Shown here one piece after another: positions 1 to 64,000 of a DNA stretch of 64,000 nucleotides (the stretch's first letter is position 1; each line of letters opens with the position of its first letter). The translations under genes and the position numbers were made by a program. This DNA comes from Candidatus Parcubacteria bacterium (GTDB taxonomy: Bacteria; Patescibacteriota; Minisyncoccia; Minisyncoccales; JAGMDC01): contig JAGMAD010000003.1 of NCBI GenBank assembly GCA_023130975.1, forward strand, positions 129,692-193,691, in the 5' to 3' direction. The notes under the pieces were generated by a model that saw only the letters and a program-made list of their open reading frames with translations, ran no database searches and had not been told where the DNA came from.

Positions 1-1
1 T

Positions 2-1036
2 TATGGACTACAAGGAGCTTTAGTTCCATTTGGCGGTCAGATAATGATGAAAATAGGTCTTAAAAAAGCTATGCTTGTTTCTCTGCCATTTTTTTGGGGA
101 TTTTATATCTGTCTGCTTTATTTTGATATTTCTCAGCTTTTTATTTTTTTATCAATAATTTTATATGTGCTAGGAATGATTTTTTTCTGGCCTGCTTATC
201 ACACCAATTTTGCTCGTGTTTCTGAAAGAAAAAAATTAGGAAAAGAGGTAGGAAAGCTTAATTTTGTAGTTGCTTTACCAGGAATTTTAGCTCCAGCTAT
301 TGGAGGAACTATTATTTTTCTTTTTGGATACCCAGCTTTATTTGTTGCAGTTTTATGTGTTTTATTAGCTTCAGCCATTCCTTTATTTTTATCCAAAGAT
401 ATTCATCAAATTTATACTGACTCTTATCTCGGTGCCTATCAAAGAATATTTAAAAAAGAAAATAGATATCATAATTTAGCTTTTGCCATTTTTGGCATAG
501 AGGCAACAATAAATAACTGCATTTGGCCTATATTTTTAGCTATTTTAGCTATTGGCTATATTACTATTGGAAGTGTGACTACTGTAGCTTTGATGGTCTC
601 TTTGTTTTTTACTTTGTATATGGGCAGAATTACTGACCGTCTGAATAAAACCAAACTTTTAACTATTGGTTCAGCGCTTACTTCTGGTGCTTGGCTGGGA
701 AAGTTTTTTGTGTTTAGTCCTATTTCTGCTTTTTTAGCTCAAGGATTTTATAAATTTGCCAGGACATCAGCGGGGATTCCTTTCCAAACCATTTTATATC
801 AAAAAGCAGAAGGCAAAGGTGCAGAAATTGATGAATTTATTATTTATAGAGGAATGGCAATAGCGTTTCCTCGTTGTGCTTTTCTTATAGTTTTAGCCGG
901 GATATTTTTTGTTATTCCTCATATAAGTATTAACTTTGCTTTTATTTTAGCAGCGGTGTTTTCGTTAGGATTTATATTTATGGGAAAAATCCCAGAACTT
1001 AAATCCTGGTTCAAAATAAATAATTTTGATTTATGA
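2..1036 (+). CDS. polytopic membrane transporter (MFS-like), 5'-truncated at the window edge
   Basis: The reading frame stays open back to position 2 with no upstream stop. The product has multiple hydrophobic helices. A TGA stop overlaps the next ATG (ATGA). Confidence 0.35.
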   Translation, partial: YGLQGALVPFGGQIMMKIGLKKAMLVSLPFFWGFYICLLYFDISQLFIFLSIILYVLGMIFFWPAYHTNFARVSERKKLGKEVGKLNFVVALPGILAPAIGGTIIFLFGYPALFVAVLCVLLASAIPLFLSKDIHQIYTDSYLGAYQRIFKKENRYHNLAFAIFGIEATINNCIWPIFLAILAIGYITIGSVTTVALMVSLFFTLYMGRITDRLNKTKLLTIGSALTSGAWLGKFFVFSPISAFLAQGFYKFARTSAGIPFQTILYQKAEGKGAEIDEFIIYRGMAIAFPRCAFLIVLAGIFFVIPHISINFAFILAAVFSLGFIFMGKIPELKSWFKINNFDL

Positions 1037-1539
1037 ATATTGATTTATATATTTTTCAGCAGATAAATGCATTAGCAGGACAGTATGCCTGGTTAGATAC
1101 CTTGGGTATTTTTTTTGCCAGGTATTTTGAGTATGCTTTAGTTTTTTGTTTATTTTTGTTTTTGGTAAAGAACTTCAAGAGATATTGGCCAATGGTTTGG
1201 CAGGCAATCTTTGCTGGAATTATTTCTCGTTTAATTTTTACTGAAATTATTCGCTGGCTCTGGTGGAAACCCAGACCTTTTGTAGAGAATCATATCAATC
1301 TGCTTTTAAGTCATACCAATTCTGCTGCTTTTCCTTCTGGCCATGCTGCTTTTTATTTTGCGATATCTTCGGTTGTCTATTTTTACAACAAAAAAGCTGG
1401 CATAATATTTTTTCTTGCCAGTTTTTTAATTTGTTTAAGCCGAGTTTTTTGCGGCATCCATTGGCCCTTAGATATCCTAGCCGGTGCTATAGTTGGTATT
1501 CTCTCTAGCTGGCTAATAATAAAAATCTTTAAAAAATGA
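1033..1539 (+). CDS. PAP2-family phosphatase (undecaprenyl-diphosphatase/BcrC-like)
   Basis: PAP2 signature motifs PSGH and SRvfcGiHwplD are present in a membrane protein. Confidence 0.6.
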   Translation: MNIDLYIFQQINALAGQYAWLDTLGIFFARYFEYALVFCLFLFLVKNFKRYWPMVWQAIFAGIISRLIFTEIIRWLWWKPRPFVENHINLLLSHTNSAAFPSGHAAFYFAISSVVYFYNKKAGIIFFLASFLICLSRVFCGIHWPLDILAGAIVGILSSWLIIKIFKK

Positions 1540-2651
1540 ATCTAATGGAAAATTTGAAAGAAAAAGTTGGACAATTATTTATTTGTAGAACACCCGAGGA
1601 TATTAATCAAATTGAAATGTTTATAAAGGAAGGGATTGGTGGTTTTATGATTGGTAAAGGCGGTGAGATTATCTCTAAAAGTCAGGCTGCATTAGAAGGG
1701 GATAGCTTGGAATCGTTGAAACGATTTGTAAAATTATTGAATAGATTATCGCAGAAAAGCAAAAAAGTTCCATTGTTTTTAGCAATTGATGGGGAAGGAG
1801 GAAAATATTTCAACAGGCTCAAATCAATATCAGATTATAAATCCCCTCGTTTTTATGGAAAGAAGTTTGAAAAAGATGGAGATTTAGAATTCTTTAAAAG
1901 AGAAGTAGCAAAATTTGCAGAGCTAATGAATCAAATTGGGTTTAATATGAATTTCGCGCCATTGGTTGATTGTGCAAAAAAAGGGTATAAAGGATATATA
2001 GCAGAAGAAAGAGTATTGATTAAAAATAAAGATGATTTAACAAAATCTGAAACTATAGCAGCAAACAGGTCTTATTCTGACAAAATGGAAACAGTAATCA
2101 CATTGGGTTTAACTGCAATGCGAATTTTTCAAGAACACAATATTATACCAACATTGAAACATTTTCCTTCATATGGAATTTTAAAGAAGAATCAAAATCC
2201 ACACAGAATTCTGCTAAAATTAGCTATTCTTAGAAATAAAATTTTAGCACAGATTGAGCCATATAAAAAAGCTTTTAAAAATGGCTGCTATGCAATAATG
2301 AAAGGACATATAATAACTTGTTTAGATTGGAATGTACCTACATCACTTTCAGTCAAAATTGATAAATTTCTAAAGGATGAATTAAGTTTTAATGGTTTGG
2401 TAATTGTGGATGAATTACATATGGGTGCAATAAGACAATATTATAGACTGGACAATAAAGAAGTTCCTAAAAGAGCTGCTGTTGATGCATTAAAAGTTAA
2501 TGATATTATATTAACCAGTCATCCAGGAGATTTTATTGTTATGCGGGATGCAGTTATTAAAGAAGCAAATAAAAATGAAAAATTTTTAGAGAGAGTTAAC
2601 GAAGCATACAAAAAAGTATTATATTATAAAAAAATCATAAATTTACTATAA
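1536..2651 (+). CDS. glycoside hydrolase family 3 N-terminal domain protein (NagZ-like beta-N-acetylhexosaminidase)
   Basis: Motifs AIDGEGG, FAPLVD, KHFPSYG and C-terminal GLVIVDELHMGAI match the GH3/NagZ pattern. Confidence 0.5.
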   Translation: MNLMENLKEKVGQLFICRTPEDINQIEMFIKEGIGGFMIGKGGEIISKSQAALEGDSLESLKRFVKLLNRLSQKSKKVPLFLAIDGEGGKYFNRLKSISDYKSPRFYGKKFEKDGDLEFFKREVAKFAELMNQIGFNMNFAPLVDCAKKGYKGYIAEERVLIKNKDDLTKSETIAANRSYSDKMETVITLGLTAMRIFQEHNIIPTLKHFPSYGILKKNQNPHRILLKLAILRNKILAQIEPYKKAFKNGCYAIMKGHIITCLDWNVPTSLSVKIDKFLKDELSFNGLVIVDELHMGAIRQYYRLDNKEVPKRAAVDALKVNDIILTSHPGDFIVMRDAVIKEANKNEKFLERVNEAYKKVLYYKKIINLL

Positions 2652-3580
2652 TGACAAAGAAAATGATAATCTTAAAAAGATATATTAAAAATCCTATTCT
2701 TAAACCGATAAAAAACCATCATTGGGAAGAATACGTTTACAATTGTGCTGCAATAATCTTGGATAATAAGGTTCATATAGTTTATAGAGCTTTAAGCAGA
2801 GATAAAATATCAAGGCTTGGTTATGCATCAAGTAAAGATGGTTTTAAAATTGATGAAAGGTTAGAGAAACCAATTTTTGTCCCAGAATTAGAATCTGAAA
2901 AGCCAATGGTAAAGTTCAATAATTCTGGTATTGAAGACCCGAGATTAACAAGGATTGGTGACAGAATTTATATGCTTTATGCCGGCCTAAATGGTAGAAC
3001 AGCTCAATCATCTATGGCTTCTATTAAAGTTGAGGATTTTTTACAAAAGAAATGGAATTGGAAAAGGCATGGGGTTCTTTTCCCAAATATTGACGATAGA
3101 AATGCAGGTTTATTTCCAGAAAAGATAAATGGTAAATATGTCCTTTATACAAGGTTTATGCCAAATATTTGGGTAAGTTATTCAAGGGATTTGAAAAACT
3201 GGTCAAGGCCAAAAATAGTAATGAAACCAAGAAAAGGGATGTGGGATGAATACAAAATTGGCATAGCTGGACCTCCTCTAAGATTGAATAATTCTTGGCT
3301 ATTGATTTATCATGGAGTTGAACAAAAGCAAGCCGGAAGATTTGGAAGAGTCTACAGATTAGGATTCGCTTTAATAGACCTTAAAGACCCGGAAAAAATT
3401 TTATATAGATGTGAAAAACCAATTTTTGAACCAGTCAAGAATTATGAATTAAAAGGACAAGTTCCAAATGTGGTTTTTTCATGTGCTGCTGTTATTAAGG
3501 GAAAGACACTTTTTGTTTATTATGGTGGTGCCGACACTGTAATAGGGGTAGCTACTGCAGACATTTCTAAGCTTCTTTGA
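2651..3580 (+). CDS. GH130/DUF377-like glycosidase-related protein
   Basis: GIEDPRLTRIGDRIYMLYAG and overall beta-propeller-like composition are typical of DUF377/GH130. Confidence 0.45.
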   Translation: MTKKMIILKRYIKNPILKPIKNHHWEEYVYNCAAIILDNKVHIVYRALSRDKISRLGYASSKDGFKIDERLEKPIFVPELESEKPMVKFNNSGIEDPRLTRIGDRIYMLYAGLNGRTAQSSMASIKVEDFLQKKWNWKRHGVLFPNIDDRNAGLFPEKINGKYVLYTRFMPNIWVSYSRDLKNWSRPKIVMKPRKGMWDEYKIGIAGPPLRLNNSWLLIYHGVEQKQAGRFGRVYRLGFALIDLKDPEKILYRCEKPIFEPVKNYELKGQVPNVVFSCAAVIKGKTLFVYYGGADTVIGVATADISKLL

Positions 3581-3585
3581 AAAAT

Positions 3586-3620
3586 AAGAACCTGTCTCGC
3601 TTTGCTCGGCAGAACCTTGA
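3586..3620. repeat. AGAACCTTG-family small repeat unit (AAGAACCTG-N-CAGAACCTTGA)
   Basis: Same unit recurs at >=13 loci in the window (see findings). Confidence 0.6.
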
Positions 3621-3656
3621 TTTTCACGGCTACGCCGTGAAAATTAAAAAAAATAG

Positions 3657-3680
3657 CGGGAATTGATTTCCCGTTTTTTT
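3657..3680 (+). terminator. intrinsic terminator after the glycosidase gene
   Basis: Hairpin cgggaa-ttgat-ttcccg followed by TTTTTTT. Confidence 0.5.
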
Positions 3681-3686
3681 ATTTTG

Positions 3687-3770
3687 TGCCGGGGGAGGGA
3701 CTCGAACCCTCAAGCCCTTGCGGACAGTGGATTTTGAATCCACCCTGTTTACCAATTTCAGCACTCCGGC
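3687..3770 (-). tRNA. tRNA-Leu (anticodon CAA)
   Basis: Manual cloverleaf: acceptor GCCGGAG/CCCCGGC with one A.C mismatch, 3-bp D stem, anticodon loop TTCAAAA, long variable arm, T arm GAGGG-TTCGAGT-CCCTC, discriminator A. The ORF-track start at 3718 is spurious. Confidence 0.75.
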
Positions 3771-3799
3771 TCATTTTCAGTTTATCAAAAATCTCCCTT

Positions 3800-3828
3800 T
3801 TGTCAATTTTAAAATTTTATGTTATATT
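3800..3828 (+). promoter_or_regulatory. sigma70-like promoter TTGTCA-17-TATATT for parA (near-leaderless)
   Basis: -35 at 3800-3805 and -10 at 3823-3828. The ATG is at 3835, ~7 nt downstream. Confidence 0.4.
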
Positions 3829-3834
3829 AAATTA

Positions 3835-4599
3835 ATGACACGGATTATTTCCATCGCCAATCAGAAAGGCGGAGTTGGAAAATCAAATGTTGCAGTTAAT
3901 CTTCCGGTTTTTTTAAGCGCTAAGGGAAAGAAAGTTTTGTTAGTGGATATGGATCCTCAGGCAAATGCTACTTTGAGTTTAGGCATTAACTGCCGCAATT
4001 TGCCTCTTTCTATTTATAATGTTTTAATGGACCAGATTACTCCTTCAGCTATTATCAGGAAGACCTCGTTTTTTGGATATGATATTATGCCGGCTTCTCC
4101 GGATTTGGCTGGTGCTACTGTAGAATTAGTAGAAGCAAAAAATCGAGAGTTCAAATTAGCTCAAATTTTAAAAAAAGTTGAAGAACCATACGATTTTATT
4201 ATCATTGATTCTCCTCCGAGTTTAGGAATTCTAACCCTTAATACCTTAGTTGGTTCCAAAGAGGTTTTAATTCCGGTTCAATGCGAATATTTGGCTTTGG
4301 AAGGATTAGGACAACTTTTAGATACAATTGCCTTAGTGAAAAATAATCTTGGTCAAGATTTAAAAATTGCCGGCGCTCTATTAACAATGTATAATAGAAA
4401 AAATCGTCTTTCCAGGGACGTAGCTAAAGAAGTTAGAAGGAATTTTCCTGGCTATGTCTTTGACAGCGTTATTCCCAGAAGCGTGGCTTTAGCTGAAGCG
4501 CCCAAATATGGCCAGACCATTTTACAATATGCTCCCGGCTCTCAAGCAGCCAAGGCCTATAGAGAATTAGCCGAAGAACTTATCAACAGAAATGACTAA
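3835..4599 (+). CDS. parA: ParA/Soj chromosome-partitioning ATPase
   Basis: N-terminal KGGVGKS deviant Walker A and ParA-like length. Start placed at the ATG downstream of the tRNA. Confidence 0.85.
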   Translation: MTRIISIANQKGGVGKSNVAVNLPVFLSAKGKKVLLVDMDPQANATLSLGINCRNLPLSIYNVLMDQITPSAIIRKTSFFGYDIMPASPDLAGATVELVEAKNREFKLAQILKKVEEPYDFIIIDSPPSLGILTLNTLVGSKEVLIPVQCEYLALEGLGQLLDTIALVKNNLGQDLKIAGALLTMYNRKNRLSRDVAKEVRRNFPGYVFDSVIPRSVALAEAPKYGQTILQYAPGSQAAKAYRELAEELINRND

Positions 4600-4724
4600 T
4601 AACTAATTCCTAATTACTAATCAAATCCCAATGACCAATGACTAAATGACTAAAAACTTTTAGACATTAGACATTTTGGAATTAGACATTGATTAGAAAT
4701 TAGACATTAGAAATTAGAAATTCC
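4600..4724. repeat. direct-repeat (iteron-like) spacer between parA and parB
   Basis: There are 3 copies of AATGAC(C/T)AA and 4 copies of TTAGACATT plus AGAAATT repeats. parA and parB are usually adjacent. Confidence 0.4.
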
Positions 4725-5621
4725 ATGAAACAATCTTTTGGTAAAGGCATAGAATCTTTAATTCCTAAGAAAAAACAAAAAAACATTGAAAAGCCAGTCA
4801 GTAAAAAAGAAGCAGTTTTTTCTATTGAGATTGAAAAAATAAAATCTAATCCCTATCAACCAAGAAAAGAGTTTAATATGGAAGCATTAAATTCCTTAGC
4901 TGAATCAGTTAGGGAGCACGGAATTTTACAGCCATTAATTGTTACTAAAATTGAAACAAGAGACTCAAAAGGTAAGAGTACGAGGACCGAATATCAATTG
5001 ATTGCTGGTGAAAGGCGTTTAATGGCTTCAAAAATAGCCGGTTTGAAAGAGGTGCCGGTAATTATAAGAAAGCCCACAGACAGAGAAAAGTTAGAAATGT
5101 CTTTAATTGAAAACGTCCAACGTTTTGACTTGAATCCAATAGAAAAAGCAGAAGCATTTAATCATTTACATAAGAAATTTGGTATGACTCATGAAAAAAT
5201 TAGTGAGATGACAGGAATAGGCAGGGTAGCAGTAACTAATCATATTCGACTTTTGGATCTCTCTGAGGAAATAAAAGAAGCAGTTAGGGCAGGAAAAGTC
5301 AATGAAGGCCAGGCCAGAGCGATTTTACTTACTAAAGGACCAAGAAAACAAAAAGCCGTTTTTCAGAAGATATTAAAAGACGGCTTAAATGTCAGGGAAT
5401 CAGAATATTTTGCTCAAAAACTTAATGTCTGGAAGCCGATGAAGAATAATTTAAAAACAGGAATTTCTGATGAGATAATAAATTTCGAAATGCGATTCAA
5501 AGAAATTTTTGGAGTAACTGCTAAAACTATTCGGCTGGTCTTGGAAAAAGGCAGGCCTAAATTAACAGTTTTTTTTGATTCCAGAAGCGGAGTTAAAAAA
5601 GTATTAGAAAAATTGAAATAA
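4725..5621 (+). CDS. parB: ParB/Spo0J partition protein
   Basis: ParB box LIAGERRLMASK and an HTH region. Confidence 0.85.
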   Translation: MKQSFGKGIESLIPKKKQKNIEKPVSKKEAVFSIEIEKIKSNPYQPRKEFNMEALNSLAESVREHGILQPLIVTKIETRDSKGKSTRTEYQLIAGERRLMASKIAGLKEVPVIIRKPTDREKLEMSLIENVQRFDLNPIEKAEAFNHLHKKFGMTHEKISEMTGIGRVAVTNHIRLLDLSEEIKEAVRAGKVNEGQARAILLTKGPRKQKAVFQKILKDGLNVRESEYFAQKLNVWKPMKNNLKTGISDEIINFEMRFKEIFGVTAKTIRLVLEKGRPKLTVFFDSRSGVKKVLEKLK

Positions 5622-5622
5622 C

Positions 5623-7407
5623 TCAATCCCAAGTGGCTTTAACAATTTTTTGAGGCCATTTTTCTTTTGTTCTTTTTAAATTAAGACAATCAGCCCTATG
5701 AATAGTGGCTCCTTTATTTTTAGTGATATAGCCAATAATTTTATCTCCGGGTTGAGGTGAACAGCATTTTGCTATATTTGTTAACATTCCTTTTTGTCCG
5801 GCTAAAGAAACAGTGCCTCTTTTTAAAGCTTTTTCTTCCTTTAGCTTCTTTTCTTTCCTAACCGGTATAGGTATGAAAGAAAGAATTTTAGGTAAAGTAG
5901 TTTTTTTCTCTAGTTGTTCTGCTGGACTAAACCATTTTTTAATTCTAATTCTGGCTAAGCTAGTTTTAACAAAATCCAGCCAATCTCTGGAAGGAGTTCT
6001 CTTTTTATTGGTGATAATTTCTACCAAATCACCGCTGTTTAGTCCCTGATTCAGACGGGCTATTTTTCCATTAACTTTTGCTTCTTGGCAGTGATTTCCC
6101 ACTTCTGTGTGAATGGCATAAGCAAAATCTACTGGGCAGGACTTTTCCGGCAAATCAATAATATCGCCTTTCGGAGTAAAAACGAAAACTCTCTGACCGA
6201 AAAAATCAATTTTCAAGGACTCTAAATATCTATCTGGAGAAAATTTCTTGGTTTCTTCCTGCCATTCTCTTAGCTGCTTTAACCAGTAAAGTTTACGTTC
6301 CGGCGGCTTACTGACCAATCTTTTAATATAAGTTTTAAGGCCTTTTTGCTCTGAATAATACCAATGGGCAGCAATACCAAATTCTGCTTCTCTATGCATC
6401 TGAGGAGTTCTGATTTGAATTTCAATAATTTTACTTTTTAATCCATTCGGGCATTTATTAGTTAATAAATCAGAACAAGAAACAGTACTATGCAGAGAAC
6501 GATAGCCATTTGGTTTTGGCCGAGAGATATAATCTTTAGTTCGTCCAGGAAAAGGTTTCCAGATTTTATGAATCACTCCTAATGTCTTGTAACACTCTTC
6601 TACATTTTTAACAATTATTCTTAAGGCAACTAAATCATAAATTTTGTCTAAATCATTATTGTATCTCTTCAGTTTTTGATAAAGAGAGTAATAATGTTTT
6701 GCTCGTGAGTGGATTTCTATTGTCTCAACCCCTTCTTTCTTTAGTTCTTTTTTCACAATGGGTACGATTTTTTCAATGTAATTTTCTCGTTCTTCATACT
6801 TATCTTTAACTCGAGAAATGAGCTGTTGGTATTCATTCGGATATACTATTGGGAAAGCAGCGTCTTCTAATCTGCCTTTGATTTCACCAATTCCTAAACG
6901 ATACGCCAAAGGAGCATAGATTTCAATTGTCTCTAAGGCAATTCTTTTAGCTTTATCTTCTCTTAGATAATTCAGGGTTTTTAAATTATGAAGTCGGTCG
7001 CACAATTTAATTAAGATAACCCGAACATCCTTTGCCATAGCTAAAAAAAGTTTTCTGAAATTCTCTGCTTGTCTTTCAACGCCGTGATATTTAATTTTTC
7101 CCAATTTACTAACCCCCTCTACTAAAAAAGCAATCTCTTTGCCAAATTCTTTTTTAATTTCTTCGTCAGTAACATCAGTGTCATCTGGTACATCATGAAG
7201 CAGGCCAGCAGCTATTGTGATTGGCTCTAATTTTATTTTTTTCAAACAAAGAGCAGTCTCTAAGGGATGAATAATAAAATCATCTCCAGACGCTCTTTTT
7301 TGATTACGATGGGCTTTTTCAGCAAATTGATAGGCCTTTTGAATTAATTTCGGCTCAACACTGCCTTTTATAATTTTTTGAACTATCTTTTGCTTTTGAG
7401 TTGACAT
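5623..7407 (-). CDS. rel: (p)ppGpp synthetase/hydrolase Rel/SpoT lacking the C-terminal ACT domain
   Basis: HD domain (HRNQKRASGDDFIIHPLE), synthetase domain, TGS (VFVFTPKGDIIDLP) and CC motif. It stops before the ACT/RRM domain. Confidence 0.85.
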   Translation of the reverse strand: MSTQKQKIVQKIIKGSVEPKLIQKAYQFAEKAHRNQKRASGDDFIIHPLETALCLKKIKLEPITIAAGLLHDVPDDTDVTDEEIKKEFGKEIAFLVEGVSKLGKIKYHGVERQAENFRKLFLAMAKDVRVILIKLCDRLHNLKTLNYLREDKAKRIALETIEIYAPLAYRLGIGEIKGRLEDAAFPIVYPNEYQQLISRVKDKYEERENYIEKIVPIVKKELKKEGVETIEIHSRAKHYYSLYQKLKRYNNDLDKIYDLVALRIIVKNVEECYKTLGVIHKIWKPFPGRTKDYISRPKPNGYRSLHSTVSCSDLLTNKCPNGLKSKIIEIQIRTPQMHREAEFGIAAHWYYSEQKGLKTYIKRLVSKPPERKLYWLKQLREWQEETKKFSPDRYLESLKIDFFGQRVFVFTPKGDIIDLPEKSCPVDFAYAIHTEVGNHCQEAKVNGKIARLNQGLNSGDLVEIITNKKRTPSRDWLDFVKTSLARIRIKKWFSPAEQLEKKTTLPKILSFIPIPVRKEKKLKEEKALKRGTVSLAGQKGMLTNIAKCCSPQPGDKIIGYITKNKGATIHRADCLNLKRTKEKWPQKIVKATWD

Positions 7408-7540
7408 ATAATTAATATTATATCATAACCAAAAAATTAGGTTTTATCAAGGAGAAAAACGGCTTTAAATAAAGTGAGAAGTGTTGTATGATCAAAGTAG
7501 AAAGGTCGTTGAATCGTAATCTATAATTTTTTAAAAAAAA

Positions 7541-7963
7541 ATGGCAAAAATTCTTATAACTTCAAATGATTCTGATTTAAATTCTTCTGTCTCAGCGGTT
7601 TTTGGAAGATGTCCTTATTTTTTGATAGTTGATGAAAAAGGAAAGTTAGAGAAAGCTATTCCTAATACTGGGGTTCAGGCAGTAAGAGGCGCTGGGATTG
7701 CTGCTGCTCAAACAGTAGTAAGCCAAGGAGCAACAGTAGTTATTACTGGAAATGTCGGACCTAATGCTTTTGCGGTTTTACAGCAATCAGGAGTTAAACT
7801 CTATAATGGAGTAGGAATGACTGCTAAAGAAGCTTTAGAGAGTTTTAAAGAGAATAAATTGACAGAGATTACTACATCAGCTGGCCGTTTTGGCGGTAGA
7901 GGGGCTGGCCAAGGTCCTGGAAGAGGAATGGGCGGCGGCATGGGAGGAGGAAGACGAGTTTAA
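7541..7963 (+). CDS. NifX/NifB-like dinitrogenase FeMo-cofactor family protein (PF02579-like) with a Gly/Arg-rich tail
   Basis: FGRCPYFLIVD ... VVITGNVGPNAF matches the family consensus. The C-terminus is GRFGGRGAGQGPGRGMGGGMGGGRRV. Confidence 0.65.
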   Translation: MAKILITSNDSDLNSSVSAVFGRCPYFLIVDEKGKLEKAIPNTGVQAVRGAGIAAAQTVVSQGATVVITGNVGPNAFAVLQQSGVKLYNGVGMTAKEALESFKENKLTEITTSAGRFGGRGAGQGPGRGMGGGMGGGRRV

Positions 7964-7987
7964 AATAATTTTTAATCTTAACTTTTT

Positions 7988-8821
7988 ATGAAACAAGTCG
8001 CCATCACAGGTGGAAAAGGAGGAACTGGAAAATCAACAGTAGCTATTTTACTGGCTAATAAATTGATAAAGAAGGACAAAATAGTCCTTCTTTGCGATTG
8101 TGATGTAGAGTGTCCAAATGACTATTTACTAATAGGTGAGAAATTGAAAAAGCCGGTTAGAAAAGTATTTGCTGAGTTTCCCAAATTAAACAAAAATAAG
8201 TGCCAGAAATGCGGACTTTGCTCCAAGACCTGCCAAAGCAACGCTATCTTCCAAGCTCCGGGAAAATATCCAGTCTTTATTAAAGATTTATGTTCTGCCT
8301 GCGGTGCTTGCTGGGCTGTTTGTCCTTATAGTGCAATTACACCTAAAAAAGAAGAAGTTGGAAAAATATACCTTAATAAACTCAAAGCCACAACTCAAAG
8401 CTCAAAACTATTTTATTTAATAACTGGAGTGGCTAAGCCGGGATTAGAAGAAACAGGGCCGGTTGTTATCCAGGTTAAAGAATTTGCTTTGGATTTTGCC
8501 AGAAAAATAAAAGCAGATTATCTTTTATTTGATACTGCGGCTGGCATCCATTGTCCAGTCATCAGCGCTTTATTGGGCTGCGATTTTGCTTATGCTGTTA
8601 CAGAACCAACACCAATGGGCGCTTATGATTTAAATTTAATTTTGGACTTGTGTAAAAAACTTAAAATACCAGCTAAAGTAATTATAAATCAAGCAGATTT
8701 AGGAGATAAAAAGGAAATTAAAAAAATTGCCAGAAAACACGAGACCAGAATAGTAAAAGAAATTCCTTATTCAAAAGAAATAGTTGATGCCTATTCTCAG
8801 GGCAGATTAAATAAATTATGA
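7988..8821 (+). CDS. MinD-superfamily P-loop ATPase with inserted 2x[4Fe-4S] ferredoxin domain (COG1149-like)
   Basis: GGKGGTGKST Walker A, CDCDVECPN, CQKCGLCSKTC and CSACGACWAVCP cluster motifs. Confidence 0.7.
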   Translation: MKQVAITGGKGGTGKSTVAILLANKLIKKDKIVLLCDCDVECPNDYLLIGEKLKKPVRKVFAEFPKLNKNKCQKCGLCSKTCQSNAIFQAPGKYPVFIKDLCSACGACWAVCPYSAITPKKEEVGKIYLNKLKATTQSSKLFYLITGVAKPGLEETGPVVIQVKEFALDFARKIKADYLLFDTAAGIHCPVISALLGCDFAYAVTEPTPMGAYDLNLILDLCKKLKIPAKVIINQADLGDKKEIKKIARKHETRIVKEIPYSKEIVDAYSQGRLNKL

Positions 8822-9684
8822 AATTTCAATTAGTGGTTTCAGGAGGAAAAGGCGGGGTAGGGAAGTCAATGCTGTGTTCTGTTTTGGCCATGCTTTTTAG
8901 TAGAAAGAAAAAAGTAGTGGCTGTTGACTGTGATGTTGATGCACCGAATTTAGCAATATGGCTTAATGAAACAAGGAATTGGCAGAAAATTAAGAAGATT
9001 TCTACTTCATCTAAGGCAGTGGTTGATTATGGGAAATGTACTGGTTGCGGTTTGTGTGCAGAACACTGCCGATTTAATGCTATAAAAATGGAAAAAGGCA
9101 AGCCAGTAATAAATCCTTTTTTATGTGAGGGCTGTGCTGCTTGTGAAGTTATTTGTCCTCAAAATGCCATTAAATTAAAACCAGTGAAGAACGGTGAGAT
9201 AAAAGTTAAAAGAACAAGGCAGGGTTTTTTCTTAGTTTCTGGCCAACTTCTTCCTGGTGAAACCGGTTCTGGCAAGATAGTAACTGAAATTAAAAAAGAA
9301 GGAGAGAAATTTGAATATGATATAATGCTCATAGATTCAGCTCCAGGCACTGGTTGTCCAGTAATTGCTTCTCTACAAGGCGCTGACTTTGTTGTTTTGG
9401 TCACTGAACCAACTCCTTCCGGGTTTTCTGACCTAAATCGGGTCTTAGAGGTAGTAAATCATTTTAATATTCCTTATAATATAATAATCAACAAATGGGA
9501 CATTAATGCTGATTTGAGCAAGAGAATTGAAAAATGGGCTGGCAAAAGATTTCTGGGTAAAATTTCTTATGACAAGAATATATTTAAAGCCATTTCTAAT
9601 TTAACCCCGATTTTAGAAACAGATTTAAAGGCGAAAAAAGAGATTGAAGAAATTTATCAAGAATTGGTTAAGAGAATAAATTAG
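8818..9684 (+). CDS. second MinD-superfamily Fe-S ATPase paralog
   Basis: GGKGGVGKS, CDVDAPN, CTGCGLCAEHC and CEGCAACEVICP. Overlaps the upstream gene by 4 nt. Confidence 0.7.
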   Translation: MKFQLVVSGGKGGVGKSMLCSVLAMLFSRKKKVVAVDCDVDAPNLAIWLNETRNWQKIKKISTSSKAVVDYGKCTGCGLCAEHCRFNAIKMEKGKPVINPFLCEGCAACEVICPQNAIKLKPVKNGEIKVKRTRQGFFLVSGQLLPGETGSGKIVTEIKKEGEKFEYDIMLIDSAPGTGCPVIASLQGADFVVLVTEPTPSGFSDLNRVLEVVNHFNIPYNIIINKWDINADLSKRIEKWAGKRFLGKISYDKNIFKAISNLTPILETDLKAKKEIEEIYQELVKRIN

Positions 9685-9785
9685 GGCTTGACTATCTTTC
9701 TTGCTTAATTTAAGCTAAAATATAGTAAAGAAGAAAGGTCGAAGAAATCAAAATATAATTATTAATTTTAAATACAATTTTAATT

Positions 9786-9953
9786 ATGGCTGAGAAAATT
9801 ACTGCTTATTGCGTAAAATGTAAAGCAAAAAGAGAAATGAATGATCCAAAAGAAGTTACTATGAAAGGGAAAGGAGGAGCTAAAAGAAGGGCTATGACCG
9901 GTACTTGTCCAAAATGCGGGACAAAGATGTTCAGAATAATGGGGAATAAGTAA
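9786..9953 (+). CDS. 55-aa zinc-ribbon protein (CxxC...CxxC)
   Basis: MAEKITAYCVKCKAKREM...TGTCPKCGTKMFRIMGNK is below the ORF-track size cutoff. It is followed by a strong terminator. Confidence 0.5.
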   Translation: MAEKITAYCVKCKAKREMNDPKEVTMKGKGGAKRRAMTGTCPKCGTKMFRIMGNK

Positions 9954-9978
9954 AATTTTAGAATATTCTAGAATTTTT

Positions 9979-10016
9979 AGCCCAATGCCGCTGAAAGCGG
10001 CATTGGGCTATTATTT
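9979..10016 (+). terminator. intrinsic terminator (13-bp perfect stem)
   Basis: agcccaatgccgc-tgaaa-gcggcattgggct followed by a T-rich run. Confidence 0.6.
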
Positions 10017-10037
10017 AATTTGGGTTATCATTAAACA

Positions 10038-10901
10038 ATGAAAAGGTCTAAAAGTTTTGTTTCAGTAATATTGGGGCTGTTATTTTTAGTAAATGTTTTG
10101 GCTTGGATAGAAGTTTATAATTTGACTCAATCGCAGGTTCTGGAAGTAACTTTTTTCGATATAGGACAAGGAGATAGTATTTTTATCCAAACCCCTCAAA
10201 AGCATCAGATTTTAATTGACGGTGGACCTGATTCGACTATTTTAGAGAAATTAGCAGAAGAAATGCCTTTTTGGGATAGAACTATTGATTTAATAATTCT
10301 TACTCATCCGGAACATGACCACGTAGCCGGCTTACTCGAGGTTCTTAGAAGATATAAAGTAGAGCAGATTCTCTGGACCGGCATTAAACGGGATACAGCC
10401 GAATATAGAAAGTGGCAGGAGTTAATTAAGAAAGAAGAGACAGAGGGAGCAAAAATATTTATAGCCCAGTCCAATCAAAGAATATTAACGAGAAATGTTC
10501 TCGTTAATATTTTATCTCCATTTGAAAATTTGGAGGGTCAAGAAGTTAAAAACACCAATAATAGCTCTATTATTGCTCGTTTAGTTTTTGGAAACAATAC
10601 TTTTCTCTTTACTGGCGATGCTTACAAATCAGTAGAAAGAGAATTGATAGAAAGAGACATTACTTTAAATTCAGATGTTTTAAAAGTTGGGCATCATGGA
10701 AGCAAGACATCGTCTTCTGAAGAATTTATCCAAGCAGTCAGTCCGGAAATTGCTGTTATTCAATGCGGGAAAGATAATCCATATGGCCATCCTTATCCAG
10801 AAACATTGGCAACCCTTGAAAAATTTGGTATAAAGATTTTAAGAACAGACCAAAATGGAGACGTTAAGATTATTTCCGATAGAAATAATCTTAAATTTTA
10901 A
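10038..10901 (+). CDS. membrane-anchored metallo-beta-lactamase fold protein (ComEC/Rec2 C-terminal domain-like)
   Basis: N-terminal TM helix, HPEHDHVAG (HxHxDH) and VGHHGSKTS motifs. Confidence 0.55.
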   Translation: MKRSKSFVSVILGLLFLVNVLAWIEVYNLTQSQVLEVTFFDIGQGDSIFIQTPQKHQILIDGGPDSTILEKLAEEMPFWDRTIDLIILTHPEHDHVAGLLEVLRRYKVEQILWTGIKRDTAEYRKWQELIKKEETEGAKIFIAQSNQRILTRNVLVNILSPFENLEGQEVKNTNNSSIIARLVFGNNTFLFTGDAYKSVERELIERDITLNSDVLKVGHHGSKTSSSEEFIQAVSPEIAVIQCGKDNPYGHPYPETLATLEKFGIKILRTDQNGDVKIISDRNNLKF

Positions 10902-10905
10902 AATC

Positions 10906-11973
10906 ATGAATTTCCCAATTTTCAAGACAAAAATAAAGGACTTGAGCCGAAAGTTTAATTTAACCGACCCCATGGAACGTCAGAAGTATTTTCAATTAAA
11001 AGCCGGCAAAGAAATAGAAAAAATCAGGGAATACTTGAAAAACAAAACCTTTATTGTTTATCTTTTGGGAAAGAAAAATTCTGGCAAAGGAACTTATGCC
11101 AAAATGTTCGCTGAAATAGTATGGCCGGAAAAGATATTTCATTTTTCCATAGGAGATATGATAAGAGAAATAGATGGGGAATTAAAAGATAAAGAGAAAA
11201 AAAAGCAGTTGATTGATTTTCTGGAGAAAGGCTATCGCGGCTGGGTTTCAGTCAATAAAATAATTTCTATATTAGAATCAAGAAGTACAAAAGAATTACT
11301 GCCGACAGAACTGATTTTAACTTTGATCAAAAGAGAAATAGCTAAGCAAAAAGGAAAAGCCATCTTTATTGACGGCTTTCCCAGAGAATTAGACCAAATA
11401 GCTTTTTCTTTGTTTTTTCGGGATTTAGTTGACTATAGGCAAGACCCGGATATTTTTGTTTTAATTGATGTGCCGGAAAAAATCATTGATGAAAGAATAA
11501 AATGGAGAAGAGTTTGTCCGGTTTGCCAAACATCAAGAAATTTAAAACTATTACCTACTTCAAAAATCGGTTACAACAAGGATAAAAAAGAATTTTTTCT
11601 CATTTGTGATAATCCAAAATGTAAAGGAGCCAAGATGCTTCAGAAAGAGGGAGATGCATCAGGCATAGGGCCGATAAAGGAACGTTTAGGCATAGATGAG
11701 GCATTAATTAAAAAGGCATTTTCTTTATACGGCATTCCTAAAATTTTATTGAGAAATTCCGTTCCAGTGAACAAAGCCAAAGAATTTATTGATAACTATG
11801 AGGTTACTCCGGAATATAGTTATCAATGGGATGAAAAAGGAAAAAAAGTAAAAATAATTGAAAAGCCCTGGATTGTTCAGGATGAAAAAAATGTTTCTTC
11901 TTACAGCTTGATGCCTCCACCAGTAGTGTTGTCTTTTATCTCTCAAATGGTTGATGTTTTAAATCTTCGCTAA
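10906..11973 (+). CDS. adenylate-kinase-like NMP kinase paralog with N- and C-terminal extensions
   Basis: GKKNSGKGT P-loop, IDGFPRELDQ, and zinc LID CPVCQ..C..C. Start moved to the ATG at 10906 after the upstream stop. Confidence 0.5.
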   Translation: MNFPIFKTKIKDLSRKFNLTDPMERQKYFQLKAGKEIEKIREYLKNKTFIVYLLGKKNSGKGTYAKMFAEIVWPEKIFHFSIGDMIREIDGELKDKEKKKQLIDFLEKGYRGWVSVNKIISILESRSTKELLPTELILTLIKREIAKQKGKAIFIDGFPRELDQIAFSLFFRDLVDYRQDPDIFVLIDVPEKIIDERIKWRRVCPVCQTSRNLKLLPTSKIGYNKDKKEFFLICDNPKCKGAKMLQKEGDASGIGPIKERLGIDEALIKKAFSLYGIPKILLRNSVPVNKAKEFIDNYEVTPEYSYQWDEKGKKVKIIEKPWIVQDEKNVSSYSLMPPPVVLSFISQMVDVLNLR

Positions 11974-12110
11974 AAAGATTTGACCCCGTTAGAGAATAGC
12001 AGGGTAGTTAAAAACAACAAACCTTATTTTTTAGAGAAAGATTGTAATGATAAATTGACATAACAATTCTCTAACGTGGTTGACAAATTCAAATTTTATT
12101 TTATTAAATA

Positions 12111-12139
12111 TTGACAAGAAATTTTGAAGGGTCTATAAT
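12111..12139 (+). promoter_or_regulatory. consensus sigma70 promoter TTGACA-17-TATAAT
   Basis: Perfect -35 (12111-12116) and -10 (12134-12139). Two further TTGACA boxes lie upstream (12055, 12080). Confidence 0.55.
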
Positions 12140-12145
12140 GAAAAT

Positions 12146-12412
12146 GCAGAAGGAATAGAATAGAAATTCGGCGGTGCTTCATTAGAAACTATATGATAAT
12201 AATTTCTAACGGAGCCCTGCTGGGTTCTTCAGATTCTGGAACAAAAGTTTTTTTTGGGAGCTATATTTATATAACCCTTGGGTTATACAAGAAGCACCCA
12301 CTTGGATAGTTTTCCGGAGATTCTTTAGAAACAGCAGGGTATTAAGTTTATTCGCCTTATCATTTTGGCGGATTTTTTTATACCAGAAAACAGCGGCTGA
12401 AAGCCGCTGTTT
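12146..12412 (+). ncRNA. putative ~265-nt small RNA of unknown class
   Basis: It runs from a consensus promoter to a bidirectional terminator with no ORF. There are internal 8-bp helices GGTGCTTC/GAAGCACC and CCCTGCTG/CAGCAGGG. No RNase P P4 or tmRNA T-arm signatures are present. Confidence 0.4.
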
Positions 12413-12416
12413 TTAA
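12388..12416. terminator. bidirectional intrinsic terminator
   Basis: Hairpin acagcggct-gaa-agccgctgt is flanked by an A-run upstream and a T-run downstream. Confidence 0.5.
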
Positions 12417-12490
12417 TCGGGGCGACTCGATTCGAACGAGCAACCGCCGGTACCCCATACCGGAACGCTAACCAATTGCGCCACGCCCCG
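12417..12490 (-). tRNA. tRNA-Pro (anticodon GGG)
   Basis: Manual fold: C1-G72 acceptor pair (bacterial Pro hallmark), 7-bp acceptor, anticodon loop ATGGGGT with G37, T loop TTCGAAT, discriminator A. Confidence 0.75.
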
Positions 12491-12498
12491 TTTTGTTC

Positions 12499-12720
12499 TC
12501 ACTTTAATTTAGAAAGTGTTTTAATACATTTAGTGCAGGCTAAGATTCTTTTGCCAGCAAATTTGCGGAAAGCTTTTCTTTCTACATCAATAGGAACTTT
12601 GACCCATTGGAGATTTGGGTATTTTCTTTTTTTTGGAGTAGGATTATACTTACCCCGAAGCTTATTCAACTTCCGAGCCATTAATCCTGTTTTTTTACAA
12701 ACAGCGCATTGTTTAGCCAT
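12499..12720 (-). CDS. rpmB: 50S ribosomal protein L28
   Basis: MAKQCAVCKKT...YNPT...PNLQ...CTKC zinc-binding L28 pattern. Confidence 0.8.
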   Translation of the reverse strand: MAKQCAVCKKTGLMARKLNKLRGKYNPTPKKRKYPNLQWVKVPIDVERKAFRKFAGKRILACTKCIKTLSKLK

Positions 12721-12799
12721 AGTAATTCTATCTTAATATCTTTTTATAAATTTGGCAATAGCTATTTTATTTGCTATAATTAAATTGAAAATTTAATTA

Positions 12800-12834
12800 C
12801 AAGGTTCTGCGAACAAAGTGAGCAGGTTCTTATT
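12800..12834. repeat. AGAACCTTG-family repeat unit (inverted orientation)
   Basis: caaggttctgcgaacaaagtgagcaggttcttatt. Confidence 0.55.
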
Positions 12835-12844
12835 ATAATAAAAC

Positions 12845-13486
12845 ATGGATCCTTTAACTTTAATTTTAATCATTGTAATATTTCTTTTTTCTGTTGTCAT
12901 CCACGAAGTGGCTCACGGAACAATGGCAAATATCTTAGGAGATCCAACTGCCAAATATGCTGGTCGGCTTACTTTAAATCCTTTAAAGCATTTAGATCTT
13001 TTTGGTTCTATCATCGTGCCTGGTATTCTAATTTTGACCAGTATGGCTGTTGGTGGCGGAATTATTTTTGGTTGGGCAAAACCAGTTCCTATCAATCCCT
13101 ATAATTTTCGAGACCAAAAATATGGTTCAGCCAAAACAGCTCTGGCTGGTCCGGCAGCTAATATTCTCCTGGCTTTAGTTTTCGGGCTGTTAATAAGATT
13201 TTTGCCTTTTGGAACAGGTTTATTTTCCCAAAATTTGATTTTTGTTTTTGGTTTTATTGTTTGGGTGAATTTACTTTTGGCAATATTTAATCTTTTGCCC
13301 ATTCCGCCCTTGGATGGTTCTCATATTCTTTTTGCTTTTTTACCCCAAAGTATGGAGAAGCTAAAGATGATTTTGGCTCAGTATGGTTTATTTATTTTAC
13401 TTTTTGTTATTTTCTTTTTATTGCATTGGATTATACCAGCAATTAACTATTTATTTTATTTAATCGTCGGCGTCCCATTTTTCTGA
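12845..13486 (+). CDS. site-2 protease family (M50-like) zinc metalloprotease
   Basis: HEVAHG HExxH motif in a polytopic membrane protein of the COG1994 type. Confidence 0.55.
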   Translation: MDPLTLILIIVIFLFSVVIHEVAHGTMANILGDPTAKYAGRLTLNPLKHLDLFGSIIVPGILILTSMAVGGGIIFGWAKPVPINPYNFRDQKYGSAKTALAGPAANILLALVFGLLIRFLPFGTGLFSQNLIFVFGFIVWVNLLLAIFNLLPIPPLDGSHILFAFLPQSMEKLKMILAQYGLFILLFVIFFLLHWIIPAINYLFYLIVGVPFF

Positions 13487-13528
13487 TTGACATTGTCTTC
13501 AACATCTGCTAAATTTAAAAACATCAAT

Positions 13529-13957
13529 ATGCCTACAATCCATCAATTAATTAAAAAGAAGAGAAAAACGACCAAGAAAGCCAATAAAAGGCCGGCTTTG
13601 AGTTTTGGCTTTAATGTTTTAAAGAATAGGCCTAAAAAATATCCTTCTCCATTAAAAAGAGGCGTTTGCCTTAAAGTATTCACTGTCACTCCCAGAAAAC
13701 CAAATTCTGCCTTAAGAAAAGTAGCCCGAGTCCGGTTAAGTAATGGAATGGAAGTTACTGCTTATATTCCAGGCATTGGCCATAACTTACAGGAGCATTC
13801 AGTTATTTTAATCAGGGGAGGGAGAGTTAAGGATTTGCCAGGAGTAAGGTATCATGTGGTTCGCGGTGTTCTTGATACTGGCGGAGTGGAAGAAAGAAAA
13901 CAGGGAAGAAGCAAGTATGGAACAAAGAAACAGAAAACATCAACACCAAAGACATAA
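13529..13957 (+). CDS. rpsL: 30S ribosomal protein S12
   Basis: [10 protein letters not shown] start, PNSALRKV and [13 protein letters not shown] motifs, and a Lys-rich C-terminal tail. Confidence 0.85.
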
Positions 13958-14125
13958 GACCTATTGCGAAATAATTTTTCGTTACGAAATCACAAAATTT
14001 TGAGCGAAAATTGTGAAGAATGAGGAGGTTATACATTGTATAGCCGACGAATTTTGAACAATTTGCAGCCAAAATTTTGGGATTGCAGTAGAAAAGGTTA
14101 TTTTGCAAGAGGTCTATAATAAATT

Positions 14126-14587
14126 ATGCGCGGAAAAATAAAAAAAAGAAAAATTTTGCCTGATTCTGTTTATGATAATATTATAGTCGCTCAGTTTATT
14201 AATCAGGTAATGCGTAAAGGTAAAAAAACAATTGCTATAAAAATTATTTATGGCGCTTTTGATATTATGAAAGAGAAAACAAAAAAAGAGCCCTTAGATG
14301 TTTTTGATTTAGCTATCCAAAATGCTTCTCCTTTACTTGAGGTAAAATCAAAAAGAATTGGAGGAGCTGTTTATCAAGTTCCCAGAGAAGTGAAAGGAGA
14401 GAGAAGAATAAGCTTGGCTATGCGCTGGATTATTGCTGCTGCCAAATCAAAAAAAGGAAAGACAATGAAAGAGAAGTTAGCTGAAGAACTAATCGCTGCT
14501 TCCAAAAACGAAGGTTCAGCTATCAAAAAGAAGAATGACACTCATCGTATGGCCGAGGCAAACCGCGCTTTTGCTCATTTTGCCTAA
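14126..14587 (+). CDS. rpsG: 30S ribosomal protein S7
   Basis: S7 sequence pattern ([24 protein letters not shown]). Confidence 0.85.
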
Positions 14588-14766
14588 AATATGATGGAAA
14601 CATTAGATTTTATTTTCGCTTTTATCCTGGTCTTACTTTTAATATACCTTTTACTAATTTGGTAAAAACTTGTTTTGGAATTTAATAAAAGGTTGATTCC
14701 TTGACAAATAAATAAAAAACTTTTAACTTTAAACTATAACTTTTCACTTTTCAATTCGAGCTTTGC

Positions 14767-14803
14767 GAGAATCAAGGTTCTTGCTGAAAGCGAGGTTCTT
14801 ATT
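14767..14803. repeat. AGAACCTTG-family repeat unit (inverted)
   Basis: gagaatcaaggttcttgctgaaagcgaggttcttatt upstream of fusA. Confidence 0.55.
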
Positions 14804-14824
14804 TTTAACTTTTAACTTAAGCGT

Positions 14825-16930
14825 ATGCGACAGTATCCCATTGAAAAAACAAGAGACATCGGTATTATCGCCCACATTGACGCTGGGAAAACAACCGTAA
14901 CTGAACGGGTGCTTTTTTATACTGGTATTTCTCATAAAATTGGCGAGGTTCATAAAGGAGAAGCAATTATGGACTGGATGGCTCAAGAAAAAGAGAGGGG
15001 AATTACTATCACTTCAGCCGCTACAACTTGCTTCTGGTCTCCAGAAGAGTATGCGGCAAAAGAGAAAACCCAGGAGCATCGTATCAACATTATTGATACA
15101 CCTGGCCATATTGATTTTACTGCTGAAGTTCAGCGCTCCCTTAGGGTCTTAGACGGTGCTGTAGTGGTTTTTGACGGAGTAGCCGGAGTAGAACCCCAAT
15201 CAGAGACAGTTTGGCGTCAGGCAGACAAATTTAAAGTTCCCAGAATTTGCTTTATAAACAAACTTGATAGGATAGGAGCTAACTTTGAAAAAAGTTTTGA
15301 TTCCATTGGCCAAAAACTTTCTCCTAATGCTGTAGCTATGCAAATACCTATTGGCGCTGAGGACAAACTTGAAGGAGTGATTGATTTAATGAAGATGAAA
15401 GCCCTGAAGTTTGAAGGCGAACTTGGTGAAAAAGTAGTAGAAGAAGAAATTCCCCAGGATTTAAAAGAAAAAGCAAAAGAATGGCGGAAGAGAATGGTAG
15501 AGAAAATTGCCAGCGAAGATGAAAAACTTTTAGAAAAATACTTGGCTGAAAAAGAAACCTCAGAACAGGAATTAAGAGAAGTTTTAAGAAAGGCCTGTAT
15601 AGATTATAGACTTATTCCAGTATTTTGCGGTTCAGCTTTAAAAAACAAAGGTGTTCAGCCGCTCTTGGACGCCATTGTTTGTTATCTTCCTTCTCCTGCT
15701 GATCTTCCGCCAATAGTTGGTAAAGATCCTAGAACCAATGAGGAAATGGAGAGAAAATCTGACGACAACGAGCCATTTACCGCTTTGGCCTTTAAAGTTG
15801 CTACTGATCCTTATGTAGGAACTTTAACTTATTTTAGGGTTTATTCAGGCAGTTTAAAAAAGGGCTCTTATGCTTTAAATACTACTACTGGAGAAAAAGA
15901 ACGATTAGGCAGAATTTTAAGAATGCATGCTGCTGAAAGAGAGGAAGTAGATGAACTTTTTGCTGGTGATATTGCTGCTACAGTTGGTTTGAAAAATACT
16001 AGTACTGGCCATACTTTATGCGATGAATCTCATCCTATTATCTTAGAAGAGATTACCTTTCCAGAGCCGGTTATTGGCATTAGAATTGAGCCAAAGACCA
16101 AAGCTGACCAGGAAAAAATGAGTTTGGCTTTAAAAAAACTTTCAGAGGAAGATCCTACTTTTAAGATGAAAAGCGATGAAGAAACCGGCGAAACCATTAT
16201 TTCTGGCATGGGCGAACTTCATCTTGATATACTTTGCGACCGGATGAAAAGAGAATTTAAAGTTGAAGCAAATATGGGCAGGCCTCAAGTGGCTTATAAA
16301 GAAACAATTAGAACCGAAGCAGAAGCAGAAGGCAAATATATCCGCCAGTCAGGTGGCCGGGGCCAGTATGGCCATGTTTGGCTTCGCATAGAACCAAAAG
16401 AAAGAGGAGAAGGTTTTGAATTTATCAATGAGATTAAAGGAGGAGTTATTCCACGTGAATTTATCCCAGCAGTAGAAAAAGGAGTAAAAGGAGCAAAAGA
16501 AAAAGGAGTGGTTGCTGGTTATCCAGTGATAGATATTTCTGTTGCTCTTTATGACGGCTCTTTTCATGAGGTTGATTCTTCAGAAATAGCTTTTAAAATT
16601 GCTGCTTCTATTGCTTTTCAAGAAGGGGTTAAGAGAGCAAAGCCAGTACTCCTTGAGCCGATTATGAAATTAGAAGTAGTTATTCCTGAAGATTTCTTAG
16701 GAGATGTAATTGGGGATTTGAGCGCCAGAAGAGGAAAAATAGAAGAAACCAAAGAGCGATTGAATATGAAAATAATTGATACTAAAATTCCTTTAGCAGA
16801 GATGTTTGGCTACGCTACTTCTCTCCGTTCTTTGACAGAAGGAAGGGGAACGTTTACTATGGAGTTTGACCATTACGAACCAGTACCAGAAAACATTGCC
16901 CAAGAAATTATAGAAGGAAAGAGGAAATAA
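14825..16930 (+). CDS. fusA: elongation factor G
   Basis: [10 protein letters not shown]1 motif and the full EF-G domain series. Confidence 0.9.
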
Positions 16931-17020
16931 TGTTTGACATCAGCGCTGTTTTAAATATAAAATAAGAGTAGAAATTCTTGAAGAGTCGGTTTTGAGGCAT
17001 AAATAAAAAACTACAAAAGT

Positions 17021-17391
17021 ATGCCTAATCAAAATTTTTCTAAATTTCATCATATTGTAGCGGTAACATGCTTAATAGAGAATAATGGGCGTTTTTTATT
17101 AATAAAAAGGAGCTCCAAAGAAGATTATTATGGTGGAAAATGGGTTTTTCCAGGAGGGAAGGTAGAAAGAGAAGAAGACGTAATCCAGACGTTACTTAGA
17201 GAAATAAAAGAAGAAACCGGGCTTGAAACTCAAAGAAAAGTCGCTTTTTAAGGAGTTATTCATTTTCAAGAAAAGATGGTTCCTCAACAACTGGTTTGGT
17301 ATTTTGTCTAAAGTATAAAAGCGGTAAGATAAAACTTGATAAAAATTCAGAAGATTTTGCATGGATTCTACCAGAAGAGATTTATAATTAA
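17021..17391 (+). pseudogene. NUDIX hydrolase with a frameshift (likely at the T-run near 17243-17248)
   Basis: Nudix box GGKVEREEDVIQTLLREIKEETGL in frame 2 ends at 17251. The C-terminal part (LVFCLKYKSGKIKLDKNSEDFAWILPEEIYN) continues in frame 1 to 17391. Confidence 0.5.
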
Positions 17392-17556
17392 GATACTATG
17401 CCCGGCATAGAAACACATATTAAGAATGCCCAGGAGGCAATTCAGAGAAATCTTTTTATGGACATTAAAAAACTTTCAAGAAGTGTCTAATTTGTAGGCA
17501 GTCAAACCCTTTTTTCGGGGTTGATTTTTTGAGAGAAGTTTGCTAATATAAAATAT

Positions 17557-17790
17557 ATGGCAACTTTATCTAAAAACTTAATAGTATCTAAAGAATTCAT
17601 TCAAAAAAGAGGAATGGTTTTTTTGCCTTTGGCGGAATATGAGAAAATAAAAGAAAAAATAGAAAGATTAGAAAGAGAAAGAAAATTTTCACAAGAGGAA
17701 GCAGAGATCCTAAGAATTATTGCGGAGGGAGAGAGAGAATATAAAGAAGGGAAATTAAAGCCGATAAAGTCCTTAGCCGAGATTAAATAA
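17557..17790 (+). CDS. putative antitoxin of a type II TA pair
   Basis: 77-aa coiled/charged protein that ends 2 nt before the RelE/ParE-like toxin gene. Confidence 0.4.
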   Translation: MATLSKNLIVSKEFIQKRGMVFLPLAEYEKIKEKIERLERERKFSQEEAEILRIIAEGEREYKEGKLKPIKSLAEIK

Positions 17791-17792
17791 TT

Positions 17793-18050
17793 ATGATTAT
17801 TTATCCAACTTCCCGATTTAGAAAATCTTTTAAGAAATTGCCGAGCACCATACAGAAAAAGGCTAAATTGAGAGACAAAATATTTAGGAAAGATCCTTTT
17901 GCTTTAAATCTTCAAACTCATAAACTTAAAGGCAAACTAAAAGATTACTGGGCATATTCGGTTAACGATGATTATCGCGTTCTCTTCCGTTTTATAAATG
18001 AAGACAGCGCGATTTATTTTAATATCGGTACCCATGAGATTTATAAATAA
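17793..18050 (+). CDS. RelE/ParE (YafQ-like) type II toxin
   Basis: HKLKGKLKDYWAYSVNDDYRVLFRF ... IGTHEIY pattern typical of RelE/ParE. Confidence 0.65.
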   Translation: MIIYPTSRFRKSFKKLPSTIQKKAKLRDKIFRKDPFALNLQTHKLKGKLKDYWAYSVNDDYRVLFRFINEDSAIYFNIGTHEIYK

Positions 18051-18090
18051 AAAATTTGATTTTTTTGGAGAAGTTTGTTAAAGTAAAAAT

Positions 18091-18384
18091 ATGAGTTTAG
18101 ATGAAATCAAAAATTTAATAAAAATAGATGGGGGAAAGTTTATTATAGTGGAAAATGGGGAACCAGTATTAATGGTAATGAGTTTTGATGACTATAAAAA
18201 AATAATAGGGAATTCTGAAAAAATTTCTTCGCAACAGTCAAATTCTAATTCTGAAAAAGAAATCCCAGGAGCTCAAGAAGTTCAAGAATTTAATTCAGGG
18301 AGCGATAACGAATATGCAGAAACAGTTGAAAAAGCATCTCCCCAAACCGAGGAATCATTAAAAATTGAGGATTTGCCAGTTTGA
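18091..18384 (+). CDS. Phd/YefM-like antitoxin domain protein (orphan)
   Basis: N-terminal GEPVLMVMSFDDYKKI matches the Phd/YefM fold signature. The C-terminal half is acidic and low-complexity. Confidence 0.5.
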   Translation: MSLDEIKNLIKIDGGKFIIVENGEPVLMVMSFDDYKKIIGNSEKISSQQSNSNSEKEIPGAQEVQEFNSGSDNEYAETVEKASPQTEESLKIEDLPV

Positions 18385-18470
18385 TTTAGATAATAGATAA
18401 TAGATGATAGATAAGTATTGACATAATTCTTTTATTTTATTACCATTAAAATATACAAAAATTAAAAAAT

Positions 18471-18599
18471 ATATAAAATAAAGATTTAGATAATAGAGAT
18501 TAGAATTTAGGTAATTTTTTATCTAACATCTAACATCTAATATCTAAAATCCAATTATGGCTGAGAAAGAAAAATTTGAAAGAGGAAAAACCCATCTTA
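18471..18599 (+). repeat. copy A of a 129-bp perfect duplication (tuf promoter, leader and first 14 codons)
   Basis: Identical to 19688-19816. Confidence 0.85.
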
Positions 18600-19627
18600 T
18601 AGGTTTAGTTTTAGCATTCATTATAACTATATTTATCTTTAATAGTTTTTATAGTACAATTTTTGCAGAAGATTCTTCATTAGAAAATATCTTCGCTCTC
18701 GTTACAATTGGAGATATAATCCAGAATCAATCACTATATGAAGGAAAGATTGTAACTATTTCTGGTAAATATGGTGGTTGGGGGCACAAAGAAGGAAACA
18801 TTCCCGGATGTGAGAGTGGACCACCAGTAACCAGAAGTGATTGGTGTATCTATGACGAAACTGGTTGTATTTATGTAGCAGGAGCGGAAATTTTAGAGTG
18901 TGGTGAATATACAACTGAGATAGACATCTATAAATATTGCTTTAATAACTTTGACCCTTCTGGAGGAGAAAGTATGGGTACTGATATGATAATAAAAGGA
19001 AGAGTTAAGATTAGCGATAAAGGTGTTACTTATGTAGGAAGAATAGTATCTCCAGTTAAACCTATTGAAATAGTAATACCAGAAGATAAAATGCCAAAAG
19101 AAATACAAGATGCAACGATAAAGTCAGTTACAATTAAACCTGGAGAGCCAATCAGAGTAAAAGCAGAGCGAGAAGAAGACGGGAAGATTATAAAAGATGT
19201 AACAGTGACTGAATATGAATCACCAATTAAACTAAATCTGACAACTAAAGATGGCTTAAAAGAAGTCGTTGTAAGGCAAGGAACGGATGAGCTAAAATTG
19301 ATTTCCAAAAATGTAACTGCAAGAACTAAAAATGAATTAGAAGTAGAAGAGGACACAATATACTTAAAGACAAAAACAGGGAGAAAAGAAATTAAGATAA
19401 TGCCTGATGTTGCATCACAAAAAGCAATAGAGAAACAAGAATTACACTATGTAGAAAGTATTGAACTTAAGGATGTTGGTAAGCCCATTTATGAAGTTAA
19501 TGGAGTTAAAAAAGTAAAATTATTATGGTTTATTCCAATTGACATGAGCATAAAAACAGAAATAGATGCTGAAACGGGAAAAGTTGAAAAGATTAAAAAG
19601 CCTTGGTGGAGTTTCTTAGCTTGGTAA
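18557..19627 (+). CDS. chimeric ORF: EF-Tu N-terminal 14 aa fused to a TM-anchored extracytoplasmic beta-rich protein
   Basis: The first 43 nt are identical to tuf ([14 protein letters not shown]). A TM helix and a ~320-aa Lys/Glu/Val-rich domain of unknown function follow. Confidence 0.5.
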   Translation: MAEKEKFERGKTHLIGLVLAFIITIFIFNSFYSTIFAEDSSLENIFALVTIGDIIQNQSLYEGKIVTISGKYGGWGHKEGNIPGCESGPPVTRSDWCIYDETGCIYVAGAEILECGEYTTEIDIYKYCFNNFDPSGGESMGTDMIIKGRVKISDKGVTYVGRIVSPVKPIEIVIPEDKMPKEIQDATIKSVTIKPGEPIRVKAEREEDGKIIKDVTVTEYESPIKLNLTTKDGLKEVVVRQGTDELKLISKNVTARTKNELEVEEDTIYLKTKTGRKEIKIMPDVASQKAIEKQELHYVESIELKDVGKPIYEVNGVKKVKLLWFIPIDMSIKTEIDAETGKVEKIKKPWWSFLAW

Positions 19628-19687
19628 ATTCAACTTAGATAGGGCATTTCTTAAATTAACAAAGAATATAAAATAGAATATAAAATA

Positions 19688-19816
19688 GAATATAAAATAA
19701 AGATTTAGATAATAGAGATTAGAATTTAGGTAATTTTTTATCTAACATCTAACATCTAATATCTAAAATCCAATTATGGCTGAGAAAGAAAAATTTGAAA
19801 GAGGAAAAACCCATCT
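19688..19816 (+). repeat. copy B of the 129-bp duplication (native tuf promoter/5' end)
   Basis: Identical to 18471-18599. It is preceded by 3x AATATAAAATAG tandem repeats. Confidence 0.85.
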
Positions 19817-20975
19817 TAATATTGGTACTATTGGTCACGTAGACCATGGTAAAACCACTCTTACAGCAGCTATTCTGCATGTTTTAAGGTTAAAAGGTCT
19901 TAAGGCATCAGAGAAAGCAGTGGAGCAAATTGATTCTGCTCCAGAAGAAAAAGCCCGTGGTTTAACTATTAACATTGCCCATTTAGAGTATGAGACAGAT
20001 AAAAGACACTATGCTCATATTGATTGTCCGGGCCATGCTGATTACATTAAGAATATGGTTACTGGTGCCGCTCAAATGGACGGAGCAATTTTAGTGGTTT
20101 CGGCTGCTGATGGTGTTATGCCTCAAACCAGAGAGCATATTTTGCTTGCTCGCCAAGTAGGATTATCTCAAATAGTGGTGTTTTTAAATAAATGCGATAC
20201 TGTAGATGATCCTGAGATAATTGATTTAGTTGAGTCAGAAGTAAAAGAGCTTTTAAAGAAATACGAATTTCCAGGAGATGAAATCCCAATTGTTCGCGGT
20301 TCAGCTCTTAAAGCCCTGGATGTAAAATCAGCTGACGATGAAGCCGCCAAACCAATTTTGGATTTAGTTAAAGCAGTAGATGATTACTTTCCTGAACCAA
20401 CTCGGGATATTGATAAACCATTTTTAATGGCTGTTGAGGATGTTTTCTCTATTGCTGGAAGAGGAACTGTTGCTACTGGCAGGATTGAGCGAGGAATAGT
20501 TCATCCAAACGATGAGGTAGAAATTGTTGGTTTTAAACCTACTCAAAAAACAGTGGCAGTGAGCGTGGAAATGTTTAATAAGATGCTTGATGAAGGAAGA
20601 GCCGGTGATAATGTCGGAATTTTACTTCGCGGACTCAAGAAAGAAGAGGTGGAAAGAGGACAAGTTTTAGCAAACCCCGGCAGCATTACTCCTCATACTG
20701 AATTTGACGGTGAAATTTATGTTTTAACCAAAGAAGAAGGCGGAAGACATTCTCCTTTTTTTGCCGGTTATAAGCCGCAATTTTACATTCGAACTACTGA
20801 TGTTACTGGAGATGTTGCTTTGCCAGAAGGGACAGAAATGGTTATGCCTGGAGATACTGTTAATCTAAAAGTTAAATTAATAGCTCCGGTTGCCCTTCAA
20901 GAAAAACAAAGATTTGCTATAAGAGAAGGAGGCAAGACCGTAGGCGCAGGAGTAGTGACGAAGATCATTAAGTAA
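19776..20975 (+). CDS. tuf: elongation factor Tu
   Basis: [18 protein letters not shown] and NKCD motifs; 399 aa. Confidence 0.9.
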
Positions 20976-21009
20976 GTTAAAAGTAGAAAGTTAAAAGTTA
21001 AAAATAAAC

Positions 21010-21348
21010 GTGGTTGTCAAAAAGAAAGCAGTTGAAGAAGAAACAAAGTCCAAGCTTCGCATTAAGTTGCGGGCTTATGACCATAAGGTTATTGATAATA
21101 GCGCTCGACAGATTGTTGAGGCGGCTCTGCGCTATGGTGTTGAAGTTTATGGACCCATTCCTTTACCGACTGAAATACATAAATATACAGTCAATAGGGC
21201 TTCTTTTATTCACAAAGACAGCCGGGAGCAGTTTGAAATGAGAATTCATAAACGGTTGATTGATATTCTCAATCCTAATCCGAAAGTTATTGATGCTTTG
21301 ACCAGTTTGACTCTTCCAGCTGGGGTAGAAATTGAAATCAAGATGTAA
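21010..21348 (+). CDS. rpsJ: 30S ribosomal protein S10 (GTG start)
   Basis: [21 protein letters not shown] matches the S10 core. Confidence 0.85.
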
Positions 21349-21465
21349 AATTATAATCCGAATCTACGAATGCCACGAATAAAATTCATCAATATTTATA
21401 TGCATATTTTATTCGATATTTTAGAAACATAAGAGTTTTGTTACAATAAATTTGGATTGCCACAA

Positions 21466-21489
21466 AAACTGGGCAATTGCCCAGTTTTT
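21466..21489 (+). terminator. terminator-like perfect palindrome between rpsJ and rplC
   Basis: aaaCTGGGCAATTGCCCAGttttt. Confidence 0.35.
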
Positions 21490-21504
21490 CATTAGCATTA
21501 TTTT

Positions 21505-22107
21505 ATGAAGTTTATCTTGGCAAAAAAATTAGAAATGTCACAGATGTTTGATGAAAAAGGCAAGGTCATTCCAGTGACCTTAATTGAAGCCGGACCTTGT
21601 TTTATCACTCAAATAAAAAACAAAGACAAGGATAAATATGAAGCAGTTCAGCTTGGTTTTGAAAAAATAACCAAACAGAAGAAAATAAAAAAAACAATGA
21701 AAGGAAAAGAATATAAATACATCAGAGAATACAAAATTGACGAGAACATTTCTCGTCAATTAAAGGTGGGAGATGAAATCAATGTTTCTGTTTTTCAAGA
21801 AGGGGATAAAGTAAAAATTTCTGGAATTTCTAAAGGAAAAGGATTTCAGGGAGCAGTAAAAAGATGGGGATTTCATGGAAGAAACGCTACTCATGGAGTT
21901 AAGCATGAACAAAGAACATTAGGTTCAGTTGGAAGTTCTTATCCAGAAAGAGTAATTAAAGGAAAAAAAATGCCCGGTAGAATGGGTGCCGAGCGAGTCA
22001 CAGTTAAAAATTTAAAAATAGCAAAAATTGACAAAGAGAATAATCTATTAGCAGTGAAAGGCGCAATACCAGGCCGACGCGGCACATTGCTTGAAATTAG
22101 AGGATAA
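21505..22107 (+). CDS. rplC: 50S ribosomal protein L3
   Basis: L3 pattern (GKGFQGAVKRWGFHG). Confidence 0.85.
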   Translation: MKFILAKKLEMSQMFDEKGKVIPVTLIEAGPCFITQIKNKDKDKYEAVQLGFEKITKQKKIKKTMKGKEYKYIREYKIDENISRQLKVGDEINVSVFQEGDKVKISGISKGKGFQGAVKRWGFHGRNATHGVKHEQRTLGSVGSSYPERVIKGKKMPGRMGAERVTVKNLKIAKIDKENNLLAVKGAIPGRRGTLLEIRG

Positions 22108-22216
22108 TTTCCAGAATTTCTAATTTCTAATAAATTTCTAATTCTTTAATTTTTAATTGAAAATTGGAGCATTGAAAATTGATTGAAAATTGATAATTGA
22201 TAATTGAAAATTTATC
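22108..22216. repeat. heptamer tandem-repeat spacer: (AATTTCT)n then (ATTGAAA)n
   Basis: 7-bp periodic AT repeats between rplC and rplD. Confidence 0.6.
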
Positions 22217-22858
22217 ATGGAAATCGAAACTTATAACCAAAATGGAGAAAAAGTAGGAAAAGCAGAACTTCCCGACGAAATATTCGGTTTAGATTTTAGT
22301 CCTGATTTGGTTCATCAGGTTGTTGTTTCGCAAATGGCAAATCGAAGGCAAGTTAGTGCTCATACTAAAGACAGGAGTGAGGTTCGTGGAGGTGGCAGGA
22401 AACCCTGGAGACAAAAAGGCACTGGTAGAGCAAGACATGGTTCTATCCGTTCACCTTTATGGAAAGGAGGAGGCGTAACCTTTGGTCCGACTAAAGAAAG
22501 AGATTTTAAAAAAATAATTCCTAAAAAAATGAAAAGAAAGGCTCTTTTTATGGTTTTAAGCCAAAAGGTAAAAGACAATGAATTGGTTGTCTTAGATGAG
22601 CTGAAGATTGAGAAACCGAAGACAAAAATAGTAAAAGAAATAATCCAGAATCTGAAATCAAAAATTAAAAACATTAAAACAGAAAGTTTTCTAATCACTT
22701 TACCAAAGATGGATAAGAATATTATTTTATCAACCAGAAACATTCCTAAAATAGCTACTATTCAAGCAAAAGAATTAAATTGTCTTGATATTTTAAATTA
22801 TAAATATTTGATGCTTCCTAAAGAAGCAATTGCAGTAATAAAGGAAACCTTTTTATGA
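22217..22858 (+). CDS. rplD: 50S ribosomal protein L4
   Basis: L4 pattern (GGGRKPWRQKGTGRAR). Confidence 0.85.
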   Translation: MEIETYNQNGEKVGKAELPDEIFGLDFSPDLVHQVVVSQMANRRQVSAHTKDRSEVRGGGRKPWRQKGTGRARHGSIRSPLWKGGGVTFGPTKERDFKKIIPKKMKRKALFMVLSQKVKDNELVVLDELKIEKPKTKIVKEIIQNLKSKIKNIKTESFLITLPKMDKNIILSTRNIPKIATIQAKELNCLDILNYKYLMLPKEAIAVIKETFL

Positions 22859-23346
22859 AAATATTAGATTTTTTTAAAAAAAAGAAAAAACCGGAAGTTA
22901 AAGAAGAAGTAAAACCGAAAGAGGAGGTAAAAAAGGAAGTAAAAGTAAAAAAAGAGGTAAAAAAGCCGCCGAAAGTTAGTGTTTTAAAACCAAAACCCGC
23001 CTTCGTTAAAAGAACCTCGACTGAGCTCGGTCGAAGTCCTTCGGCGGGCAAGGAGAAAAAGGTTGATTTGGCTTGGAAGGTTTTAGAGACACCTCATATT
23101 TCTGAAAAAGCCACTGACTTAACAAAGCAAAATAAGTATGTTTTTAGAGTTTTTCCTAAATCAAATAAAAAAGAAATAAAAAAAGCAGTGGAAGATATTT
23201 ATGGGATAGATGTTTTGAATGTTAAAATTATTAAAATTCCCAGAAAGAAGAAAATGAGAGGCAGGGTTTCTGGCTGGAAAAAGGGCTATAAAAAAGCAAT
23301 TGTGAAAGTAAAAGAAGGCCAGAAGATTGAATTATTACCAAGATAA
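22855..23346 (+). CDS. rplW: 50S ribosomal protein L23 with a ~60-aa Lys-rich N-terminal extension
   Basis: The core AWKVLETPHISEKAT is preceded by KKKKKPEVKEEVKPKEEVKK. The extension contains a GC-rich structured insert at 22993-23050. Confidence 0.8.
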   Translation: MKILDFFKKKKKPEVKEEVKPKEEVKKEVKVKKEVKKPPKVSVLKPKPAFVKRTSTELGRSPSAGKEKKVDLAWKVLETPHISEKATDLTKQNKYVFRVFPKSNKKEIKKAVEDIYGIDVLNVKIIKIPRKKKMRGRVSGWKKGYKKAIVKVKEGQKIELLPR

Positions 23347-23350
23347 ACCT

Positions 23351-24220
23351 ATGAAAAAGTATAAACCAACAACACCAGGAAGGAGAGGAATGACCAAGGT
23401 TGAATCTTCTCAATTAACTAAGAAAAAACCTGAAAAAGGTTTGCTTTCAGTAATTAAAAAAAGGGGAGGAAGAAATCTAAAAGGAAGAATCACAATCAGG
23501 CATAGGGGCGGCGGAGCAAAAAGGATGTATAGACATATTGATTTTGGTCAGGAGAAAGTTAATATTTCAGCAAAGGTCATTGCTTTAGAATATGATCCCA
23601 ATCGTTCTGCTTTTATTGCTCTTTTGGAATATCAGGATAAACCCCCCACCACTTTTCAGGGAAAAGTGGTGGGGGGTAAAGAAAAAAGATATATTTTGGC
23701 TCCTCAAGGATTAAAAGTGGGCGATGAAATCATTATTTCAGAAAAAGCAGGACTCAAGCCGGGAAATAGAATGAAATTAAAAAATATTCCAGTCGGAACT
23801 TTGATCTATAATGTTGAACTTGAGCAGGATAAAGGAGGAGTTATCGTAAAAGGAGCGGGCACCACAGCAAAGGTTTTGGCTCAGGAAGGAAGATATACTC
23901 ATCTTGTTTTTCCTTCTTCTGAAATTAGGAAAGTGCCCAAGGAATGTTTTGCTTCAATAGGCATAGTTTCCAATCCCGAACATAAGTATGTTACAATAGG
24001 AAAGGCAGGTAGAACACGTTATAAAGGCAAAAGGCCCCATGTTAGGGGAACGGCAATGAATCCTGTTGACCATGCTCATGGCGGCGGAGAAGGAAGAACT
24101 GGGATTGGACTAAAACATCCGAAAACTGCTTGGGGTAAGCCAGCTTTAGGGGTAAAAACAAGAAAGAAAAAATGGACAGACAAACTTATTATTAAAAGAA
24201 GAAAAAAGAAAAAGAAATAA
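23351..24220 (+). CDS. rplB: 50S ribosomal protein L2 carrying a 13-aa in-frame palindromic insertion
   Basis: L2 motifs (KPTTPGRRGMT, GGGEGR). The insertion KPPTTFQGKVVGG is encoded by a perfect hairpin at 23641-23677. Confidence 0.85.
   Translation: MKKYKPTTPGRRGMTKVESSQLTKKKPEKGLLSVIKKRGGRNLKGRITIRHRGGGAKRMYRHIDFGQEKVNISAKVIALEYDPNRSAFIALLEYQDKPPTTFQGKVVGGKEKRYILAPQGLKVGDEIIISEKAGLKPGNRMKLKNIPVGTLIYNVELEQDKGGVIVKGAGTTAKVLAQEGRYTHLVFPSSEIRKVPKECFASIGIVSNPEHKYVTIGKAGRTRYKGKRPHVRGTAMNPVDHAHGGGEGRTGIGLKHPKTAWGKPALGVKTRKKKWTDKLIIKRRKKKKK
23641..23677. repeat. GC-rich perfect hairpin (CCCCCCACCACTTTT-loop-AAAAGTGGTGGGGGG) inside the rplB ORF
   Basis: The 15-nt arms are identical to the 16S h44 tip (51882-51896 / 51971-51985). 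Confidence 0.8.
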
Positions 24221-24223
24221 CCT

Positions 24224-24346
24224 AATAAATTTTCAATTTTCAATTTTCAATTTTCAATGAATTTTCAATGATTTAATTTTCAATTAGAAATTAAAGAATT
24301 AGAAATTTAATAGAAATTAGAAATTAGAAATTAGAAATTTTGGATT
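24224..24346. repeat. heptamer tandem-repeat spacer: (TTTTCAA)n then (AGAAATT)n
   Basis: Reverse-complement arrangement of the 22108-22216 element. Confidence 0.6.
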
Positions 24347-24655
24347 GTGTCTCGTAGCTTAAAGAAGGGTCCTTATGTGGATCAAAAATTATTAAAAAAG
24401 ATAAGTAAAATCAAGAAAGGCGATAAGACAATTATTAAAACCTGGGCAAGGAGTTGTATTATATCTCCAGAAATGGTTGGTTTTACCTTTGGTGTCCACA
24501 ATGGTAAGGAGCATATTCCTGTTTTTGTTAGCGAAGATATGGTTGGTCATAAACTGGGAGAATTTGCTCCAACTAAAAAATTTACGAGGCACGGAGGAAA
24601 AATGCAAAAAGAACAGGAAATGAAAGCCAAGGGGCAAGAAAAAGAAAAATCTTAA
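24347..24655 (+). CDS. rpsS: 30S ribosomal protein S19 (GTG start) with a Lys/Glu-rich C-terminal tail
   Basis: [11 protein letters not shown] and [10 protein letters not shown] motifs. Confidence 0.85.
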
Positions 24656-24659
24656 AATT

Positions 24660-25196
24660 ATGGCCATTACAGCAAAATTAAAATATCTTCATATAGCTCC
24701 GAGAAAAGTTCGTTTAGTAACTGATTTGATTCGCGGAAAAAGGGCTGAGGAAGCTCAAACGATTTTGAATTTTAGTTCTAATAGAGCATCTCAACCATTA
24801 TTGAAACTGCTTAAATCCTGTATAGCTAATGCCAAAAATAATTTTCAAATTGAGCAGGAAAACCTTTATGTATCAAAGATTTTTGTTGATGAAGGACCAA
24901 AACTAAAAAGATGGCATGCTCAATCAAGAGGTCGAGCTGCTGAAATTCAAAAAAAAAGCTCTCATATTTGTTTAGAAATAAGTGAGATTAAAAAGAAAGC
25001 TAAAAAAGTTAAAAAGGTAGCAAAAACAAAAGAAAAGATTGTTGAAAAGAAACCCTCCCTTGCTGAAGTTAAGGAAGGTAAAAGAGACGAAGAAGCTCCA
25101 AAAATAGAAAAACCAAGAACAATCATTAGGAAAGAAAAACCTATGCCCAAAATAAAACAAACCATGAAGAGAGTATTTAGACGAAAGGCATTCTAA
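24660..25196 (+). CDS. rplV: 50S ribosomal protein L22 with a ~65-aa Lys-rich C-terminal extension
   Basis: L22 core (KYLHIAPRKVRLV) followed by a KKAKKVKKVAKTKEK... tail. Confidence 0.85.
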   Translation: MAITAKLKYLHIAPRKVRLVTDLIRGKRAEEAQTILNFSSNRASQPLLKLLKSCIANAKNNFQIEQENLYVSKIFVDEGPKLKRWHAQSRGRAAEIQKKSSHICLEISEIKKKAKKVKKVAKTKEKIVEKKPSLAEVKEGKRDEEAPKIEKPRTIIRKEKPMPKIKQTMKRVFRRKAF

Positions 25197-25274
25197 CTAA
25201 ATAGATATTAAATGATGGATTATAGATGTTAGTTAATTATCTAAAATCTAAAATCTAATATCTAAAATCTAACT

Positions 25275-25958
25275 TTGAGTCATAGAGTTCATCCAAAAGC
25301 ATATAGATTGAGAGAAACAAACGACTGGAATTCTCGATGGCAAGCTAAAAGAAATCTCCCGGAATATTTAAAGGAGGATTTTATAATAAGAGAGTTTTTA
25401 GAAAAAAAATTAAAAGATTCCGGAGTTCAGAATATTGAAATTGAAAGATTTTCCGGTAAAGTCAATATTATTATTAACACTTCAAAACCAGGTTTTATTA
25501 TTGGTCGTGGCGGAAAAGGAGCAGAAGAACTAAAAAGAGATTTAGAAAAGAAAATCATTAAAAGTTATAAATTATCTATTAATAAAAAGAAAACGGCTTC
25601 TTTAACTCAAGGAAAAAAAGAGATGAGGATTGAAATTAGAGAGATAAGAAATCCTTGGGCACATTCAACAATTGTTGCTCAATGGATTGCTCAACAAATT
25701 GAAAAAAGAATGCGTTATCGGAGAACGCTTAAACAGGCATTAAGCAAGGTTGTGGCCAATAAAGAAATAAAAGGAGTGAGAGTAGAAGTTTCCGGTCGTT
25801 TAGACGGGACCAAAATTGCTCGGCGAGAATGGCTTCAGGTCGGTCATCTTCCTCGTCAAACTTTAAGAGCAAAGATTGATTATGGAACAGCAGCGGCTCA
25901 CTGTACTTATGGAATAGTAGGAGTGAAAGTTTGGATATATAAGGGCGAACAGTTTTGA
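25275..25958 (+). CDS. rpsC: 30S ribosomal protein S3 (TTG start)
   Basis: KH domain GFIIGRGGKGAEEL and the S3 C-terminal domain. Confidence 0.85.
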   Translation: MSHRVHPKAYRLRETNDWNSRWQAKRNLPEYLKEDFIIREFLEKKLKDSGVQNIEIERFSGKVNIIINTSKPGFIIGRGGKGAEELKRDLEKKIIKSYKLSINKKKTASLTQGKKEMRIEIREIRNPWAHSTIVAQWIAQQIEKRMRYRRTLKQALSKVVANKEIKGVRVEVSGRLDGTKIARREWLQVGHLPRQTLRAKIDYGTAAAHCTYGIVGVKVWIYKGEQF

Positions 25959-26058
25959 GCGATAGCGAAAACCCCGCCCTCTATGCTTTTATAGAGGAGG
26001 AATAAAAAATTAATTATTGCTTAGAGGGCGGGGTACTCGCCTTCTAACAAAGACTCGT

Positions 26059-26463
26059 ATGTTGATGCCGAAAAAAATTAAACATCGTAAATGGCGAAAA
26101 GGCCGTTCAAAGGGGATAGAAAGGCGAGGAACTGAACTGTCTTTTGGTAGTTATGGTTTAAAAGTTTTAGAAAAAAAATGGATTACTGCTCGTCAGATCG
26201 AGGCAGCTCGTCGAGCGATTATTAGATATTTAAGAAAAGGAGGAAAACTTTGGATAAGGATTTTTCCAGATAAACCTATAACTAAAAAAGGAACAGAAGT
26301 TCCTATGGGCGGAGGCAAGGGAAGTGTTGAATATTATGCTTTTCCAGTAAAACCAGGCAGAATTATTTTTGAATTAGAAGGAATAAAAGAAGAGATGGCT
26401 AAGGAAGCTTTTAAAAGAGCGGCAGATAAATTACCAATAAAAACAAAATTTATTAAGCGATAA
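26059..26463 (+). CDS. rplP: 50S ribosomal protein L16
   Basis: [16 protein letters not shown] start and the L16 core. Confidence 0.85.
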
Positions 26464-26473
26464 AAAAGACCTT

Positions 26474-26653
26474 ATGAAAACAAAAGAATTACAACGAAAA
26501 TCCCAATCAGAACTTCAGCATATTTTAATAGAAGATCGTGAGAAATTACGGCAGTTGCGTTTTGATTTAGCTTCTGGTAAGGTTAAAAATGTTAGAGAAA
26601 TTCGAAAAATTAAAAAAGAAATTGCCCAAGCATTAACAATTTTAAAGCAATAG
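26474..26653 (+). CDS. rpmC: 50S ribosomal protein L29 (59 aa)
   Basis: MKTKELQRKSQSELQHILIEDREKLRQLRF... in the expected slot between rplP and rpsQ. Confidence 0.6.
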   Translation: MKTKELQRKSQSELQHILIEDREKLRQLRFDLASGKVKNVREIRKIKKEIAQALTILKQ

Positions 26654-26659
26654 TAATAT

Positions 26660-26846
26660 AAGAACCTGCCTCGCTAATGCTCGGCAGAACCTTGATTCCT
26701 TCGGAATTAAGAACCTGCCTCGCCAATGCTCGGCAGAACCTTGATTCCTGCCTGTCGGCAAGGCAGGCGCTAATGTATAAATATATAAGAACCTGCCTCG
26801 CTAATGCTCGGCAGAACCTTGAATGCTTCGCATTTAATCTTGAATT
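26660..26846 (+). repeat. three tandem AGAACCTTG-family units forming a composite ~150-bp 5'-region shared with rpmE
   Basis: Units at 26660-26695, 26709-26744 and 26787-26822. The stretch 26709-26856 is ~95% identical to the reverse complement of 45450-45600. Confidence 0.75.
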
Positions 26847-27110
26847 ATGAAAAAAGAATTAAAAGGAACAGTTGTTTCAAATAAAATGTCAAAAACTATA
26901 GTAGTAGAGGTGGAAAGGATAAAAGTTCATCCTAAATATAAAAGAAGATATAAAGTACACAAAAAATACAAAGTTCATAATGAAAAGGGAGAATTTAAAG
27001 TTGGAGATAGGGTTATAATCCAAGAGAGTAGACCATTAAGTAAAGAGAAGAAGTGGAGAGTGAAGGGATTTGTTCGCGAAGACAAACCGAAGGTGAAGTC
27101 TGAGCGGTAA
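26847..27110 (+). CDS. rpsQ: 30S ribosomal protein S17
   Basis: S17 OB-fold pattern ([18 protein letters not shown]). Confidence 0.85.
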
Positions 27111-27175
27111 AAAAGCTAGTCAATTTTGCAGCCAATCAGGCTGCGCTAAAGCTTGCCTTCTTGGGCAAAATTGGT

Positions 27176-27547
27176 ATGATTCAACCACAAACAATGTTAA
27201 AAATAGCAGATAATACTGGAGCTAAAATTGCTCAGTGTTTTAAGGTGCTTGGCGGTAGTCGGAGAAGATATGCTCAAATCGGAGATATAGTTGTGGCTGC
27301 CGTAAAAAAAGCAGAACCGAGAAAAGCTGTTAAAAAACATGATAAAGTAAGAGCAGTAATTGTTAGACAAAAAAAGGAATATAAGCGTTCAGACGGTTCC
27401 TATATTCGTTTTGATGATAATGCAGCAGTTATTCTTGAAGGTACTAGTAAAGAACCGAAAGGAGGAAGAATTTTAGGACCAGTGGCTCGAGAAATAAAAG
27501 AGAAAGGATTTGAGAAAATAGCTGGAATGGCAAAGGACCTAGTCTAA
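27176..27547 (+). CDS. rplN: 50S ribosomal protein L14
   Basis: MIQPQTMLKIADNTGAK start. Confidence 0.85.
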   Translation: MIQPQTMLKIADNTGAKIAQCFKVLGGSRRRYAQIGDIVVAAVKKAEPRKAVKKHDKVRAVIVRQKKEYKRSDGSYIRFDDNAAVILEGTSKEPKGGRILGPVAREIKEKGFEKIAGMAKDLV

Positions 27548-27584
27548 CCATACTAACATATAAACAAAATGTTAAAACGATTTT

Positions 27585-27675
27585 ATGAAGATTAAAAAAG
27601 GAGACCAGGTTTTAAATTCAAGAATATGTATTTATACATTAGCGAATCAAGGTTCTGGTCTCCTTTCTTATAATT
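27585..27675 (+). repeat. duplicated rplX start (ATGAAGATTAAAAAAGGAGACCAGGTT) plus a 64-bp insert forming a long imperfect hairpin
   Basis: The 27-bp copy at 27585-27611 matches the real start at 27676-27702 with 2 mismatches. The insert contains an AGAACCTTGATTC half-unit. The pseudo-start is out of frame. Confidence 0.6.
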
Positions 27676-27999
27676 ATGAAAATTAAAAAAGGAGACCAGG
27701 TTCTTATTATTTCCGGTAAAGACCGAGCCAGAAAAGGCAAGGTTCTTCAGGTTATTCCTAAAGAAGAAAGGGTTTTGGTTGAAGGTATTAATATAAGAAA
27801 AAAAAGTGTTAGGCCAAAAAAAAGCGGAGAAAAAGGACAGATAGTAGAAATGCCCGGTCCAATTTCTATTTCAAATTTGAAACTTATTTGTCCGAAATGT
27901 AAAAAAGCAACAAGAGTAGAGTATAAAATAATAAAATCAAAAGAGGGTAGCAAGAGGACAAAAATAAGAATATGCAAAAAATGCCAATCAGAAATATGA
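27676..27999 (+). CDS. rplX: 50S ribosomal protein L24 with a C-terminal zinc ribbon
   Basis: KOW motif KIKKGDQVLIISGKDRARKG plus CPKCKK...CKKCQ. Confidence 0.85.
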   Translation: MKIKKGDQVLIISGKDRARKGKVLQVIPKEERVLVEGINIRKKSVRPKKSGEKGQIVEMPGPISISNLKLICPKCKKATRVEYKIIKSKEGSKRTKIRICKKCQSEI

Positions 28000-28550
28000 T
28001 TAAACTAAAAGACAAATATATTAAAGAAGTAGTGCCGGCTATGAAAAAAAAGTTTGAATACAAGAACAGTATGGCTGTTCCTAAAATTGAGAAAGTAGTG
28101 ATTAATAATAGTTTTGGCAGAATGATAATAGATAAAACATCTGATGAGAAAAAAAAAATTAAAGAAGCAATTATACAGGATTTGTCTTTAATCTGCGGTC
28201 AGCGTCCAGTTTTAACTAAAGCAAAGAAGTCCATTTCTACTTTTAAAGTTCGTCAAGGTATGGAAATTGGGGCAAAAGTTACTTTGAGAAAGAAAAAAAT
28301 GTATGATTTCTTAGATAGGTTAATTCATATTACTCTTCCTCGCTCTCGTGATTTTCGAGGTATTGACCCTAAATCAATTGATGAAAAAGGAAATTTAACC
28401 ATCGCTATCAAAGAACATATTTCTTTTCCAGAAGTATCGCCAGAGAAGACAAGGTTTCTTTTTGGATTTGAAATAACTGTGGTGACTACTGCCAAAGATA
28501 AAAAACAGGGATTAGAATTATTAAAATTGTTGGGATTCCCGATTAAATAG
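27996..28550 (+). CDS. rplE: 50S ribosomal protein L5
   Basis: L5 pattern. The start overlaps the rplX stop (ATGA). Confidence 0.8.
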   Translation: MIKLKDKYIKEVVPAMKKKFEYKNSMAVPKIEKVVINNSFGRMIIDKTSDEKKKIKEAIIQDLSLICGQRPVLTKAKKSISTFKVRQGMEIGAKVTLRKKKMYDFLDRLIHITLPRSRDFRGIDPKSIDEKGNLTIAIKEHISFPEVSPEKTRFLFGFEITVVTTAKDKKQGLELLKLLGFPIK

Positions 28551-28644
28551 ATATTAGATGATAGATTATAGATTATGGATAATAGATGATGAAAAATAAA
28601 AATCCAAAATCCAACATCTAATATCCAACATCTAAAATCCAATT

Positions 28645-28830
28645 GTGGCTACACAATCTCAAATTGCAAAATCAGAGAAAAAATCTAAGTTTAGTTCCCG
28701 AATTGTTCGGAGATGTTTTAGGTGTGGCAGAAAAAGAGGGTATATGAGAAAATTTGGATTGTGTCGGATTTGTTTTCGGGAAATGGCAAATAAAGGATTG
28801 ATACCAGGAGTAAAGAAATCATCGTGGTAA
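28645..28830 (+). CDS. rpsN: 30S ribosomal protein S14 type Z (zinc-binding, 61 aa, GTG start)
   Basis: [23 protein letters not shown]. Confidence 0.8.
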
Positions 28831-28835
28831 ATTTT

Positions 28836-29222
28836 ATGGATCCTATCACTGATATGTTCAACAGAATAAAAAATGCTCAAGCCGTATTGAAACCTACGGT
28901 GAGTATTCCTTTTTCAAATTTAAAATATGAAATTGCTAAAATTTTAGAGAAAGAAAAATATGTCAAAAAAATAGAGAAAAAAAGAAGAAAAACAAAAAAG
29001 ACAATAGAAATTTCTCTTAAATATAATAAAAATATTCCGGCTATTATTGAATTGCGAAGAATCTCAAAATCAGGACAAAGAATTTATCTTCCAGTTCAGG
29101 AAATTAAGAAAGTAAAAGGAGGATTTGGTTTGTCTATTATTTCTACATCAAAAGGACTAATGACTAATAGAGAGGCAAGAAAACAGAAAGTCGGAGGTGA
29201 GATAATCGCTGAAATCTGGTAA
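28836..29222 (+). CDS. rpsH: 30S ribosomal protein S8
   Basis: MDPITDMFNRIKNAQ start. Confidence 0.85.
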   Translation: MDPITDMFNRIKNAQAVLKPTVSIPFSNLKYEIAKILEKEKYVKKIEKKRRKTKKTIEISLKYNKNIPAIIELRRISKSGQRIYLPVQEIKKVKGGFGLSIISTSKGLMTNREARKQKVGGEIIAEIW

Positions 29223-29376
29223 TCCGCTCGGGAATTAGTTTTTGGTACACGCAAATTTCTCCAGCGGAAATTTGCTGCTACTCGCGAATTACCCCCTCCT
29301 TTTGCGCAAGCGCGAAAAGGAGGGGGACCAAGCCAATTCGCTGCGGATTGTCCCAAAAACCAATTTCCTCGCTTAA
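29223..29376. mobile_element. MITE-like element with ~17-bp terminal inverted repeats and a variable GC hairpin core (copy 1)
   Basis: Ends CGGGAATTAGTTTTTGG...CCAAAAACCAATTTCCTCG. Core hairpin CCCCTCCTTTTGCGCAAGCGCGAAAAGGAGGGG. The paralog at 46502-46648 has a different core hairpin. Confidence 0.65.
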
Positions 29377-29431
29377 AATTATTCGCATATTCGCGTCATT
29401 CGCATAAATTCGCATATTCGTATTATACTTT

Positions 29432-30013
29432 ATGTCAAGAATAGGCAAAAAACCAATTGAAATACCAGATGGTGTCGAAGTAAAAATTGATGGTCAGAAA
29501 GTTATAGTAAAGGGCCCCAAAGGCGAACTTTCTAAAGAAATTCGACCTGAGATTAGAGTTGAAATGAAAAATAAAAAACTTCTCATTTTTCCCAAGAAAG
29601 AAATCCAAGAGAATTCTGTTGTGAAAAAAGATTTAGGAGAAACAAAACAAATTAAAGCATTTTGGGGTTTAACTAGATCCTTTTTAGCTAATATGACAAA
29701 AGGAGTTACTCAGGGTTACGAAAAAAAACTAGAAATACAAGGTTTAGGTTATAAAGCTTCTTTAGAGGGAAATGATTTAATATTGAACATCGGTTTTAGT
29801 CATCCCAAAAAAATTGAGACGCCGGAAGGCATAAAACTATCAGTAGAGAAAAATATTATTACTATTTCAGGCCTTGATAAAGAATTAGTAGGGAGAGTAG
29901 CTGCTGAGATAAGAAAAGTTAGGCCGCCAGAGCCATATAAAGGAAAAGGAATTAGATATGTTGACGAGGTGGTGAGAAAGAAAGTGGGTAAGAAGGCAGC
30001 AACTGCGGAATAA
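29432..30013 (+). CDS. rplF: 50S ribosomal protein L6
   Basis: [15 protein letters not shown] start. Confidence 0.85.
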
Positions 30014-30053
30014 TCTGTTCGTATATTCGTATCAATTCGTAATTCGTAGGAGT

Positions 30054-30494
30054 ATGTTAAAGAAACAAGAAAAACGCGTAAGGCGCCATAAGAAAGTAAG
30101 AGCGAAAATATTTGGGACTGGTAGTGTTCCGCGGCTTTGCGTTTTTAGGTCAAGTAGGCATATCTATGCCCAAGTTATCGATGATGAGAAGGGAAAAGTA
30201 ATCTCGAGTACAAGTGACTTTGAAATTAAAGAATCCAAGCTTGAAAAATCAAAAATCAAAAATCAAAAATCAAAAATACAAATCAAAAATCAAAAGTTGA
30301 AAGAAGGAGAAAAGAAAGAAGAGAAATCAAGAACAGGGAAAGTTGCCATTGCTTATGAGGTGGGAAAGTTAATTGCTGAAAAAGTGCTGGAGAAGAAAAT
30401 TAAAAAAGTACTATTTGATAGAGGAGGATATAAATACCACGGCCGAGTGAAAGCAGTTGCGGAGGGAGCGAGGAACGCAGGGTTAGTATTTTAG
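30054..30494 (+). CDS. rplR: 50S ribosomal protein L18 with an internal Lys-rich insert encoded by (AAAATCA)n
   Basis: L18 ends (RHIYAQVID...[24 protein letters not shown]). The tandem heptamer at 30248-30295 encodes [15 protein letters not shown]. Confidence 0.85.
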
Positions 30495-30578
30495 TTTCGG
30501 TAAGCTTAAAATTTCTAATTTCTAATTTTTAATTTCTAATAAAATCCCAAATAAAATCCCAAATTCTAAATTAGTATT

Positions 30579-31073
30579 ATGTTTAAACAAAGAGAAAAAC
30601 CAAAAGATGAGTTTGAATCCAAGTTATTGGATATAGCAAGGGTGACCAGGATGACCGCTGGTGGTCGTCGGCTTCGGTTTCGAGCCCTAATAGTGGTTGG
30701 TAACAAAAAAGGAAAAGTTGGGTTAGGGGTCGCTAAAGGCAAAGATGTAGCTCAAGCCATTGAAAAAGCCACTCGTTTAGCGAAGAAAAATTTAATTGAG
30801 GTTCCAATTGAAGACGGAACCATTCTTTATGAGGTTGTTTCTAAATTTGGAGCAGCTAAGGTTTTACTTAGACCTCAAAGAAAGACAAGAGGCCTGGTTG
30901 CTGGCGGCACTGTTCGGGTAATTTGCGATTTAGCTGGAATTAAAAATATCTCTTCAAAGATTCTCGGAAGGACGGGAAATAAGTTGAATAACGCCAAGGC
31001 TACAATTGAAGCATTAGAAAAGTTAAAAACTAAAAGCAAATATGCAATTACACCAATTACATCCAAAACATAA
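30579..31073 (+). CDS. rpsE: 30S ribosomal protein S5
   Basis: S5 dsRBD and C-terminal domain pattern. Confidence 0.85.
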   Translation: MFKQREKPKDEFESKLLDIARVTRMTAGGRRLRFRALIVVGNKKGKVGLGVAKGKDVAQAIEKATRLAKKNLIEVPIEDGTILYEVVSKFGAAKVLLRPQRKTRGLVAGGTVRVICDLAGIKNISSKILGRTGNKLNNAKATIEALEKLKTKSKYAITPITSKT

Positions 31074-31470
31074 ATCAAAGAGAAAAAAAAGAATTGGTCG
31101 CGGTGGCAAACGCGGTACCTTTTCTGGTCGTGGAGTAAAGGGACAAAAATCGCGTTCTGGAAGAAAATTAGAGCCGATTGTCCGAGGATTAATTAAAAAA
31201 TATCCTAAGTTAAGAGGATATAAATTTAATGAATGGAAAACCAAGCCAGTTGTAGTTAGCATTGGCAGTTTAGAGAGATTTGAAACTGGAGAAAAAATTA
31301 ATCCATCTGTCTTGCTTGAAAAGAAAATAATTCCTAAAATAAAAGGGAGAGTGCCAAAAGTAAAAATTTTAGGAAAAGGCGAACTGACTAAGGCACTGAC
31401 TATTGAAAATTGCGATATCTCAAAATCTGCCAGAGAGAAGGTAGAAAAAGCCGGAGGCAAAATAAAGTAA
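31042..31470 (+). CDS. rplO: 50S ribosomal protein L15 (directly after rpsE, no rpmD)
   Basis: L15 Gly/Arg-rich N-terminus. Overlaps rpsE by 32 nt, and no L30 gene intervenes. Confidence 0.8.
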   Translation: MQLHQLHPKHKSKRKKRIGRGGKRGTFSGRGVKGQKSRSGRKLEPIVRGLIKKYPKLRGYKFNEWKTKPVVVSIGSLERFETGEKINPSVLLEKKIIPKIKGRVPKVKILGKGELTKALTIENCDISKSAREKVEKAGGKIK

Positions 31471-31580
31471 ATTTTTAATTTCCAATTTTTAATTTTATAA
31501 ATAAATCCTAATTTTTAATTTTTAAAAATTTGAGCATTAAAAATTATTTAAAAATTACAAAATTATAAAATTGTTTTTTT

Positions 31581-32879
31581 ATGTGGTATCACAAACTTAT
31601 CCAAATATTTAAAATAAAAGATCTGCGCAAAAAGATTCTTTTCGTCTTATTTATTTTTGCTGTTTTTCGATTGATGGCAAATATTCCAATCCCAGGGGTA
31701 AATCTTGAGAATTTAAGAATGTTTTTTGCCAGCAATCAGAGTTTGAGCTTATTAAACTTGTTTACAGGCGGTGCTTTAGAGAAATCTTCTATTGTAATGT
31801 TGGGATTAGGTCCGTACATTACATCGGTTATTATTCTTCAGCTTTTAACAATGATTTTTCCCCAATTGGAAAGGATGTATAAAGAAGAAGGAGAGCAAGG
31901 CAGGCAAAAATTTAATCAGTTCGGTAGAATATTAACTGTTCCTCTGGCAGCTATGCAGGGATTTGCAATGTTAACCTTGCTTCAACGCCAGAGTCCGCCA
32001 GTAGTTGAATTTTCTTCTCCTGTTATGCTTTTTGCCGCTATTTTAAGCATTACTGCCGGAGCAGTATTTTTGATGTGGTTAGGAGAATTGATTACTGAAA
32101 AAGGAATTGGCAATGGCGTTTCTCTTTTAATTTTTGCTGGTATTATTGCTGCTTTTCCAATGTCTATTTATCAAAGTTATTTTGACATTGAGTCAAGTCC
32201 TGAAAAAACCTTTGCCTACCTTTTTTTCTTTATCTTGGCTTTGGTTATAATTTTCGGCGTTGTCTTAGTTAATGAAGCCAGAAGGAATATCCCTGTCTCT
32301 TACGCTAAGAGAGTAAGGGGAATGAAAATGTATGGAGGTGTCTCTACTTATTTGCCTTTAAATCTTAATCCAGCCGGGGTTATTCCTATTATTTTTGCTC
32401 TTTCTATTATGCTTTTTCCAGGAATGATTGCCAGCTTCTTAGGAGGAGCCGGGGGAGTTATTGGCAGTATTGCTCAGTCCATTGGAGGTTTTTTTGACCC
32501 TCAAAGAAATCTCCTTGGCTATGGATTTTTTTATTTTCTTTTAGTAGTTCTATTTACCTTTTTCTATACAGCAGTAACTTTTGACCCTAAGGCAATCTCT
32601 ACTAATTTGCAAAAGATGGGCGGATTTGTGCCAGGCATTAGACCTGGTTCCTCCACAGCTAATTTTCTAAAATATATTTTAAACAGAGTTCTGCTCTTCG
32701 GGGCTTTGTTTTTAGGCACTATTGCTGTAATGCCTTTTATGGTTAGTGCTATTACTAGTGTTCAAACGTTTACTTTTTTAATAGGAGGGACATCTTTATT
32801 GATTATAGTGGCAGTAGTTTTAGAAACAGTAAAACAAATTAAAGCCCAGTTGCAAATGAGAGACTATGATACGTTCTAG
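31581..32879 (+). CDS. secY: preprotein translocase SecY
   Basis: 10-TM SecY pattern. Confidence 0.9.
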   Translation: MWYHKLIQIFKIKDLRKKILFVLFIFAVFRLMANIPIPGVNLENLRMFFASNQSLSLLNLFTGGALEKSSIVMLGLGPYITSVIILQLLTMIFPQLERMYKEEGEQGRQKFNQFGRILTVPLAAMQGFAMLTLLQRQSPPVVEFSSPVMLFAAILSITAGAVFLMWLGELITEKGIGNGVSLLIFAGIIAAFPMSIYQSYFDIESSPEKTFAYLFFFILALVIIFGVVLVNEARRNIPVSYAKRVRGMKMYGGVSTYLPLNLNPAGVIPIIFALSIMLFPGMIASFLGGAGGVIGSIAQSIGGFFDPQRNLLGYGFFYFLLVVLFTFFYTAVTFDPKAISTNLQKMGGFVPGIRPGSSTANFLKYILNRVLLFGALFLGTIAVMPFMVSAITSVQTFTFLIGGTSLLIIVAVVLETVKQIKAQLQMRDYDTF

Positions 32880-32941
32880 CTCAATTTTAGTAAAAACTAA
32901 AATTGAGAATTTCTAATTTCTAATTTTTAATTTCTAAACAT

Positions 32942-33601
32942 ATGAATAAGCCGTTTAATTTTACTTTCATAGGGAGATCTGGTTCAGGAAAAGGGACCCA
33001 GGCAAAACTTTTGATGAAGCATTTCGGAAATTTATTTTATGTTTCTACTGGTGATTTATTTAGAGATTTATCCAAAGCCGATACAGATACAAGTATAAGA
33101 ATTCAAAAAATCTTAAAGCAAGGAGGATTACCATTTGATGATTTATCATCTACTTTATGGATGCACGAACTTGCCTATAATCTTAAAGAGAATGAAGGAT
33201 TTATTCTTGATGGCGCTCCCCGACGTGTTAATGAAGCCCAAACATTAGATAGATTTTTGGACTTTTTAGAGCGAAAAGAGACAACTTTTAATTTGTTAGT
33301 TGATATTTCCAGAGAAGAAGCATTTAACCGTTTATCAAAAAGACGGCTTTGTAAAAAGTGCGGCCGTTTAATTCCCTGGGTTGGCGAATTTAAAGAATTA
33401 AAAGTTTGTGATAAATGCGGCGGAGAATTGATTACTCGGGCCGATGATAGTCCAGAAGCAATAAAGAGTAGATTAGATTATTATGAAGAACGAGTAGTGC
33501 CGACCGTAAAATATTACGAAGAGCAGAGTAGATTACTAAAAATCAATGGCGAGCAATCTATAGAAGATGTTTTTAAGGATATCCTGAAAGCATTAAAATG
33601 A
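32942..33601 (+). CDS. adk: adenylate kinase (zinc LID)
   Basis: GRSGSGKGTQA, DGAPRRVNEAQ and CKKCGR...CDKCGGEL. Confidence 0.85.
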   Translation: MNKPFNFTFIGRSGSGKGTQAKLLMKHFGNLFYVSTGDLFRDLSKADTDTSIRIQKILKQGGLPFDDLSSTLWMHELAYNLKENEGFILDGAPRRVNEAQTLDRFLDFLERKETTFNLLVDISREEAFNRLSKRRLCKKCGRLIPWVGEFKELKVCDKCGGELITRADDSPEAIKSRLDYYEERVVPTVKYYEEQSRLLKINGEQSIEDVFKDILKALK

Positions 33602-34362
33602 TTTCTATAAAAACAAAAGAGGAAATTAAAATAATGGCTGAAGCAGGTAAAATCCTGGCAAAGATTATGAAGCAGTTAACGAAGATGGTTGAGCCGGGGA
33701 TTACTACCAAAGAATTAAATAGGGTCGCAGAAGACCTTATTTTTAAATACGGCGCAGAGCCAGGATTTAAAGGACCAATTTCCAAGGGCTATGGTGGTTT
33801 TCCTACAGCTTTATGTACCTCTATCAATCAAGTAATCGTCCACGGTGTTCCTTCTGATTATAAATTAAAACAAGGCGATATTTTATCTTTAGATTTAGGT
33901 TTGAAATTTAAAGGATTTTTTGCTGATATGGCTGTGACAGTGCCAATAGGAGAAATTTCTCCAGAAGCTCAACGTTTGATTAGAGTAACCAAAAAAGCCC
34001 TTAAAAGAGGCATAAAAAAAGTTCAGCCAGGAAATACATTTGGCGATATTGGAAATATAATTCAAAGATATGTTGAATCCCAAGGATTTAATGTGGTTCG
34101 TGAGCTTTGCGGACACGGCATTGGTAAAAAATTACATGAGGAACCCCAAATTTTAAACTACGGTAAAAGAAGGACTGGGCCTGAGCTTGTCGAAGGCATG
34201 GTATTTTGTCTTGAGCCGATGGTAACAATGGGGGACTGGAGAATTAAGAAATCAAAAGATGGCAATGGTTTTGAAACCGCTGATAGCTCTCTATCAGCTC
34301 ATTTCGAACACCAAATGGCAGTTACTCAAAATGGTTGCCAGGTCTTGACAAGTTTGGAATAA
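33598..34362 (+). CDS. map: methionine aminopeptidase type I
   Basis: MetAP motifs (HGVPSDYKL, D..FADMAVT, HGIG, EPM). Confidence 0.85.
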   Translation: MISIKTKEEIKIMAEAGKILAKIMKQLTKMVEPGITTKELNRVAEDLIFKYGAEPGFKGPISKGYGGFPTALCTSINQVIVHGVPSDYKLKQGDILSLDLGLKFKGFFADMAVTVPIGEISPEAQRLIRVTKKALKRGIKKVQPGNTFGDIGNIIQRYVESQGFNVVRELCGHGIGKKLHEEPQILNYGKRRTGPELVEGMVFCLEPMVTMGDWRIKKSKDGNGFETADSSLSAHFEHQMAVTQNGCQVLTSLE

Positions 34363-34401
34363 TAAGTAATATTAAAATCAGCACAAAATAGGAGGTAGAA
34401 A

Positions 34402-34584
34402 ATGATAGGATTTTGTTACATATGCGGAAACTTCCGATGGGTAAAAAAGGTAAAGTTAGTTTACAGAGATGTAGGGGGACAAGTAGAACTTAAGAAACGA
34501 TTATGTGGAAAATGCCTCGAACTAGGTAGAGGAAAACCGATTCTAAGTCTGTGCGGCGTTTACGAGATACAAGATATATTTTGA
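34402..34584 (+). CDS. 60-aa CxxC...CxxC zinc-ribbon protein with a strong SD
   Basis: AGGAGGT sits 7 nt upstream, which is unusual here. GC content is higher than in flanking genes. It sits in the slot where infA normally follows map. Confidence 0.4.
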   Translation: MIGFCYICGNFRWVKKVKLVYRDVGGQVELKKRLCGKCLELGRGKPILSLCGVYEIQDIF

Positions 34585-34753
34585 ATAAAAAAACAAAAAT
34601 AGGGTAAAAGCATATTCGCTTGAACCCTTTATTTTTTTGAGCGAAGCGAGAAAAATCAAGGTTCTTGAGCGAAGCGCAAGGTTCTTAATTTTTTCTTTAC
34701 AAAATCTGAATAATTTATTAAGCTAAGGATAGTACACCATAAAAGAAAAAAAA

Positions 34754-35284
34754 ATGATAGAAATAATAGATTTAGAAGAGGAAAAGATAAAAAGAGAGAG
34801 AATATTAGCGAAAGAAAAACCTCCATATGAACCAGAGTGGAACGAGATTTTTACAGGGAAATCAGAGGAAACCTTAGAAGGTAATATTGCTATTTTAATA
34901 GAGATGTTGAAGCAATTTGAAAAGTTCCACAACTATTTTAGCAATAGTAGCAGTAAAAGATGCTTATTTATAGAAGAAAGCACTCTGAACGGATACAAAC
35001 TGTGGCTACAAGGCATAGTGAGTTTTCTGGGCATAACAGCAATTCTTGCTAGAAGAGATAAAATTGTCTACCAGATTGTAGAGAAACGAGAGAGATTTTG
35101 TCTGTTTCTTTCTGCTGTAGATTGGAGTATTAAAGCAATGTATCCTTTTTTGAGAAGCAGTCAACAGACAGAAAAAGCAATAGTAAAGTATCTAATTCTG
35201 CTTAAAGACATCGACCAGTTTCACAAGAGCGAGGTTGAAGAACTATTAAGTATATTAGAGAAAAGAGCGAAAAAAAGTAAATAG
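34754..35284 (+). CDS. hypothetical protein
   Basis: 176-aa ORF with no recognisable motifs. Confidence 0.3.
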   Translation: MIEIIDLEEEKIKRERILAKEKPPYEPEWNEIFTGKSEETLEGNIAILIEMLKQFEKFHNYFSNSSSKRCLFIEESTLNGYKLWLQGIVSFLGITAILARRDKIVYQIVEKRERFCLFLSAVDWSIKAMYPFLRSSQQTEKAIVKYLILLKDIDQFHKSEVEELLSILEKRAKKSK

Positions 35285-35344
35285 ATCATGGGAGTTCTTA
35301 AAAAATTGCTCCCTATTTTTTTGTTTTTATGCTACAATAATGAA

Positions 35345-36064
35345 ATGTATTTATCAGTTATCATTCCCGCTTATAATGAGGAAAAACGGATTACCAATAC
35401 CTTAAAAGAAACTAATAAATATCTATCAAGGCAATCTTATGATTACGAAATCATTGTGGTTAATGATGGCTCAAAAGACAAAACAGCAGAAGTTGTCGAA
35501 TGTTTAAGACCCGACCTTAAACATTTGCGATTGATTGACAATAAAAAAAATCACGGCAAAGGTTACGTTGTTAAGCAGGGATTATTAGACGCAAAAGGAA
35601 AATACAGAATTTTTACTGATGCTGATAATTCCACCTCTATTGATCAGATAGAAAAGATGTGGCCAGAATTTGAAAAGGGTTATGAAGTGGTAATTGGTTC
35701 GCGGGATATTAAAGGTTCAGTGATTGCGGTTCCCCAATCTCGGTGGCGGATAATGTTAGGCAATGTCTTTAATTTGATCGTTCAATTAGTTTCCGGTCTT
35801 TTGGGGATATGGGATACTCAATGCGGCTTTAAAGGATTTACGAAAAAGACAGTAGAAGATATTTTTCCAAAATGTAAAATTAATCGTTTTGCTTTTGATG
35901 TAGAAGCTTTGGTTTTGGCAAAAAAAATGGGCTATAAAATTAAAGAAATTCCAGTTGTTTGGATAAACAGCCCGGAAAGCACAGTAGGATTTAAGAGTAT
36001 GGTAAAAATGTTATTAGAGGTTTTTCAAATTAGATGGAATTTAATTAGTAAAAGATATGGCTAA
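35345..36064 (+). CDS. GT2-family glycosyltransferase (polyprenol-phosphate sugar synthase / Dpm1-like)
   Basis: IIPAYNEE, VVNDGSKD and DAD motifs. Confidence 0.6.
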   Translation: MYLSVIIPAYNEEKRITNTLKETNKYLSRQSYDYEIIVVNDGSKDKTAEVVECLRPDLKHLRLIDNKKNHGKGYVVKQGLLDAKGKYRIFTDADNSTSIDQIEKMWPEFEKGYEVVIGSRDIKGSVIAVPQSRWRIMLGNVFNLIVQLVSGLLGIWDTQCGFKGFTKKTVEDIFPKCKINRFAFDVEALVLAKKMGYKIKEIPVVWINSPESTVGFKSMVKMLLEVFQIRWNLISKRYG

Positions 36065-37097
36065 AGATTCAAAATTGAAATTTCCTTCTGAATTGCGCTT
36101 TGACCTTGCTTCTAAGGACTGGGTTGTTATTGCGACTGGTAGAGCTCGAAGGCCGGAAACTTTTAAAAAAGAAAGACGAAAAATAGAAAAAGTTTCTAAA
36201 AAAGATTGTCCTTTTTGCCAGATTAATACTCAGGAAAAACCAACCATTGTGTTTTCTAAAGGAAAAAAGATTACCTTTAAATCACAAGACAAAGTGCCTA
36301 GCAACTGGACAACTATGTCAGTGCCCAACAAATATCCTGCTTTTATTCCTAATTCAAGAATAGATAAACATATTGAAGGGGGCTTATATGAGAAAATGAA
36401 CGCAGTGGGTTTTCACGAAGTGGTTATCACCCGGGACCATAACAAGCAAATGTCTCAGTTTTCAGTAAGCCAAATTAAAGAAGTAATAGATGTTTATCAA
36501 GAAAGATATTTGGGTCTGATGAAAGAAAAGTTCGTCAATTATATTTCTATTTTCCATAACCACGGTGTGGAATCAGGCGCTTCAATTGCTCATCCTCATT
36601 CTCAAATTATAACTACGCCTCTTATTGATACTGATTTAAAAAAAGCTATCCGTAATTCTAAAAAATATTTCAGAGCTCATAAAAAATGTCTTTATTGTTT
36701 AATGGGGGAATGGGAAAGGAAAACCAAAAAAAGAGTAGTTTTTGAAAACAAGGATTTTTTAGTCATTTGTCCTTTTGCCTCTAAAATGGCTTTTGAGGTA
36801 ATTATTTCTCCTAAAAAACACCTTTCTTATTTTGAAAGAATTACTGAAAAAGAAAAACAGCAGTTAGCAGAGGCATTTCAAAAGGCCTTAAGTAAACTTT
36901 ACAAAGGTTTAAATGATCCAGCTTATAATTTTTATCTCCATACTGCTCCTTGCGATGGAAGAAATTACGATCATTATCACTGGCATTGGACTATCTTACC
37001 GAAAACTTCAACCTGGGCTGGGTTTGAAATTGGCACCAGAATGGAAATTTCTACTATTGAACCGGAAAAAGCAGCAGACTATTTAAGAAAACAATGA
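36057..37097 (+). CDS. galactose-1-phosphate uridylyltransferase-like (GalT/HIT superfamily)
   Basis: CPFCQ zinc motif and HPHSQI (HxHxQ) active-site motif. Confidence 0.6.
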   Translation: MAKDSKLKFPSELRFDLASKDWVVIATGRARRPETFKKERRKIEKVSKKDCPFCQINTQEKPTIVFSKGKKITFKSQDKVPSNWTTMSVPNKYPAFIPNSRIDKHIEGGLYEKMNAVGFHEVVITRDHNKQMSQFSVSQIKEVIDVYQERYLGLMKEKFVNYISIFHNHGVESGASIAHPHSQIITTPLIDTDLKKAIRNSKKYFRAHKKCLYCLMGEWERKTKKRVVFENKDFLVICPFASKMAFEVIISPKKHLSYFERITEKEKQQLAEAFQKALSKLYKGLNDPAYNFYLHTAPCDGRNYDHYHWHWTILPKTSTWAGFEIGTRMEISTIEPEKAADYLRKQ

Positions 37098-37552
37098 TTT
37101 TGGAACTAAAAACATTTTTATTAGCAATGACGCCGATAGGCGAACTTCGGGCCTCTATCCCTTATGCATTAGAAGTGTATGATTTATCACTTTGGTCAGC
37201 TTATTTTTTTTCTGTTATTGGTAATTTGGTTCCAGCTATTTTTTTACTTTGGCTTTTAGGTCCAATTTCTCAATATCTTAGTCATCATTTTTACAGCTTT
37301 AACCGTTTTTTTGCCTGGCTTTTTGAAAGAAATAGAAAGAATCACCAGAAAAAATTTGAACATTGGAAAGAGCTGGCTTTAGTTATTTTAGTAGCGATTC
37401 CTCTTCCTTTTACTGGTGCCTGGACCGGCTCAATCTGCGCTTTTATTTTTAGAATTCCTTTTAAAATCGCTCTGCCCTTAATATTTATCGGAATCCTAAT
37501 AGCCGGCATATTAGTTACTTTATTAAGTTTAGGTCTATTACATTTTTTCTAA
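37094..37552 (+). CDS. small integral membrane protein
   Basis: Four predicted TM helices. Confidence 0.35.
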   Translation: MILELKTFLLAMTPIGELRASIPYALEVYDLSLWSAYFFSVIGNLVPAIFLLWLLGPISQYLSHHFYSFNRFFAWLFERNRKNHQKKFEHWKELALVILVAIPLPFTGAWTGSICAFIFRIPFKIALPLIFIGILIAGILVTLLSLGLLHFF

Positions 37553-37571
37553 AAAATCTTTAAAATTCTAT

Positions 37572-37605
37572 AAGAACCTATCTCGCTAACGCTCGGCAGA
37601 ACCTT
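37572..37605. repeat. AGAACCTTG-family repeat unit (extended ~70-bp version shared with 40973-41045)
   Basis: taagaacctatctcgctaacgctcggcagaaccttctaatt. Confidence 0.6.
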
Positions 37606-37668
37606 CTAATTATTTCGTTCGGTTAAAATACAAAAGTGAACTTTTGTATTTTACCTTCACTCATAATT

Positions 37669-40068
37669 ATGGAAAAATCACAAAAACATATTCTTTGGTA
37701 TAAGGAAATCTCTAAAGAAGATGTTGTTTTGGTTGGCGGGAAAAATGCTTCTTTGGGTGAGATGTTTTCCCAACTAACAAAAAAAGACCTGCCTGCCGGT
37801 AGGCAGGGAATTAATATTCCCGATGGGTTTGTTTTAACCTCAAAAGCATATTGGTATTTTTTAAAAGCAAATAAAATAGACGAACAAATAAAAGAGATTT
37901 TTCAAAAATTCAATCCAAAAAGCATAAAATCGCTTCAAGAGACCGGAAAGATGGCTCGGCAATTGATTTTGAAAGCTGATTTTCCAGCTGACTTTAAAAA
38001 AGAGATTTTAAAAAATTACAAAAAACTATCTCAAAAATATGGAGAGGAAGATACTGATATTGCTGTTAGAAGTTCAGCCACTGCTGAAGACCTGCCAAGT
38101 GCGAGTTTTGCCGGACAGCACGAAACGTATTTAAATATTTCCAGCGAGAAAGAATTGTTGAAAGCCATTAAAAAATGTATGGCTTCTTTGTTTACTGATA
38201 GAGCTATTGCTTATCGTGAGGAAAAAGGTTTTGACCACTTAAAAATTGCTCTTTCAGTTGGAGTTCAAAAAATGGTCAGGTCAGACATAGCTTCTTCTGG
38301 AGTAATATTTACCTTAGATACTGAAACTGGATTTCAAAATGTGGTTTTAATTAATTCTATTTATGGAGTGGGTGAGATGCTTGTTAAAGGAAAAATCACG
38401 CCTGATGAATTTTATGTTTTCAAGTCGACCCTAGAACAGGGCTATAAATCAATTATCTCCAAAAATTTAGGAAGAAAAACCAAAAAGTATATTTATAATA
38501 AAAATGGCGGATTAAAAGAAATAAATGTTTCAAAAAATCAGCAACTAAAATTTAGTTTAGATGACGAAGAAATTCTTACTTTGGCAAAATGGGCTTGTTT
38601 GATTGAAGAACATTACAAAATAGCTCAAGATATTGAGTGGGCAAAAGATGGAAAAACAGGCCAGTTATTTATTGTTCAGGCAAGACCAGAGACAGTGCAT
38701 ACCCCTGAAGTTAAAAAAGTTTATGAAGAATATAGAATTCAAACAAAGAAAAAGCCGATTTTAGAAGGAATTGCTATTGGAAATAAAATCGGTCAGGGAA
38801 AAGTTCACATAATTCCTAATGTTTCAAAAATTGGTCAATTCAGAGATGGAGAGGTTTTGGTAACCAAAATCACAGATCCGGATTGGGTTCCAATAATGCG
38901 GTTGGCTTCGGCTATTATTACTGATGAAGGCGGCAAGACCTGCCACTCTGCTATAGTAGCCCGGGAGTTAGGAATACCCTGTATTGTTGGAACAAAAACC
39001 GCTACAAAAATCTTGAAAAACGGCCAAGATATAACCATTGATTGTACCCAAGGCTTAGAAGGAAGAATATTTTTAGGGAAAATTTCTTTTGAAATTAAAA
39101 AATATAATTTGAGAAAGATTCCCAGATTAAAAACAAAAATTATGCTTAACATCGGTGCTCCAGATATTGCTTTCAAAACCTCGTTTCTGCCAAATGACGG
39201 AGTAGGTCTAGCTAGAGAAGAGTTTATTATTGCGGAAAAAATTAGAATTCATCCCTTGGCTCTTTATCACTACAAAAAATTAAAAGACAAAATATTAAAG
39301 AAAAAAATTGAGAAAATAACCATTGGCTATAAAGATAAAAAGCAATATTTTGTTGATAAGTTAGCTGAAGGCGTCGGCACAATCGCAGCTGCCTTTTATC
39401 CCAAAGAAGTGATTTTGAGATTTTCTGATTTTAAGACCAATGAATATAGAAATTTAATAGGCGGCGAACTTTTTGAGCAGGAAGAAGCAAATCCAATGCT
39501 TGGTTTTAGAGGCGCTTGCCGCTATCTTGATAAAGAATTTCAGCCAGCTTTTGAAATGGAATGCCAGGCAGTAAAAAAAGCCAGAGATGTCTTTGGCTTA
39601 AAAAATATTACTTTAATGGTTCCTTTTTGCCGGACAGTAAAAGAAGGTAAAGAGGTAATTAAATTAATGAAGCGATTTGGATTAGAAAAAGGAAAAGACG
39701 GTTTAAAAGTTATTGTAATGTGCGAAATTCCATCTAATGTAATTTTAGCAGAAGAGTTTTTAGAGATTTTTGACGGGATGTCAATCGGTTCCAATGATTT
39801 AACACAGTTATCATTAGGAATGGACCGGGACAATGCTCGGATTGCTCATATTACAGATGAAAGAGACCCGACCATAAAAAAAATGCTGGCAAAAGTAATA
39901 ATGCTCTGCCGCCAAAAGAAAAAATACTGTGGAATCTGCGGCCAAGCTCCGTCGGATTATAAAGAATTCGCTGAATTTTTAGTCAAAGAAGGAATTGAAA
40001 GCATTTCTTTAAACCCAGACACTGTCATTAAAACAATTTTGAATTTGGCAAAAAAGAAGAATAAGTGA
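37669..40068 (+). CDS. ppsA: phosphoenolpyruvate synthase / pyruvate,water dikinase
   Basis: Phosphohistidine domain GGKTCHSAIVARELGIPCIVG, plus N-terminal ATP-grasp-like and C-terminal PEP-utilising TIM domains. Confidence 0.8.
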   Translation: MEKSQKHILWYKEISKEDVVLVGGKNASLGEMFSQLTKKDLPAGRQGINIPDGFVLTSKAYWYFLKANKIDEQIKEIFQKFNPKSIKSLQETGKMARQLILKADFPADFKKEILKNYKKLSQKYGEEDTDIAVRSSATAEDLPSASFAGQHETYLNISSEKELLKAIKKCMASLFTDRAIAYREEKGFDHLKIALSVGVQKMVRSDIASSGVIFTLDTETGFQNVVLINSIYGVGEMLVKGKITPDEFYVFKSTLEQGYKSIISKNLGRKTKKYIYNKNGGLKEINVSKNQQLKFSLDDEEILTLAKWACLIEEHYKIAQDIEWAKDGKTGQLFIVQARPETVHTPEVKKVYEEYRIQTKKKPILEGIAIGNKIGQGKVHIIPNVSKIGQFRDGEVLVTKITDPDWVPIMRLASAIITDEGGKTCHSAIVARELGIPCIVGTKTATKILKNGQDITIDCTQGLEGRIFLGKISFEIKKYNLRKIPRLKTKIMLNIGAPDIAFKTSFLPNDGVGLAREEFIIAEKIRIHPLALYHYKKLKDKILKKKIEKITIGYKDKKQYFVDKLAEGVGTIAAAFYPKEVILRFSDFKTNEYRNLIGGELFEQEEANPMLGFRGACRYLDKEFQPAFEMECQAVKKARDVFGLKNITLMVPFCRTVKEGKEVIKLMKRFGLEKGKDGLKVIVMCEIPSNVILAEEFLEIFDGMSIGSNDLTQLSLGMDRDNARIAHITDERDPTIKKMLAKVIMLCRQKKKYCGICGQAPSDYKEFAEFLVKEGIESISLNPDTVIKTILNLAKKKNK

Positions 40069-40086
40069 TATAATAATATAAATATT

Positions 40087-40974
40087 ATGATAAAAGCATT
40101 AACATTAAAAGAATATGTGAAAAAAAACGATAAAGAACTGGCAGGTTTGATTGTAAAGATGGCTGGTATTGCAGAAAGAATAAGCCAGGAGCTTCCATAC
40201 AGGCGAGGCAAGGCAGATACAAAAAATGTATTCGGAGAAAAGCAATTAGTTGCAGATAAATGGGCCGATAAATTTATTATTAAAGAATTAGACAAATCAG
40301 GATTAGTTAAGGAAATGGTATCGGAAGAGCAGGAGGATGTTGTTAAGCTTAATGATAAAGCATTGTTTAGTATTACTTTAGATCCATTAGACGGTTCTTC
40401 AAATATTGAAAGCAATAATTTAGTTGGCACAATTTTTGGTATATATAAAAAAGACCTGCCAGCTAAAGGAAGGCACCAGGTAGGCGCGCTGTATATTTTA
40501 TATGGTCCCGTAATGACTTTAGTTTATGCAACAAGAAATGGAGTTAACGAATTCCTGCATACCAGAAAAGGATTTGTGCTTAAGGAGAAAAATATAAAAC
40601 TTCCAAAGCAAGGTAAACTATATGGGGTTGGGGGACTGCGTAAGGATTGGCTTCCCGGGTTTAGAAAATATATTAAGGGATTAGAAACAGAGGGATATAA
40701 ATTAAGATATGGAGGAGCATTTGTTGGTGATTTTAATCAGATTCTCCATTATGGCGGGATTTTTGCTTATCCAGCGCTTAGTACCAAGCCAAATGGGAAA
40801 TTAAGATTATTAGCCGAAAGCAATCCAATGTCATTTATTATAAAGCAAGCAGGCGGTGCTTCAACCAATGGCGCAGGGTCAATATTAGATATTGAGCCAG
40901 AAAGCATTAATCAAAGAGTTCCAACTTATGTTGGCAATAAAGGTCTCATTAAAAATTTAGAAAAAATATTATAA
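40087..40974 (+). CDS. fbp: fructose-1,6-bisphosphatase class I
   Basis: LDPLDGSSNI metal-binding motif. Confidence 0.75.
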   Translation: MIKALTLKEYVKKNDKELAGLIVKMAGIAERISQELPYRRGKADTKNVFGEKQLVADKWADKFIIKELDKSGLVKEMVSEEQEDVVKLNDKALFSITLDPLDGSSNIESNNLVGTIFGIYKKDLPAKGRHQVGALYILYGPVMTLVYATRNGVNEFLHTRKGFVLKEKNIKLPKQGKLYGVGGLRKDWLPGFRKYIKGLETEGYKLRYGGAFVGDFNQILHYGGIFAYPALSTKPNGKLRLLAESNPMSFIIKQAGGASTNGAGSILDIEPESINQRVPTYVGNKGLIKNLEKIL

Positions 40975-41008
40975 GAACCTGCCTCGCTAACGCTTGGTAG
41001 AACCTTCT
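40973..41008. repeat. AGAACCTTG-family repeat unit overlapping the fbp stop codon
   Basis: taagaacctgcctcgctaacgcttggtagaaccttct. Confidence 0.6.
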
Positions 41009-41085
41009 AATTGTTTCGTTTAGTCAAAATATAAAAATAAATTTTTCTATTTTCTCTCTCACTTACAATTATAAAAAAAATAACC

Positions 41086-42000
41086 ATGAAAAAAATAGAT
41101 ATTAAGATTCCATTAGATGTTCCAAAAACAATGCGAAAAAAATATACTCAGAATTATCTGAATATAACGCATAATTCCGGCAGACTCATGCTTTTTGCCG
41201 GGGATCAAAAGATAGAACATTTGAATAAGGATTTTTATGGTGAAGGAATACATACTGATGATGCTAATCCAGAGCATCTTTTCCGAATTGCAAATAAAGC
41301 AAAAATCGGAGTCTTTGCTACACAACTTGGACTTATTGCCGAATATGGTGCTGATTATAAAAATATTCAGTATCTTGTAAAACTTAATTCAAAAACGAAT
41401 CTTATTAAAACAGAACAGAGGGATCCGTATAGTGGAAAAATTACTGCTCTTAATGAAGTTATTGAATTTCAGAAAAATTCTGGTTTAAAGATAGTTGCTG
41501 TTGGATATACAATTTATTTAGGGAGTGAATATGAAGTAGAAATGTTGAGAGATGCATCGCGAATGGTTTATGAAGCGCATAAAAATGGTCTTTTAACGGT
41601 TCTTTGGATATACCCGCGAGGAAAAGCAGTAAAAGATGAAAAAGATCCGCATTTAATTGCAGGCGCAACAGGTGTGGCTGCTTGTTTGGGTAGTGATTTT
41701 GTCAAAATTAATTATCCAAAAAAGGAAGGAGAAGAATCAAAAGAATTATTAAAAGAGGCGATTCAATCAGCAGGCAGAACAGGTGTTGTGTGTGCAGGTG
41801 GTTCTTCAATAGATGTTAAGGAATTTTTACAACGGTTGTATGATCAGATTGAGGTTGGAGCATGCGGAAATGCCACTGGAAGAAATATTCATCAAAAAGG
41901 ATTTAAAGAAGCAGTAGCAATGTGTAATGCAATTTACGCTATCACTGTTGAAAATAAAACAGTTGATGACGCTTTAAAAATTTATAATCAAACTACATAA
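41086..42000 (+). CDS. class I fructose-bisphosphate aldolase (DhnA/archaeal type)
   Basis: GSDFVKINYP-type Schiff-base lysine context and a TIM-barrel-like pattern. Confidence 0.5.
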   Translation: MKKIDIKIPLDVPKTMRKKYTQNYLNITHNSGRLMLFAGDQKIEHLNKDFYGEGIHTDDANPEHLFRIANKAKIGVFATQLGLIAEYGADYKNIQYLVKLNSKTNLIKTEQRDPYSGKITALNEVIEFQKNSGLKIVAVGYTIYLGSEYEVEMLRDASRMVYEAHKNGLLTVLWIYPRGKAVKDEKDPHLIAGATGVAACLGSDFVKINYPKKEGEESKELLKEAIQSAGRTGVVCAGGSSIDVKEFLQRLYDQIEVGACGNATGRNIHQKGFKEAVAMCNAIYAITVENKTVDDALKIYNQTT

Positions 42001-42077
42001 AAAAGATATAATAAAAAGTTTGATTACAAGGTTCTGCCGAAGGCAGGTTTTTACAATCGAAGCGTCTAATAGTTTTC

Positions 42078-42107
42078 TTGACTTTTTTGCTTATATTCTG
42101 ATAAAAT
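42078..42107 (+). promoter_or_regulatory. promoter TTGACT-18-TAAAAT for the ferredoxin gene
   Basis: -35 at 42078-42083, -10 at 42102-42107, ATG at 42119. Confidence 0.4.
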
Positions 42108-42118
42108 ATACAAGCATT

Positions 42119-42334
42119 ATGGTAAAAATTATTTTAGATAAATCAAAGTGTGTTGGATGCGGGGCATGCCAGGCGATCTGCCCGAAGTATTTTGAATTGG
42201 GTCAAGATGGCAAATCTAAACTTAAAAAAGGAAAGAACAACTCAGATAAAGAGAAATTAGAAATAGATGAAATTGATTGCGCCCAAGAAGCAGTAGAATC
42301 CTGTCCAGCCCAGTGTATCCACATTGAAAATTAA
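42119..42334 (+). CDS. small ferredoxin (single Fe-S cluster)
   Basis: CVGCGACQAICP ... CP motifs; 71 aa. The ORF-track start at 42020 runs through a repeat unit. Confidence 0.65.
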   Translation: MVKIILDKSKCVGCGACQAICPKYFELGQDGKSKLKKGKNNSDKEKLEIDEIDCAQEAVESCPAQCIHIEN

Positions 42335-43010
42335 TATGCTTAGTTTATCTGCCAAAATTAGAAAAGAAGAGAAATCAGGTACCCTTAGAAATAAGGGTCT
42401 TTTGCCCGCGGTTCTTTATGGGCCAAAGATAAAAAATCTTTCTTTACAGGTAGATGAAAAAGAATTTGAAAAAATTTTTAAAGAAGCAGGCGAAAGCTCA
42501 TTAATTAAGTTAAAAGTTGGTGAGGATGAATTCTTGGTTTTAGTCCATGATCTTCAAAAAGATCCCTTAAAAGGTAATTTTATTCATATTGATTTTTATC
42601 AACCCGTCCTTGACGAAGAAACTGAAGCTACTGTACCCTTAGAATTTATTGGCGAGGCAGCGGCAGTGAAAGAATTAGCAGGAACATTGGTTAAAAATAT
42701 TAAAGAATTAGAAGTAAGAGCTTTGCCTCAAAATCTTCCTCATGATATTAAAGTCAATGTGGAAAGCTTAAAAACCTTTGAAGACACTATTACAATAAAG
42801 GATTTAAAAATTCCAGAAGGGGTAAAAGTGTTAAAAGAACCGGAGGAAATTATAGCTTTAGTTACTCCTCCGGAAAAAGTAGAAGAAGAATTAGAAAAGC
42901 CAGTTGAGGAAAAAGTAGAAGAAGTAGAGAAAGTAGGCGAGAAAGAGAAAGAAGAGGAAAGAGAAGAGAAAGAGGCGGAAAAAGGCGAAGAAGAAAAAAA
43001 AGTTAGTTGA
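42324..43010 (+). CDS. rplY: 50S ribosomal protein L25/Ctc with a Glu/Lys-rich C-terminal tail
   Basis: L25 N-terminal pattern (RNKGLLPAVLYG). Confidence 0.7.
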   Translation: MKINMLSLSAKIRKEEKSGTLRNKGLLPAVLYGPKIKNLSLQVDEKEFEKIFKEAGESSLIKLKVGEDEFLVLVHDLQKDPLKGNFIHIDFYQPVLDEETEATVPLEFIGEAAAVKELAGTLVKNIKELEVRALPQNLPHDIKVNVESLKTFEDTITIKDLKIPEGVKVLKEPEEIIALVTPPEKVEEELEKPVEEKVEEVEKVGEKEKEEEREEKEAEKGEEEKKVS

Positions 43011-43046
43011 AATTTTCAATTTTCAATTTTCAATTTTCAATTTTCA

Positions 43047-44453
43047 ATGAATTTTCAATTTTCAATTTTCAAACAAGCAATTTTATTTGTTCTTATATTA
43101 TTTTTGGTCTTACCTAGTTTTTTTCTATTAGCTGAAGAAGATTTAGAAGAAATCTGCCAGATAGAAAATATTGAGAAAAAAGAAAGCGAACTTTCCAAGG
43201 AAGATTACGAAGCTTTTTTAAAGAAATGCGAAGCATATTTTGTAGAAAAAAGCAAAGAGATTGAAAAGGATATCAATAAAACTGAAGCAGAGAAAAAGAC
43301 ATTGCAAAATAAAATTTATAGTTTAAGAAAAAAAATTCAAAACTTAAATTATAAAATCAATCAGAGCAATCTAATAATAAAAGACCTTGATTTACAAATT
43401 GGAGATACCCAGTTTTCCATAGAAGAAACCGGTTTAGAGATAGAAGATTTAAAGCAGAGATTAGTAAAACTTTTACGGCTTGTTTATGAAGAAGACCAAA
43501 AATCATTGATTGAGATTTTTCTTTCAGAAGAAGAAATCTCTGATTTCTTTGATAATTTGGTAGCATTGGAAATACTTAATTCTGAGAATCAAGAAATTTT
43601 AGATAATATTAAAAGCTTAAAATCTTATTTAGAAAATCAAAAAATATCCCTGGATGAAGAAAAGGAGGACAGAGAGAATACTCTTGCTGTTTATAATTTA
43701 CAAAAACAAGAAAATGCAGAAATAAAAAAAGAACAGGAATATTTTCTCAAATTAACTGAAAAAGAATATCAAAAGTATATTGCAGAGAAGGAAGAGACAG
43801 ATAAAACTGCTTCTGAGATAAGGGCTCGGATTTTTGAATTAGTCGGTGTTGTCAAAGCTCCTACTTTTGGCGAAGCATATGAATTAGCTAAGTATGTTCA
43901 GGGCATTACAGGAATTCGTCCTGCATTTTTGTTGGCGATTTTAACCCAGGAATCAAATATTGGTAAAAATGTTGGCCAATGTTATTTGAAAAATACAAAA
44001 ACAGGTGAGGGGATTTATATTAAAACAGGAAATACAGCTCCTAAGACAATGGGTCCTAAGAGTATTCCTAAGTTTTTGAACATTACCAAAGAGTTAGGAA
44101 GAGATCCTTATAGCACGCCTGTTTCCTGCTGTATGTATTACAAGGGCAAACCCTATGGCTGGGGAGGAGCAATGGGCCCAGCCCAGTTTATTCCTTCCAC
44201 TTGGGTTTTATATCAAGATAAAATAAGAGCAGTTACTGGAACTACTCCAGATCCTTGGAACATAAAAGACGCCTTTTTAGCGTCTGGTATTTATTTAAAA
44301 GAATTGGGCGGCAGTAGAAATGAATTTAAGGCAGCCATGCATTATTTTTCCGGAAGCACTTGGACTAAATATGAAGAATTTTACGGAAGGTCAGTAATAT
44401 CCTTAGCTGATAGATATGAAAAAGATATTGCTAAGCTTGAAAGCGAGAAGTAA
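43047..44453 (+). CDS. lytic transglycosylase (SLT domain) with an N-terminal signal/TM and coiled coil
   Basis: LTQESNIG (catalytic E-S) and GAMGPAQFIPSTW motifs. The N-terminal codons come from a (TTTTCAA)n repeat. Confidence 0.55.
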   Translation: MNFQFSIFKQAILFVLILFLVLPSFFLLAEEDLEEICQIENIEKKESELSKEDYEAFLKKCEAYFVEKSKEIEKDINKTEAEKKTLQNKIYSLRKKIQNLNYKINQSNLIIKDLDLQIGDTQFSIEETGLEIEDLKQRLVKLLRLVYEEDQKSLIEIFLSEEEISDFFDNLVALEILNSENQEILDNIKSLKSYLENQKISLDEEKEDRENTLAVYNLQKQENAEIKKEQEYFLKLTEKEYQKYIAEKEETDKTASEIRARIFELVGVVKAPTFGEAYELAKYVQGITGIRPAFLLAILTQESNIGKNVGQCYLKNTKTGEGIYIKTGNTAPKTMGPKSIPKFLNITKELGRDPYSTPVSCCMYYKGKPYGWGGAMGPAQFIPSTWVLYQDKIRAVTGTTPDPWNIKDAFLASGIYLKELGGSRNEFKAAMHYFSGSTWTKYEEFYGRSVISLADRYEKDIAKLESEK

Positions 44454-44459
44454 AAAACT

Positions 44460-45212
44460 TTAATCTTTTAGGTTTTTTTCTAAAGTTTTAACCATTTTAT
44501 CTAATTCTCCATCCATAATTTTTTCAATATGGTGCCAGGACTTTTTGATGCGATGGTCTGTTATTCTGTCTTGAGGAAAATTATAGGTTCTGATTTTTTC
44601 TGCCCTCATTGCTGCATGAATTTGGGCTTTTCTTTTGTCTCCGATCATTTCTTCTTGTTCCCTTTGTTTTTTTTCTAAAATCCTGACTTCTAAAATACTC
44701 AAAGCATTTTCTTTGTTCTCTAACTGATTTCTTTCTGTTTGCGATGTAACCACTATTCCAGTAGGCAGGTGAGTGACTCTAATTGCTGTTTCTCTTTTGT
44801 TGACGTTTTGTCCTCCTGGTCCAGATGATTTATAAATGTCAATTTTTAAATCTTTTGGATCTATTTTAGTTTGAGTTTTTTTTGATTTTGGCAGAACAGC
44901 TACAGTCGCTGTAGAGGTATGGGTTCTTCCTCCTTTTTCGGTTTTTGGAATTCTTTGAATTCTATGAACCCCTCCTTCGTATTTTATTTTAGACCAAACA
45001 TCTCCATTCTTTAATTCAAATGTTATCTGTTTATATCCTCCTAATTCTGTTTTTTGAGAATCCAGAATTTTTTGCTTCCAGTCCTGATTTTGAGCATATC
45101 TTGTATACATTCTAAATAACTCAGCGGCAAACAAAGCTGCTTCTTCTCCGCCAGTACCAGCTCGAATTTCTATGATTACTGAGTCAATTTTTGATTCGTT
45201 CTCGCCAGACAT
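44460..45212 (-). CDS. prfA: peptide chain release factor 1 lacking N-terminal domain 1
   Basis: PKT (PxT) codon-recognition motif and GGQ motif. At 250 aa it starts at domain 2, immediately downstream of rpmE. Confidence 0.7.
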   Translation of the reverse strand: MSGENESKIDSVIIEIRAGTGGEEAALFAAELFRMYTRYAQNQDWKQKILDSQKTELGGYKQITFELKNGDVWSKIKYEGGVHRIQRIPKTEKGGRTHTSTATVAVLPKSKKTQTKIDPKDLKIDIYKSSGPGGQNVNKRETAIRVTHLPTGIVVTSQTERNQLENKENALSILEVRILEKKQREQEEMIGDKRKAQIHAAMRAEKIRTYNFPQDRITDHRIKKSWHHIEKIMDGELDKMVKTLEKNLKD

Positions 45213-45213
45213 A

Positions 45214-45459
45214 TTATTTTTTTCCCTGCCTGCCTACCGGCGGGTTTCTTTTCCTTTCTTTTTTTGCCAACCGTTTTCTAAATTTTTCAACTCTTCCAGC
45301 AGTATCTACCATTTTCTCTTGGCCTGTATAAAAAGGATGACATTGAGAGCAAATCTCAATTTCAATGAGTTCTTTTGTTGAGCCAATAGTAAAACTATTT
45401 CCGCAGGCACAGCGGACTTGAGCGTTAGGATAGTATTTAGGATGAATGTCTTTTTTCAT
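45214..45459 (-). CDS. rpmE: 50S ribosomal protein L31
   Basis: [10 protein letters not shown] ... CxxC zinc-ribbon L31 pattern. Confidence 0.8.
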
Positions 45460-45600
45460 AATTCAAGATTAAATGCGAAGCATTCAAGGTTCTGCCAAGC
45501 GTTAGCGAGGCAGGTTCTTATATATTTATACATTAGCGCCTGCCTTGCCGACAGGCAGGAATCAAGGTTCTGCCAAGCGTTAGCGAGGCAGGTTCTTATA
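45460..45600 (-). repeat. inverted copy of the composite AGAACCTTG-unit 5'-region (see 26709-26846)
   Basis: ~95% identical to 26709-26856, including the ATGAAAAAAG start context. Confidence 0.75.
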
Positions 45601-45706
45601 TTATATATTAGCAATAATATTTCAAAAAATCAACCCCATAGTAGAAATTTTCACTATTGGGTTAACTCTTGATTATTTTTCAAAGTGATGATATATTATA
45701 ATTATT

Positions 45707-46501
45707 ATGACGGATAAAAAAGAAACCAAAGAGAAACAAAAAAAAGAAAAGGAAACCAAAAAAGAAAAACCAAAGGAAGAAAAAAAAGAAGTTAAAAAAG
45801 TTGCCAAGAAAGCACCTGATTTTAAAATTGATGTAGATGAAATGTTGGCAGTCGGAGTTCATTTCGGTCATCGGACTTCCCGTTTGCATCCCAAAATGGA
45901 ACCATATTTAGCTGGTGTCAAGAATACGGTTCATATCATTGATCTAGAAAAAACAGCGGAAAAATTGAAAGAAGCCCTGAAGTTCATCCAGGAAATTATT
46001 TCCGAAAATAAGGTCTTGCTTTTAGTGGGGACAAAAATTCAGATTAAAGATTTAGTTAAAGAAATTGCTCAAGAATGTGAATTACCTTATGTTAACGAAA
46101 GATGGCTGGGCGGCACTCTGACTAATTTTGAAGTAATTTCAAAAAGAGTTGGATACTTAAAAGAAATAGAAGAAAAAAAGGCAAGCGGAGCATGGGAAAA
46201 GTACACAAAGAAGGAAAGGATTAAAATGAATAGGGAATTTCAGAATCTCAAGACAAAATTTGAAGGTCTTAAAACACTCTCCAGAGTTCCTGATACTATG
46301 TTTGTTTTAGATATAAGAAAAGATGATTTAGCAGTGAAAGAAGCTAAAATGAAAGGGATAAAAGTAATTGCTATTTGTGATACCAATACCGACCCTAGTT
46401 TGATTGATTATCCTATTCCAGCAAATGACGATGCTATTTCATCTGTGAAATATATTTTAGAAAAGGTTAAAGAAGCAATACTAAAAACAAAGGCAAAGTA
46501 A
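45707..46501 (+). CDS. rpsB: 30S ribosomal protein S2 with a ~40-aa Lys/Glu-rich N-terminal extension
   Basis: S2 core from MLAVGVHFGH. Confidence 0.85.
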   Translation: MTDKKETKEKQKKEKETKKEKPKEEKKEVKKVAKKAPDFKIDVDEMLAVGVHFGHRTSRLHPKMEPYLAGVKNTVHIIDLEKTAEKLKEALKFIQEIISENKVLLLVGTKIQIKDLVKEIAQECELPYVNERWLGGTLTNFEVISKRVGYLKEIEEKKASGAWEKYTKKERIKMNREFQNLKTKFEGLKTLSRVPDTMFVLDIRKDDLAVKEAKMKGIKVIAICDTNTDPSLIDYPIPANDDAISSVKYILEKVKEAILKTKAK

Positions 46502-46648
46502 TACGCTCGAGAATTAGTTTTTGGTACACGCAAATTTCTCCAGCGGAAATTTGCTGCTACTCGCGAATTGCCGAGCACTCAACAAGTTGAGTGCTCGAAC
46601 CAAGCCAATTCGCTGCGGATTGTCCCAAAAACTAATTCCCTCGCTTAA
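46502..46648. mobile_element. MITE-like element copy 2 (same TIRs as 29223-29376, different core hairpin)
   Basis: CGAGAATTAGTTTTTGG...CCAAAAACTAATTCCCTCG. Core CGAGCACTCAACAAGTTGAGTGCTCG. It starts directly after the rpsB stop. Confidence 0.65.
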
Positions 46649-46662
46649 AACTTTCAAGTTTT

Positions 46663-47247
46663 ATGATTACTATTGATCAACTCAAACAACTTCGTGAAGA
46701 GACCGATGTTTCTGTCACAGAATGTAAAAAGGCGTTAGAAGAGTCAAAAGGTGATATTAAATTAGCCAAGGAAATTTTGAGAAAATGGGGAAAGGATTTG
46801 GCTGGGAAAAAATCAGAAAGAGAGGTCAAGCAGGGAATAATTGAAAGTTATATTCATCCTAATAAAAAGGTTGGGGCAATGTTGAAGATTCTTTGCGAGA
46901 CCGATTTTGTAGCAAAATCAGAACAATTTCAGCAATTAGCCCATGAAATTTGTCTTCAAATTGCTGCTTCCAAGCCCTTGTTTTTAAAAGAAGAAGATAT
47001 CCCAGAAGATTTTTTAGATGGAGAAAAAAAGATTTATCAAGAGCAGTTTAAGGACTCTGGAAAGCCGCAAAAGATTGTAGATGGGATAATAGAAGGAAAA
47101 CTAAAAAAGTATAAGAAAGAAGTTTCATTGTTATCCCAGGATTGGATAAAAGACGAAACAAAGACAATAAAGGATTTGATTGACGAATACATTGCAAAGA
47201 TTGGAGAAAATATTGTGGTAGAACAATTTGGACGCTACGAAATCTAA
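46663..47247 (+). CDS. tsf: elongation factor Ts (short form)
   Basis: N-terminal UBA-like LREETDVSVTECKKALEESKGDI. Confidence 0.8.
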   Translation: MITIDQLKQLREETDVSVTECKKALEESKGDIKLAKEILRKWGKDLAGKKSEREVKQGIIESYIHPNKKVGAMLKILCETDFVAKSEQFQQLAHEICLQIAASKPLFLKEEDIPEDFLDGEKKIYQEQFKDSGKPQKIVDGIIEGKLKKYKKEVSLLSQDWIKDETKTIKDLIDEYIAKIGENIVVEQFGRYEI

Positions 47248-47680
47248 AAATATGGCAGCACTAATCGCAACAATAATTTTATTTGGTAGTTTGTCAGGCA
47301 TGGCAGTAATTTTATTCCGGAAGGTTCCGGTTTTAGTTGAGCTGCCGTCTATTCCGGGAAAAGAGCAGGAAGGATTGTTTTTGAAAACAAAAAGAAAAAT
47401 CAAAGAATTAGATTTTTTTGAAATTTTTGATTTTAAAAACTTTTTACAAAAATTTCTTATGCGGATTCGCATTTTGACTTTAAAGATTGAAAACACAACC
47501 AGCAAAACCTTGGAAGGATTGCGTCAGAAAGAAAGAATGAAAAATAACTTTATTTCTAATAGCAATAACGAAAATAATTATAAAGAAGATAATTATTGGA
47601 AAGAAATAAAAAAATTTAATAATAAAAAAACAAAAAGCCAAAAGCCAAAATCAAAGTTAAGAGTTAATAATAAAAAGTAG
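47228..47680 (+). CDS. hypothetical membrane protein with a Lys/Asn-rich tail
   Basis: One TM helix and a low-complexity tail. Overlaps the tsf end. Confidence 0.3.
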   Translation: MDATKSKNMAALIATIILFGSLSGMAVILFRKVPVLVELPSIPGKEQEGLFLKTKRKIKELDFFEIFDFKNFLQKFLMRIRILTLKIENTTSKTLEGLRQKERMKNNFISNSNNENNYKEDNYWKEIKKFNNKKTKSQKPKSKLRVNNKK

Positions 47681-47736
47681 ATAACAAATTTATTGCCCGG
47701 GTAGCTCAATTAGTAAAACAGCCCCGTCAAAATTTG

Positions 47737-47807
47737 GCCTCCTTAGCTTAGTGGCAGAGCAATGGTTTTGTAAACCATAGACGTCAGTCCAATTCTGACA
47801 GGAGGCT
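47737..47807 (+). tRNA. tRNA-Thr (anticodon TGT)
   Basis: Manual fold: acceptor GCCTCCT/AGGAGGC, anticodon loop TTTGTAA, T arm GTCAG-TCCAATT-CTGAC, discriminator T. Confidence 0.7.
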
Positions 47808-47822
47808 TTTTGAAAATTTTTA

Positions 47823-48455
47823 ATGATTTACGATTTTTATCAATCTAAAAAATATAAGGAGAAACAAAGCGCAATAATAAAAGAAAACTGGAGAAAGGGT
47901 CTTTTTGATTTCCATTTCAAAAGAGAAGAAAGAGTATGTGCCAGAGAGGGATGCCATAGAATTTTTAAAGTTATACCAAGCGATCCAAAGATTTATTGTA
48001 GTAAAAATTGTGCCGCGAGAGTTAATAATGTAAAGGGAGGGTCGCGGCCAGACAAGATAAAATTAAAAATAGCCAAGGCATTAAAGGGAAGGAAAAATCC
48101 TCACAAAGGAACTAAAAGAGTACCGAGAATAGAAACCATATGTGCCAATCCTAGATGTAAAAAGATATTTTTAAGAGAACCATGGGTAAATAGAAAATTT
48201 TGTAGCAATAAGTGTGTAATGGAAGTAATAAGTAGGAGACCAACTTCACCAAAAGCAGCAAGAGGAAAAGCAGGTATCCGGACAGATATTAGTAAAACAA
48301 TTTATTTTTATAGTCGTTGGGAAGCGAATGTCGCTCGTTTGTTTGAATATTTAGGTATTAAATGGATACATCAAGCAAAAACTTTTGATTTAGTTTCGCA
48401 GACATATACTCCAGATTTTTATTTACCTGAGCGCGATATTGAAAAGTTTTTATGA
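47823..48455 (+). CDS. basic zinc-ribbon protein (two CxxC...CSxxC motifs) with a truncated nuclease-like C-terminus
   Basis: CAREGCHRIF...YCSKNC and CANPRCKKIF...FCSNKC. C-terminal PDFYLPE resembles the start of a DUF559/Vsr-like fold but ends at the next gene. Confidence 0.35.
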   Translation: MIYDFYQSKKYKEKQSAIIKENWRKGLFDFHFKREERVCAREGCHRIFKVIPSDPKIYCSKNCAARVNNVKGGSRPDKIKLKIAKALKGRKNPHKGTKRVPRIETICANPRCKKIFLREPWVNRKFCSNKCVMEVISRRPTSPKAARGKAGIRTDISKTIYFYSRWEANVARLFEYLGIKWIHQAKTFDLVSQTYTPDFYLPERDIEKFL

Positions 48456-50149
48456 AACGAGTTTTACTAATTTTTCTTTTTGCCTTTATATTAGGAATTT
48501 CTGTTGATTATTTATTCTATGGGAAGCCGATTGGTATTTCCTTTTTTGTTTTTGTTTTAATTTCCCTGATTTTTTCCTTAATTTTATTTAAGAAATTTGG
48601 ACCGCAAATAACAAAGGTCCAATATGCTCTTTTAATTCCAATCACATTATTTTCAGCAATGGTCTTTTTGAGGACAAGCGGATTCTTGACTTTTTTCAAT
48701 ATTGCCGTTACTTTGTTTTTAATTTTACTTTTCTTTACCTTATTCCCAAAGAAAAATCTTTTAGGTTTTAGTTTTCAAGAGTATTTTTTCGCTCCACTTG
48801 TTTTTTTCTTAAAATCTTTTAGGAAATCAGCCAGATTTATTGAGGAATACATAGCCAAAATGCAAGCCAAGAGAAATCTGGGTTCTTCAACATTTCAAAG
48901 TGTAGTTAAGGGAATCATTATTTCTATTCCGATTTTAGCTCTTTTTATCTGGCTATTCGCTTCGGCAGATATTGTTTTTCAAAAATATTTGGACAAATTA
49001 TTAATATATCCAGATATTGAAAGTGTCCCAGAAATAATTTTGAGGATATTAATTGTGTTTCTGGCTTCTTATATTTTCATCGGTATTTTTGCCAAAGTTT
49101 TTGATAAACAAAAATCCGAAACTTTTCAATTAAAAGACAATAGCTCTAAAAAATTTTTAGGCAATATTGAAAGCTCGGTTATTTTAAGTTTGGTTTCTCT
49201 GTTGTTTTTAATTTTTATTGTTATTCAGTTTGTTTATCTTTTTGGCGGGAGAGATTATGTCTGGGGAATAGAAGAGTACATCACTTATTCTGAATATGCC
49301 AGAAAAGGATTTGGAGAGTTAATGGCTGTTTCCATAATTTCTTTTCTTTTGATTTACGCAATTGACAGATTTGCAAAAAGAGAGAATTTTAGTCAGAAAA
49401 ATCTTTTTAAAATTTTAAGCGGAATTCTTGGTTTTGAGGTTTTTATAATAATGGGTTCGGCTCTTACCCGTCTTTCTCTTTATATTGATGGTTATGGATA
49501 CACACTTTATCGTTTTTTGAGTTTTATTTTTCTTTTTTATGTTTTTTCTGTTTTTCTGTTTTTTCTTTATAAGATATTCAGAGAGAAAAAAGAAGAATTA
49601 TTTTTGTTTTCTGTATTTTGTCTGACAATTTTATTCTGGATGGGAGTGAACTTCTTAAGTCCCGATGCTTTTATTGCCAAAAGGAATATTGAAAGGTATA
49701 GTCAGGGAAAACAATTAGATTATTGGTATTTTAATAATTTATCTGCGGATGCGATTCCTGAAATAGTAAAAGTTTTTAATACACATGGAGAGGAAAAAAT
49801 AAAAATAGAAATAGCCCAGAAATTCGGTTTTAGATATGGGATTTACCCGCGTTATCTTATTTATCCTTGGGCAAGAGAGGAATACCACGAAATGTCAGGA
49901 ATTATGAAAAAAGTTGGCGAGTGGCAATCATTCAATTTAGCTGAAGAAAAAGCATTGATTGTTTTAGAAGAAAATTCTCAAGAAATTAAGAAATATTTAA
50001 TTCTTTATTGGGATAAAGAAATAGAAAGGTGCCAAGGAGATCTTGAAAAATGCGAGAGAGAAGAAAAAGGAGGATGTAATTTCATAAAAGATGATTGTGA
50101 GAAATTTCAAAAAAGGAAAATAAAATTAGAAGAATTTGATGAAGCATAA
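48452..50149 (+). CDS. large polytopic membrane protein with a C-terminal cytoplasmic Cys-rich domain
   Basis: ~12 TM helices followed by a charged tail. Confidence 0.35.
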   Translation: MKRVLLIFLFAFILGISVDYLFYGKPIGISFFVFVLISLIFSLILFKKFGPQITKVQYALLIPITLFSAMVFLRTSGFLTFFNIAVTLFLILLFFTLFPKKNLLGFSFQEYFFAPLVFFLKSFRKSARFIEEYIAKMQAKRNLGSSTFQSVVKGIIISIPILALFIWLFASADIVFQKYLDKLLIYPDIESVPEIILRILIVFLASYIFIGIFAKVFDKQKSETFQLKDNSSKKFLGNIESSVILSLVSLLFLIFIVIQFVYLFGGRDYVWGIEEYITYSEYARKGFGELMAVSIISFLLIYAIDRFAKRENFSQKNLFKILSGILGFEVFIIMGSALTRLSLYIDGYGYTLYRFLSFIFLFYVFSVFLFFLYKIFREKKEELFLFSVFCLTILFWMGVNFLSPDAFIAKRNIERYSQGKQLDYWYFNNLSADAIPEIVKVFNTHGEEKIKIEIAQKFGFRYGIYPRYLIYPWAREEYHEMSGIMKKVGEWQSFNLAEEKALIVLEENSQEIKKYLILYWDKEIERCQGDLEKCEREEKGGCNFIKDDCEKFQKRKIKLEEFDEA

Positions 50150-50152
50150 AAC

Positions 50153-50181
50153 TTGACAATGATTTTCTAAAGAGATAAGAT
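50153..50181 (+). promoter_or_regulatory. possible rRNA promoter TTGACA-17-TAAGAT
   Basis: -35 at 50153-50158, ~90 nt upstream of the 16S 5' end. Confidence 0.3.
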
Positions 50182-50283
50182 AAAGATGAAAGAAATAAGG
50201 AAAGTTCTTTGAAAATTTTTAGATTAAGAATTGAGTAAATTTAATTGGTTTTTTAGAGTTGTCCCGATTTTATTTGAGAGTTC

Positions 50284-50315
<32 letters not shown>

Positions 50316-50707
50316 GATAAGGCATGCAAGTCGAGGGGTCACCTTCGGGTGGCACCGGCAAACGGGTTAGTAACACGTGGATACATACCCTAAAGACTCG
50401 TATAACTCGGAGAAATCCGAGCTAATTCGAGATAGTCTGGTAGTCTATTTTTGGAAGTCAACTATAAGAATTTTTAATTTTCAATTTCTAATTTTTATTT
50501 AATTTCTAATTTTCAATGTTTAAAAAGCAACCCTACGGGGAATCCCGAACTTCATTCGGTCTAGAAATCATTAAAAATTTATTAAAAATTAAGAATTAGA
50601 AATTAGAAATTTTCTGCGTATTTAATAATAGATAAAGTTGATTTTTAGGAATAGGCTACCAGTAAAGGTTATACTTTGTATTTCCGCTTTGGGACTGGTC
50701 CGCGGCT

Positions 50708-50743
<36 letters not shown>

Positions 50744-52018
50744 GATGACGAGTAGGGGGCATGAGAGTGTGTTCCCCAACAATGGTACTGAGAACGGACC
50801 ATACTCCTACGGGAGGCAGCAGTCGAGAATATTGGGCAATGGGCGAAAGCCTGACCCAGCGACGCCGCGTGCGGGAAGAAGGTCTTCGGATTGTAAACCG
50901 CTTTTATTAAGGAACAATCCGCCAGTCGGCGGATGAGCGTACTTGATGAATAAGGAGCCGCTAATCACGTGCCAGAAGCGTCGGTAATACGTGAGCTCCA
51001 AGCGTTATCCGGATTTATTGGGCGTAAAGCGTCCGTAGGCGGTTTGAAAAGTCTTTGGTTAAATCCTAGGGCTTAACCTTTGGACTGTCAAAGATACTTT
51101 CAGACTAGAGGGTGTTAGAGGCTGATGGAACGGTCGGTGTAGGGGTGAAATCCGTTGATATCGACCGGAACACCGAAAGCGAAGGCATTCAGCTAGTGCA
51201 ACCCTGACGCTGAGGGACGAAAGCGTGGGTAGCGAATGGGATTAGATACCCCAGTAGTCCACGCTGTAAACTATGGACACTAGCTATTGGTAGTGTCGAC
51301 CCTATCAGTGGCGAAGCTAACGCGTTAAGTGTCCCGCCTGGGAAGTACGAGCGCAAGCTTAAAACTCAAAGGAATAGACGGGGACTCACACAAGCGGTGG
51401 ATCATGTGGCTCAATTCGACGATAAACGAAGAACCTCACCAGGGCTTGACATGCTAGTGAAATCCCGACGAAAGTTGGGACTACCCACAAGGACACTAGC
51501 ACAGGTGCTGCATGGTTGTCGTCAGCAGGTGTCGTGAGACGCTCCTTTTAATAGGGAAACCTGCGCAACCCTTGCCCTATGTTTTACTTGTCATAGGGGA
51601 CTGCCCGGGATAACTGGGAGGAAGGTGAGGATAACGCCAAATCAGCATGGCCCTTTGATGCCCTGGGCTGCACACATGATACAATGGCCGGTACAATGGG
51701 CTGCTTAACCGCAAGGCGAAGCAAATCCCTTAAAGCCGGTCCCAGTTCGGATTGAGGTCTGCAACTCGACCTCATGAAGCCGGAATCGCTAGTAATCGCC
51801 AATCAGCTATGTGGCGATGAATATGTTCCTGAGTCTTGTACTCACTGCCCGTCACACCAAGAGAGCTGGCAGTACCCGAAACCCCCCACCACTTTTCGTG
51901 AAGATATTTAGATTAAGAAGAATTTTTGAAAAAGTCTATTTTAAATTCTTTTGACGGTTTATAATTCATGAAAAGTGGTGGGGGGCTAAGGTAAGGTCAG
52001 TAATATGGGTGAAGTCGT

Positions 52019-52821
52019 AGATGTAATCTACTTGTTGCGACTCTTGAAAGGCAACTTTCAGGAAAAAACTTGGCTATATGCTGGAACATCTGTGTTATAA
52101 TAGAGTAATATGAGTAAAAGTTTATACGCAGACAATCAGCAGGGAAGTCTCCGCCAGCTGGCGGATGACCCCTCAGAGACTACACGCCGAGCCCCTCTTT
52201 CTAAAAGAGAAATTCAATCTTATTTTCTTGGAGCTATACATGATGGAACATTTAGTAGTAATCAAAGATTTCGAATTTCACAGAAAGGTACCCAATGGCT
52301 TAAATTTTTACAAAAACTTTTTGGCAAACTCGGTTACAATTCATGGATTTATAAAGAAGGTAAAAACAGAAAAGTTTATGTGTTAGAAACTTTAGCAGAT
52401 TTTTTAGATTTCAGATTTGATCCTTCGCGATTAAATACAAAAGAAGAAAAGATTGGTTACATAAAAGGATTTTTCGATGCCGAAGGTGGCATTCCTAGAG
52501 ATCACAAAGCAAGATTTTATATTCAGTTGACCCAGAATGATGAAGAAAAGCTCAAAAAATTAAAAGTAATGCTTAGTGATTTAGGAATAAAAACAGGAAA
52601 AATTCATAACCCAAGCCAAAAAGTAGATCCTGATTATTGGAGAATGTATGTTTTAGCAGGTTCACAAAAAACATTCGTAGAAAAAATAGGATCATGGCAT
52701 CCAAGAAAGATAAGAACCTTGAATCAAAGATTCAAGAACCTTGATTCCTTCGGGATTAAAAATTTTAGAAAAGAGGGTGAAGATATAGTCCATGCTCTAT
52801 AGCGATATAGGGACAAATATG
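52019..52821 (+). mobile_element. group I-type intron in the 16S gene (between E. coli-equivalent U1498 and A1499)
   Basis: The 5' exon ends ...GAAGTCGT, the intron ends with G, and the 3' exon resumes AACAAGG. The intron carries a LAGLIDADG ORF. Confidence 0.65.
52110..52802 (+). CDS. LAGLIDADG homing endonuclease (intron-encoded)
   Basis: Two LAGLIDADG-like motifs, FLGAIHDGTF and IKGFFDAEGGI. Confidence 0.7.
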   Translation: MSKSLYADNQQGSLRQLADDPSETTRRAPLSKREIQSYFLGAIHDGTFSSNQRFRISQKGTQWLKFLQKLFGKLGYNSWIYKEGKNRKVYVLETLADFLDFRFDPSRLNTKEEKIGYIKGFFDAEGGIPRDHKARFYIQLTQNDEEKLKKLKVMLSDLGIKTGKIHNPSQKVDPDYWRMYVLAGSQKTFVEKIGSWHPRKIRTLNQRFKNLDSFGIKNFRKEGEDIVHAL

Positions 52822-53015
52822 AACAAGGCATGCGTAGCGGAAGCTGTGCATGGATCATTACATTCTAAAAGTGTTGACTAAAGTTGAAGAGCGAGAATTC
52901 TCTCTTTAACTTTAAGGTATTAATCGAACACCTTAAAGATCGATTTCCTTCTTCGCCTCGCTACGCGAGGTCTCGGAGGACAAACTCGGGACAACTCTAA
53001 GAAACTTCGTAAGAA

Positions 53016-53052
53016 CCCCGCCTGTCCTAATAGACAGGCGGGGCTATTTTTG
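53016..53052 (+). terminator. intrinsic terminator after the 16S gene
   Basis: ccccgcctgtc-ctaata-gacaggcgggg followed by CTATTTTT. Confidence 0.6.
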
Positions 53053-53061
53053 ATAAAATAA

Positions 53062-53327
53062 GGGTGCGGAGTTCGAACCAGAATCAATTTAGCGGAGCGA
53101 ATTTTATTCAGATTCAAGGCGCGAGGAGCGTAATGTATCCAAAGGATACATAAGCGACGAGCAACAAAGAATCTGGATAAAATTCTCCCGTCCAAAGGGA
53201 AGCGAAATAATGGCTGATTTCTTTGTCGCTCCTTCTTGAAGTATTAGTAATACTCCTTCGTCGTCGCTTCTTGAAATCAGCTCTTTATTTCGCTTCTAAA
53301 CTTGATTCTGGTTCGAACTCCTCACCC
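53062..53327. repeat. structured ~265-bp element bounded by 26-bp inverted repeats in the alaS leader
   Basis: GGGTGCGGAGTTCGAACCAGAATCAA at 53062-53087 pairs with TTGATTCTGGTTCGAACTCCTCACCC at 53302-53327. Several internal hairpins are present. Confidence 0.5.
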
Positions 53328-53333
53328 TCAATT

Positions 53334-55136
53334 ATGAAATCCTCTGAACTTCGGAAAAAATTTTTAGATTTTTTTAAAAAAAACAGGCATATCATTACTC
53401 CCTCAAGCCCCCTTTTACCTTCTGATTCTACGGTTCTATTTACTACGGCTGGAATGCAGCAGTTTTCCCAATACTTGGCTGGAGAGAAAGATCCTTTAAA
53501 AGATTTCAAAACCAGACATTTAACTGATTGTCAGAAATGTTTTCGCAGCGATGATATTGAAGAAGTAGGAGATGATACGCATAATACCTTTTTTGAGATG
53601 TTGGGAAACTGGTCAATTGGCCAGGATGAGAAAGGAAATTATTTTAAACAAGGAGCAATTAAATATGCTTTGGAATTTTTAATAAATGAACTCAAGTTAG
53701 ATAAAAATAGATTTTATATCACTATTTTTCGAGGCGATAAAGAAATTTCCAGAGATAATGAGTCAGAAAAAATCTGGCAGAAATACGATATTTCCAAAGA
53801 GAGAATCAAAGAGTTTGGAGAAGAAGATAATCTCTGGGGGCCAGTAGGAGAAGTTGGTGTTTGTGGCCCAAATTCGGAGATTCACTATGATAGAGGAAAA
53901 GAATTTGGTTGTGGTAGAAAAGATTGTGGCCCTAATTGTCCTTATTGTAAAAGAATTGTAGAGATATGGAATCTTGTTTTTATCCAGTATTATAAAGATG
54001 AAAATGGAAATTTTCAGAAGCTTTCTCAAAAGAGCGTAGATACTGGAATGGGTTTTGAAAGAGTTTTAGCAATTTTAGAAAACAAACCTTCAGCTTATGA
54101 AACTGATTTATTTTTACCTATTATTCAGGAAATAGAAAAACTTTGTTCTAAAAAATATGAAGAAAACAAGAAAACTTTCAGAATAATAGCGGATCATATT
54201 CGGGGCTCTGTTTTTTTAATCAGCGAAGGATTTTTTCCCTCTAATGTAGAGCAAGGATATGTTTTAAGGCGGATTTTGAGAAGAGCTATCCGTTATGGTA
54301 AAATAATAGAAGCAAAGCCAGGATTTTTAATTCCCTTAGCAAATAAAACCATTGAGATTTATAAAAATATTTATCCCGAAGTTTTTTCCAAGCAAGCAGA
54401 TATTTTAACTGTTATTCAAAAAGAAGAAGAAAAATTTGAAAAGACATTAGAAAAAGGACTAAAAGAATTTAAAGCTCAAAGCTCAAAGCTCAAAGTTCAA
54501 AACCACAACTTAAAACTCAAAACTATTTCAGGTAAAGTTGCTTTTAACTTATATCAGAGTTTCGGTTTTCCTTTAGAAATGACAAAAGAGATGGCTAAAG
54601 GAGAAGGTTTAGAAGTGGATGAGAGAGAATTTCAGGAAGAATTAAAAAAACACCAAGAGATTTCCCGGGCTGGTAAAGAAAAAAAGTTTGGCGGCGGAGG
54701 CAAGTTTTCGCCAAAACTCCATACTGCTACTCATCTTCTTCATGGTGCTTTAAGAGAAATTCTGGGGCAAAAAGTCAAACAAATGGGTTCTGATATTACT
54801 TCAGAGAGATTAAGGTTTGATTTTTCTTTTGAAAGGAAATTATCTTCAGAAGAGCTCAAAAAAGTTGAGGACTTAGTTAATAAAAAAATAAAAGAAGATT
54901 TAGAAATTAAACAAGAAGAAATGTCTTTAAGGCAAGCATTAAACTCAGGTTCCTTGGCTTTTTTCAAGGAAAAATACCCTAAAAAAGTAACCGTTTATTC
55001 AATCAATAGTTTTTCTAAAGAAATCTGCGCTGGTCCTCATGTAAAAAGAACTGGAGAATTGGGAAAATTTAAAATTATAAAAGAAGAATCAAGCAGTAGC
55101 GGCATTAGAAGAATAAAAGCCATTCTTGAGAAATAA
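53334..55136 (+). CDS. alaS: alanyl-tRNA synthetase lacking the C-terminal C-Ala domain
   Basis: MKSSELRKKFLDFFKKNRHIITPSSPL...FTTAGM and an editing domain with HTATHLLH and CAGPHV. Start placed at the ATG at 53334. Confidence 0.85.
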   Translation: MKSSELRKKFLDFFKKNRHIITPSSPLLPSDSTVLFTTAGMQQFSQYLAGEKDPLKDFKTRHLTDCQKCFRSDDIEEVGDDTHNTFFEMLGNWSIGQDEKGNYFKQGAIKYALEFLINELKLDKNRFYITIFRGDKEISRDNESEKIWQKYDISKERIKEFGEEDNLWGPVGEVGVCGPNSEIHYDRGKEFGCGRKDCGPNCPYCKRIVEIWNLVFIQYYKDENGNFQKLSQKSVDTGMGFERVLAILENKPSAYETDLFLPIIQEIEKLCSKKYEENKKTFRIIADHIRGSVFLISEGFFPSNVEQGYVLRRILRRAIRYGKIIEAKPGFLIPLANKTIEIYKNIYPEVFSKQADILTVIQKEEEKFEKTLEKGLKEFKAQSSKLKVQNHNLKLKTISGKVAFNLYQSFGFPLEMTKEMAKGEGLEVDEREFQEELKKHQEISRAGKEKKFGGGGKFSPKLHTATHLLHGALREILGQKVKQMGSDITSERLRFDFSFERKLSSEELKKVEDLVNKKIKEDLEIKQEEMSLRQALNSGSLAFFKEKYPKKVTVYSINSFSKEICAGPHVKRTGELGKFKIIKEESSSSGIRRIKAILEK

Positions 55137-55141
55137 AAATT

Positions 55142-56377
55142 ATGAAAAAGATATTTGATATTATTCCTCCTAAAAAAAATAATTTAAATAATTCTTTATT
55201 TAAACAAAAAGAGGAATTCTTTAAACGAGAAAAGAAAAATATTTCTTTTCCTAAAAAGAAAGCCATTTTCTTATTGTTTGCCTTTGTTTTTTCAGGTATC
55301 TTTGTCCATTTTGCTTTTTCTAAAGCAGAGATAAAAATTTGGCCAGAAACAAAATCATTAAGTTTTGAAGATGAAGTTGCTGTAAATTCACAAATTACAA
55401 ATCTGGATTTTTCAAGCAGTACCATTCCAGGAAAAATTATTGAAGAAGAAAAAGAAATTAATCAGCAATTTCCAGCTACTGGTTCTGTTTCCAAAAAAGC
55501 CAGAGGCATTATTCAGATTTATAATGCTTATTCTACTTCTTCCCAGGTTTTAGTGGCAACAACAAGGTTTGTTTCTGCTTCGGGAAAACTATTCCGCACT
55601 CCAAAAAAAGTTAGAATACCTGGTGGTCATTATGAAAGAGGAAAGTTAGTTCCGGGCCAGATTGATATTGAGGTAATTGCTGATCAACCTGGTGAAGATT
55701 ATAATATTGAACCAACTACTTTTTCTATCCCTGGCTTTGCCGGTCATGCAAAGTTCACTTTCTTTTATGCTAAATCATTTTCTCCTATGACAGGCGGAGG
55801 CACAGTTGCCCAAATTACTGAAAAAGATTTAGAAAATGCTGAAAAAGTTTTATTAGACAGTTTAAAAAGAGTAGCTAAGGACTCTTTATTAATGAAGGCG
55901 GAAGAGAAGTTTATTTTATTAGATAAAACCTTAAAGCAGGAAGTTCAAGAATCGTCTTCATCAATTGAAGCTGGAAGAGAAGCAGAGAATTTTAATTATA
56001 AAGTTAGAATAAAATCAAAGGCATTAGTGTTTAAGGAACAGAATCTTAAAGATTTTGCTAAAAGCTATATTACCTCTCAAATTGAAGAAGATAAGAAATT
56101 ATATGAGGAAAGTGTTGAACTCAATTATTTTGCTAAAAAAATTGACTTAGAATCCGGTAAAATAAACCTTTTCTTAGAATTTTCCTGTAAGATTTATCCT
56201 GACATTGATGTTTTGTCTTTTAAAAGGGCTTTGAGTAATAAGTTGTTGAATGAAGCAAAAATACTTTTAGAGAACCAATCAGGGATTACTTCTTTCCAAA
56301 TAGAACTCTATCCCTTTTGGCTTAAAAAAGTTCCAGAAAATATAGATAAAATTAACATTGAAATTAAACTTGACTGA
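55142..56377 (+). CDS. hypothetical secreted/membrane-anchored protein
   Basis: N-terminal TM helix; 411 aa with no motif found. Confidence 0.3.
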   Translation: MKKIFDIIPPKKNNLNNSLFKQKEEFFKREKKNISFPKKKAIFLLFAFVFSGIFVHFAFSKAEIKIWPETKSLSFEDEVAVNSQITNLDFSSSTIPGKIIEEEKEINQQFPATGSVSKKARGIIQIYNAYSTSSQVLVATTRFVSASGKLFRTPKKVRIPGGHYERGKLVPGQIDIEVIADQPGEDYNIEPTTFSIPGFAGHAKFTFFYAKSFSPMTGGGTVAQITEKDLENAEKVLLDSLKRVAKDSLLMKAEEKFILLDKTLKQEVQESSSSIEAGREAENFNYKVRIKSKALVFKEQNLKDFAKSYITSQIEEDKKLYEESVELNYFAKKIDLESGKINLFLEFSCKIYPDIDVLSFKRALSNKLLNEAKILLENQSGITSFQIELYPFWLKKVPENIDKINIEIKLD

Positions 56378-56407
56378 TCTTAAGAAATTTGTTAATCTTA
56401 AACCCAG

Positions 56408-56515
56408 ATGGGAGATTTAAATAATAAAAATTCAAATAAAATAAGAACCTGCTTCGCAGAACCTTGTTTTCTCAAATGAGAGATTCAAATAGCAAAAATT
56501 CAGATAAAATAAGAA
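56408..56515 (+). repeat. duplicated infA start region flanking an AGAACCTTG-family unit
   Basis: ATGgGAGATTtAAATAatAAAAATTCAaATAAAATAAGAA (56408-56447) versus ATGaGAGATTcAAATAgcAAAAATTCAgATAAAATAAGAA (56476-56515). The unit CCTGCTTCGCAGAACCTTG lies between them. Confidence 0.65.
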
Positions 56516-56709
56516 AGGAGGGAATAGTTTTAGAAACTCTGCCTAGTTTAAAATTTAAAGTGAGGTTAGATGATGGAAAGGAAATATTAGCCCATTTAGC
56601 CGGTCGGTTGCGTATGTACAGAATTAAAGTTTTAGCTGGAGATAAAGTCACTGTAGAAATGACTCCTTATGACGAAAATAGAGGCAGGATTGTCTATCGG
56701 GGAAAATAG
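56476..56709 (+). CDS. infA: translation initiation factor IF-1
   Basis: [51 protein letters not shown]1-fold. Start chosen at the second (non-disrupted) start copy. Confidence 0.8.
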
Positions 56710-56809
56710 ATAATAGATAATGGATTATAGAGCTTGATTTTTTTATTTACCAAGGTATTTTTTAAAGGATTATCGATAATCTAAAATCCAGTATCTAATA
56801 TCCAATTTT

Positions 56810-56926
56810 ATGAAAGTTAGGGCATCAGTGAAAAAAATGTGTAAAGATTGTAAAGTCGTCCGAAGAAAAGGACGAGTTTATATTATTTGTAAGAAAAATC
56901 CAAAGCATAAACAGAGACAGGGCTAA
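56810..56926 (+). CDS. rpmJ: 50S ribosomal protein L36 (38 aa)
   Basis: [38 protein letters not shown]. Confidence 0.8.
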
Positions 56927-57048
56927 CCTTTTGCTTCGCAAAAGGAATTTCTAATTTCTAATTTCCAATCAATTTCTAATTTTCATTGAAAATTCTAAAA
57001 TTGAAAATTTAATGAAAATTGAAAATTGAAAATTGAAAATTAAATTTT
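56927..57048. repeat. terminator-like hairpin plus heptamer spacer: (AATTTCT)n then (ATTGAAA)n
   Basis: ccttttgc-ttcg-caaaagg followed by 7-bp periodic repeats. Confidence 0.55.
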
Positions 57049-57438
57049 ATGCCGCGTATTGCTGGGGTTAATATCCCGGAAAACAAACAAATAGAAATTG
57101 CTTTAACCTATATTTATGGAATAGGTTCGTCTTTGGCTATAAAAATTTTAGCAGAAGCCAAAATTGATCCTTATAGTCAGACCTCAAAGCTAACTCCAGA
57201 ACAAATTAATTTACTTAGAGAAATTATTGAAAAGAATTATAAAATTGAAGGAGATCTCCGACGGGAGAGAATGGTGGCTATAAAACGGCTGAAAGATATT
57301 GGTTGTTTAAGAGGAATTCGCCACATCAAGGGTTTACCAGTAAGAGGCCAAAGAACTAAAAGCAATAGTAGAACTATTCGCGGTAATGTGAGAAAAACAG
57401 TTGGTAGCGGAAGAAAGCCTGCTCCAACACCAAAGTAA
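57049..57438 (+). CDS. rpsM: 30S ribosomal protein S13
   Basis: MPRIAGVNIPENKQIEIALTYIYGIG. Confidence 0.85.
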   Translation: MPRIAGVNIPENKQIEIALTYIYGIGSSLAIKILAEAKIDPYSQTSKLTPEQINLLREIIEKNYKIEGDLRRERMVAIKRLKDIGCLRGIRHIKGLPVRGQRTKSNSRTIRGNVRKTVGSGRKPAPTPK

Positions 57439-57439
57439 T

Positions 57440-57892
57440 ATGGGTAAGAAACGTATTATTCAAAAAACTGAAAAAGAGTTGATTGAAGAAAGAGAAAAAG
57501 TAGAGGCAGCTGTAAAAAAAGAAGCAAAAATTCAACCTTCTAAAAAAGTGAAAGAAGGTAGAGTTTGTATTACTTCCTCTTATAATAATACGATTATTAG
57601 TTTAACTGATTTAGAGGGAAATATTTTAACTTGGGCAAGCGCTGGAAATATTGGCTTCAAGGGAACAAAAAAAGCCACTCCTTTTGCTGCTTCAAAAGTG
57701 GCTGAGGCATTGGTTCAGCGGGCTAGAAAAATAGGAATAGAGAGAGTGCAAATAATGGTAAAAGGTATTGGCAGCGGCAGAGATTCAGCCATTAGAGCAT
57801 TAGCTAACAAAGGTCTTGATATTCTATCTATTGAGGATGTTACGCCTATACCTCATAACGGATGCAGGCCTCGAAAAGCACGGAGAGTGTAA
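57440..57892 (+). CDS. rpsK: 30S ribosomal protein S11 with a Lys-rich N-terminal extension
   Basis: S11 core from GRVCITSSYNNTIISLTD. Confidence 0.85.
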   Translation: MGKKRIIQKTEKELIEEREKVEAAVKKEAKIQPSKKVKEGRVCITSSYNNTIISLTDLEGNILTWASAGNIGFKGTKKATPFAASKVAEALVQRARKIGIERVQIMVKGIGSGRDSAIRALANKGLDILSIEDVTPIPHNGCRPRKARRV

Positions 57893-57897
57893 ATTTT

Positions 57898-58527
57898 ATG
57901 GAAACTGATAAATGTAAAATTTGTCGCCGGGCAGGAGTTAAACTTTTTTTAAAAGGGGAACGTTGTTTTTCTCCGAAATGCGCAATGATAAAAAAACCTT
58001 ATTCGCCGGGAAGGAAACTGAAAAGAAAAGTTCGGACTCTTTCTGAATATGGAAAAGAATTAAAAGAAAAACAGAAGCTTAAGAATTGGTATAATTTAAA
58101 AGAGGAACAATTTAGCAAATATGTGAAAAAGGCATTGGAAAAAAGAGGAAAAGTAGAGGATGCTGGAACTTTTCTTATAAAAGAATTGGAGAGCCGTTTT
58201 GATAATGTAATTTTCAAATTAGGCTGGGCTTCTTCCCATTCTCAAGCTCGTCAAATGATTTCTCATAAACATTTTTTAGTTAATGGAAAAATAGTTAATA
58301 TACCTTCTTATAGATTAAAAAAAGGAGACAAAATCACTATTCGTCCTTCTTCTCTTAAATTAAATATTTTTCAGAATCTTCCCACTGTTTTAAAAAAATA
58401 TCAACCTCCTTCTTGGTTAGAGCTTAATTTAGAAAAGATAGAAGGAGAAGTTAAAGAAGAACCCTTAGTAGAAGAATCAGATTTACCAGCTGAAATTTCT
58501 ATAATCTTTGAATATTATTCAAGGTAA
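57898..58527 (+). CDS. rpsD: 30S ribosomal protein S4 (zinc-ribbon type)
   Basis: CKICRRAG...CFSPKC. Confidence 0.85.
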   Translation: METDKCKICRRAGVKLFLKGERCFSPKCAMIKKPYSPGRKLKRKVRTLSEYGKELKEKQKLKNWYNLKEEQFSKYVKKALEKRGKVEDAGTFLIKELESRFDNVIFKLGWASSHSQARQMISHKHFLVNGKIVNIPSYRLKKGDKITIRPSSLKLNIFQNLPTVLKKYQPPSWLELNLEKIEGEVKEEPLVEESDLPAEISIIFEYYSR

Positions 58528-58664
58528 AATTTTAAAAATTTTCAATTTTCAATTTTCAATTTTCATTAAATTTTCAATTAACTAATTTTCAATGAATTAT
58601 TTAGAAATTGAATCATTAGAAATTTAATAAAAATTAGAAATTAGAAATTAGAAATTTAATTTGT
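58528..58664. repeat. heptamer spacer: (TTTTCAA)n then (AGAAATT)n
   Basis: Same composite as 24224-24346. Confidence 0.6.
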
Positions 58665-59462
58665 ATGATTTCTTTACCCGACAAAATAAAAGTTATTGAA
58701 AAAAAAGATAATTGGGCCCGTTTTCAAATCCAAGCCCTTTATCCTGGTTATGGAGTTACTATTGGAAATAGTTTGAGAAGGGTTCTTCTTTCCTCATTAC
58801 AGGGGGCAGCTGTTACCCAGGTAAAAATTAAGGGAGTTTCTCATGAGTTCTCTGTTATTCCCGGTGTCTTAGAAGATATAGTTTCAATTTTATTAAACTT
58901 AAAACAATTGAGATTTAAAGTTTATGGTGATGAACCACAGAAGGCAGTTCTTTCGATAAAAGGTGAAAAAAAAGTGAAAGGTTCTGATTTTCAACTGCCC
59001 TCTCAATTGTCTTTAATAAACAAAGATGCTTTTGTGGTTACCTTGACTGATAAGAAAGCGGAATTAGAAATGGAGATTTTAGTCGAGAAAGGATTTGGTT
59101 ATGAACCAGTAGAATGGAGAAAAAAAGAAAAGTTAGAAATAGGTGAAATTCCTCTTGATGCTATTTTTACTCCAGTGAGAAAGGTTAGTTTTAATGTAGA
59201 GAATGTTAGAGTAGAGGAGAGAACAGATTTTGATAGTTTAGAGTTAGGGATTGAGACCGATGGAACCATTACTCCGGAACAAGCTCTTTTTCAGGCCTCT
59301 GAAATTTTAGTTAATCACTTTTCTTTATTTGTAGATATCTTTAAGGAAAAAGAGACAACAAAGCCGCCAGAAGCCGAAAAACCAGTAAAAAAGAAGAAAT
59401 CTACAAAGGCAAAAACTAAAACTACGATACAAAAGAAAAAAAAGAAAACACAAAAGAAATAA
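58665..59462 (+). CDS. rpoA: RNA polymerase alpha subunit with an N-terminal domain only and a Lys-rich tail
   Basis: NTD motifs (GYGVTIGNSLRRVLLSSLQGAAVT, HEFSVIPGVLEDIVSILLNLK). It ends at 265 aa with KKKKSTKAKTKTTIQKKKKKTQKK instead of an alphaCTD. Confidence 0.75.
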   Translation: MISLPDKIKVIEKKDNWARFQIQALYPGYGVTIGNSLRRVLLSSLQGAAVTQVKIKGVSHEFSVIPGVLEDIVSILLNLKQLRFKVYGDEPQKAVLSIKGEKKVKGSDFQLPSQLSLINKDAFVVTLTDKKAELEMEILVEKGFGYEPVEWRKKEKLEIGEIPLDAIFTPVRKVSFNVENVRVEERTDFDSLELGIETDGTITPEQALFQASEILVNHFSLFVDIFKEKETTKPPEAEKPVKKKKSTKAKTKTTIQKKKKKTQKK

Positions 59463-59487
59463 CAGATATTTAGAAATCTACAGTATT

Positions 59488-59838
59488 ATGCGTAAACAAA
59501 AAGAAGGACGAAAACTTTCAAGAAAAAAAAGTCAAAGAAGTGCCTTATTAAAAACACTGGCTAGTGCTCTTATTTTAAATGAGAAAATAAAAACCACTGA
59601 AGCCAAAAGCAAAGAAGTTTCTAAATTTGTTGAGAAAAAAATTACTAAAGCAAAAAAAGGTGATTTAACTGCCAGGAGATTATTAAGTCAATCTTTTTCT
59701 CCTAAAATAGTCAAGAAACTTGTAGATGAGATTGGGCCAAGATATAAAGAGAGAAAAGGAGGGTACACTCGGATTATAAAATTAGTACCAAGAAAGAGTG
59801 ATGGAGCAAGAATGGCAATAATTGAATTTGTAAAATAA
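59488..59838 (+). CDS. rplQ: 50S ribosomal protein L17
   Basis: L17 pattern. Confidence 0.8.
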
Positions 59839-59842
59839 TTTT

Positions 59843-60190
59843 ATGGAAAGAAATACTCACACAATTGATGCAACAGACAAGGTATTAGGGAGATTAGCCA
59901 CTCAGATAGCGGTGCTGTTGCGTGGTAAGCACAAACCTGATTTTGTTCCCTATAAAGATATGGGAGATTTTGTTGTGGTAAAAAATGTTGATAAAATTAA
60001 AATTACTGGTAAAAAAATGGAGCAAAAAGTTTATTACCATCACAGCGGTTTTTTGGGCGGTTTGAAAGAAACTCCTCTTAAAAAACTTTTAAAAGAAAAA
60101 CCTGAAGAAGTCTTAAAAAAAGCGGTTTTTGGAATGCTGCCGAAGAATAAACTACGCAGTAAGATAATAAAGCGTTTAAAGATTAAGTAA
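59843..60190 (+). CDS. rplM: 50S ribosomal protein L13
   Basis: L13 pattern ([20 protein letters not shown]). Confidence 0.85.
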
Positions 60191-60195
60191 TTTTT

Positions 60196-60744
60196 ATGGA
60201 AAAAAAGAAACCAAAAAAAAATCCGTCATCCGCCAGCCGGCGGAGCGGAAAAAAAGAAAAGAAAAAAGAAGTTAAAAAAATAAAAAAAGTGATCCCTAAA
60301 ACAGTTGAGAAGAAACCCAAACCCAAACCCAAACTTACACCAAAACCCAAAAAAGCTTCTTACATAGAAGCAATTGGAAGAAGAAAGACATCAGTGGCTC
60401 GAGTGCGTCTTTGGACAAAAGGGGAAAAAGAGTTTTTAGTTAATAATAAACCATTAGAGGATTATTTTCCAAATCTTGAGATTCAGAAAATTGCTGCTGA
60501 TAGTTTAGATAAAATGAAAAGCCAGGACAGATTTAAAATCCAGGTTTTAGTAAAAGGAGGAGGTTTTCATTCTCAAGCTGAGGCAGTGAGGCATGGGGTA
60601 GCTCGGATTTTACTTAAATTTAATCCTGATTTTAAAAAACGTTTAAAAAAATCGGGTTTTTTAACCCGAGATCCCAGAATGAGAGAAAGAAAAAAATTCG
60701 GTCTCAAAAGAGCCCGTCGAGCTCCCCAGTGGAGAAAACGGTAA
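60196..60744 (+). CDS. rpsI: 30S ribosomal protein S9 with a Lys/Pro-rich N-terminal extension
   Basis: S9 core (GRRKTSVARVRLW...GGGFHSQAEAVRHGVARIL). Confidence 0.85.
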   Translation: MEKKKPKKNPSSASRRSGKKEKKKEVKKIKKVIPKTVEKKPKPKPKLTPKPKKASYIEAIGRRKTSVARVRLWTKGEKEFLVNNKPLEDYFPNLEIQKIAADSLDKMKSQDRFKIQVLVKGGGFHSQAEAVRHGVARILLKFNPDFKKRLKKSGFLTRDPRMRERKKFGLKRARRAPQWRKR

Positions 60745-60745
60745 T

Positions 60746-61420
60746 ATGTTAACAGAAATCATAGATAAATTTTATTTGGAGCAGCAAAAAAGCAGGGAAC
60801 AGAATCATTTTTATATTACTGATGTAGGCAAATGTCCTCGGGCAGTTTTTTTTAAATTTAAAAACGTGCCTAGAGAAAAAATGGATGCCCGCATTTTAAG
60901 AATATTTGAACGTGGAGAGTCAATGCATATGAATATTATTAATACCTTGATTAGATTAGGTATTGTGGTGGCAGCGGAAATAAAAATCCCTGCTCAAGAA
61001 ATCATTTCCGGCCGAGCTGATGTAATTCTTTCTTTAAATAACGAACTTTATGTCTTAGATATTAAAAGTATGAATAGTATGATTTTTAGAAATTTAACTG
61101 AACCAAAGCCAGAAAATTTACAACAGGTCCAGCTTTATCTTCATTATTTTAAAATTAAAAAAGGGATATTACTTTACATTGACAAAGACCAGCAAAACAT
61201 AAAAGAATTTGTCTTTAATTATGACTCAAAGCTTGTGAAATCACTTTTAGATGATTTTCAAAAACTTAAAACAAAAATTGATTCTGATACTATTCCCCCA
61301 AAATTATTAGATTGGTCTGAAAATTGGCAGTGTCGATACTGCCAATTTAAAGATATTTGTTCAGAGGTCGGAGAAGGAGATCTCCATTGGAATGGTTTTA
61401 AAAATAAGTTAGAGAGCTAA
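60746..61420 (+). CDS. Cas4-like / RecB-family PD-(D/E)xK nuclease with a 4-Cys cluster (stand-alone)
   Basis: N-terminal Cys (GKCPRAVFFK), motif II D (GRADVIL), motif III LDIKS, QxxxY (QVQLYLHY), and C-terminal CRYCQFKDIC (CxxCx5C). Confidence 0.55.
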   Translation: MLTEIIDKFYLEQQKSREQNHFYITDVGKCPRAVFFKFKNVPREKMDARILRIFERGESMHMNIINTLIRLGIVVAAEIKIPAQEIISGRADVILSLNNELYVLDIKSMNSMIFRNLTEPKPENLQQVQLYLHYFKIKKGILLYIDKDQQNIKEFVFNYDSKLVKSLLDDFQKLKTKIDSDTIPPKLLDWSENWQCRYCQFKDICSEVGEGDLHWNGFKNKLES

Positions 61421-62822
61421 ATTGTAAAACATTTTCTTCAGTAAGCAGATAGAGGTTTTTGTTTTTATTATCCCAATTTAATTTTTTAATTTCTGAGCAT
61501 AAATCATAGTCATTAATCTTGTCTCGTTCATCAATTTCGATGACTTTTATTTTACTTTCTAAATTAAATATCAAATAATGGGGATTAAACCAGAAAACAT
61601 CATCAATTTTTTCTGAGAAACGGGTTAGAAATTGTTTAGACAAAGCTTCTTTTCGCGGCTGTTCTGTTTGGGCTTCTAAAAATAAAATCCAGATTTCATG
61701 TTCGTTAAAATAAAGAATTTTTTTAGCATCAGGGGATATTTTAATTTCTTTTACTGGTTCAAAAATTTTTTCAAAATTTTTTGTCTCTGGATTAAACAAA
61801 TACAAATTTTTATCTTCTAAAATAAAAATAAAACCCTGTTCAACTTTTAATTCGTATTTGGTTTCTTGTTTTAAGGAGAAAGGAGAATTGCTCATTTTTT
61901 CTTCAAATTCAAAAGATAGATTGTTTTTAAAAATATAACCAGATTCATCAATATAATAAATACTATTCTCTAAAATTTTGTAAGTAAGTAGACCCTTTAA
62001 AACGCATTGAGAACCGTTCTCGGCACGTTTTGATAAGTCGGCTTCGAACAAATCACCATCTTTAAAATAAAATATTATGCTTGGCTCTTCAGGATGAAAA
62101 TCAAGTTTTTCAATATCTGGTTCTAAAATTAAAGAATCAAGAGAGATCAATTTATTTGGACTTTCAGTTAGATCTAAAATAAAGTGTTCTAATTGCTCTT
62201 TGAGGCCTATTTTTAAAATCACTCTTTCCCCATTAGGAGAAATTTTGAGTTCTAACAATTCTGGTTCTTTTTTAGAAATTTCTTTTTCACTAATTAAATG
62301 GCTCTTAAGATTGTTTTCTAAATTAAATATTTTTAAAGCCCATTCATCCTTGTCCGCCGAAGCTTCAGCGAAGGCGGATTCTTTCAAAATTATTTTGTTC
62401 TCAGACAAAATCCAAAAATCTTCTACCCCTTTATTTAAAATTTGGAGTTCTAAATTTTTAGGAATAAGAATAATATTTTTTGCTTCTGCTACTTCTTTTT
62501 CTTTTACTTCTAAGTTCTTTTCCCAGACATTATAACCCTCTTTTTGAACTTGAATGTTATATTTTTTTGGCAAAAGATTATTAATATAGACAGAACCAAA
62601 AAAGAAACTAGTTTTTTCTTCTAGCCTTCCATCTAAAAATACCTCAACATTTTTCGGTGAAGCTTTTAAAAACAATCCACCAGTTTGAGTGATTTTTATT
62701 CCGCCGTCTGGCGGATTAAAATCAAAACGATAACCCTGGGAATATAAAATCAGAATAGGGGTAATCAAAAAAAACAAAGATATTAAAACACAAATTAGAA
62801 TTGTTCTGCTTTTTTTAGACAT
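61398..62822 (-). CDS. secreted PEGA-domain protein with a beta-rich periplasmic region
   Basis: N-terminal TM, then GYRFDF...VEVFLDG...YNIQVQKEGY PEGA-like motif. Confidence 0.4.
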   Translation of the reverse strand: MSKKSRTILICVLISLFFLITPILILYSQGYRFDFNPPDGGIKITQTGGLFLKASPKNVEVFLDGRLEEKTSFFFGSVYINNLLPKKYNIQVQKEGYNVWEKNLEVKEKEVAEAKNIILIPKNLELQILNKGVEDFWILSENKIILKESAFAEASADKDEWALKIFNLENNLKSHLISEKEISKKEPELLELKISPNGERVILKIGLKEQLEHFILDLTESPNKLISLDSLILEPDIEKLDFHPEEPSIIFYFKDGDLFEADLSKRAENGSQCVLKGLLTYKILENSIYYIDESGYIFKNNLSFEFEEKMSNSPFSLKQETKYELKVEQGFIFILEDKNLYLFNPETKNFEKIFEPVKEIKISPDAKKILYFNEHEIWILFLEAQTEQPRKEALSKQFLTRFSEKIDDVFWFNPHYLIFNLESKIKVIEIDERDKINDYDLCSEIKKLNWDNKNKNLYLLTEENVLQFSSLTYF

Positions 62823-62973
62823 TGATTTAATTTTCCTTAATTACATTATATCCCGGCATTGACAAAAAGCAAACCATTTGCTATGCTTACAATTAGCGAG
62901 GGTCTGCCGTTTTTTAGGCAAGCCGATGAGCTGTACATTTAGAAGTAAATAATAGAAGAAAGAAAAGAAATAG

Positions 62974-63327
62974 GTGAAAAAAATGATAAAAGTGAATATT
63001 TCGGCAGAAGTGGGTATTTGGGGAAAAGAGATAGTAGATATAGATATAACAGAAATAGCAAGGATAGAGACGCGAGAAGACATAAAGAATTGTTTGTTAG
63101 AAAGGCAGTGGAACGCACTTGTCTCAGGAGAGAATACGAGGACAGTGTTTAGACAAACGACAGTATCAAGAAGGTCGGGAGAGGGAGAGTTAGAAATAGA
63201 ACCAAGAATAGTGGAAGTTTACACAAGAGGAGACCATATAGGTGGATTGAAAATAAATGGAGATGGGACAAAACCGGAACTCCTTAGTGGGATACCAGCG
63301 ATATCTGATGTTTTTATCTGGAGATAA
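62974..63327 (+). CDS. hypothetical protein in a purine-skewed block
   Basis: SD-like GGTGA upstream. The coding strand is extremely A+G rich. Confidence 0.3.
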   Translation: MKKMIKVNISAEVGIWGKEIVDIDITEIARIETREDIKNCLLERQWNALVSGENTRTVFRQTTVSRRSGEGELEIEPRIVEVYTRGDHIGGLKINGDGTKPELLSGIPAISDVFIWR

Positions 63328-63340
63328 GGACATAAAAGGA

Positions 63341-63523
63341 ATGAGACAAAAAATGGAAGAAGAGATAATAGAGGTAGAGATTATTTCCCTTGGAGCGAAG
63401 CGACTTGGCAATAATATATATGGAGAGCAAGTGCAATGCCCAGTTTGCAGGAGAGAGTACCCTATGTCATCGATACCACGTGAATGCGAATGTAAGAGAC
63501 AGCTTATACTACCGCGAAATTAG
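63341..63523 (+). CDS. small CxxC protein in the purine-skewed block
   Basis: MRQKMEEEIIEVE...CPVCRREY...CECK. The ORF-track version starts earlier at 63257. Confidence 0.3.
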   Translation: MRQKMEEEIIEVEIISLGAKRLGNNIYGEQVQCPVCRREYPMSSIPRECECKRQLILPRN

Positions 63524-63604
63524 AAAAGGAGTAAAAGCCGTGCCTGGCTTAAAATAAGGCAGATGATAAAAATGAGATAAAAAGGAGGAGATAAAAAGAA
63601 AAAA

Positions 63605-64000
63605 ATGGGAGAATTTGAAGAGTTGATGGAAAAGAGAGATAAAGAATATAGTGATGGAAATTGGAAGGAATCCATTCCTTTTGCAACAGCAGCAATAAGT
63701 GTCGCAATACAAGCAACAGCGCTTGCTCAAAATGGAAGAGCTTGGGGTAGAAGATATGTTGGATATAAAACAGATGATCCGCAAGAGAGAGAAACCATGT
63801 ATAGATTGGCAAGACAAGACTGGAGAGCAGTGTTGAAAACATCTACCAATATAGATACCAGAATATCAGCGATAAAGGGACTCATGTTACTTCCGGAAGA
63901 GAATATTCCGGAACTGTGTGAGTTAGGGATAAGAGAAATCAAATTACGGATTCCAGAATATCAAAGAAGAGAAAACATAAAAGCAGAGTTGCTGAATTCA
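63605..64000 (+). CDS. hypothetical HEAT-like repeat protein, 3'-truncated at the window edge
   Basis: GGAGG lies 15 nt upstream and the frame is open to the window end. The protein is helical and repeat-like. Confidence 0.25.
   Translation, partial: MGEFEELMEKRDKEYSDGNWKESIPFATAAISVAIQATALAQNGRAWGRRYVGYKTDDPQERETMYRLARQDWRAVLKTSTNIDTRISAIKGLMLLPEENIPELCELGIREIKLRIPEYQRRENIKAELLNS

Follow-up and report, generated by a model that had tools for sequence, protein, structure and literature searches.

What is the role of a PF02579 gene followed by two genes for Fe-S ATPases in the genome of a CPR bacterium, and is this arrangement peculiar to it? We analysed a 64-kb stretch of DNA (hereafter called the window) in which these three genes, at positions 7541-9684, precede a gene for a small zinc-ribbon protein. 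The trio is a compact ORP/IssA-type cluster, an ordinary member of a kind known from anaerobes, and it probably stores or hands over iron-sulfur material.

Gene organization of the locus

The features of the locus are listed in Table 1. The PF02579 gene ends 24 nt before the start of the ATPase 1 gene, and the two ATPase genes are joined by an ATGA overlap (8818-8821) and translationally coupled. An antisense, Pro-rich ORF (7801-7941) was rejected as a gene, being the mirror image of Gly codons. A parA-parB pair adjoins the cluster in this genome, and this adjacency is kept only in close relatives. We searched the entire window for partner genes known from other loci and found no CDF-PF02579 fusion, DUF5320, small Cys protein, Mrp, second PF02579, SufC, SufBD, UDG or thioredoxin gene; no gene of the Mrp type is present in it except ParA.

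Table 1. Coordinates of the genes and putative regulatory elements of the locus
Feature	Positions	Strand	Description
Promoter-like region of the trio	7498-7527	+	AAAGGTCG at 7501-7508, 13 nt, perfect TATAAT at 7522-7527; ATG at 7541
PF02579 protein gene	7541-7963	+	ORF, 140 aa
ATPase 1 gene	7988-8821	+	ORF, 277 aa; MinD-fold P-loop ATPase with inserted 2x[4Fe-4S] ferredoxin
ATPase 2 gene	8818-9684	+	ORF, 288 aa; paralogue of ATPase 1
Palindrome GCTTAATTTAAGC	9703-9715	.	Downstream of the ATPase 2 stop codon, ahead of the DUF5679 promoter; read from the sequence
Promoter-like region of DUF5679	9734-9759	+	AAAGGTCG at 9734-9741, 12 nt, perfect TATAAT at 9754-9759
DUF5679 gene	9786-9953	+	ORF, 55 aa, Cys4 zinc ribbon
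Intrinsic terminator	9978-10010	+	15-bp stem with 9 GC pairs, T-rich run

The PF02579 protein and its Gly/Arg tail

The initial annotation had placed the first gene product in the PF02579 family, and Pfam confirmed this (IPR003731; residues 14-103, E-value 3.2e-21, 75.9 bits for a cut-off of 26.3); the peptides FGRCPYFLIVD, ITGNVGPNAF and GRFGGRGAGQGPGRGMGGGMGGGRRV are all found in the 140-aa translation. In the AF2 model, residues 1-110 form a globular domain with a pLDDT of ~91. The closest relatives in the PDB are MTH1175 (2.9e-23), TM1290 (2.2e-19) and Desulfovibrio gigas ORP (6.6e-14), and no NifX or NafY structure was matched at E<0.01. These PDB matches served as a proxy for placement with IssA or with NifX, NafY or NifB, and MTH1175 ranked best among them. 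Both MTH1175 (1eo1) and TM1290 (1rdu), PF02579 proteins from structural genomics, match the whole globular domain. The NCBI product name is 'NifB/NifX family', and the exact protein has been deposited under 'Candidatus Parcubacteria bacterium'.

The IssA clade has been delimited by a pI of at least 9, fewer than 5 Cys residues and Gly making up 20% or more of the last 40 residues (PMC5524996). The 140-aa protein has a pI of 9.84, one Cys residue (Cys24, conserved and located in the globular domain) and 14 Gly among its last 40 residues (35%). Judging from its sequence, it appears to be a PF02579 protein of the IssA/MTH1175 type.

The cationic Gly/Arg tail comprises residues 111-140 (30 aa, DNA positions 7871-7960). 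Its coding DNA contains 61% GC, compared with 34% for the window. The tail is predicted to be disordered, with pLDDT values of 48-60 and no secondary structure in the AF2 model. It harbours one Pro and a single aromatic residue, Phe, but no Trp, and only GRG, GRF and GRR tripeptides are present, RGG being absent. First described as unusual, the tail is real but typical, because nearly all close homologues have one: 85 of the 120 closest passed a strict test for a Gly-rich, cationic tail, and nearly all the others carry a shorter GxGRG tail or a tail combined with a coiled coil. The composition of the tail is conserved across bacteria and archaea. It is a hallmark of the family and most probably not an RNA-binding oddity.

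Two paralogous ATPases with ferredoxin inserts

Both ATPases match the CbiA/MinD/ParA signature plus two Fer4 motifs in Pfam and share 37% identity (E=1e-43), in agreement with their early description as tandem, paralogous P-loop ATPases of the MinD/ParA superfamily. Each contains a ferredoxin insert of ~65 residues, located between switch I and the next core strand. The double CxxCxxCxxxCP module initially reported is thus inserted in each protein, but only the second motif ends in CP, the first one ending in CQ in ATPase 1 and CR in ATPase 2. In 44 orthologues of ATPase 1, the signature Lys, the Walker A Lys, the switch I DxD motif and the Walker B Asp are 100% conserved, as are the eight ferredoxin Cys residues and Cys189, with Cys38 conserved at 98%. 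The catalytic residues are all conserved in both paralogues, and likewise the 10 Cys residues. Each ATPase therefore carries two predicted [4Fe-4S] sites and keeps the catalytic residues of dimer-dependent ATPases.

The AF2 model of ATPase 2 has a pLDDT of 91.4, and its best fold matches are MinD, FleN and FlhG. The trio ATPases share with MinD, FleN, FlhG and ParA the SIMIBI core fold (Foldseek E-values down to 5.7e-13), the deviant Walker A motif with its signature Lys, the switch I DxD and the Walker B Asp. They differ from them by low identity (14-18%), TM scores of ~0.6, the additional ferredoxin insert and two further conserved Cys residues. The ATPases score below every MinD and ParA cut-off in NCBIfam (35-48 bits for TIGR01968 (MinD), with a cut-off of 212.9, and 37-43 bits for TIGR01969, with a cut-off of 201.75). 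ATPase 2 harbours an additional C-terminal amphipathic helix (residues 271-287), whereas ATPase 1 has no C-terminal helix.

Like NifH, BchL and CfbC or Mrp, NBP35 and ApbC, the trio proteins are Fe-S-bearing SIMIBI ATPases. The CxxC carrier motif of Mrp/NBP35/ApbC is however absent from them, no CxxC being found outside of the ferredoxin insert, and the models of these families match only the N-terminal P-loop region, with scores well under their curated cut-offs. Matches to PF10609 are partial (residues 3-91 and 4-54), as are those to NF041136 (MrpORP; 26-48 bits for a cut-off of 450), and the NifH model TIGR01287 gave 30 bits for a cut-off of 394. In an hhalign comparison with an approximate NifH sequence, the alignment was limited to residues 9-51, i.e., the P-loop and switch I, and the Cys residue of the switch I 'D-C-D' motif aligned with the conserved Cys38 of that approximate NifH. 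NifH has two Cys residues per subunit as cluster ligands, Cys97 and Cys132. An invariant switch II Cys is found 7 residues past the Walker B Asp in the ATPases, in the register of NifH Cys132, to which Cys180 may be equivalent. The ATPases are not members of the NifH/BchL family, and a bridging cluster is possible.

Synteny and distribution

Among 54 informative loci from bacteria and archaea, at least two Fe-S ATPase genes are located beside the gene for a tailed PF02579 protein in 47, and at least one in 52. The genomic context that had been singled out for verification is thus conserved, and, as first suggested, this survey shows the trio to be typical of methanogens and other anaerobes. 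The nearest loci belong to Nealsonbacteria and Minisyncoccales, in line with the CPR-like genome proposed initially. Its presence in such a genome had been considered noteworthy; it is common instead, as ATPase 2 is 65-91% identical to members of >100 protein clusters, the named ones being mostly from CPR.

The neighbours found in related loci include genes for Mrp/NBP35, for fusions of CDF transporters with PF02579 and for thioredoxin, and SufC-SufBD genes adjoin one ATPase 2 orthologue. These neighbours point to metal and Fe-S handling. Second PF02579 paralogues occur in related loci, and they are acidic and untailed. Literature searches on CPR together with IssA or ORP, and on COG1149, returned nothing relevant.

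Comparison with described systems

The genes had been called functionally uncharacterised, which is half true: relatives have been studied, namely the ORP complex of Desulfovibrio (Orp3-Orp4-Orp8) and IssA of Pyrococcus. Orp3 and Orp4 are MinD-like proteins with two [4Fe-4S] motifs each; the PF02579 protein Orp8 co-purifies with them, and MrpORP supplies them with Fe-S (PMC6345978). Expression of the orp genes is confined to low redox potential (PMC8359166). According to the described architecture, the Desulfovibrio system and the trio both consist of two paralogous MinD-like 2x[4Fe-4S] ATPases encoded with a small PF02579 protein, and both are confined to anaerobes. The Desulfovibrio system also comprises MrpORP (Orp9, an Mrp/NBP35 protein fused to PF02579), an Orp5-type small Fe-S protein and a second PF02579 gene, none of which is present in the window. 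It is under OrpR/sigma-54 control, whereas the trio is preceded by a TATAAT-type promoter-like region with AAAGGTCG; no sigma-54 element (TGGCAC-N5-TTGC) is visible in 7408-7540. By comparison with Desulfovibrio ORP, the PF02579 protein of the window is basic and tailed.

IssA of Pyrococcus furiosus (PF2025, SipA) stores Fe and S as thioferrate, and its tail has been proposed to bind thioferrate (Vaccaro et al. 2017, PMC5524996). The stored material can be used to rebuild [4Fe-4S] ferredoxin (PMC5524996). The members of the IssA/'IssX' clade and the 140-aa protein have in common the PF02579 globular domain and a disordered, cationic, Gly-rich C-terminal tail. The IssA tail is longer (~70 aa) and has a Pro-rich linker together with numerous aromatic residues (Trp), whereas that of the window protein has 30 residues without linker or Trp, and the authors noted that shorter tails also occur within the clade (PMC5524996). 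Cys residues are located in the tail in IssA and in the globular domain in the window protein, its Cys24 being absent from P. furiosus IssA. Unlike P. furiosus, the organism of the window is a mesophile. MTH1175, the structure of which was the template for the model of the IssA globular domain, has little or no tail (Vaccaro et al., PMC5524996).

In Palaeococcus, two adjacent genes for 'CobQ with iron-sulfur binding domain' proteins are among the most sulfur-induced genes, together with SipA/IssA (PMC6981617). Going by their annotation, these CobQ-type proteins would belong to the same ATPase family as those of the trio.

Proposed function and alternatives

The locus belongs, as an ordinary representative, to a family widespread in anaerobes, and we propose the following biochemical mechanism for it. 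There is, in our estimation, an even chance that the trio is a minimal ORP/IssA-type module that handles inorganic iron-sulfur (metal-sulfide) material under anaerobic conditions. The globular domain of the PF02579 protein would bind an anionic Fe-S species (thioferrate-like or a small cluster), which the disordered cationic Gly/Arg tail would hold. By analogy with the co-purification of Orp3, Orp4 and Orp8, ATPases 1 and 2 might dock on the PF02579 protein as a heterodimer. That they act on this protein is suggested by this co-purification in one organism and by synteny. ATP-driven dimerization would be coupled to electron transfer through the ferredoxin inserts, and this coupling might serve either to load the Fe-S material held by the PF02579 protein or to pass it on, by reductive release, to client proteins.

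The ATPases might instead be MinD-like positioning proteins, with a role of the module in cell division or polar organization. Their best structural matches, MinD, FleN, FlhG and ParA, agree with this, and so does the C-terminal amphipathic helix of ATPase 2, which resembles the MinD-like membrane-targeting helix noted for Orp3/Orp4 (PMC6345978). The ORP complex was described as 'putatively involved in cell division' (PMC6345978, PMC8359166), and parA-parB genes adjoin the cluster here. However, genuine MinD proteins have no Fe-S insert, and the score with the NCBIfam MinD model is 47.7 bits for a required 212.9. Genes conserved in the vicinity relate to Fe-S and metals rather than being minC, minE or fts genes, no min gene is present in the neighbourhood, the parAB adjacency is limited to close relatives, and the helix is lacking in ATPase 1. 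We thus consider a division role unlikely. To the same degree, we find it improbable that the PF02579 protein binds a Mo/W or Mo-Cu thiometallate and that the ATPases traffic Mo/W-sulfide instead of serving Fe-S storage. Its significant relative D. gigas ORP (2wfb) binds an anionic [S2MoS2CuS2MoS2] cluster non-covalently, and not Fe-S (PMC6345978), and the cationic tail would stabilize any anionic thiometallate. Nevertheless, MTH1175, of the IssA clade, is much closer, the pI, Cys and Gly contents are those of that clade, and neither the window nor the related loci that we inspected showed any Mo/W transport or cofactor gene.

The disordered, strongly basic, Gly/Arg-rich tail had been taken to suggest RNA binding or phase separation in the manner of RGG modules. 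IssA assembles into very large particles (PMC5524996), and therefore higher-order assembly is plausible. However, the tail contains no RGG tripeptide, it is linked to Fe-S gene neighbourhoods throughout the clade, no conserved RNA-related gene is located nearby, and the tail of the characterized relative is proposed to serve an inorganic polyanion. Since such a tail is the defining feature of IssA/IssX proteins and a proposed thioferrate binder, RNA binding is not the best reading, and we regard it as very improbable. Lastly, the names given to the family by Pfam and to the product by NCBI evoke a FeMo-co maturation protein of the NifX/NafY type. Given that nif genes are missing from the window and the related loci examined, that NifX and NafY are not among the significant PDB matches and that the ATPases are far below the NifH cut-off, a function in nitrogenase maturation is hardly conceivable.

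Under the iron-sulfur handling hypothesis, the three-gene version, highly conserved in reduced CPR genomes, marks the likely functional core, namely the tailed PF02579 protein and the ATPase heterodimer, and it offers a simple system for reconstitution. It bears on the physiological role of the ORP complex and on how IssA-type iron-sulfur stores are filled and emptied in anaerobes. It also joins two literatures that barely cite each other, as the ORP papers are silent on tails and the IssA paper on ATPases. More speculatively, tailed IssA-type PF02579 proteins and Orp3/Orp4-type ATPases might each be one half of a single ancient machine that, powered by ATP and electrons, stores iron-sulfide mineral and dispenses it, a 'ferritin for Fe-S' of anaerobes, of which the CPR trio would be the minimal form. 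In the same tentative scenario, the trio would belong to a small CPR stress/redox regulon (AAAGGTCG-N12-TATAAT) with DUF5679, Hsp20 and thioredoxin. As the element is most consistently present in the promoter of DUF5679 itself, this protein might be a metal- or redox-sensing factor that recognizes it.

The DUF5679 protein and a shared promoter element

The 55-aa protein matches DUF5679 (PF18930; E=1.3e-11, 44.9 bits for a cut-off of 27), with zinc-ribbon pairs C9xxC12 and C41xxC44. The best 120 of its 659 homologues are 72-91% identical to it, the named ones being mostly from CPR. The zinc ribbon and a strong terminator had been thought to complete the operon; both are present, but the ribbon gene is not part of the conserved cluster. 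It follows that of an Fe-S ATPase in only 2 of the 8 kinds of contexts sampled, and for this reason we rejected it as a conserved member. The genes that follow DUF5679 more often code for MBL or nucleotide-kinase proteins. In CPR bacteria DUF5679 is highly conserved, and it is part of a syntenic backbone other than that of the trio. We also considered a kinship with the small Gly/Arg and Cys-ribbon proteins of other ORP-like clusters; the matches are insignificant (E-values of 0.05-5), and therefore none is claimed.

The promoter scan gave the region upstream of the trio a score of 10/12. Two copies of the composite AAGGTCG-N10-15-TAWAAT are present in the window, compared with none in 100 shuffled sequences. 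Other CPR lineages also carry the AAAGGTCG motif ahead of ORP-like clusters, and the motif is conserved ahead of DUF5679 whether or not the lineage has an ATPase gene upstream. It appears to be specific to CPR, and a literature search on it yielded nothing relevant. The trio would be read from a sigma-70-like promoter that bears this element. The two putative promoters, with AAAGGTCG, a spacing of 12-13 nt and TATAAT in common, suggest that the trio and DUF5679 are co-regulated. Because DUF5679 has its own copy of the element, we view it as a co-regulated gene and not as a structural part of the module. This shared element would define a candidate regulon, of which few have been seen in CPR bacteria.

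The predicted terminator downstream of DUF5679 is likely to close both transcription units: the fold of 9954-10030 has an energy of -33.7 kcal/mol (z=-7.06 relative to shuffled sequences). Finally, variants of the palindrome GCTTAATTTAAGC that precedes the DUF5679 promoter are present in loci L081 and L087.

Gene organization of the locus

The four plus-strand open reading frames lie exactly where the initial annotation had placed them, and Pfam searches confirmed its family assignments, namely a PF02579 protein, two P-loop/Fer4 ATPases and a DUF5679 zinc ribbon. The ATPases are tandem paralogues as described (37% identity, E 1e-43). Each harbours two Fer4 motifs, in agreement with the double CxxCxxCxxxCP module attributed to them, except that only the second motif ends in CP. 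The ATPase genes overlap at an ATGA, and 24 nt separate the stop codon of the PF02579 gene from ATPase 1, so these three genes (hereafter the trio) make up a single compact operon. The DUF5679 gene lies beyond a gap of 101 nt, and the predicted strong terminator is indeed found downstream of this gene.

The CPR origin of the window is sound, as a sequence identical to the 140-residue PF02579 protein is deposited under 'Candidatus Parcubacteria bacterium', and the nearest loci belong to Nealsonbacteria (90% identity) and Minisyncoccales (88%). Both contain the entire block ParA-ParB-RelA / PF02579-ATPase-ATPase-DUF5679-MBL-ADK-like, the last two being hydrolase and adenylate-kinase-like genes. 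The 16S rRNA gene is 1768 nt long versus 1533 positions in the model and therefore contains approximately 235 nt of insertion(s). Such insertions are common in CPR bacteria.

Features of the window and of related loci (L numbers; positions within the locus named)
Feature	Position	Strand	Description
PF02579 protein, 140 aa	7541-7963	+	Pfam PF02579, E 3.2e-21
ATPase 1, 277 aa	7988-8821	+	Pfam CbiA/MinD/ParA P-loop family, two Fer4 motifs
ATPase 2, 288 aa	8818-9684	+	Pfam CbiA/MinD/ParA P-loop family, two Fer4 motifs
DUF5679 protein, 55 aa	9786-9953	+	Pfam PF18930, E 1.3e-11
Terminator hairpin	9978-10010		15 bp, GC-rich, T-rich tail, 3' of DUF5679; fold z = -7.1 versus shuffles
AAAGGTCG copy	7501-7508		5' of PF02579 gene; element region 7501-7527
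AAAGGTCG copy	9734-9741		5' of DUF5679; element region 9734-9759
Palindrome GCTTAATTTAAGC	9703-9715		Between ATPase 2 stop codon and DUF5679 promoter
Antisense ORF	7801-7941	-	46 aa, Pro-rich; rejected
ADK-like ORF	10855-11973		372 aa
Ferredoxin	about 41978-42331		Single cluster; Fer4_15, E 1.8e-17
16S rRNA gene	50270-52037		1768 nt
Element sites elsewhere	L001 5962, 8192; L003 5348; L034 5438; L085 4315; L083 7453; L023 4913; L087 3952; L094 3970; L096 3972
CDF-PF02579 fusions	L002 6465-7709; L083 5426-6643; L085 9545-10405
Gly/Arg/Met-rich segments	L063 6870-7100; L083 4762-4974; L085 4359-4700, 4727-4930
SufC-SufBD-UDG and following genes	L087 892-5347		Also in L094, L096

The PF02579 protein and its tail

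The C-terminal tail, which had been considered unusual, is a family hallmark judging from homologous sequences: 85 of the 120 closest homologues have a tail of at least 12 residues with at least 30% Gly and a net charge of at least +3, and nearly all of the remaining 35 end in a shorter tail of GxGRG type or combine a Gly-rich segment with a downstream coiled coil, annotated DUF5320. The AlphaFold model predicts the globular domain with confidence and leaves residues 113-140 without structure. The DNA coding for this cationic tail has a GC content of 61%, versus 34% overall, which argues for selection on tail composition. A putative antisense ORF in this region was dismissed as a gene; it mirrors the GGN codons that specify the glycines in the tail.

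IssA of Pyrococcus furiosus, pointed out in the MrpORP study (PMC6345978), consists of an IPR003731/PF02579 domain and an unstructured, cationic Gly-rich tail (PMC5524996). Iron and sulfur are stored by IssA in the form of anionic thioferrate, with electrostatic binding of the thioferrate proposed for the tail, and [4Fe-4S] ferredoxin can be rebuilt from this store; similar tails occur in a non-thermophilic, uncharacterised clade named 'IssX' (PMC5524996). The window protein, with a pI of 9.84, one Cys and 35% Gly, has the features by which that study defines the IssA clade (pI of at least 9, fewer than five Cys and, over the C-terminal 40 residues, at least 20% Gly; PMC5524996). However, its tail is short (30 residues) and almost devoid of aromatic residues compared with IssA, and a conserved Cys24 is present in the globular domain. 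Among solved structures, MTH1175 (E 2.9e-23), which served as template for the IssA model (PMC5524996), is the closest relative of the window protein, followed by TM1290 (2.2e-19).

Gly/Arg/Met-rich low-complexity segments are common to three families of ORP-like clusters, i.e., those resembling the Desulfovibrio 'orange protein' genes: in PF02579 proteins they are C-terminal, and in DUF5320 coiled-coil proteins and small Cys-rich ribbon proteins they are N-terminal. Some proteins fuse PF02579 with DUF5320, and fusion proteins P0030, P0040 and P0042 bear the segment, which has the appearance of a functional module that the protein families of the system have in common.

The Fe-S ATPases

The eight ferredoxin cysteines are all present in both ATPases, as are the deviant Walker A motif (GKGGxGKS, with the signature lysine), the DxD of switch I and the Asp of Walker B. 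These catalytic and ferredoxin residues are 96-100% conserved in a set of bacterial and archaeal orthologues comprising 44 of ATPase-1 type and 74 of ATPase-2 type. Two additional conserved Cys residues were found in the same orthologues, one in the switch I 'D-C-D' (93-98%) and one at position +7 from the Walker B Asp (99-100%); this conservation in the switch regions is modestly new. In a profile alignment with NifH, the D-C-D Cys pairs with NifH Cys38, a conserved non-ligand Cys. As that alignment spans residues 9-51 only, the idea that the switch II Cys might hold a cluster bridging the subunits, as in NifH, is hypothetical. ATPase 2 shares 65-91% identity with >100 protein clusters, the named ones mostly from CPR bacteria, and is thus much more tightly conserved than the PF02579 protein. 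In the structure comparisons, no solved structure carried the ferredoxin insert.

Genomic context of related loci

Scanning one genome per species yielded 80 loci with relatives of the PF02579 protein, in CPR lineages, Bathyarchaeia, methanogens, Thermoplasmatota, Zixibacteria, Clostridium, Syntrophales and Anaerolineae. This distribution bears out the description of the gene set as typical of methanogens and anaerobes; its presence in a CPR genome is less notable than had been thought, as such loci are common in CPR bacteria, routinely annotated and widespread in anaerobes. Synteny is conserved, as the context check proposed initially revealed: the PF02579 gene is accompanied by two or more Fe-S ATPase genes in 47, and by one or more in 52, of the 54 loci that extend 3.5 kb or further downstream. 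A second PF02579 gene occurs in 54/80 loci; these paralogues are acidic (median pI 5.85) and untailed, and none of 62 has the IssA-clade features. Other recurrent neighbours code for an Mrp/NBP35 ATPase, DUF5320 proteins, thioredoxin, small Cys-rich ribbon proteins whose N-terminus is rich in Gly/Arg and, in CPR loci, CDF-PF02579 fusions.

The gene set of these loci is that of the Desulfovibrio ORP cluster. No accessory genes of ORP-like clusters were found within the 64-kb window, whose locus is therefore a minimal version. This three-gene form indicates the likely functional core, a modestly new point. Also modestly new is the finding that genes for tailed IssA-like proteins nearly always have Orp3/Orp4-type ATPase genes alongside, which connects two bodies of literature so far kept apart. 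Our literature searches returned nothing linking CPR bacteria with IssA or ORP.

The fusions, found in several CPR ORP-like clusters and absent from the window, combine a cation-efflux transporter (PF01545 and ZT_dimer) with a C-terminal PF02579 domain and link membrane metal transport directly with a cluster-binding domain. In other Parcubacteria, SufC-SufBD-UDG immediately precede the ATPase 2 orthologue and/or DUF5679; the window harbours no SUF genes.

A promoter element shared with DUF5679

Alignment of upstream regions from ten contexts revealed AAAGGTCGAA conserved ~45 nt 5' of the DUF5679 start codon, including in two contexts without an upstream ATPase. The 8-mer AAAGGTCG has only two copies in the window, both followed 12-13 nt downstream by a perfect TATAAT; the composite pattern occurred in 0/100 shuffles, and a one-mismatch scan of the window yielded no further credible site. 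Across 21 non-redundant CPR sequences, the element (AAAGGTCG, 10-14 nt, TATAAT-like box) lies 20-60 nt 5' of an ORF start in 15 of 16 occurrences versus 6% expected (binomial p ~7e-18; the common ancestry of some sites and the choice of loci inflate this test). The genes served are non-homologous: PF02579 (window, L001, and L081 with one mismatch), DUF5320 as first gene of ORP-like clusters (L003, L034, L085), DUF5679 in six lineages, thioredoxin within such a cluster (L083), Hsp20 at a cluster head (L023) and a few others. The 8-mer was found 21 times across 70 non-CPR loci, in no case with a -10-like box after it, and from these sequences the putative promoter element is CPR-specific. Its position is that expected of a -35 box or class II activator site, and it is a candidate marker of a small stress/redox regulon. 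The connection between the operon, DUF5679, Hsp20 and thioredoxin is modestly new.

Because the element precedes both the PF02579 gene and DUF5679, the latter has a putative promoter to itself and probably shares the trio's regulation. Transcription may also read through from the trio, as no terminator separates them. The perfect palindrome in this interval, with variants GCTTCATTTAAGC in L081 and GCTTAAATTAAGC in L087, may be a protein-binding site, as an RNA hairpin would need a larger loop.

DUF5679

The zinc ribbon had been taken to complete the unit. Its gene and terminator are present, but it directly follows an Fe-S ATPase gene in only two of the eight kinds of context sampled, the window type (L001, L081) and L087 (SufC-SufBD-UDG-ATPase2-DUF5679-ADK). 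As the other six lack this arrangement and DUF5679 is within reach in no other CPR ORP-like locus, it is not a conserved component of the module. The best 120 of 659 homologues, the named ones mostly from CPR bacteria, have 72-91% identity to it over 55 residues, suggesting that DUF5679 has a separate, conserved role. An MBL hydrolase or nucleotide kinase gene comes next in 5/8 contexts, a backbone with which the window order DUF5679-MBL-ADK-like-L28-M50-S12-S7-EF-G agrees. The ADK-like ORF as called overlaps the MBL gene by 47 nt, and its start may be mis-set; kinase homology begins near residue 76. The long form (355-365 residues) is kept in L081, L087 and L098.

Possible functions

In Desulfovibrio, the MinD-like proteins Orp3 and Orp4, each of which has two [4Fe-4S] motifs, are purified together with Orp8, a PF02579 protein, and obtain Fe-S from MrpORP (PMC6345978), and the orp genes are expressed at low redox potential only (PMC8359166). 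In Palaeococcus, two adjacent 'CobQ with iron-sulfur binding domain' genes rank with SipA/IssA among the genes most induced by sulfur (PMC6981617). IssA and Fe-S ATPases would be co-regulated there too if these genes belong to the same ATPase family, an assignment inferred from annotation only. Thioferrate storage, complex formation, Fe-S content and low-redox expression are known from these relatives; for the module in the window, we give an even chance to general Fe-S or metal-sulfide handling. The PF02579 protein would bind an anionic form of Fe-S, aided by its tail, and the ATPases would form a heterodimer with four [4Fe-4S] clusters that, upon ATP-driven dimerisation, might load Fe-S material or release it reductively to clients. 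The specific version, with thioferrate and reductive release, is tentative and rather doubtful.

The ATPase 2 model (pLDDT 91.4) has MinD, FleN, FlhG and ParA as nearest solved folds, with CooC, BchL, Cfd1, ApbC, HypB and NifH ranking lower; a role of the module in cell division or positioning is improbable. Mo, W or Cu thiometallate handling, as in D. gigas ORP, a more distant solved relative of the PF02579 protein (E 6.6e-14), appears similarly unlikely. RNA binding by the Gly/Arg-rich tail is very unlikely next to the thioferrate binding proposed for IssA. The chances of nitrogenase cofactor maturation are negligible; NifX and NafY are absent from the PDB matches to the PF02579 protein at E < 0.01. 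With respect to Fe-S handling, the window also codes for a single-cluster ferredoxin, between the DeoC aldolase and ribosomal protein L25 genes, a possible Fe-S client or electron partner.

What the first reader, a model, noticed from the sequence alone, without database searches (positions are those of the whole stretch)
16931..19775. Insertion hotspot between fusA and tuf: NUDIX pseudogene, RelE/ParE TA pair, orphan Phd/YefM antitoxin, duplicated promoter modules
fusA and tuf are normally adjacent in the str operon, but here ~2.8 kb intervenes. It holds a frameshifted NUDIX gene (17021-17391), an antitoxin plus RelE/ParE-like toxin pair (17557-18050), and a Phd/YefM-like orphan antitoxin (18091-18384). 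It also holds the chimeric tuf-fusion gene described above. The two antitoxin genes are each preceded by nearly identical ~35-bp promoter/leader modules (17521-17556 vs 18051-18090: TTTTTGAGAGAAGTTTGcTAATATAAAATATATG). This suggests cassette-like duplication, and points to TA-stabilised mobile DNA inserted into a core translation operon.
Basis: partly seen in the sequence, partly recalled or inferred. Interest (0 to 1): 0.6.

Follow-up and report, generated by a model that had tools for sequence, protein, structure and literature searches.

The report
Gene landing pad between fusA and tuf
In this tiny-genome (Parcubacteria) bacterium, the gap between the elongation-factor genes fusA and tuf holds one conserved small gene nobody has described, and around it three foreign acquisitions (a dead archaeal NUDIX gene, a toxin-antitoxin pair, and a secreted-protein gene fused to the first 14 codons of tuf), two of which sit behind a copied start region of the gene next to them.

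Summary
2,845 bp separate fusA (ends 16930) from tuf (starts 19776), and every listed ORF exists.

- **The 'orphan Phd/YefM antitoxin' (18091-18384) is not mobile DNA.** Every one of the 68 other loci recovered that carry a homologue (15 genomic, 53 metagenomic) has it on the same strand in the fusA-tuf interval, or next to whichever of the two genes the contig reaches. Its divergence tracks EF-Tu, and no locus has a toxin gene directly after it. The N-terminal domain is weakly YefM-like, followed by an acidic linker and a near-invariant C-terminal tip LKIEDLP[VLF]. About 640 cluster representatives exist, all unannotated.
- **The 'duplicated promoter module' is that gene's own promoter.** One copy now drives the RelE/YafQ-type toxin-antitoxin pair.
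- **The same design recurs at tuf.** A 129-bp perfect repeat (tuf leader plus 14 codons) flanks a secreted PepSY-like gene. A related organism has the same fusion.
- **The NUDIX gene is a true pseudogene.** It has a 1-nt deletion and a nonsense codon. It is about 80% identical in DNA to intact genes on archaeal-type contigs.
- **No mobility genes are present.** The pieces differ in origin and age.

In Patescibacteria, fusA-tuf is the most insertion-prone junction of this operon stretch, and three different toxin-antitoxin families have landed at the same spot.

The parts
14825..16930 (+). fusA (EF-G), left border of the interval
   Evidence: 701-aa ORF. Pfam EF-G domains in the precomputed annotation.
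16934..16963 (+). Promoter-like site TTGACA-18-TAAAAT, just after the fusA stop and ahead of the NUDIX pseudogene
   Evidence: Consensus scan, 11 of 12 matches. Function not tested.
17021..17490 (+). NUDIX hydrolase pseudogene. Frameshift in the T run at 17245-17249 and nonsense TAA at 17389-17391. Homology to intact genes on archaeal-type contigs spans 17038-17490.
   Evidence: Intact 153-154-aa homologues at 74-79% aa identity. About 80% DNA identity, with both lesions mapped. Donor-type contigs carry PriS and eL8/L7Ae. Lesions are identical in independent assemblies.
17505..17532 (+). Terminator-like hairpin AACCCTTTTTTCGGGGTT plus a T run, abutting the -35 of module copy 1
   Evidence: Terminator scan. 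Fold -13.2 kcal/mol.
17521..17559 (+). Module copy 1, the resident gene's promoter now in front of the antitoxin. -35 TTGATT at 17521-17526, 17-nt spacer, extended -10 TGcTAATAT at 17541-17549, ATG at 17557 (leaderless geometry).
   Evidence: 97% identical to the module in front of the phd-like gene in L085 and L088/L089. Repeat statistics.
17557..17790 (+). 77-aa putative antitoxin
   Evidence: Its stop codon ends 2 nt before the toxin start. No family reaches a cut-off. Its C-terminal 30 aa resemble the C-terminus of the ORF directly upstream of a 41%-identical toxin in L047, which reads as a ribbon-helix-helix antitoxin by eye; 4 of 1000 shuffles reach the score.
17793..18050 (+). 85-aa RelE/StbE (YafQ/HigB-like) toxin
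   Evidence: TIGR02385 33.0 bits against a cut-off of 27.9. Pfam YafQ 29.1, HigB 26.6 and ParE 22.2 are just below their cut-offs.
18056..18093 (+). Module copy 2, in front of the resident gene. -35 TTGATT at 18056-18061, TGtTAAAGT at 18076-18084, ATG at 18091.
   Evidence: Its TAAAGT variant is shared with the module in L091.
18091..18384 (+). Resident 97-aa str-operon protein. Weakly YefM-like N-terminal domain, acidic disordered linker, near-invariant C-terminal LKIEDLPV.
   Evidence: Family alignment A1. 639 cluster representatives. Synteny 15/15 and 53/53. Divergence tracks EF-Tu, rho 0.78. AlphaFold2 model.
18418..18446 (+). Promoter-like site TTGACA-17-TACCAT in the interval downstream of the resident gene, outside the 129-bp repeat
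   Evidence: Scan, 10 of 12. By eye, relatives have a TTGACT...TAGAAT motif at the matching place in the sequence printed; no scan was run on them.
18471..18599 (+). Repeat copy 1: -10-like ATATAAAAT, hairpin leader with 7-mer arms (about 18483-18553), ATG at 18557 and tuf codons 1-14
   Evidence: Exact 129-bp identity with 19690-19818. Hairpin -22.6 kcal/mol, z = -3.9, folded on copy 2, which is identical over the hairpin.
18557..19627 (+). Chimeric 356-aa gene. EF-Tu residues 1-14, a hydrophobic signal or anchor segment (14-32), an ectodomain with the 'GCESGPPVTRSDW..DETGCIYV' motif, and a PepSY-like C-terminal domain ending KPWWSFLAW.
   Evidence: A related organism has the same kind of fusion (P0035).
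19663..19699 (+). 12-bp tandem GAATATAAAATA x3 at the left edge of repeat copy 2 (two units in L090)
19690..19818 (+). Repeat copy 2: hairpin leader plus the true tuf start
19776..20975 (+). tuf (EF-Tu), intact, right border of the interval
   Evidence: 399-aa ORF. Pfam domains.

Best explanation
The interval is a composite: one old resident gene and three independent acquisitions, not one inserted element.

**1. Resident gene (shown).** In a large clade of Parcubacteria the str operon reads fusA, then a small acidic protein, then tuf. The window's 97-aa 'Phd-like' ORF is that protein. It has its own extended -10 promoter placed so that the mRNA would be leaderless.

**2. Acquisitions (shown).**
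- A NUDIX gene, most similar to intact genes on archaeal-type contigs, landed just after the fusA stop and has since decayed.
- A RelE/YafQ-type toxin-antitoxin pair sits behind the resident gene's promoter. A second, slightly diverged copy of that promoter plus ATG precedes the resident gene.
- A secreted or membrane-anchored PepSY-like protein gene is fused in frame to tuf codons 1-14. It is followed by a second copy of the tuf leader and 14 codons, so tuf itself stays intact.

**3. How it works (inferred).** Both living insertions follow one rule. The newcomer joins at or just after the resident gene's start, and the resident 5' module is present twice. The newcomer therefore gets a strong promoter and start codon, and the essential gene is not damaged. 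For the chimera, the EF-Tu N-terminus ([13 protein letters not shown], net charge +1) serves as the charged n-region of a signal peptide or anchor.

**4. Likely mechanism (inferred).** I favour recombination, either illegitimate or anchored by homology in the conserved flanks, with junctions in A/T-rich -10-like microhomology (ATATAAAA). Later exchange or gene conversion between the copies would follow. That would explain the perfect 129-bp identity here against only 43 bp in the related organism. No dedicated mobility enzyme is needed. Toxin-antitoxin addiction may help retention but is not shown.

**5. Resident protein (inferred).** It most likely acts as a dimeric YefM-fold scaffold whose flexible acidic arms end in a short docking motif for a conserved partner. 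Its dosage would be tied to the elongation factors. It is not a classical antitoxin.
For: **Resident gene**
- Homologues lie between fusA and tuf, on the same strand, in 15/15 species genome loci and 53/53 metagenome loci.
- Close relatives L082 and L099 have fusA, this gene and tuf, and nothing else.
- N-domain identity tracks EF-Tu identity (Spearman 0.78, n=50) and EF-G identity (0.66).
- There are 639 cluster representatives at E<=1e-3, nearly all 63-136 aa.
- The C-terminal D-L-P is invariant and the preceding LKIE is conserved in at least 90% of 28 sequences.

**Promoter module**
- The module lies in front of this gene in L085 and L088/L089.
- The copy in front of the window's antitoxin is 97% identical to those.

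**NUDIX**
- DNA identity is about 80% over 17038-17490, and both lesions are mapped.
- The donor-type operon lies on contigs that also carry PriS and eL8.

**Toxin-antitoxin pair**
- The toxin passes TIGR02385.
- The pair is absent at this position in L082, L085 and L099.
- Other toxin-antitoxin families occupy the same fusA-to-resident-gene slot: HicBA directly upstream of the resident gene in L089, and DUF2283, a RelE-like nuclease and a HepT fragment in L116.

**Chimera**
- The 129-bp exact repeat is mapped.
- P0035 in L090/L091 begins with the same 13 EF-Tu residues followed by a hydrophobic segment, and sits between the resident gene and tuf.
- All 43 other homologues I inspected begin differently, most with a typical MKK-type signal peptide.
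- In L090 the upstream leader is the clade's usual type and only the downstream leader matches the window's.
- Apart from one 12-bp repeat unit, the chimera-tuf spacer is 132/137 identical between the window and L090. The last 120 nt of the chimeric gene are 74% identical, and three other spacer comparisons in this clade give 49-70%.

**Hotspot control and artefact check**
- The structure is the same on 5 contigs, per-run assemblies are identical, and unitigs break inside the repeat.
Against: - No transcript, protein or read-level data were available. Promoters, leaderless starts and co-transcription are inferred from sequence alone.
- The recombination mechanism is inferred from end products. 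A trans-acting site-specific recombinase cannot be excluded.
- The antitoxin has no HMM support.
- The YefM-like fold of the resident protein is weak. Pfam gives 24.9 bits against 29.8. The best Foldseek hits are antitoxins but with E above 0.3. hhalign gives E of 0.005-0.012.
- The resident gene is missing from several species with 70-80% EF-G identity and short fusA-tuf gaps, so losses or a patchier history must be assumed.
- The archaeal assignment of the NUDIX donor contigs rests on two marker genes that score below their equivalog cut-offs.
Confidence: 0.75

Rival explanations
1. One reading: one toxin-antitoxin-stabilised mobile element carrying the NUDIX gene, the toxin-antitoxin pair, an orphan antitoxin and the chimeric gene inserted as a unit between fusA and tuf.
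For: All four genes lie together on one strand between two core genes. Toxin-antitoxin pairs are typical cargo of mobile DNA (general knowledge). Close relatives lack most of this DNA.
Against: - The 'orphan antitoxin' is ancestral at the site in 68/68 other loci.
- There is no integrase or transposase, no terminal inverted repeats and no tRNA target.
- The parts differ in age: the NUDIX gene is decayed, the module copies are 85% identical, and the tuf repeat is 100% identical.
- On the 2.2-2.3-kb contigs L090/L091, the chimera occurs with neither the NUDIX gene nor the RelE pair next to the resident gene.
- Base composition is not distinct from the genome.
Confidence: 0.05
2. The resident 97-aa protein is a working solo antitoxin (an 'anti-addiction' or decoy module) that neutralises RelE/Doc-type toxins in trans. 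Toxin-antitoxin cassettes would then accumulate beside it because of that functional link or because of sequence homology.
For: - There is weak Phd/YefM similarity in the correct register, and the best structural neighbours are all YefM/RelB-type antitoxins.
- Three different toxin-antitoxin families sit directly upstream of it in three lineages.
- From my own knowledge, the toxin partner of Phd (Doc) targets EF-Tu, and tuf is the next gene.
Against: - No toxin gene follows it in any of 68 loci.
- It fails the family cut-offs.
- The invariant C-terminal DLP tip is unlike known toxin-binding tails of Phd/YefM (my own knowledge; not tested).
- The neighbouring toxin-antitoxin pairs belong to unrelated families, each with its own antitoxin.
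- 65 of the 68 other loci have no toxin-antitoxin genes between fusA and the resident gene.
Confidence: 0.12
3. A dedicated site-specific system, with a recombinase encoded elsewhere, inserts promoterless cassettes at the 5' ends of highly expressed genes. The duplicated 5' modules would then be attachment sites, attL and attR.
For: - Two insertions share the design of resident 5' module, insert, resident 5' module, resident gene.
- A related case exists in L010, where about 75 bp of the fusA 3' end is duplicated around a 235-bp insert.
- The chimera's right flank is nearly identical in two lineages.
Against: - No recombinase gene was seen in the ORFs I examined, which cover window 13000-23000.
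- The repeats differ widely in length (39, 43 and 129 bp) and share no core sequence.
- Only one small clade among 114 loci has the tuf duplication.
- Junctions lie in generic A/T-rich -10-like motifs.
Confidence: 0.08
4. Assembly artefact: the 129-bp repeat caused a chimeric join, and the tuf-fused ORF does not exist in any cell.
For: The data are short-read metagenome assemblies. Unitigs break at the repeat.
Against: - The same structure is on 5 contigs from different assemblies.
- A related organism has the same fusion with only a 43-bp repeat, in two separate assemblies.
- The reading frame is open through the junction for 356 and 287 codons.
Confidence: 0.03

Closest known systems
Chromosomal type II toxin-antitoxin loci of the RelE/ParE superfamily (relBE, yefM-yoeB, dinJ-yafQ), which behave as small horizontally moving islets
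   Same: A two-gene operon with the antitoxin first, only 2 nt between the two genes, and an 85-aa basic toxin that passes the RelE/StbE model. It shows presence/absence differences among close relatives and has no flanking mobility genes.
   Different: It sits inside the str operon, behind a copied promoter of the neighbouring resident gene. The antitoxin matches no curated family.
Phd/YefM antitoxin family (PF02604)
   Same: The resident 97-aa protein aligns weakly, in register, with the helix-strand-strand-helix core of Phd. It has a disordered C-terminal half.
   Different: It scores below the gathering thresholds and lacks the first strand. It has no adjacent toxin in 68 loci, a fixed position between fusA and tuf, and a family-specific near-invariant C-terminal LKIEDLP[VLF] tip.
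Recombination and gene conversion between duplicated tuf sequences (tufA/tufB in enterobacteria); homology-facilitated illegitimate recombination during DNA uptake. Both are from my own knowledge.
   Same: Two copies of the tuf 5' sequence are kept identical (129 bp). One side of the insert is anchored in conserved tuf sequence and the other junction lies in microhomology.
   Different: Only the first 14 codons and the leader are duplicated. The upstream copy is fused to an unrelated secreted-protein gene. The process itself was not observed.
Acidic flexible tails ending in a short hydrophobic docking tip: the SSB C-terminal tail (DDD[IL]PF) and the archaeal/eukaryotic ribosomal stalk P1/P2 tails that bind elongation factors. 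Both are from my own knowledge and offered as analogy only.
   Same: A putative dimerisation domain, then a long acidic disordered linker, then a conserved tip ending D-L-P-hydrophobic. The gene lies between the two elongation-factor genes.
   Different: There is no sequence homology to SSB or stalk proteins, and no OB fold. Some members carry one extra residue after the tip, which argues against strict recognition of the C-terminal carboxylate. No binding was tested.
PepSY-domain secreted proteins ending in KPWWSFLA, found in small-genome archaea and bacteria
   Same: The C-terminal 120 aa of the chimera align with more than 40 such proteins. The Pfam PepSY score is 23.3 here and 28.0 in P0035, against a cut-off of 24.
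   Different: Those proteins begin with their own start, most with a typical MKK-type signal peptide. Here, and in P0035, the n-region is the first 13-14 residues of EF-Tu.

Membership tests
RelE/ParE-superfamily type II toxin (85-aa ORF) | Profile match above a curated cut-off | tested here: met
   TIGR02385 RelE_StbE scores 33.0 bits against 27.9. Pfam YafQ 29.1/30, HigB 26.6/27 and ParE 22.2/23 are just below their cut-offs.
RelE/ParE-superfamily type II toxin (85-aa ORF) | Small partner gene directly upstream in the same operon | tested here: met
   The 77-aa ORF ends at 17790 and the toxin starts at 17793.
RelE/ParE-superfamily type II toxin (85-aa ORF) | Growth inhibition or mRNA cleavage that the partner neutralises | not testable with these tools
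   Needs expression experiments.
Type II antitoxin (77-aa ORF) | Match to a known antitoxin family | tested here: not met
   The best hit is Pfam PhdYeFM at E=0.056. NCBIfam gives nothing.
Type II antitoxin (77-aa ORF) | Toxin-binding C-terminal segment shared with partners of homologous toxins | tested here: inconclusive
   The C-terminal 30 aa align with the C-terminus of the ORF directly upstream of the 41%-identical toxin in L047. 4 of 1000 shuffles reach the score.
Phd/YefM antitoxin (97-aa ORF) | PF02604 or TIGR01552 above the cut-off | tested here: not met
   24.9 bits against 29.8, and 14.9 against 20.8.
Phd/YefM antitoxin (97-aa ORF) | YefM/Phd fold of the N-terminal domain | tested here: inconclusive
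   The AlphaFold2 N-domain has pLDDT 81-90 and a helix-strand-strand-helix layout. The Foldseek top hits are YefM/RelB-type antitoxins, but with E>=0.36. A PDB sequence search found nothing.
Phd/YefM antitoxin (97-aa ORF) | Cognate toxin gene adjacent, normally downstream | tested here: not met
   The downstream gene is tuf (or the chimera, then tuf) in all 68 other loci where the contig reaches it, and the upstream gene is usually fusA.
NUDIX hydrolase | NUDIX domain and Nudix box GX5EX7REUXEEXGU | tested here: met
The box GKVEREEDVIQTLLREIKEETGL can be read directly from the translation.
NUDIX hydrolase | Intact reading frame | tested here: not met
   A 1-nt deletion (T5 against T6) and TAC changed to TAA, relative to intact 154-aa homologues. 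The lesions are identical in independent assemblies.
Mobile element (IS, transposon, integrative element or integron cassette) | Transposase or integrase gene, terminal inverted repeats, tRNA or att target | tested here: not met
   No such domains in the five main ORFs scanned, and no further large ORF in the interval. No inverted repeat bounds the interval or any of the three inserts. No tRNA. No Rfam family. attC sites were not searched for specifically.
Mobile element (IS, transposon, integrative element or integron cassette) | Direct repeats flanking the insert | tested here: inconclusive
   Direct repeats exist, 39 nt at 85% and 129 nt at 100%. They are copies of the resident genes' 5' ends, of unequal length and with no shared core.
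PepSY-like secreted protein family (chimeric ORF) | PepSY domain and conserved C-terminal KPWWSFLA | tested here: inconclusive
   PepSY scores 23.3 bits against 24 here and 28.0 in P0035. The C-terminal motif is shared with dozens of homologues.
PepSY-like secreted protein family (chimeric ORF) | N-terminal export signal | tested here: inconclusive
   The 19-residue Kyte-Doolittle maximum is 2.34 at residues 14-32, preceded by a net +1 segment. No dedicated signal-peptide predictor was available and export was not tested.

The most novel reading that the evidence does not exclude
The conserved small protein encoded between fusA and tuf is a previously unrecognised, Parcubacteria-specific partner of the translation elongation machinery. 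In this reading it is a dimer whose two flexible acidic arms end in the near-invariant LKIEDLP[VLF] tip and dock onto EF-Tu, EF-G or the ribosome. That would be functionally analogous to the factor-recruiting tails of archaeal and eukaryotic stalk proteins, and would be built from an antitoxin fold.
Probability: 0.12. Interest if true: 0.8.

Novelty: new variant of a known kind. Interest (0 to 1): 0.6.

Why it matters
- **An unannotated core-operon gene.** It separates a real resident gene from look-alike 'antitoxin' annotation. A family of about 640 sequence clusters sits in one of the most conserved operons of bacteria in a major uncultured lineage and has no name or function. Its fixed position next to the elongation-factor genes makes its function directly testable.
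- **A way for streamlined genomes to gain genes.** Newcomers are plugged in behind a copied promoter and start of an essential, highly expressed gene without harming it. In one case the first residues of EF-Tu became part of an export signal.
- **Exchange across domains.** The NUDIX pseudogene is most similar to genes on archaeal-type contigs, which suggests DNA moves between co-occurring small-genome archaea and bacteria.
- **A recurrent landing site.** Three unrelated toxin-antitoxin families have landed at the same intergenic slot in different lineages.

Tried and rejected
- **Is the 77-aa antitoxin a diverged copy of the resident gene?** This would make the toxin-antitoxin insertion an in-frame fusion like the chimera. 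The family HMM gives only 6.4 bits and the pairwise score is reached by 11 of 500 shuffles. DNA homology stops at the ATG. Not shown.
- **Foreign base composition.** The interval has 25-36% GC in 400-nt windows against 34% for the window as a whole, so there is no signal.
- **Known RNAs or tRNA targets.** None were found; one SNORD20 hit at E=1 is chance.
- **PDB sequence search with the family profile.** Nothing found.
- **Literature.** Two full-text searches for a gene between fusA and tuf in these bacteria found nothing relevant.
- **Is the window's tuf-leader hairpin foreign?** Each genome carries several sequence flavours of such hairpins, so this could not be decided.
- **Taxonomy of the chimera's nearest homologues.** P0037 lies on a contig with archaeal-type RNA polymerase subunit genes, but the P0033 and P0034 contexts are uninformative.
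- **Other tuf-5' duplications.** None were found among 114 loci outside this clade.

Full report
**What is there**

The window comes from a low-GC (34%) Patescibacteria/Parcubacteria genome. The same sequence lies on a 192-kb metagenome scaffold, and an identical protein is named 'Candidatus Parcubacteria bacterium' at NCBI. The gene order is rpsL, rpsG, fusA (14825-16930), the 2,845-bp interval, then tuf (19776-20975), rpsJ, rplC and rplD.

Repairing one frameshift and reading through one stop turns the two NUDIX fragments and a downstream 30-aa ORF into a single 156-aa NUDIX protein. It scores Pfam E=1.4e-20 and has an intact Nudix box. The 85-aa ORF passes the NCBIfam RelE/StbE model (33.0 bits against 27.9) and sits just under four related Pfam cut-offs. 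Its 77-aa upstream partner matches no curated family. The 97-aa ORF matches Pfam Phd/YefM only below threshold, at 24.9 bits against 29.8.

The 33-nt module repeat is 85% identical. The gapped local alignment extends it to 39 nt including the ATG, far above shuffles (score 46 against 23 +/- 3, maximum 36). A pattern search found no further copy in the 64-kb window. A 129-bp perfect direct repeat (18471-18599 = 19690-19818) carries the tuf leader and the first 14 codons.

**The key comparative result: the 'orphan antitoxin' is a resident gene**

I fetched 80 species-level loci around EF-G homologues. tblastn and a family HMM then showed that homologues of the 97-aa ORF lie between fusA and tuf, on the same strand, in 15 of those loci and nowhere else in them. 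A separate scan of metagenome contigs with the family alignment returned 53 loci. In every one the gene follows fusA and precedes tuf wherever the contig reaches those genes. The usual spacing is about 5-120 bp before the gene and 55-320 bp after it.

The closest relatives confirm this:
- L082 (81% identical protein) and L099 have fusA, this gene and tuf, and nothing else.
- L085/L086 have the same three genes contiguous.

Identity of the N-terminal domain to the window's protein tracks EF-Tu identity (Spearman 0.78, n=50) and EF-G identity (0.66). That is the pattern expected for vertical inheritance with its neighbours. A profile search of 1.84 billion cluster representatives finds 639 members at E<=1e-3 and 188 at E<=1e-10. 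Nearly all are 63-136 aa and match over the full profile. Sources call them 'hypothetical protein'.

The family has three parts:
- a conserved N-terminal 38 residues, M-x-[LF]-x-E-I-K-N-L-I-x-x-D-G-G-K-F-I-I-V-E-N-G-x-P ... F-x-D-Y-K-K;
- a variable-length, acidic, low-complexity linker;
- a near-invariant C-terminal tip, [EP]-x-L-K-I-E-D-L-P-[VLF].

AlphaFold2 predicts a helix-strand-strand-helix domain (pLDDT 81-90), a disordered linker and a confident tip, with about 80 for the last ten residues. Foldseek's best PDB neighbours are all YefM/RelB-type antitoxins, but none is significant (E>=0.36).

I therefore treat it as a distant, N-terminally shortened derivative of the Phd/YefM fold that is not part of a toxin-antitoxin pair. 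No toxin gene follows it in any of the 68 other loci.

**The 'promoter module' belongs to that resident gene**

The sequence TTGATTTTTTnnGAGAAGTTTGCTAATATAAAA lies directly in front of the resident gene in L085 and in L088/L089. In L085 it starts one base after the fusA stop. It reads as a -35 box TTGATT, a 17-nt spacer and an extended -10 TGnTAATAT, ending 6-9 nt before the ATG. That geometry gives a leaderless or nearly leaderless mRNA, but this is inferred from sequence only.

In the window, the copy in front of the 77-aa antitoxin is 97% identical to those relatives. The copy in front of the resident gene carries the TAAAGT variant that is also seen in L091. The toxin-antitoxin pair therefore now sits behind the resident promoter, and the resident gene keeps a second copy.

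The left junction lies within the -10 region. The 15 nt AAAATATATGGCAAC are shared with the start of an otherwise very different toxin-antitoxin pair in L085. I give that little weight.

**The toxin-antitoxin pair is a lineage-specific arrival at a recurrent slot**

It is absent at this position from L082, L085 and L099. Other lineages have different toxin-antitoxin genes in the same place:
- HicB-HicA directly upstream of the module in L088/L089.
- A DUF2283 protein, a RelE/Barnase-like nuclease and a HepT fragment in L116.
- A HigB-like pair between rpsG and fusA in L085.

The window toxin's best relative among the fetched loci is 41% identical (L047). The ORF directly upstream of it reads as a ribbon-helix-helix antitoxin by eye, and its C-terminal 30 residues resemble those of the window's 77-aa ORF; 4 of 1000 shuffles reach the score. 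This gives modest support to the antitoxin assignment.

**The NUDIX gene is foreign and dead**

They lie in a conserved operon of BpsA_C-domain protein, NUDIX, radical-SAM/SPASM protein and HhH glycosylase. The contigs also encode a PriS-type primase subunit and an eL8/L7Ae ribosomal protein, so they are archaeal-type. Both markers score below their equivalog cut-offs, so the assignment is probable rather than certain.

DNA identity is about 80% from 17038 to the stop at 17490. The window copy has a T5 run where intact genes have T6 (17245-17249), and TAA where they have TAC (17389-17391). Two independent per-run assemblies are base-identical across both lesions. A promoter-like site (16934-16963) and a terminator-like hairpin (17505-17532) bracket it.

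**The chimeric gene**

The 356-aa ORF begins with EF-Tu residues 1-14. It continues with a hydrophobic segment (Kyte-Doolittle 2.34 over residues 14-32) and an ectodomain carrying a 'GCESGPPVTRSDW..DETGCIYV' motif shared with assorted surface proteins. It ends in a PepSY-like domain with the sequence KPWWSFLAW, which is shared with more than 40 proteins.

Of the 44 homologues I inspected, 43 begin differently, most with a typical MKK-type signal peptide. The one exception is P0035 (287 aa). It begins [13 protein letters not shown] followed by a hydrophobic segment, and sits between the resident gene and tuf in L090/L091, a related organism from the same study. The two chimeras share only the 13 N-terminal residues and the C-terminal 120 aa (38% identity). 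Their middle domains differ.

In L090 the leader upstream of the chimera is the type seen in front of tuf in L082, L085 and L088. The leader between the chimera and tuf is the window's type, and the repeat is only 43 bp. Three comparisons between the window and L090 are informative:
- The chimera-tuf spacer is 132/137 identical apart from one 12-bp repeat unit. The last 120 nt of the chimeric gene are 74% identical, and three other spacer comparisons in this clade give 49-70%.
- tuf is most similar between the window and L090, at 93.1%.
- The resident gene's linker (alignment A1) groups L090 with L088/L099 rather than with the window.

I read this as recombinational exchange of the segment next to tuf. 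The perfect 129-bp identity in the window would then be later gene conversion or exchange between the two copies. These steps are inferred.

Among 114 loci with a tuf start, only this clade has the duplication. The hairpin leader is stable (-22.6 kcal/mol, z = -3.9). A different-sequence hairpin occupies the same position in L082.

**Is this a hotspot?**

Among Patescibacteria species loci, gaps of 1 kb or more occur as follows:

| Junction | Loci with a gap of 1 kb or more |
|---|---|
| fusA-tuf | 12/55 |
| rpsG-fusA | 8/58 |
| rpsJ-rplC | 1/41 |
| tuf-rpsJ | 0/49 |
| rplC-rplD | 0/42 |
| rpsL-rpsG | 0/54 |

The median fusA-tuf gap is 393 bp, which largely reflects the resident gene. The two junctions that flank fusA are therefore the permissive ones, and 'hotspot' is a fair description. 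The contents of the large gaps differ between lineages; they include lipoproteins, large secreted proteins and regulators.

**What it is not**

There is no integrase or transposase, no bounding inverted repeats and no tRNA. No Rfam family matches and base composition is not distinctive. The components differ in origin and in age:
- the NUDIX gene looks archaeal and is decayed;
- the toxin-antitoxin pair is intact, with module copies 85% identical;
- the chimera is flanked by a 100% identical repeat, and a version of it occurs in a second lineage, where neither the NUDIX gene nor the RelE pair lies next to the resident gene on the short contigs available.

One composite toxin-antitoxin-stabilised element is therefore unlikely. 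An assembly artefact is also unlikely.

**Mechanism, with steps marked**

Shown:
- the end products, each consisting of a resident 5' module, an insert, a second copy of the module and then the resident gene;
- their distribution among relatives;
- the sequence relationships described above.

Inferred:
- Insertion occurred by illegitimate recombination, or recombination anchored by homology in the conserved flanks, at A/T-rich -10-like microhomology.
- The newcomers are expressed from captured promoters and start codons.
- The EF-Tu N-terminus serves as the charged n-region of an export signal.
- The two tuf 5' copies are kept alike by gene conversion or exchange.
- Recombination between the direct repeats could remove an insert cleanly.

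A contribution of toxin-antitoxin addiction to retention is possible but untested.

For the resident protein I commit to a dimeric scaffold with a C-terminal docking motif, whose dosage is coupled to the elongation factors. The partner is unknown. The resemblance of its tail to SSB or ribosomal-stalk tails is an analogy from memory, not a test.

**Verdict**

The toxin-antitoxin pair and the pseudogene are ordinary in kind. Three things are not ordinary: the conserved unannotated str-operon gene, the repeated capture of a resident gene's 5' module, and the EF-Tu-fused secreted protein found in two lineages. Together they justify an interest score of about 0.6.

Noticed in passing
window 4582-4723, 22092-22213, 24212-24340, 25198-25277, 28544-28647, 43002-43090, 50460-50612, 56703-56810, 56930-57042, 58521-58657; also 18483-18553 and 19702-19772: A genome-wide class of intergenic hairpins whose arms are tandem 7-mers, in flavours such as ATCTAAC, AATTTTC and AGAAATT. 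They usually end a few nt before a start codon inside ribosomal-protein operons. Relatives have hairpins of different sequence at the same positions, so the structure is conserved and the sequence is not.
   Followed up: partly
window 26656-26837, 37568-37652, 40969-41053, 56434-56466: A repeated element of about 55 nt, ATAAGAACCTGCCTCGCTAATGCTCGGCAGAACCTTGA, in at least six copies, three of them clustered (families D4, D8 and D11).
   Followed up: no
window 29219-29293 and 46498-46572: A 75-nt direct repeat, 96% identical, with copies 17 kb apart (family D14). Its nature is unknown.
   Followed up: no
L010:10270-10645: In another Patescibacteria genome, the last 75 bp or so of fusA are duplicated around a 235-bp GC-rich insert full of stem-loops. 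The first 41 nt of the two copies are identical. There is no Rfam match. This is another case of a resident gene end duplicated around an insert.
   Followed up: partly
L085:4952-5770 (also L086, L087): A close relative carries a 73-aa ORF, an 82-aa HigB-like toxin and a 98-aa ORF between rpsG and fusA. This is a toxin-antitoxin insertion at the other fusA junction.
   Followed up: partly
L116:4172-5000 and L089:47-518: Other toxin-antitoxin families lie directly upstream of the resident small gene: a DUF2283 protein, a RelE/Barnase-like nuclease and a HepT C-terminal fragment in L116, and HicB-HicA in L089.
   Followed up: yes
L152-L158: On archaeal-type contigs the intact NUDIX gene is part of a tight, overlapping operon: a BpsA_C/spermine-synthase-like protein, NUDIX, a radical-SAM/SPASM protein and an HhH DNA glycosylase. 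The operon is conserved across several samples.
   Followed up: partly
L016, L050, L054, L065 (fusA-tuf gaps of 1.9-4.7 kb): Other Patescibacteria carry large secreted or lipoprotein genes (348-692 aa, with their own signal peptides) between fusA and tuf. None is fused to tuf.
   Followed up: partly
window 19663-19699 against L090:1360-1385: The 12-bp unit GAATATAAAATA is present three times in the window and twice in L090, right at the left edge of the tuf-leader repeat. It contains a -10-like TATAAAAT.
   Followed up: partly
L091:3-407: In the related organism that carries the other chimera, a 134-aa ORF with no Pfam match, not EF-G, lies upstream of the resident gene. The contig is too short to show where fusA is.
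   Followed up: no

Follow-up and report, generated by a model that had tools for sequence, protein, structure and literature searches.

An open reading frame for a predicted exported PepSY-like protein starts with a duplicated tuf 5' end in a Parcubacteria-type bacterium

The DNA analyzed here (64,000 nt, hereafter "the window") belongs to a Parcubacteria/Paceibacteria-type CPR bacterium with a GC content of 34%; the nearest relatives of its tuf gene are found in a Nealsonbacteria MAG and a Minisyncoccales MAG. The locus under study lies within the ribosomal-protein (str-S10) gene cluster. Its gene order is rpsL, rpsG, fusA, a frameshifted NUDIX gene, a 77-aa gene (RelE/YafQ-like toxin), a Phd-like gene, a chimeric open reading frame (ORF356), tuf, rpsJ, and rplC. 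Decaying DNA is thus present nearby, in the form of the frameshifted NUDIX gene at 17021-17390. The features between the Phd-like gene and the end of tuf are the following:

18091-18384, + strand: Phd-like small gene, the left neighbor of tuf, conserved across all related lineages
18418-18446, + strand: promoter-like TTGACA-17-TACCAT upstream of copy A (consensus scan, 10/12)
18471-18599, + strand: repeat copy A, with a -10-like TATAAAAT, the leader hairpin, ATG, and tuf codons 1-14 (+1 nt), which form the 5' end of the chimeric ORF; identified by identity to 19690-19818
18485-18548, + strand: leader hairpin A, arms from TTAGAT/ATCTAA heptamer-type repeats, identical to hairpin B
18557-19627, + strand: chimeric ORF (ORF356, 356 aa), comprising EF-Tu residues 1-14, an h-region, an OB-like domain, a beta-rich linker, a PepSY-like domain, and the end KKPWWSFLAW
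18557-18667, + strand: predicted Sec signal peptide (aa 1-37), from sequence inspection, hydropathy, the model helix, and analogy to homologues
18689-19051, + strand: Cys-containing N-terminal domain (about aa 45-165), OB-like in a low-confidence model
19418-19594, + strand: PepSY-like C-terminal domain (aa 288-346)
19628-19689, + strand: 3' flank of the insert, common to the sister allele; 12-nt units (AATATAAAATAG) start at 19665, 19677, and 19689
19690-19818, + strand: repeat copy B, the leader and start of authentic tuf; an ATCTAA-type leader also precedes tuf in the sister allele (L002, see below)
19704-19767, + strand: leader hairpin B (64 nt), ending 8 nt before the tuf ATG (fold -22.6 kcal/mol, z = -4.7; identical in A)
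19776-20975, + strand: intact tuf (EF-Tu, 399 aa; Pfam GTP_EFTU, D2, and D3)

A sequence-only reading of the window had claimed that the tuf 5' end is duplicated and that the upstream copy heads an unrelated protein. Alignment confirms an exact direct repeat of 129 bp (18471-18599 and 19690-19818, offset 1219). None of its 20-mers occurs elsewhere in the 64-kb window, which places the identity far beyond chance. The coordinates first given for copy B (19688-19816) were off by 2 nt, and the two stretches are not identical when so delimited. The repeat comprises 86 nt before the ATG, 14 tuf codons in all (the ATG included), and 1 additional nucleotide. As had been proposed, the N-terminus of the upstream protein is chimeric: the frame of copy A runs from the tuf ATG through the 14 codons and directly into ORF356. 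No in-frame ATG, GTG, or TTG other than the tuf ATG precedes the hydrophobic segment of ORF356, and the tuf ATG is thus its sole plausible start. Copy B, again in agreement with the original claim, continues into authentic tuf. The product of 19776-20975 has all three EF-Tu Pfam domains (E values of 1.5e-63, 3.3e-19, and 1.6e-37), the expected length of ~400 aa, and the str/S10 position after fusA. ORF356, in contrast, is EF-Tu only in residues 1-14, and its remainder contains no EF-Tu domain. The upstream gene had also been described as foreign-looking. Base composition was examined as a sign of foreign origin and rejected, as the GC content of ORF356 (32.8%, compared to 34% in the window) and its GC3 are both host-like.

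Because a repeat of 129 bp is near the length of reads and k-mers, a collapsed or misjoined repeat might have yielded a fusion that is present in no cell; one contig (L004) even begins inside the repeat. Three observations speak against this artefact, a danger that had been recognized from the outset. The exact 356-aa protein, with the same neighbors, is found on five public contigs from separate assemblies, which differ in length (20-50 kb up to 0.2-1 Mb); the protein of its neighbor is deposited at NCBI under a Candidatus Parcubacteria MAG. Window position 18500 is where three independent Logan contigs (k=31), assembled from three sequencing runs, break off. This position is exactly 30 nt (k-1) into the repeat, the last unique 31-mer beginning at 18470; in a de Bruijn graph, contigs end in this way at a true repeat that has two different left flanks. 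Finally, a sister lineage (L002/L003) has the same architecture with a repeat of only 39 nt, and its assembly is identical from two samples. A repeat of this length is too short to mislead an assembler, so the sister architecture also argues that the fusion is real. An assembly artefact is therefore effectively excluded. The strain variant on L004 was considered as a test of homogenization, but it was uninformative: its two differences in copy A are located at the contig end. This contig has 11 further differences, grouped within a 127-nt part of tuf, a distribution that suggests either a patch of recombination or a consensus of mixed strains.

The hydrophobic segment of ORF356 had been interpreted as a membrane anchor. 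On inspection of the sequence and by analogy to homologues, it looks more like a cleavable Sec signal peptide. By inspection, each feature of a Sec type I signal has a candidate in the sequence. The n-region is the EF-Tu tail, which has four K/R and three D/E in residues 1-14 and hence a net charge of only +1, weak for a signal peptide. The h-region (IGLVLAFIITIFIF) is about 15 residues long, and the c-region is NSFYSTIFA, with cleavage predicted before ED (I-F-A/E-D at -3/-1, the slash marking the cut). By inspection, the predicted mature N-terminus past A37 is EDSSLENIFALVTIGDIIQNQSLYEGK. A helix covers residues 3-32 in the structure model. The corresponding protein of the sister lineage, P0006, shows the same layout (...VINA/DMG...YPQITEQ), and the native homologues of this sister allele (MMKNK...VNA/QVSEYPQITE) have a predicted cleavage at the aligned position, VNA/Q. 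The ~15-residue h-region, the I-F-A/E-D site, and the VNA/Q at the aligned site together favor a cleavable signal over an anchor. No lipoprotein lipobox (L-x-x-C) was found, the first Cys of ORF356 being residue 85. The junction coincides with the n/h boundary in ORF356 and P0006 alike, EF-Tu residues standing in place of the usual MKK n-region, and cleavage would remove these EF-Tu residues from the mature exported protein.

The predicted mature part of ORF356 comprises two domains and a beta-rich section. The N-terminal domain was modeled with pLDDT values of 32-70, while those of the C-terminal domain were above 90. The latter has a helix packed on an antiparallel sheet, as do PepSY/cystatin-like folds. 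PF03413 (PepSY) matches residues 288-346 with 23.3 bits (E = 7.9e-5), just below the cut-off of 24, and it matches 24 of 51 family members at E<=0.01. As modeled, the fold of ORF356 is PepSY-like plus OB-like. A PDB sequence search and NCBIfam returned nothing useful for ORF356.

Homologue searches, which returned 45 and 56 matches, showed that the protein does not belong to an unknown family, as had been supposed. Rather, it is a member of a large and widespread family with a PepSY-like C-terminal domain, present in CPR bacteria and in DPANN/Altiarchaeales-type archaea. The members have a signal peptide, a variable module, and a C-terminal I-K-I-M-P...ELKE...IDAETGE...KPWWSFLA, the last of these at the extreme end; ORF356 fits this layout, and its P349, W350, and W351 are invariant in an alignment of 51 sequences. 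Among the 99 family proteins recovered, an EF-Tu start is found only in ORF356 (P0001) and P0006. Homologues with their own start, for which the sequence-only reading had suggested a search, do exist: the other 97 sequences each have their own MKK-type signal peptide. N-termini shared with downstream housekeeping genes were sought at PheRS in L089 and AspRS in L096, and no repeats were detected. In Andersenbacteria, a family member is linked to a large serine recombinase beside a tRNA. The family presumably acts outside the cytoplasm, as exported cell-surface or extracellular proteins.

How tuf was arranged before the fusion can be seen in four related lineages, in which the Phd-like gene is followed directly by tuf, with no gene between them:

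L038: Nealsonbacteria CSMAG_2411
L020: Minisyncoccales MFD13423
L104-L107: Parcubacteria GCA_023131895.1, from the same sample series as the window
L108/L109: Parcubacteria DG_74_2

In all four, a TTGAC...TAATAGAAT promoter and a tandem-heptamer hairpin leader lie between the Phd-like gene and tuf. We also scanned 84 other Paceibacteria-type tuf loci (34 + 50, from GTDB species genomes and JGI metagenomes) by means of the coding pattern of the tuf N-terminus (11 residues). They have an ordinary tuf, except for one truncated copy (L065), and none of the 84 has a second tuf start (within 8 mismatches) or a PepSY-like family gene. An exact 29-mer scan of JGI metagenomes gave no match. Relative to the four related lineages, and in view of the 84 ordinary loci, ORF356 is thus an insertion.

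The sister allele reveals which of the two tuf starts is the original one. In L002/L003, the gene between the Phd-like gene and tuf encodes a different family member, P0006 (287 aa), which has 13 tuf codons, its own hydrophobic segment, and the same KKPWWSFLAW end as ORF356. The DNA upstream of P0006 matches the tuf promoter of the uninserted relatives at 39/39 nt (L038) and 36/38 nt (L020). In this allele, then, the fusion gene does stand behind the ancestral tuf promoter, as the sequence-only reading had proposed for the window. The 39-nt, tuf-derived start of P0006 carries the ancestral ACT Thr codon (also found in L038, L020, and L107), whereas the downstream tuf of L002 has ACC at this position. 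That tuf gene is preceded by the ATCTAA-type leader and the 3' flank that are present in the window. With the ancestral promoter and ACT upstream and the ATCTAA leader downstream, it is the upstream copy that represents the original start of tuf, while the leader and start next to tuf itself came, or arose, with the insert.

Comparison of the two alleles shows that their similarity is confined to the edges of the insert. The gene bodies have about 55-64% identity and are essentially unalignable, but identity rises to 96% from ~45 nt before the stop codon and continues through the flank and the leader into tuf. L002 has one fewer of the AATATAAAATAG-type units. The breakpoints differ by 4 nt, being located after codon 13 in L002 and after codon 14 + 1 nt in the window, and both L002 copies have GGG where both window copies have GGA. 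The tuf genes of the lineages with the fusion differ by 7%; in an NJ tree of the first 855 nt of this one gene, the window and L002 form a clade (91% bootstrap) that is sister to L038 + L020. The mature coding part of P0006 has 82.5% DNA identity over 713 nt to a gene on an archaeal-type contig, and this identity starts exactly at the mature N-terminus, YPQITEQ. The pattern indicates an apparently recent cross-domain transfer of the P0006 cargo without a signal peptide. At its 3' end, the ORF356 gene also has 18 nt (CCTTGGTGGAGTTTCTTA) in common with the archaeal-contig gene.

Hairpins of the same design as that in the repeat, built from different repeat motifs, precede tuf in L038, L020, L104, and L108, and one precedes P0006 in L002. 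Judging from these sequences, the structure of the leader is conserved while its sequence is turning over. In the window, similar heptamer-repeat hairpins occupy three intergenic sites besides one upstream of rpsC. A search of relatives for the source of the ATCTAA leader or of the 3' flank did not find one, the other matches being heptamer hairpins elsewhere in the same ribosomal-protein cluster; Rfam families had no match to the leader and flanks. Shine-Dalgarno (SD)-like motifs were seen in only 2 of 30 genes. Given that SD sites are almost absent, the leader and early codons probably constitute the translation-initiation region, which would explain their retention. Initiation here would depend on the leader together with the A/G-rich early codons, and "leader plus first codons" may be a natural unit for capture.

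The claim that ORF356 has captured the tuf promoter holds in part for the window. A -10-like box (TATAAAAT) and the leader hairpin are contained in the repeat, but it has no shared -35 element, and a whole promoter is not demonstrable, as the -35 regions differ between the copies. By eye, TTAACA-17-TATAAA is located upstream of copy B. The promoter-like element at 18418-18446 is possibly a remnant of the ancestral tuf promoter: its position matches that of the conserved TTGAC...TAATAGAAT of the relatives, with weak homology. No + strand terminator was predicted between ORF356 and tuf. Expression of ORF356 may be high and driven by tuf.

We favor a history in which a gene was inserted in frame at the extreme 5' end of tuf and was harmless because the tuf start was duplicated; we assign this reading a probability of roughly 70%. 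The fusion is probably old, in that a single insertion in the common ancestor of the window and L002, followed by replacement of the gene body, is the most economical reading. The ancestral state would have consisted of the Phd-like gene, the tuf promoter (TTGAC...TAATAGAAT), the tandem-heptamer hairpin leader, and tuf. In the common ancestor, DNA would have been inserted after tuf codon 13/14, bringing a start-less exported PepSY-like gene, ~60 nt of flank, a new ATCTAA-type leader, and a second tuf start. The original upstream start would now initiate the foreign protein, and tuf would be expressed from the downstream copy. The flexible, Lys/Arg-containing N-terminal tail of EF-Tu would have become the n-region of a Sec signal, to be cut off by signal peptidase. 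No donor with the cassette beside an ATCTAA leader was found.

The perfect repeat would be a later feature of the window genome. In L002, the fusion gene retains the ancestral leader while tuf has the ATCTAA leader, and so the identical leaders of the window are best explained by a subsequent B-to-A transfer. The tuf leader would have been copied by gene conversion or recombination, with the end of homology at codon 14 as the right bound of the transfer and the last 12-nt AATATAAAATAG-type unit as the left. This event would have created the 129-bp identity and provided ORF356 and tuf with an equal leader hairpin and initiation region. The original description of the duplication as very recent is thus apt for the identity of the leaders; it does not apply to the fusion, which is common to lineages whose tuf genes have diverged by 7%. 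Since the bodies are wholly different in the two lineages, the body would have been replaced later, and the replacement in L002 would have come from a gene with 82.5% DNA identity to the one on the archaeal-type contig. The differing breakpoints and the GGA/GGG pattern mean that a single ancestral insertion needs extra steps (body replacement and a short conversion), and they leave room for independent or repeated events.

Such repeated events are the essence of another reading, in which the tuf start is a fixed expression site for exchangeable PepSY-like surface-protein cassettes, some of them archaeal, that arrived by ongoing exchange or independent insertions. Two unrelated bodies between near-identical arms, with sharp jumps in identity at both ends, fit this idea well. 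The 4-nt distance between the breakpoints, the 82.5% identity of mature P0006 to the archaeal-contig gene, the 18 nt shared by the window gene and the archaeal gene, and the tie of the family to the tRNA-adjacent serine recombinase of Andersenbacteria can be added in its favor. On the other hand, only two alleles emerged from a collection of 15 billion proteins. Neither the 64-kb window (tblastn), where a phase- or antigenic-variation site was accordingly not recognized, nor the 84 related loci contained silent cassettes or paralogues, and no recombinase was found among the window ORFs scanned. In addition, arms of 39-45 nt are short for RecA-type recombination. We consider this reading possible but doubtful. 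The same tentative standing applies to its more specific version, wherein the left swap arm would be tuf codons 1-13, the right arm would be the ...KKPWWSFLAW end plus the leader, and the genes would cross the boundary between bacteria and archaea.

ORF356 could also be a non-functional by-product, formed when a partial duplication of the tuf start was joined to a decaying foreign gene; the frameshifted NUDIX gene is close by. However, each allele is an intact, long ORF (356 aa in the window, 287 aa in L002) that the tuf ATG opens in frame. The h- and c-regions of both are well formed, and the family motifs (P349, W350, and W351) are fully conserved. The confident model of the C-terminal domain (pLDDT above 90) and the persistence of the arrangement across 7% tuf divergence also make a dead by-product unlikely. 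Alternatively, the repeat could be the att duplication of a small site-specific mobile element that entered the 5' end of tuf with a replacement start, comparable to integrative elements at tRNA ends. Direct repeats around a 1.2-kb unit that restores its target gene have this appearance, and in another phylum a family member does have a serine recombinase and a tRNA next to it. Yet the genes called near the locus and 20 further ORFs scanned included no integrase, transposase, or recombinase, the unit is a single gene, and the other tuf loci scanned are all unoccupied. Moreover, the repeat is 129 nt in one allele and 39 nt in the other, where the leaders differ, unlike an att duplication. With no recombinase among those ORFs and repeats of such unequal length, neither an integrative element nor an integron cassette is recognizable, and we regard this origin as highly improbable.

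Several known systems offer partial parallels. Mycoplasma vsa/vlp, Neisseria pilE/pilS, and Borrelia vlsE are expression sites for variable surface proteins. As in these systems, a fixed promoter and 5' coding end (the signal start) are joined here to alternative bodies. Unlike them, the present locus yielded no silent cassettes, recombinase, or recombination sites, and the bodies reside in different lineages instead of one genome. For the favored reading, an insertion with a duplicated tuf start, the nearest known kinds are the birth of chimeric genes via a neighbor's 5' end and tuf gene conversion. Chimeric genes formed by partial duplication or illegitimate recombination recruit the promoter and first codons of another gene in eukaryotes (reviewed in PMC3449122), with an example in Drosophila (PMC1463047). 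The tuf fusion likewise draws its regulatory region and N-terminal codons from a neighbor and leaves the parent gene intact; it differs in its setting (a bacterial str-S10 cluster), in the essential nature of its donor, and in the apparent reuse of the donated peptide as a signal n-region. The tufA and tufB genes of Salmonella and E. coli are full-length, functional genes that are homogenized by gene conversion (PMC5485169). There, too, non-reciprocal recombination accounts for the identity of two tuf sequences in one genome, whether maintained or newly produced. Only 129 bp (the leader and 14 codons) are duplicated at the present locus, however, so concerted evolution of the tufA/tufB type is not seen, and it is an unrelated exported protein that begins with the second copy.

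In mollicutes, the tuf promoter has been used to drive foreign membrane proteins from an engineered plasmid (PMC4392738). The window similarly places tuf expression signals before a foreign exported or membrane protein, but its fusion arose in nature, lies on the chromosome, and joins tuf codons in frame. The similarity of ORF356 to the PepSY proteins YpmB and YpeB and to the M4 protease propeptide (PDB 2gu3, 5boi, and 3nqy) is marginal, lying just under the Pfam cut-off. In contrast to those proteins, the CPR/DPANN family is marked by its invariant C-terminal PWW and by variable N-terminal modules that are Cys-rich or OB-like. No published description of a tuf-start fusion with an exported protein was found in the literature searched. 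New here are the reuse of an essential gene's first codons as the n-region of a signal, as it appears, the rescue of the parent gene by a duplicated start, and the cross-domain cargo.

The locus does not define a new class of system, but it is instructive as a natural experiment. An acquired gene can gain its start codon, its initiation region, and part of its export signal by insertion into the first codons of an essential, highly expressed gene, which is left undamaged, and the state before this event is preserved in sister lineages. The locus may inform our view of translation initiation in an SD-poor genome, in which the leader and early codons are perhaps a functional unit worth copying. 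Should the tuf start prove to be an expression site, ultrasmall episymbiotic bacteria would be placing new surface proteins under their strongest expression signals, using the EF-Tu tail as a disposable n-region. The exported family itself has been exchanged recently and is common to CPR bacteria and DPANN/Altiarchaeales-type archaea, organisms that are thought to attach to other cells; it is thus a candidate for a role in cell-surface interaction.

The fusA-tuf gap, the part of the ribosomal-protein cluster that holds the NUDIX, toxin and Phd-like genes, shows further irregularities. A 77-aa gene and a RelE/YafQ-like toxin gene (17557-18050) are bracketed by two promoter copies (17521-17553 and 18056-18088), which are 85% identical and have a near-consensus extended -10 (TTGATT-17-TGCTAATAT). 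The same promoter stands before the Phd-like gene in two relatives whose tuf loci lack the inserted gene (L038 and L020). The pattern suggests that the gap received a second insertion, by which the promoter of the downstream gene was duplicated. A frameshift divides the NUDIX hydrolase gene (17021-17390): one frame encodes 76 aa, and the C-terminal part (...GLVFCLKYKSGKIKLDKNSEDFAWILPEEIYN) lies in a different one. This points either to a pseudogene or to a sequencing error.

Upstream of tuf, a 12-nt unit, AATATAAAATAG, occurs three times in the window (19665-19700) and twice in the sister-lineage contig L002 (1367-1390). Each unit contains the -10-like TATAAAAT, and the copy number of the unit could tune promoter spacing. 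Long AT-rich intergenic hairpins whose arms are tandem heptamers were found at four places in the window:

24227-24340, tandem-heptamer hairpin
25239-25272, tandem-heptamer hairpin
28547-28642, tandem-heptamer hairpin
56946-57041, tandem-heptamer hairpin

The tuf leaders of four relatives (L038, L020, L104 and L108) likewise form such hairpins, which often lie immediately 5' of ribosomal-protein genes and tuf. The heptamer motif varies by site and lineage; the hairpin itself is retained. A Shine-Dalgarno-like motif precedes only 2 of 30 genes. One possibility is that the hairpin serves as a 5'-UTR or processing element specific to this lineage.

Within tuf, the near-identical strain contig L004 (1444-1570) differs from the window (19955-20081) by 11 substitutions in 127 nt, all of them at third codon positions; outside this cluster, the two have nearly no differences over 3.8 kb. 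The source of this cluster is either recombination with a diverged tuf over a short tract or a consensus built from mixed strains. Elsewhere in the window (region 50270-52802), the 16S rRNA match is 1768 nt long vs. 1533 nt for the model; the gene therefore contains insertions. It is directly followed by a LAGLIDADG homing-endonuclease ORF (52110-52802). Both features are typical of CPR rRNA operons.

Further observations concern other members of the exported PepSY-like family. In two unrelated archaeal-type contigs, an aminoacyl-tRNA synthetase gene lies downstream of the family gene, across a spacer of ~343–345 nt: PheRS in L089 (spacer 2656-3000) and AspRS in L096 (spacer 4829-5171). P0069, from Andersenbacteria (L093 and L095, 2096-4756), adjoins a large serine recombinase gene (Resolvase/Recombinase/Zn_ribbon_recom). 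A tRNA gene directly abuts this recombinase gene. The arrangement suggests that P0069 is carried on an integrated mobile element. The mature-protein coding region of P0006, the L002 fusion gene (462-1325), is 82.5% identical in DNA to the L089 gene (1858-2655). L089 was rated archaeal-type by the archaeal-size PheRS alpha downstream of its family gene and by a close homologue annotated as Altiarchaeales; the L089 gene is also more AT-rich than its flanks (35.5% vs. 41.2% GC). This identity and the compositional difference suggest that the gene moved recently between archaea and CPR bacteria.
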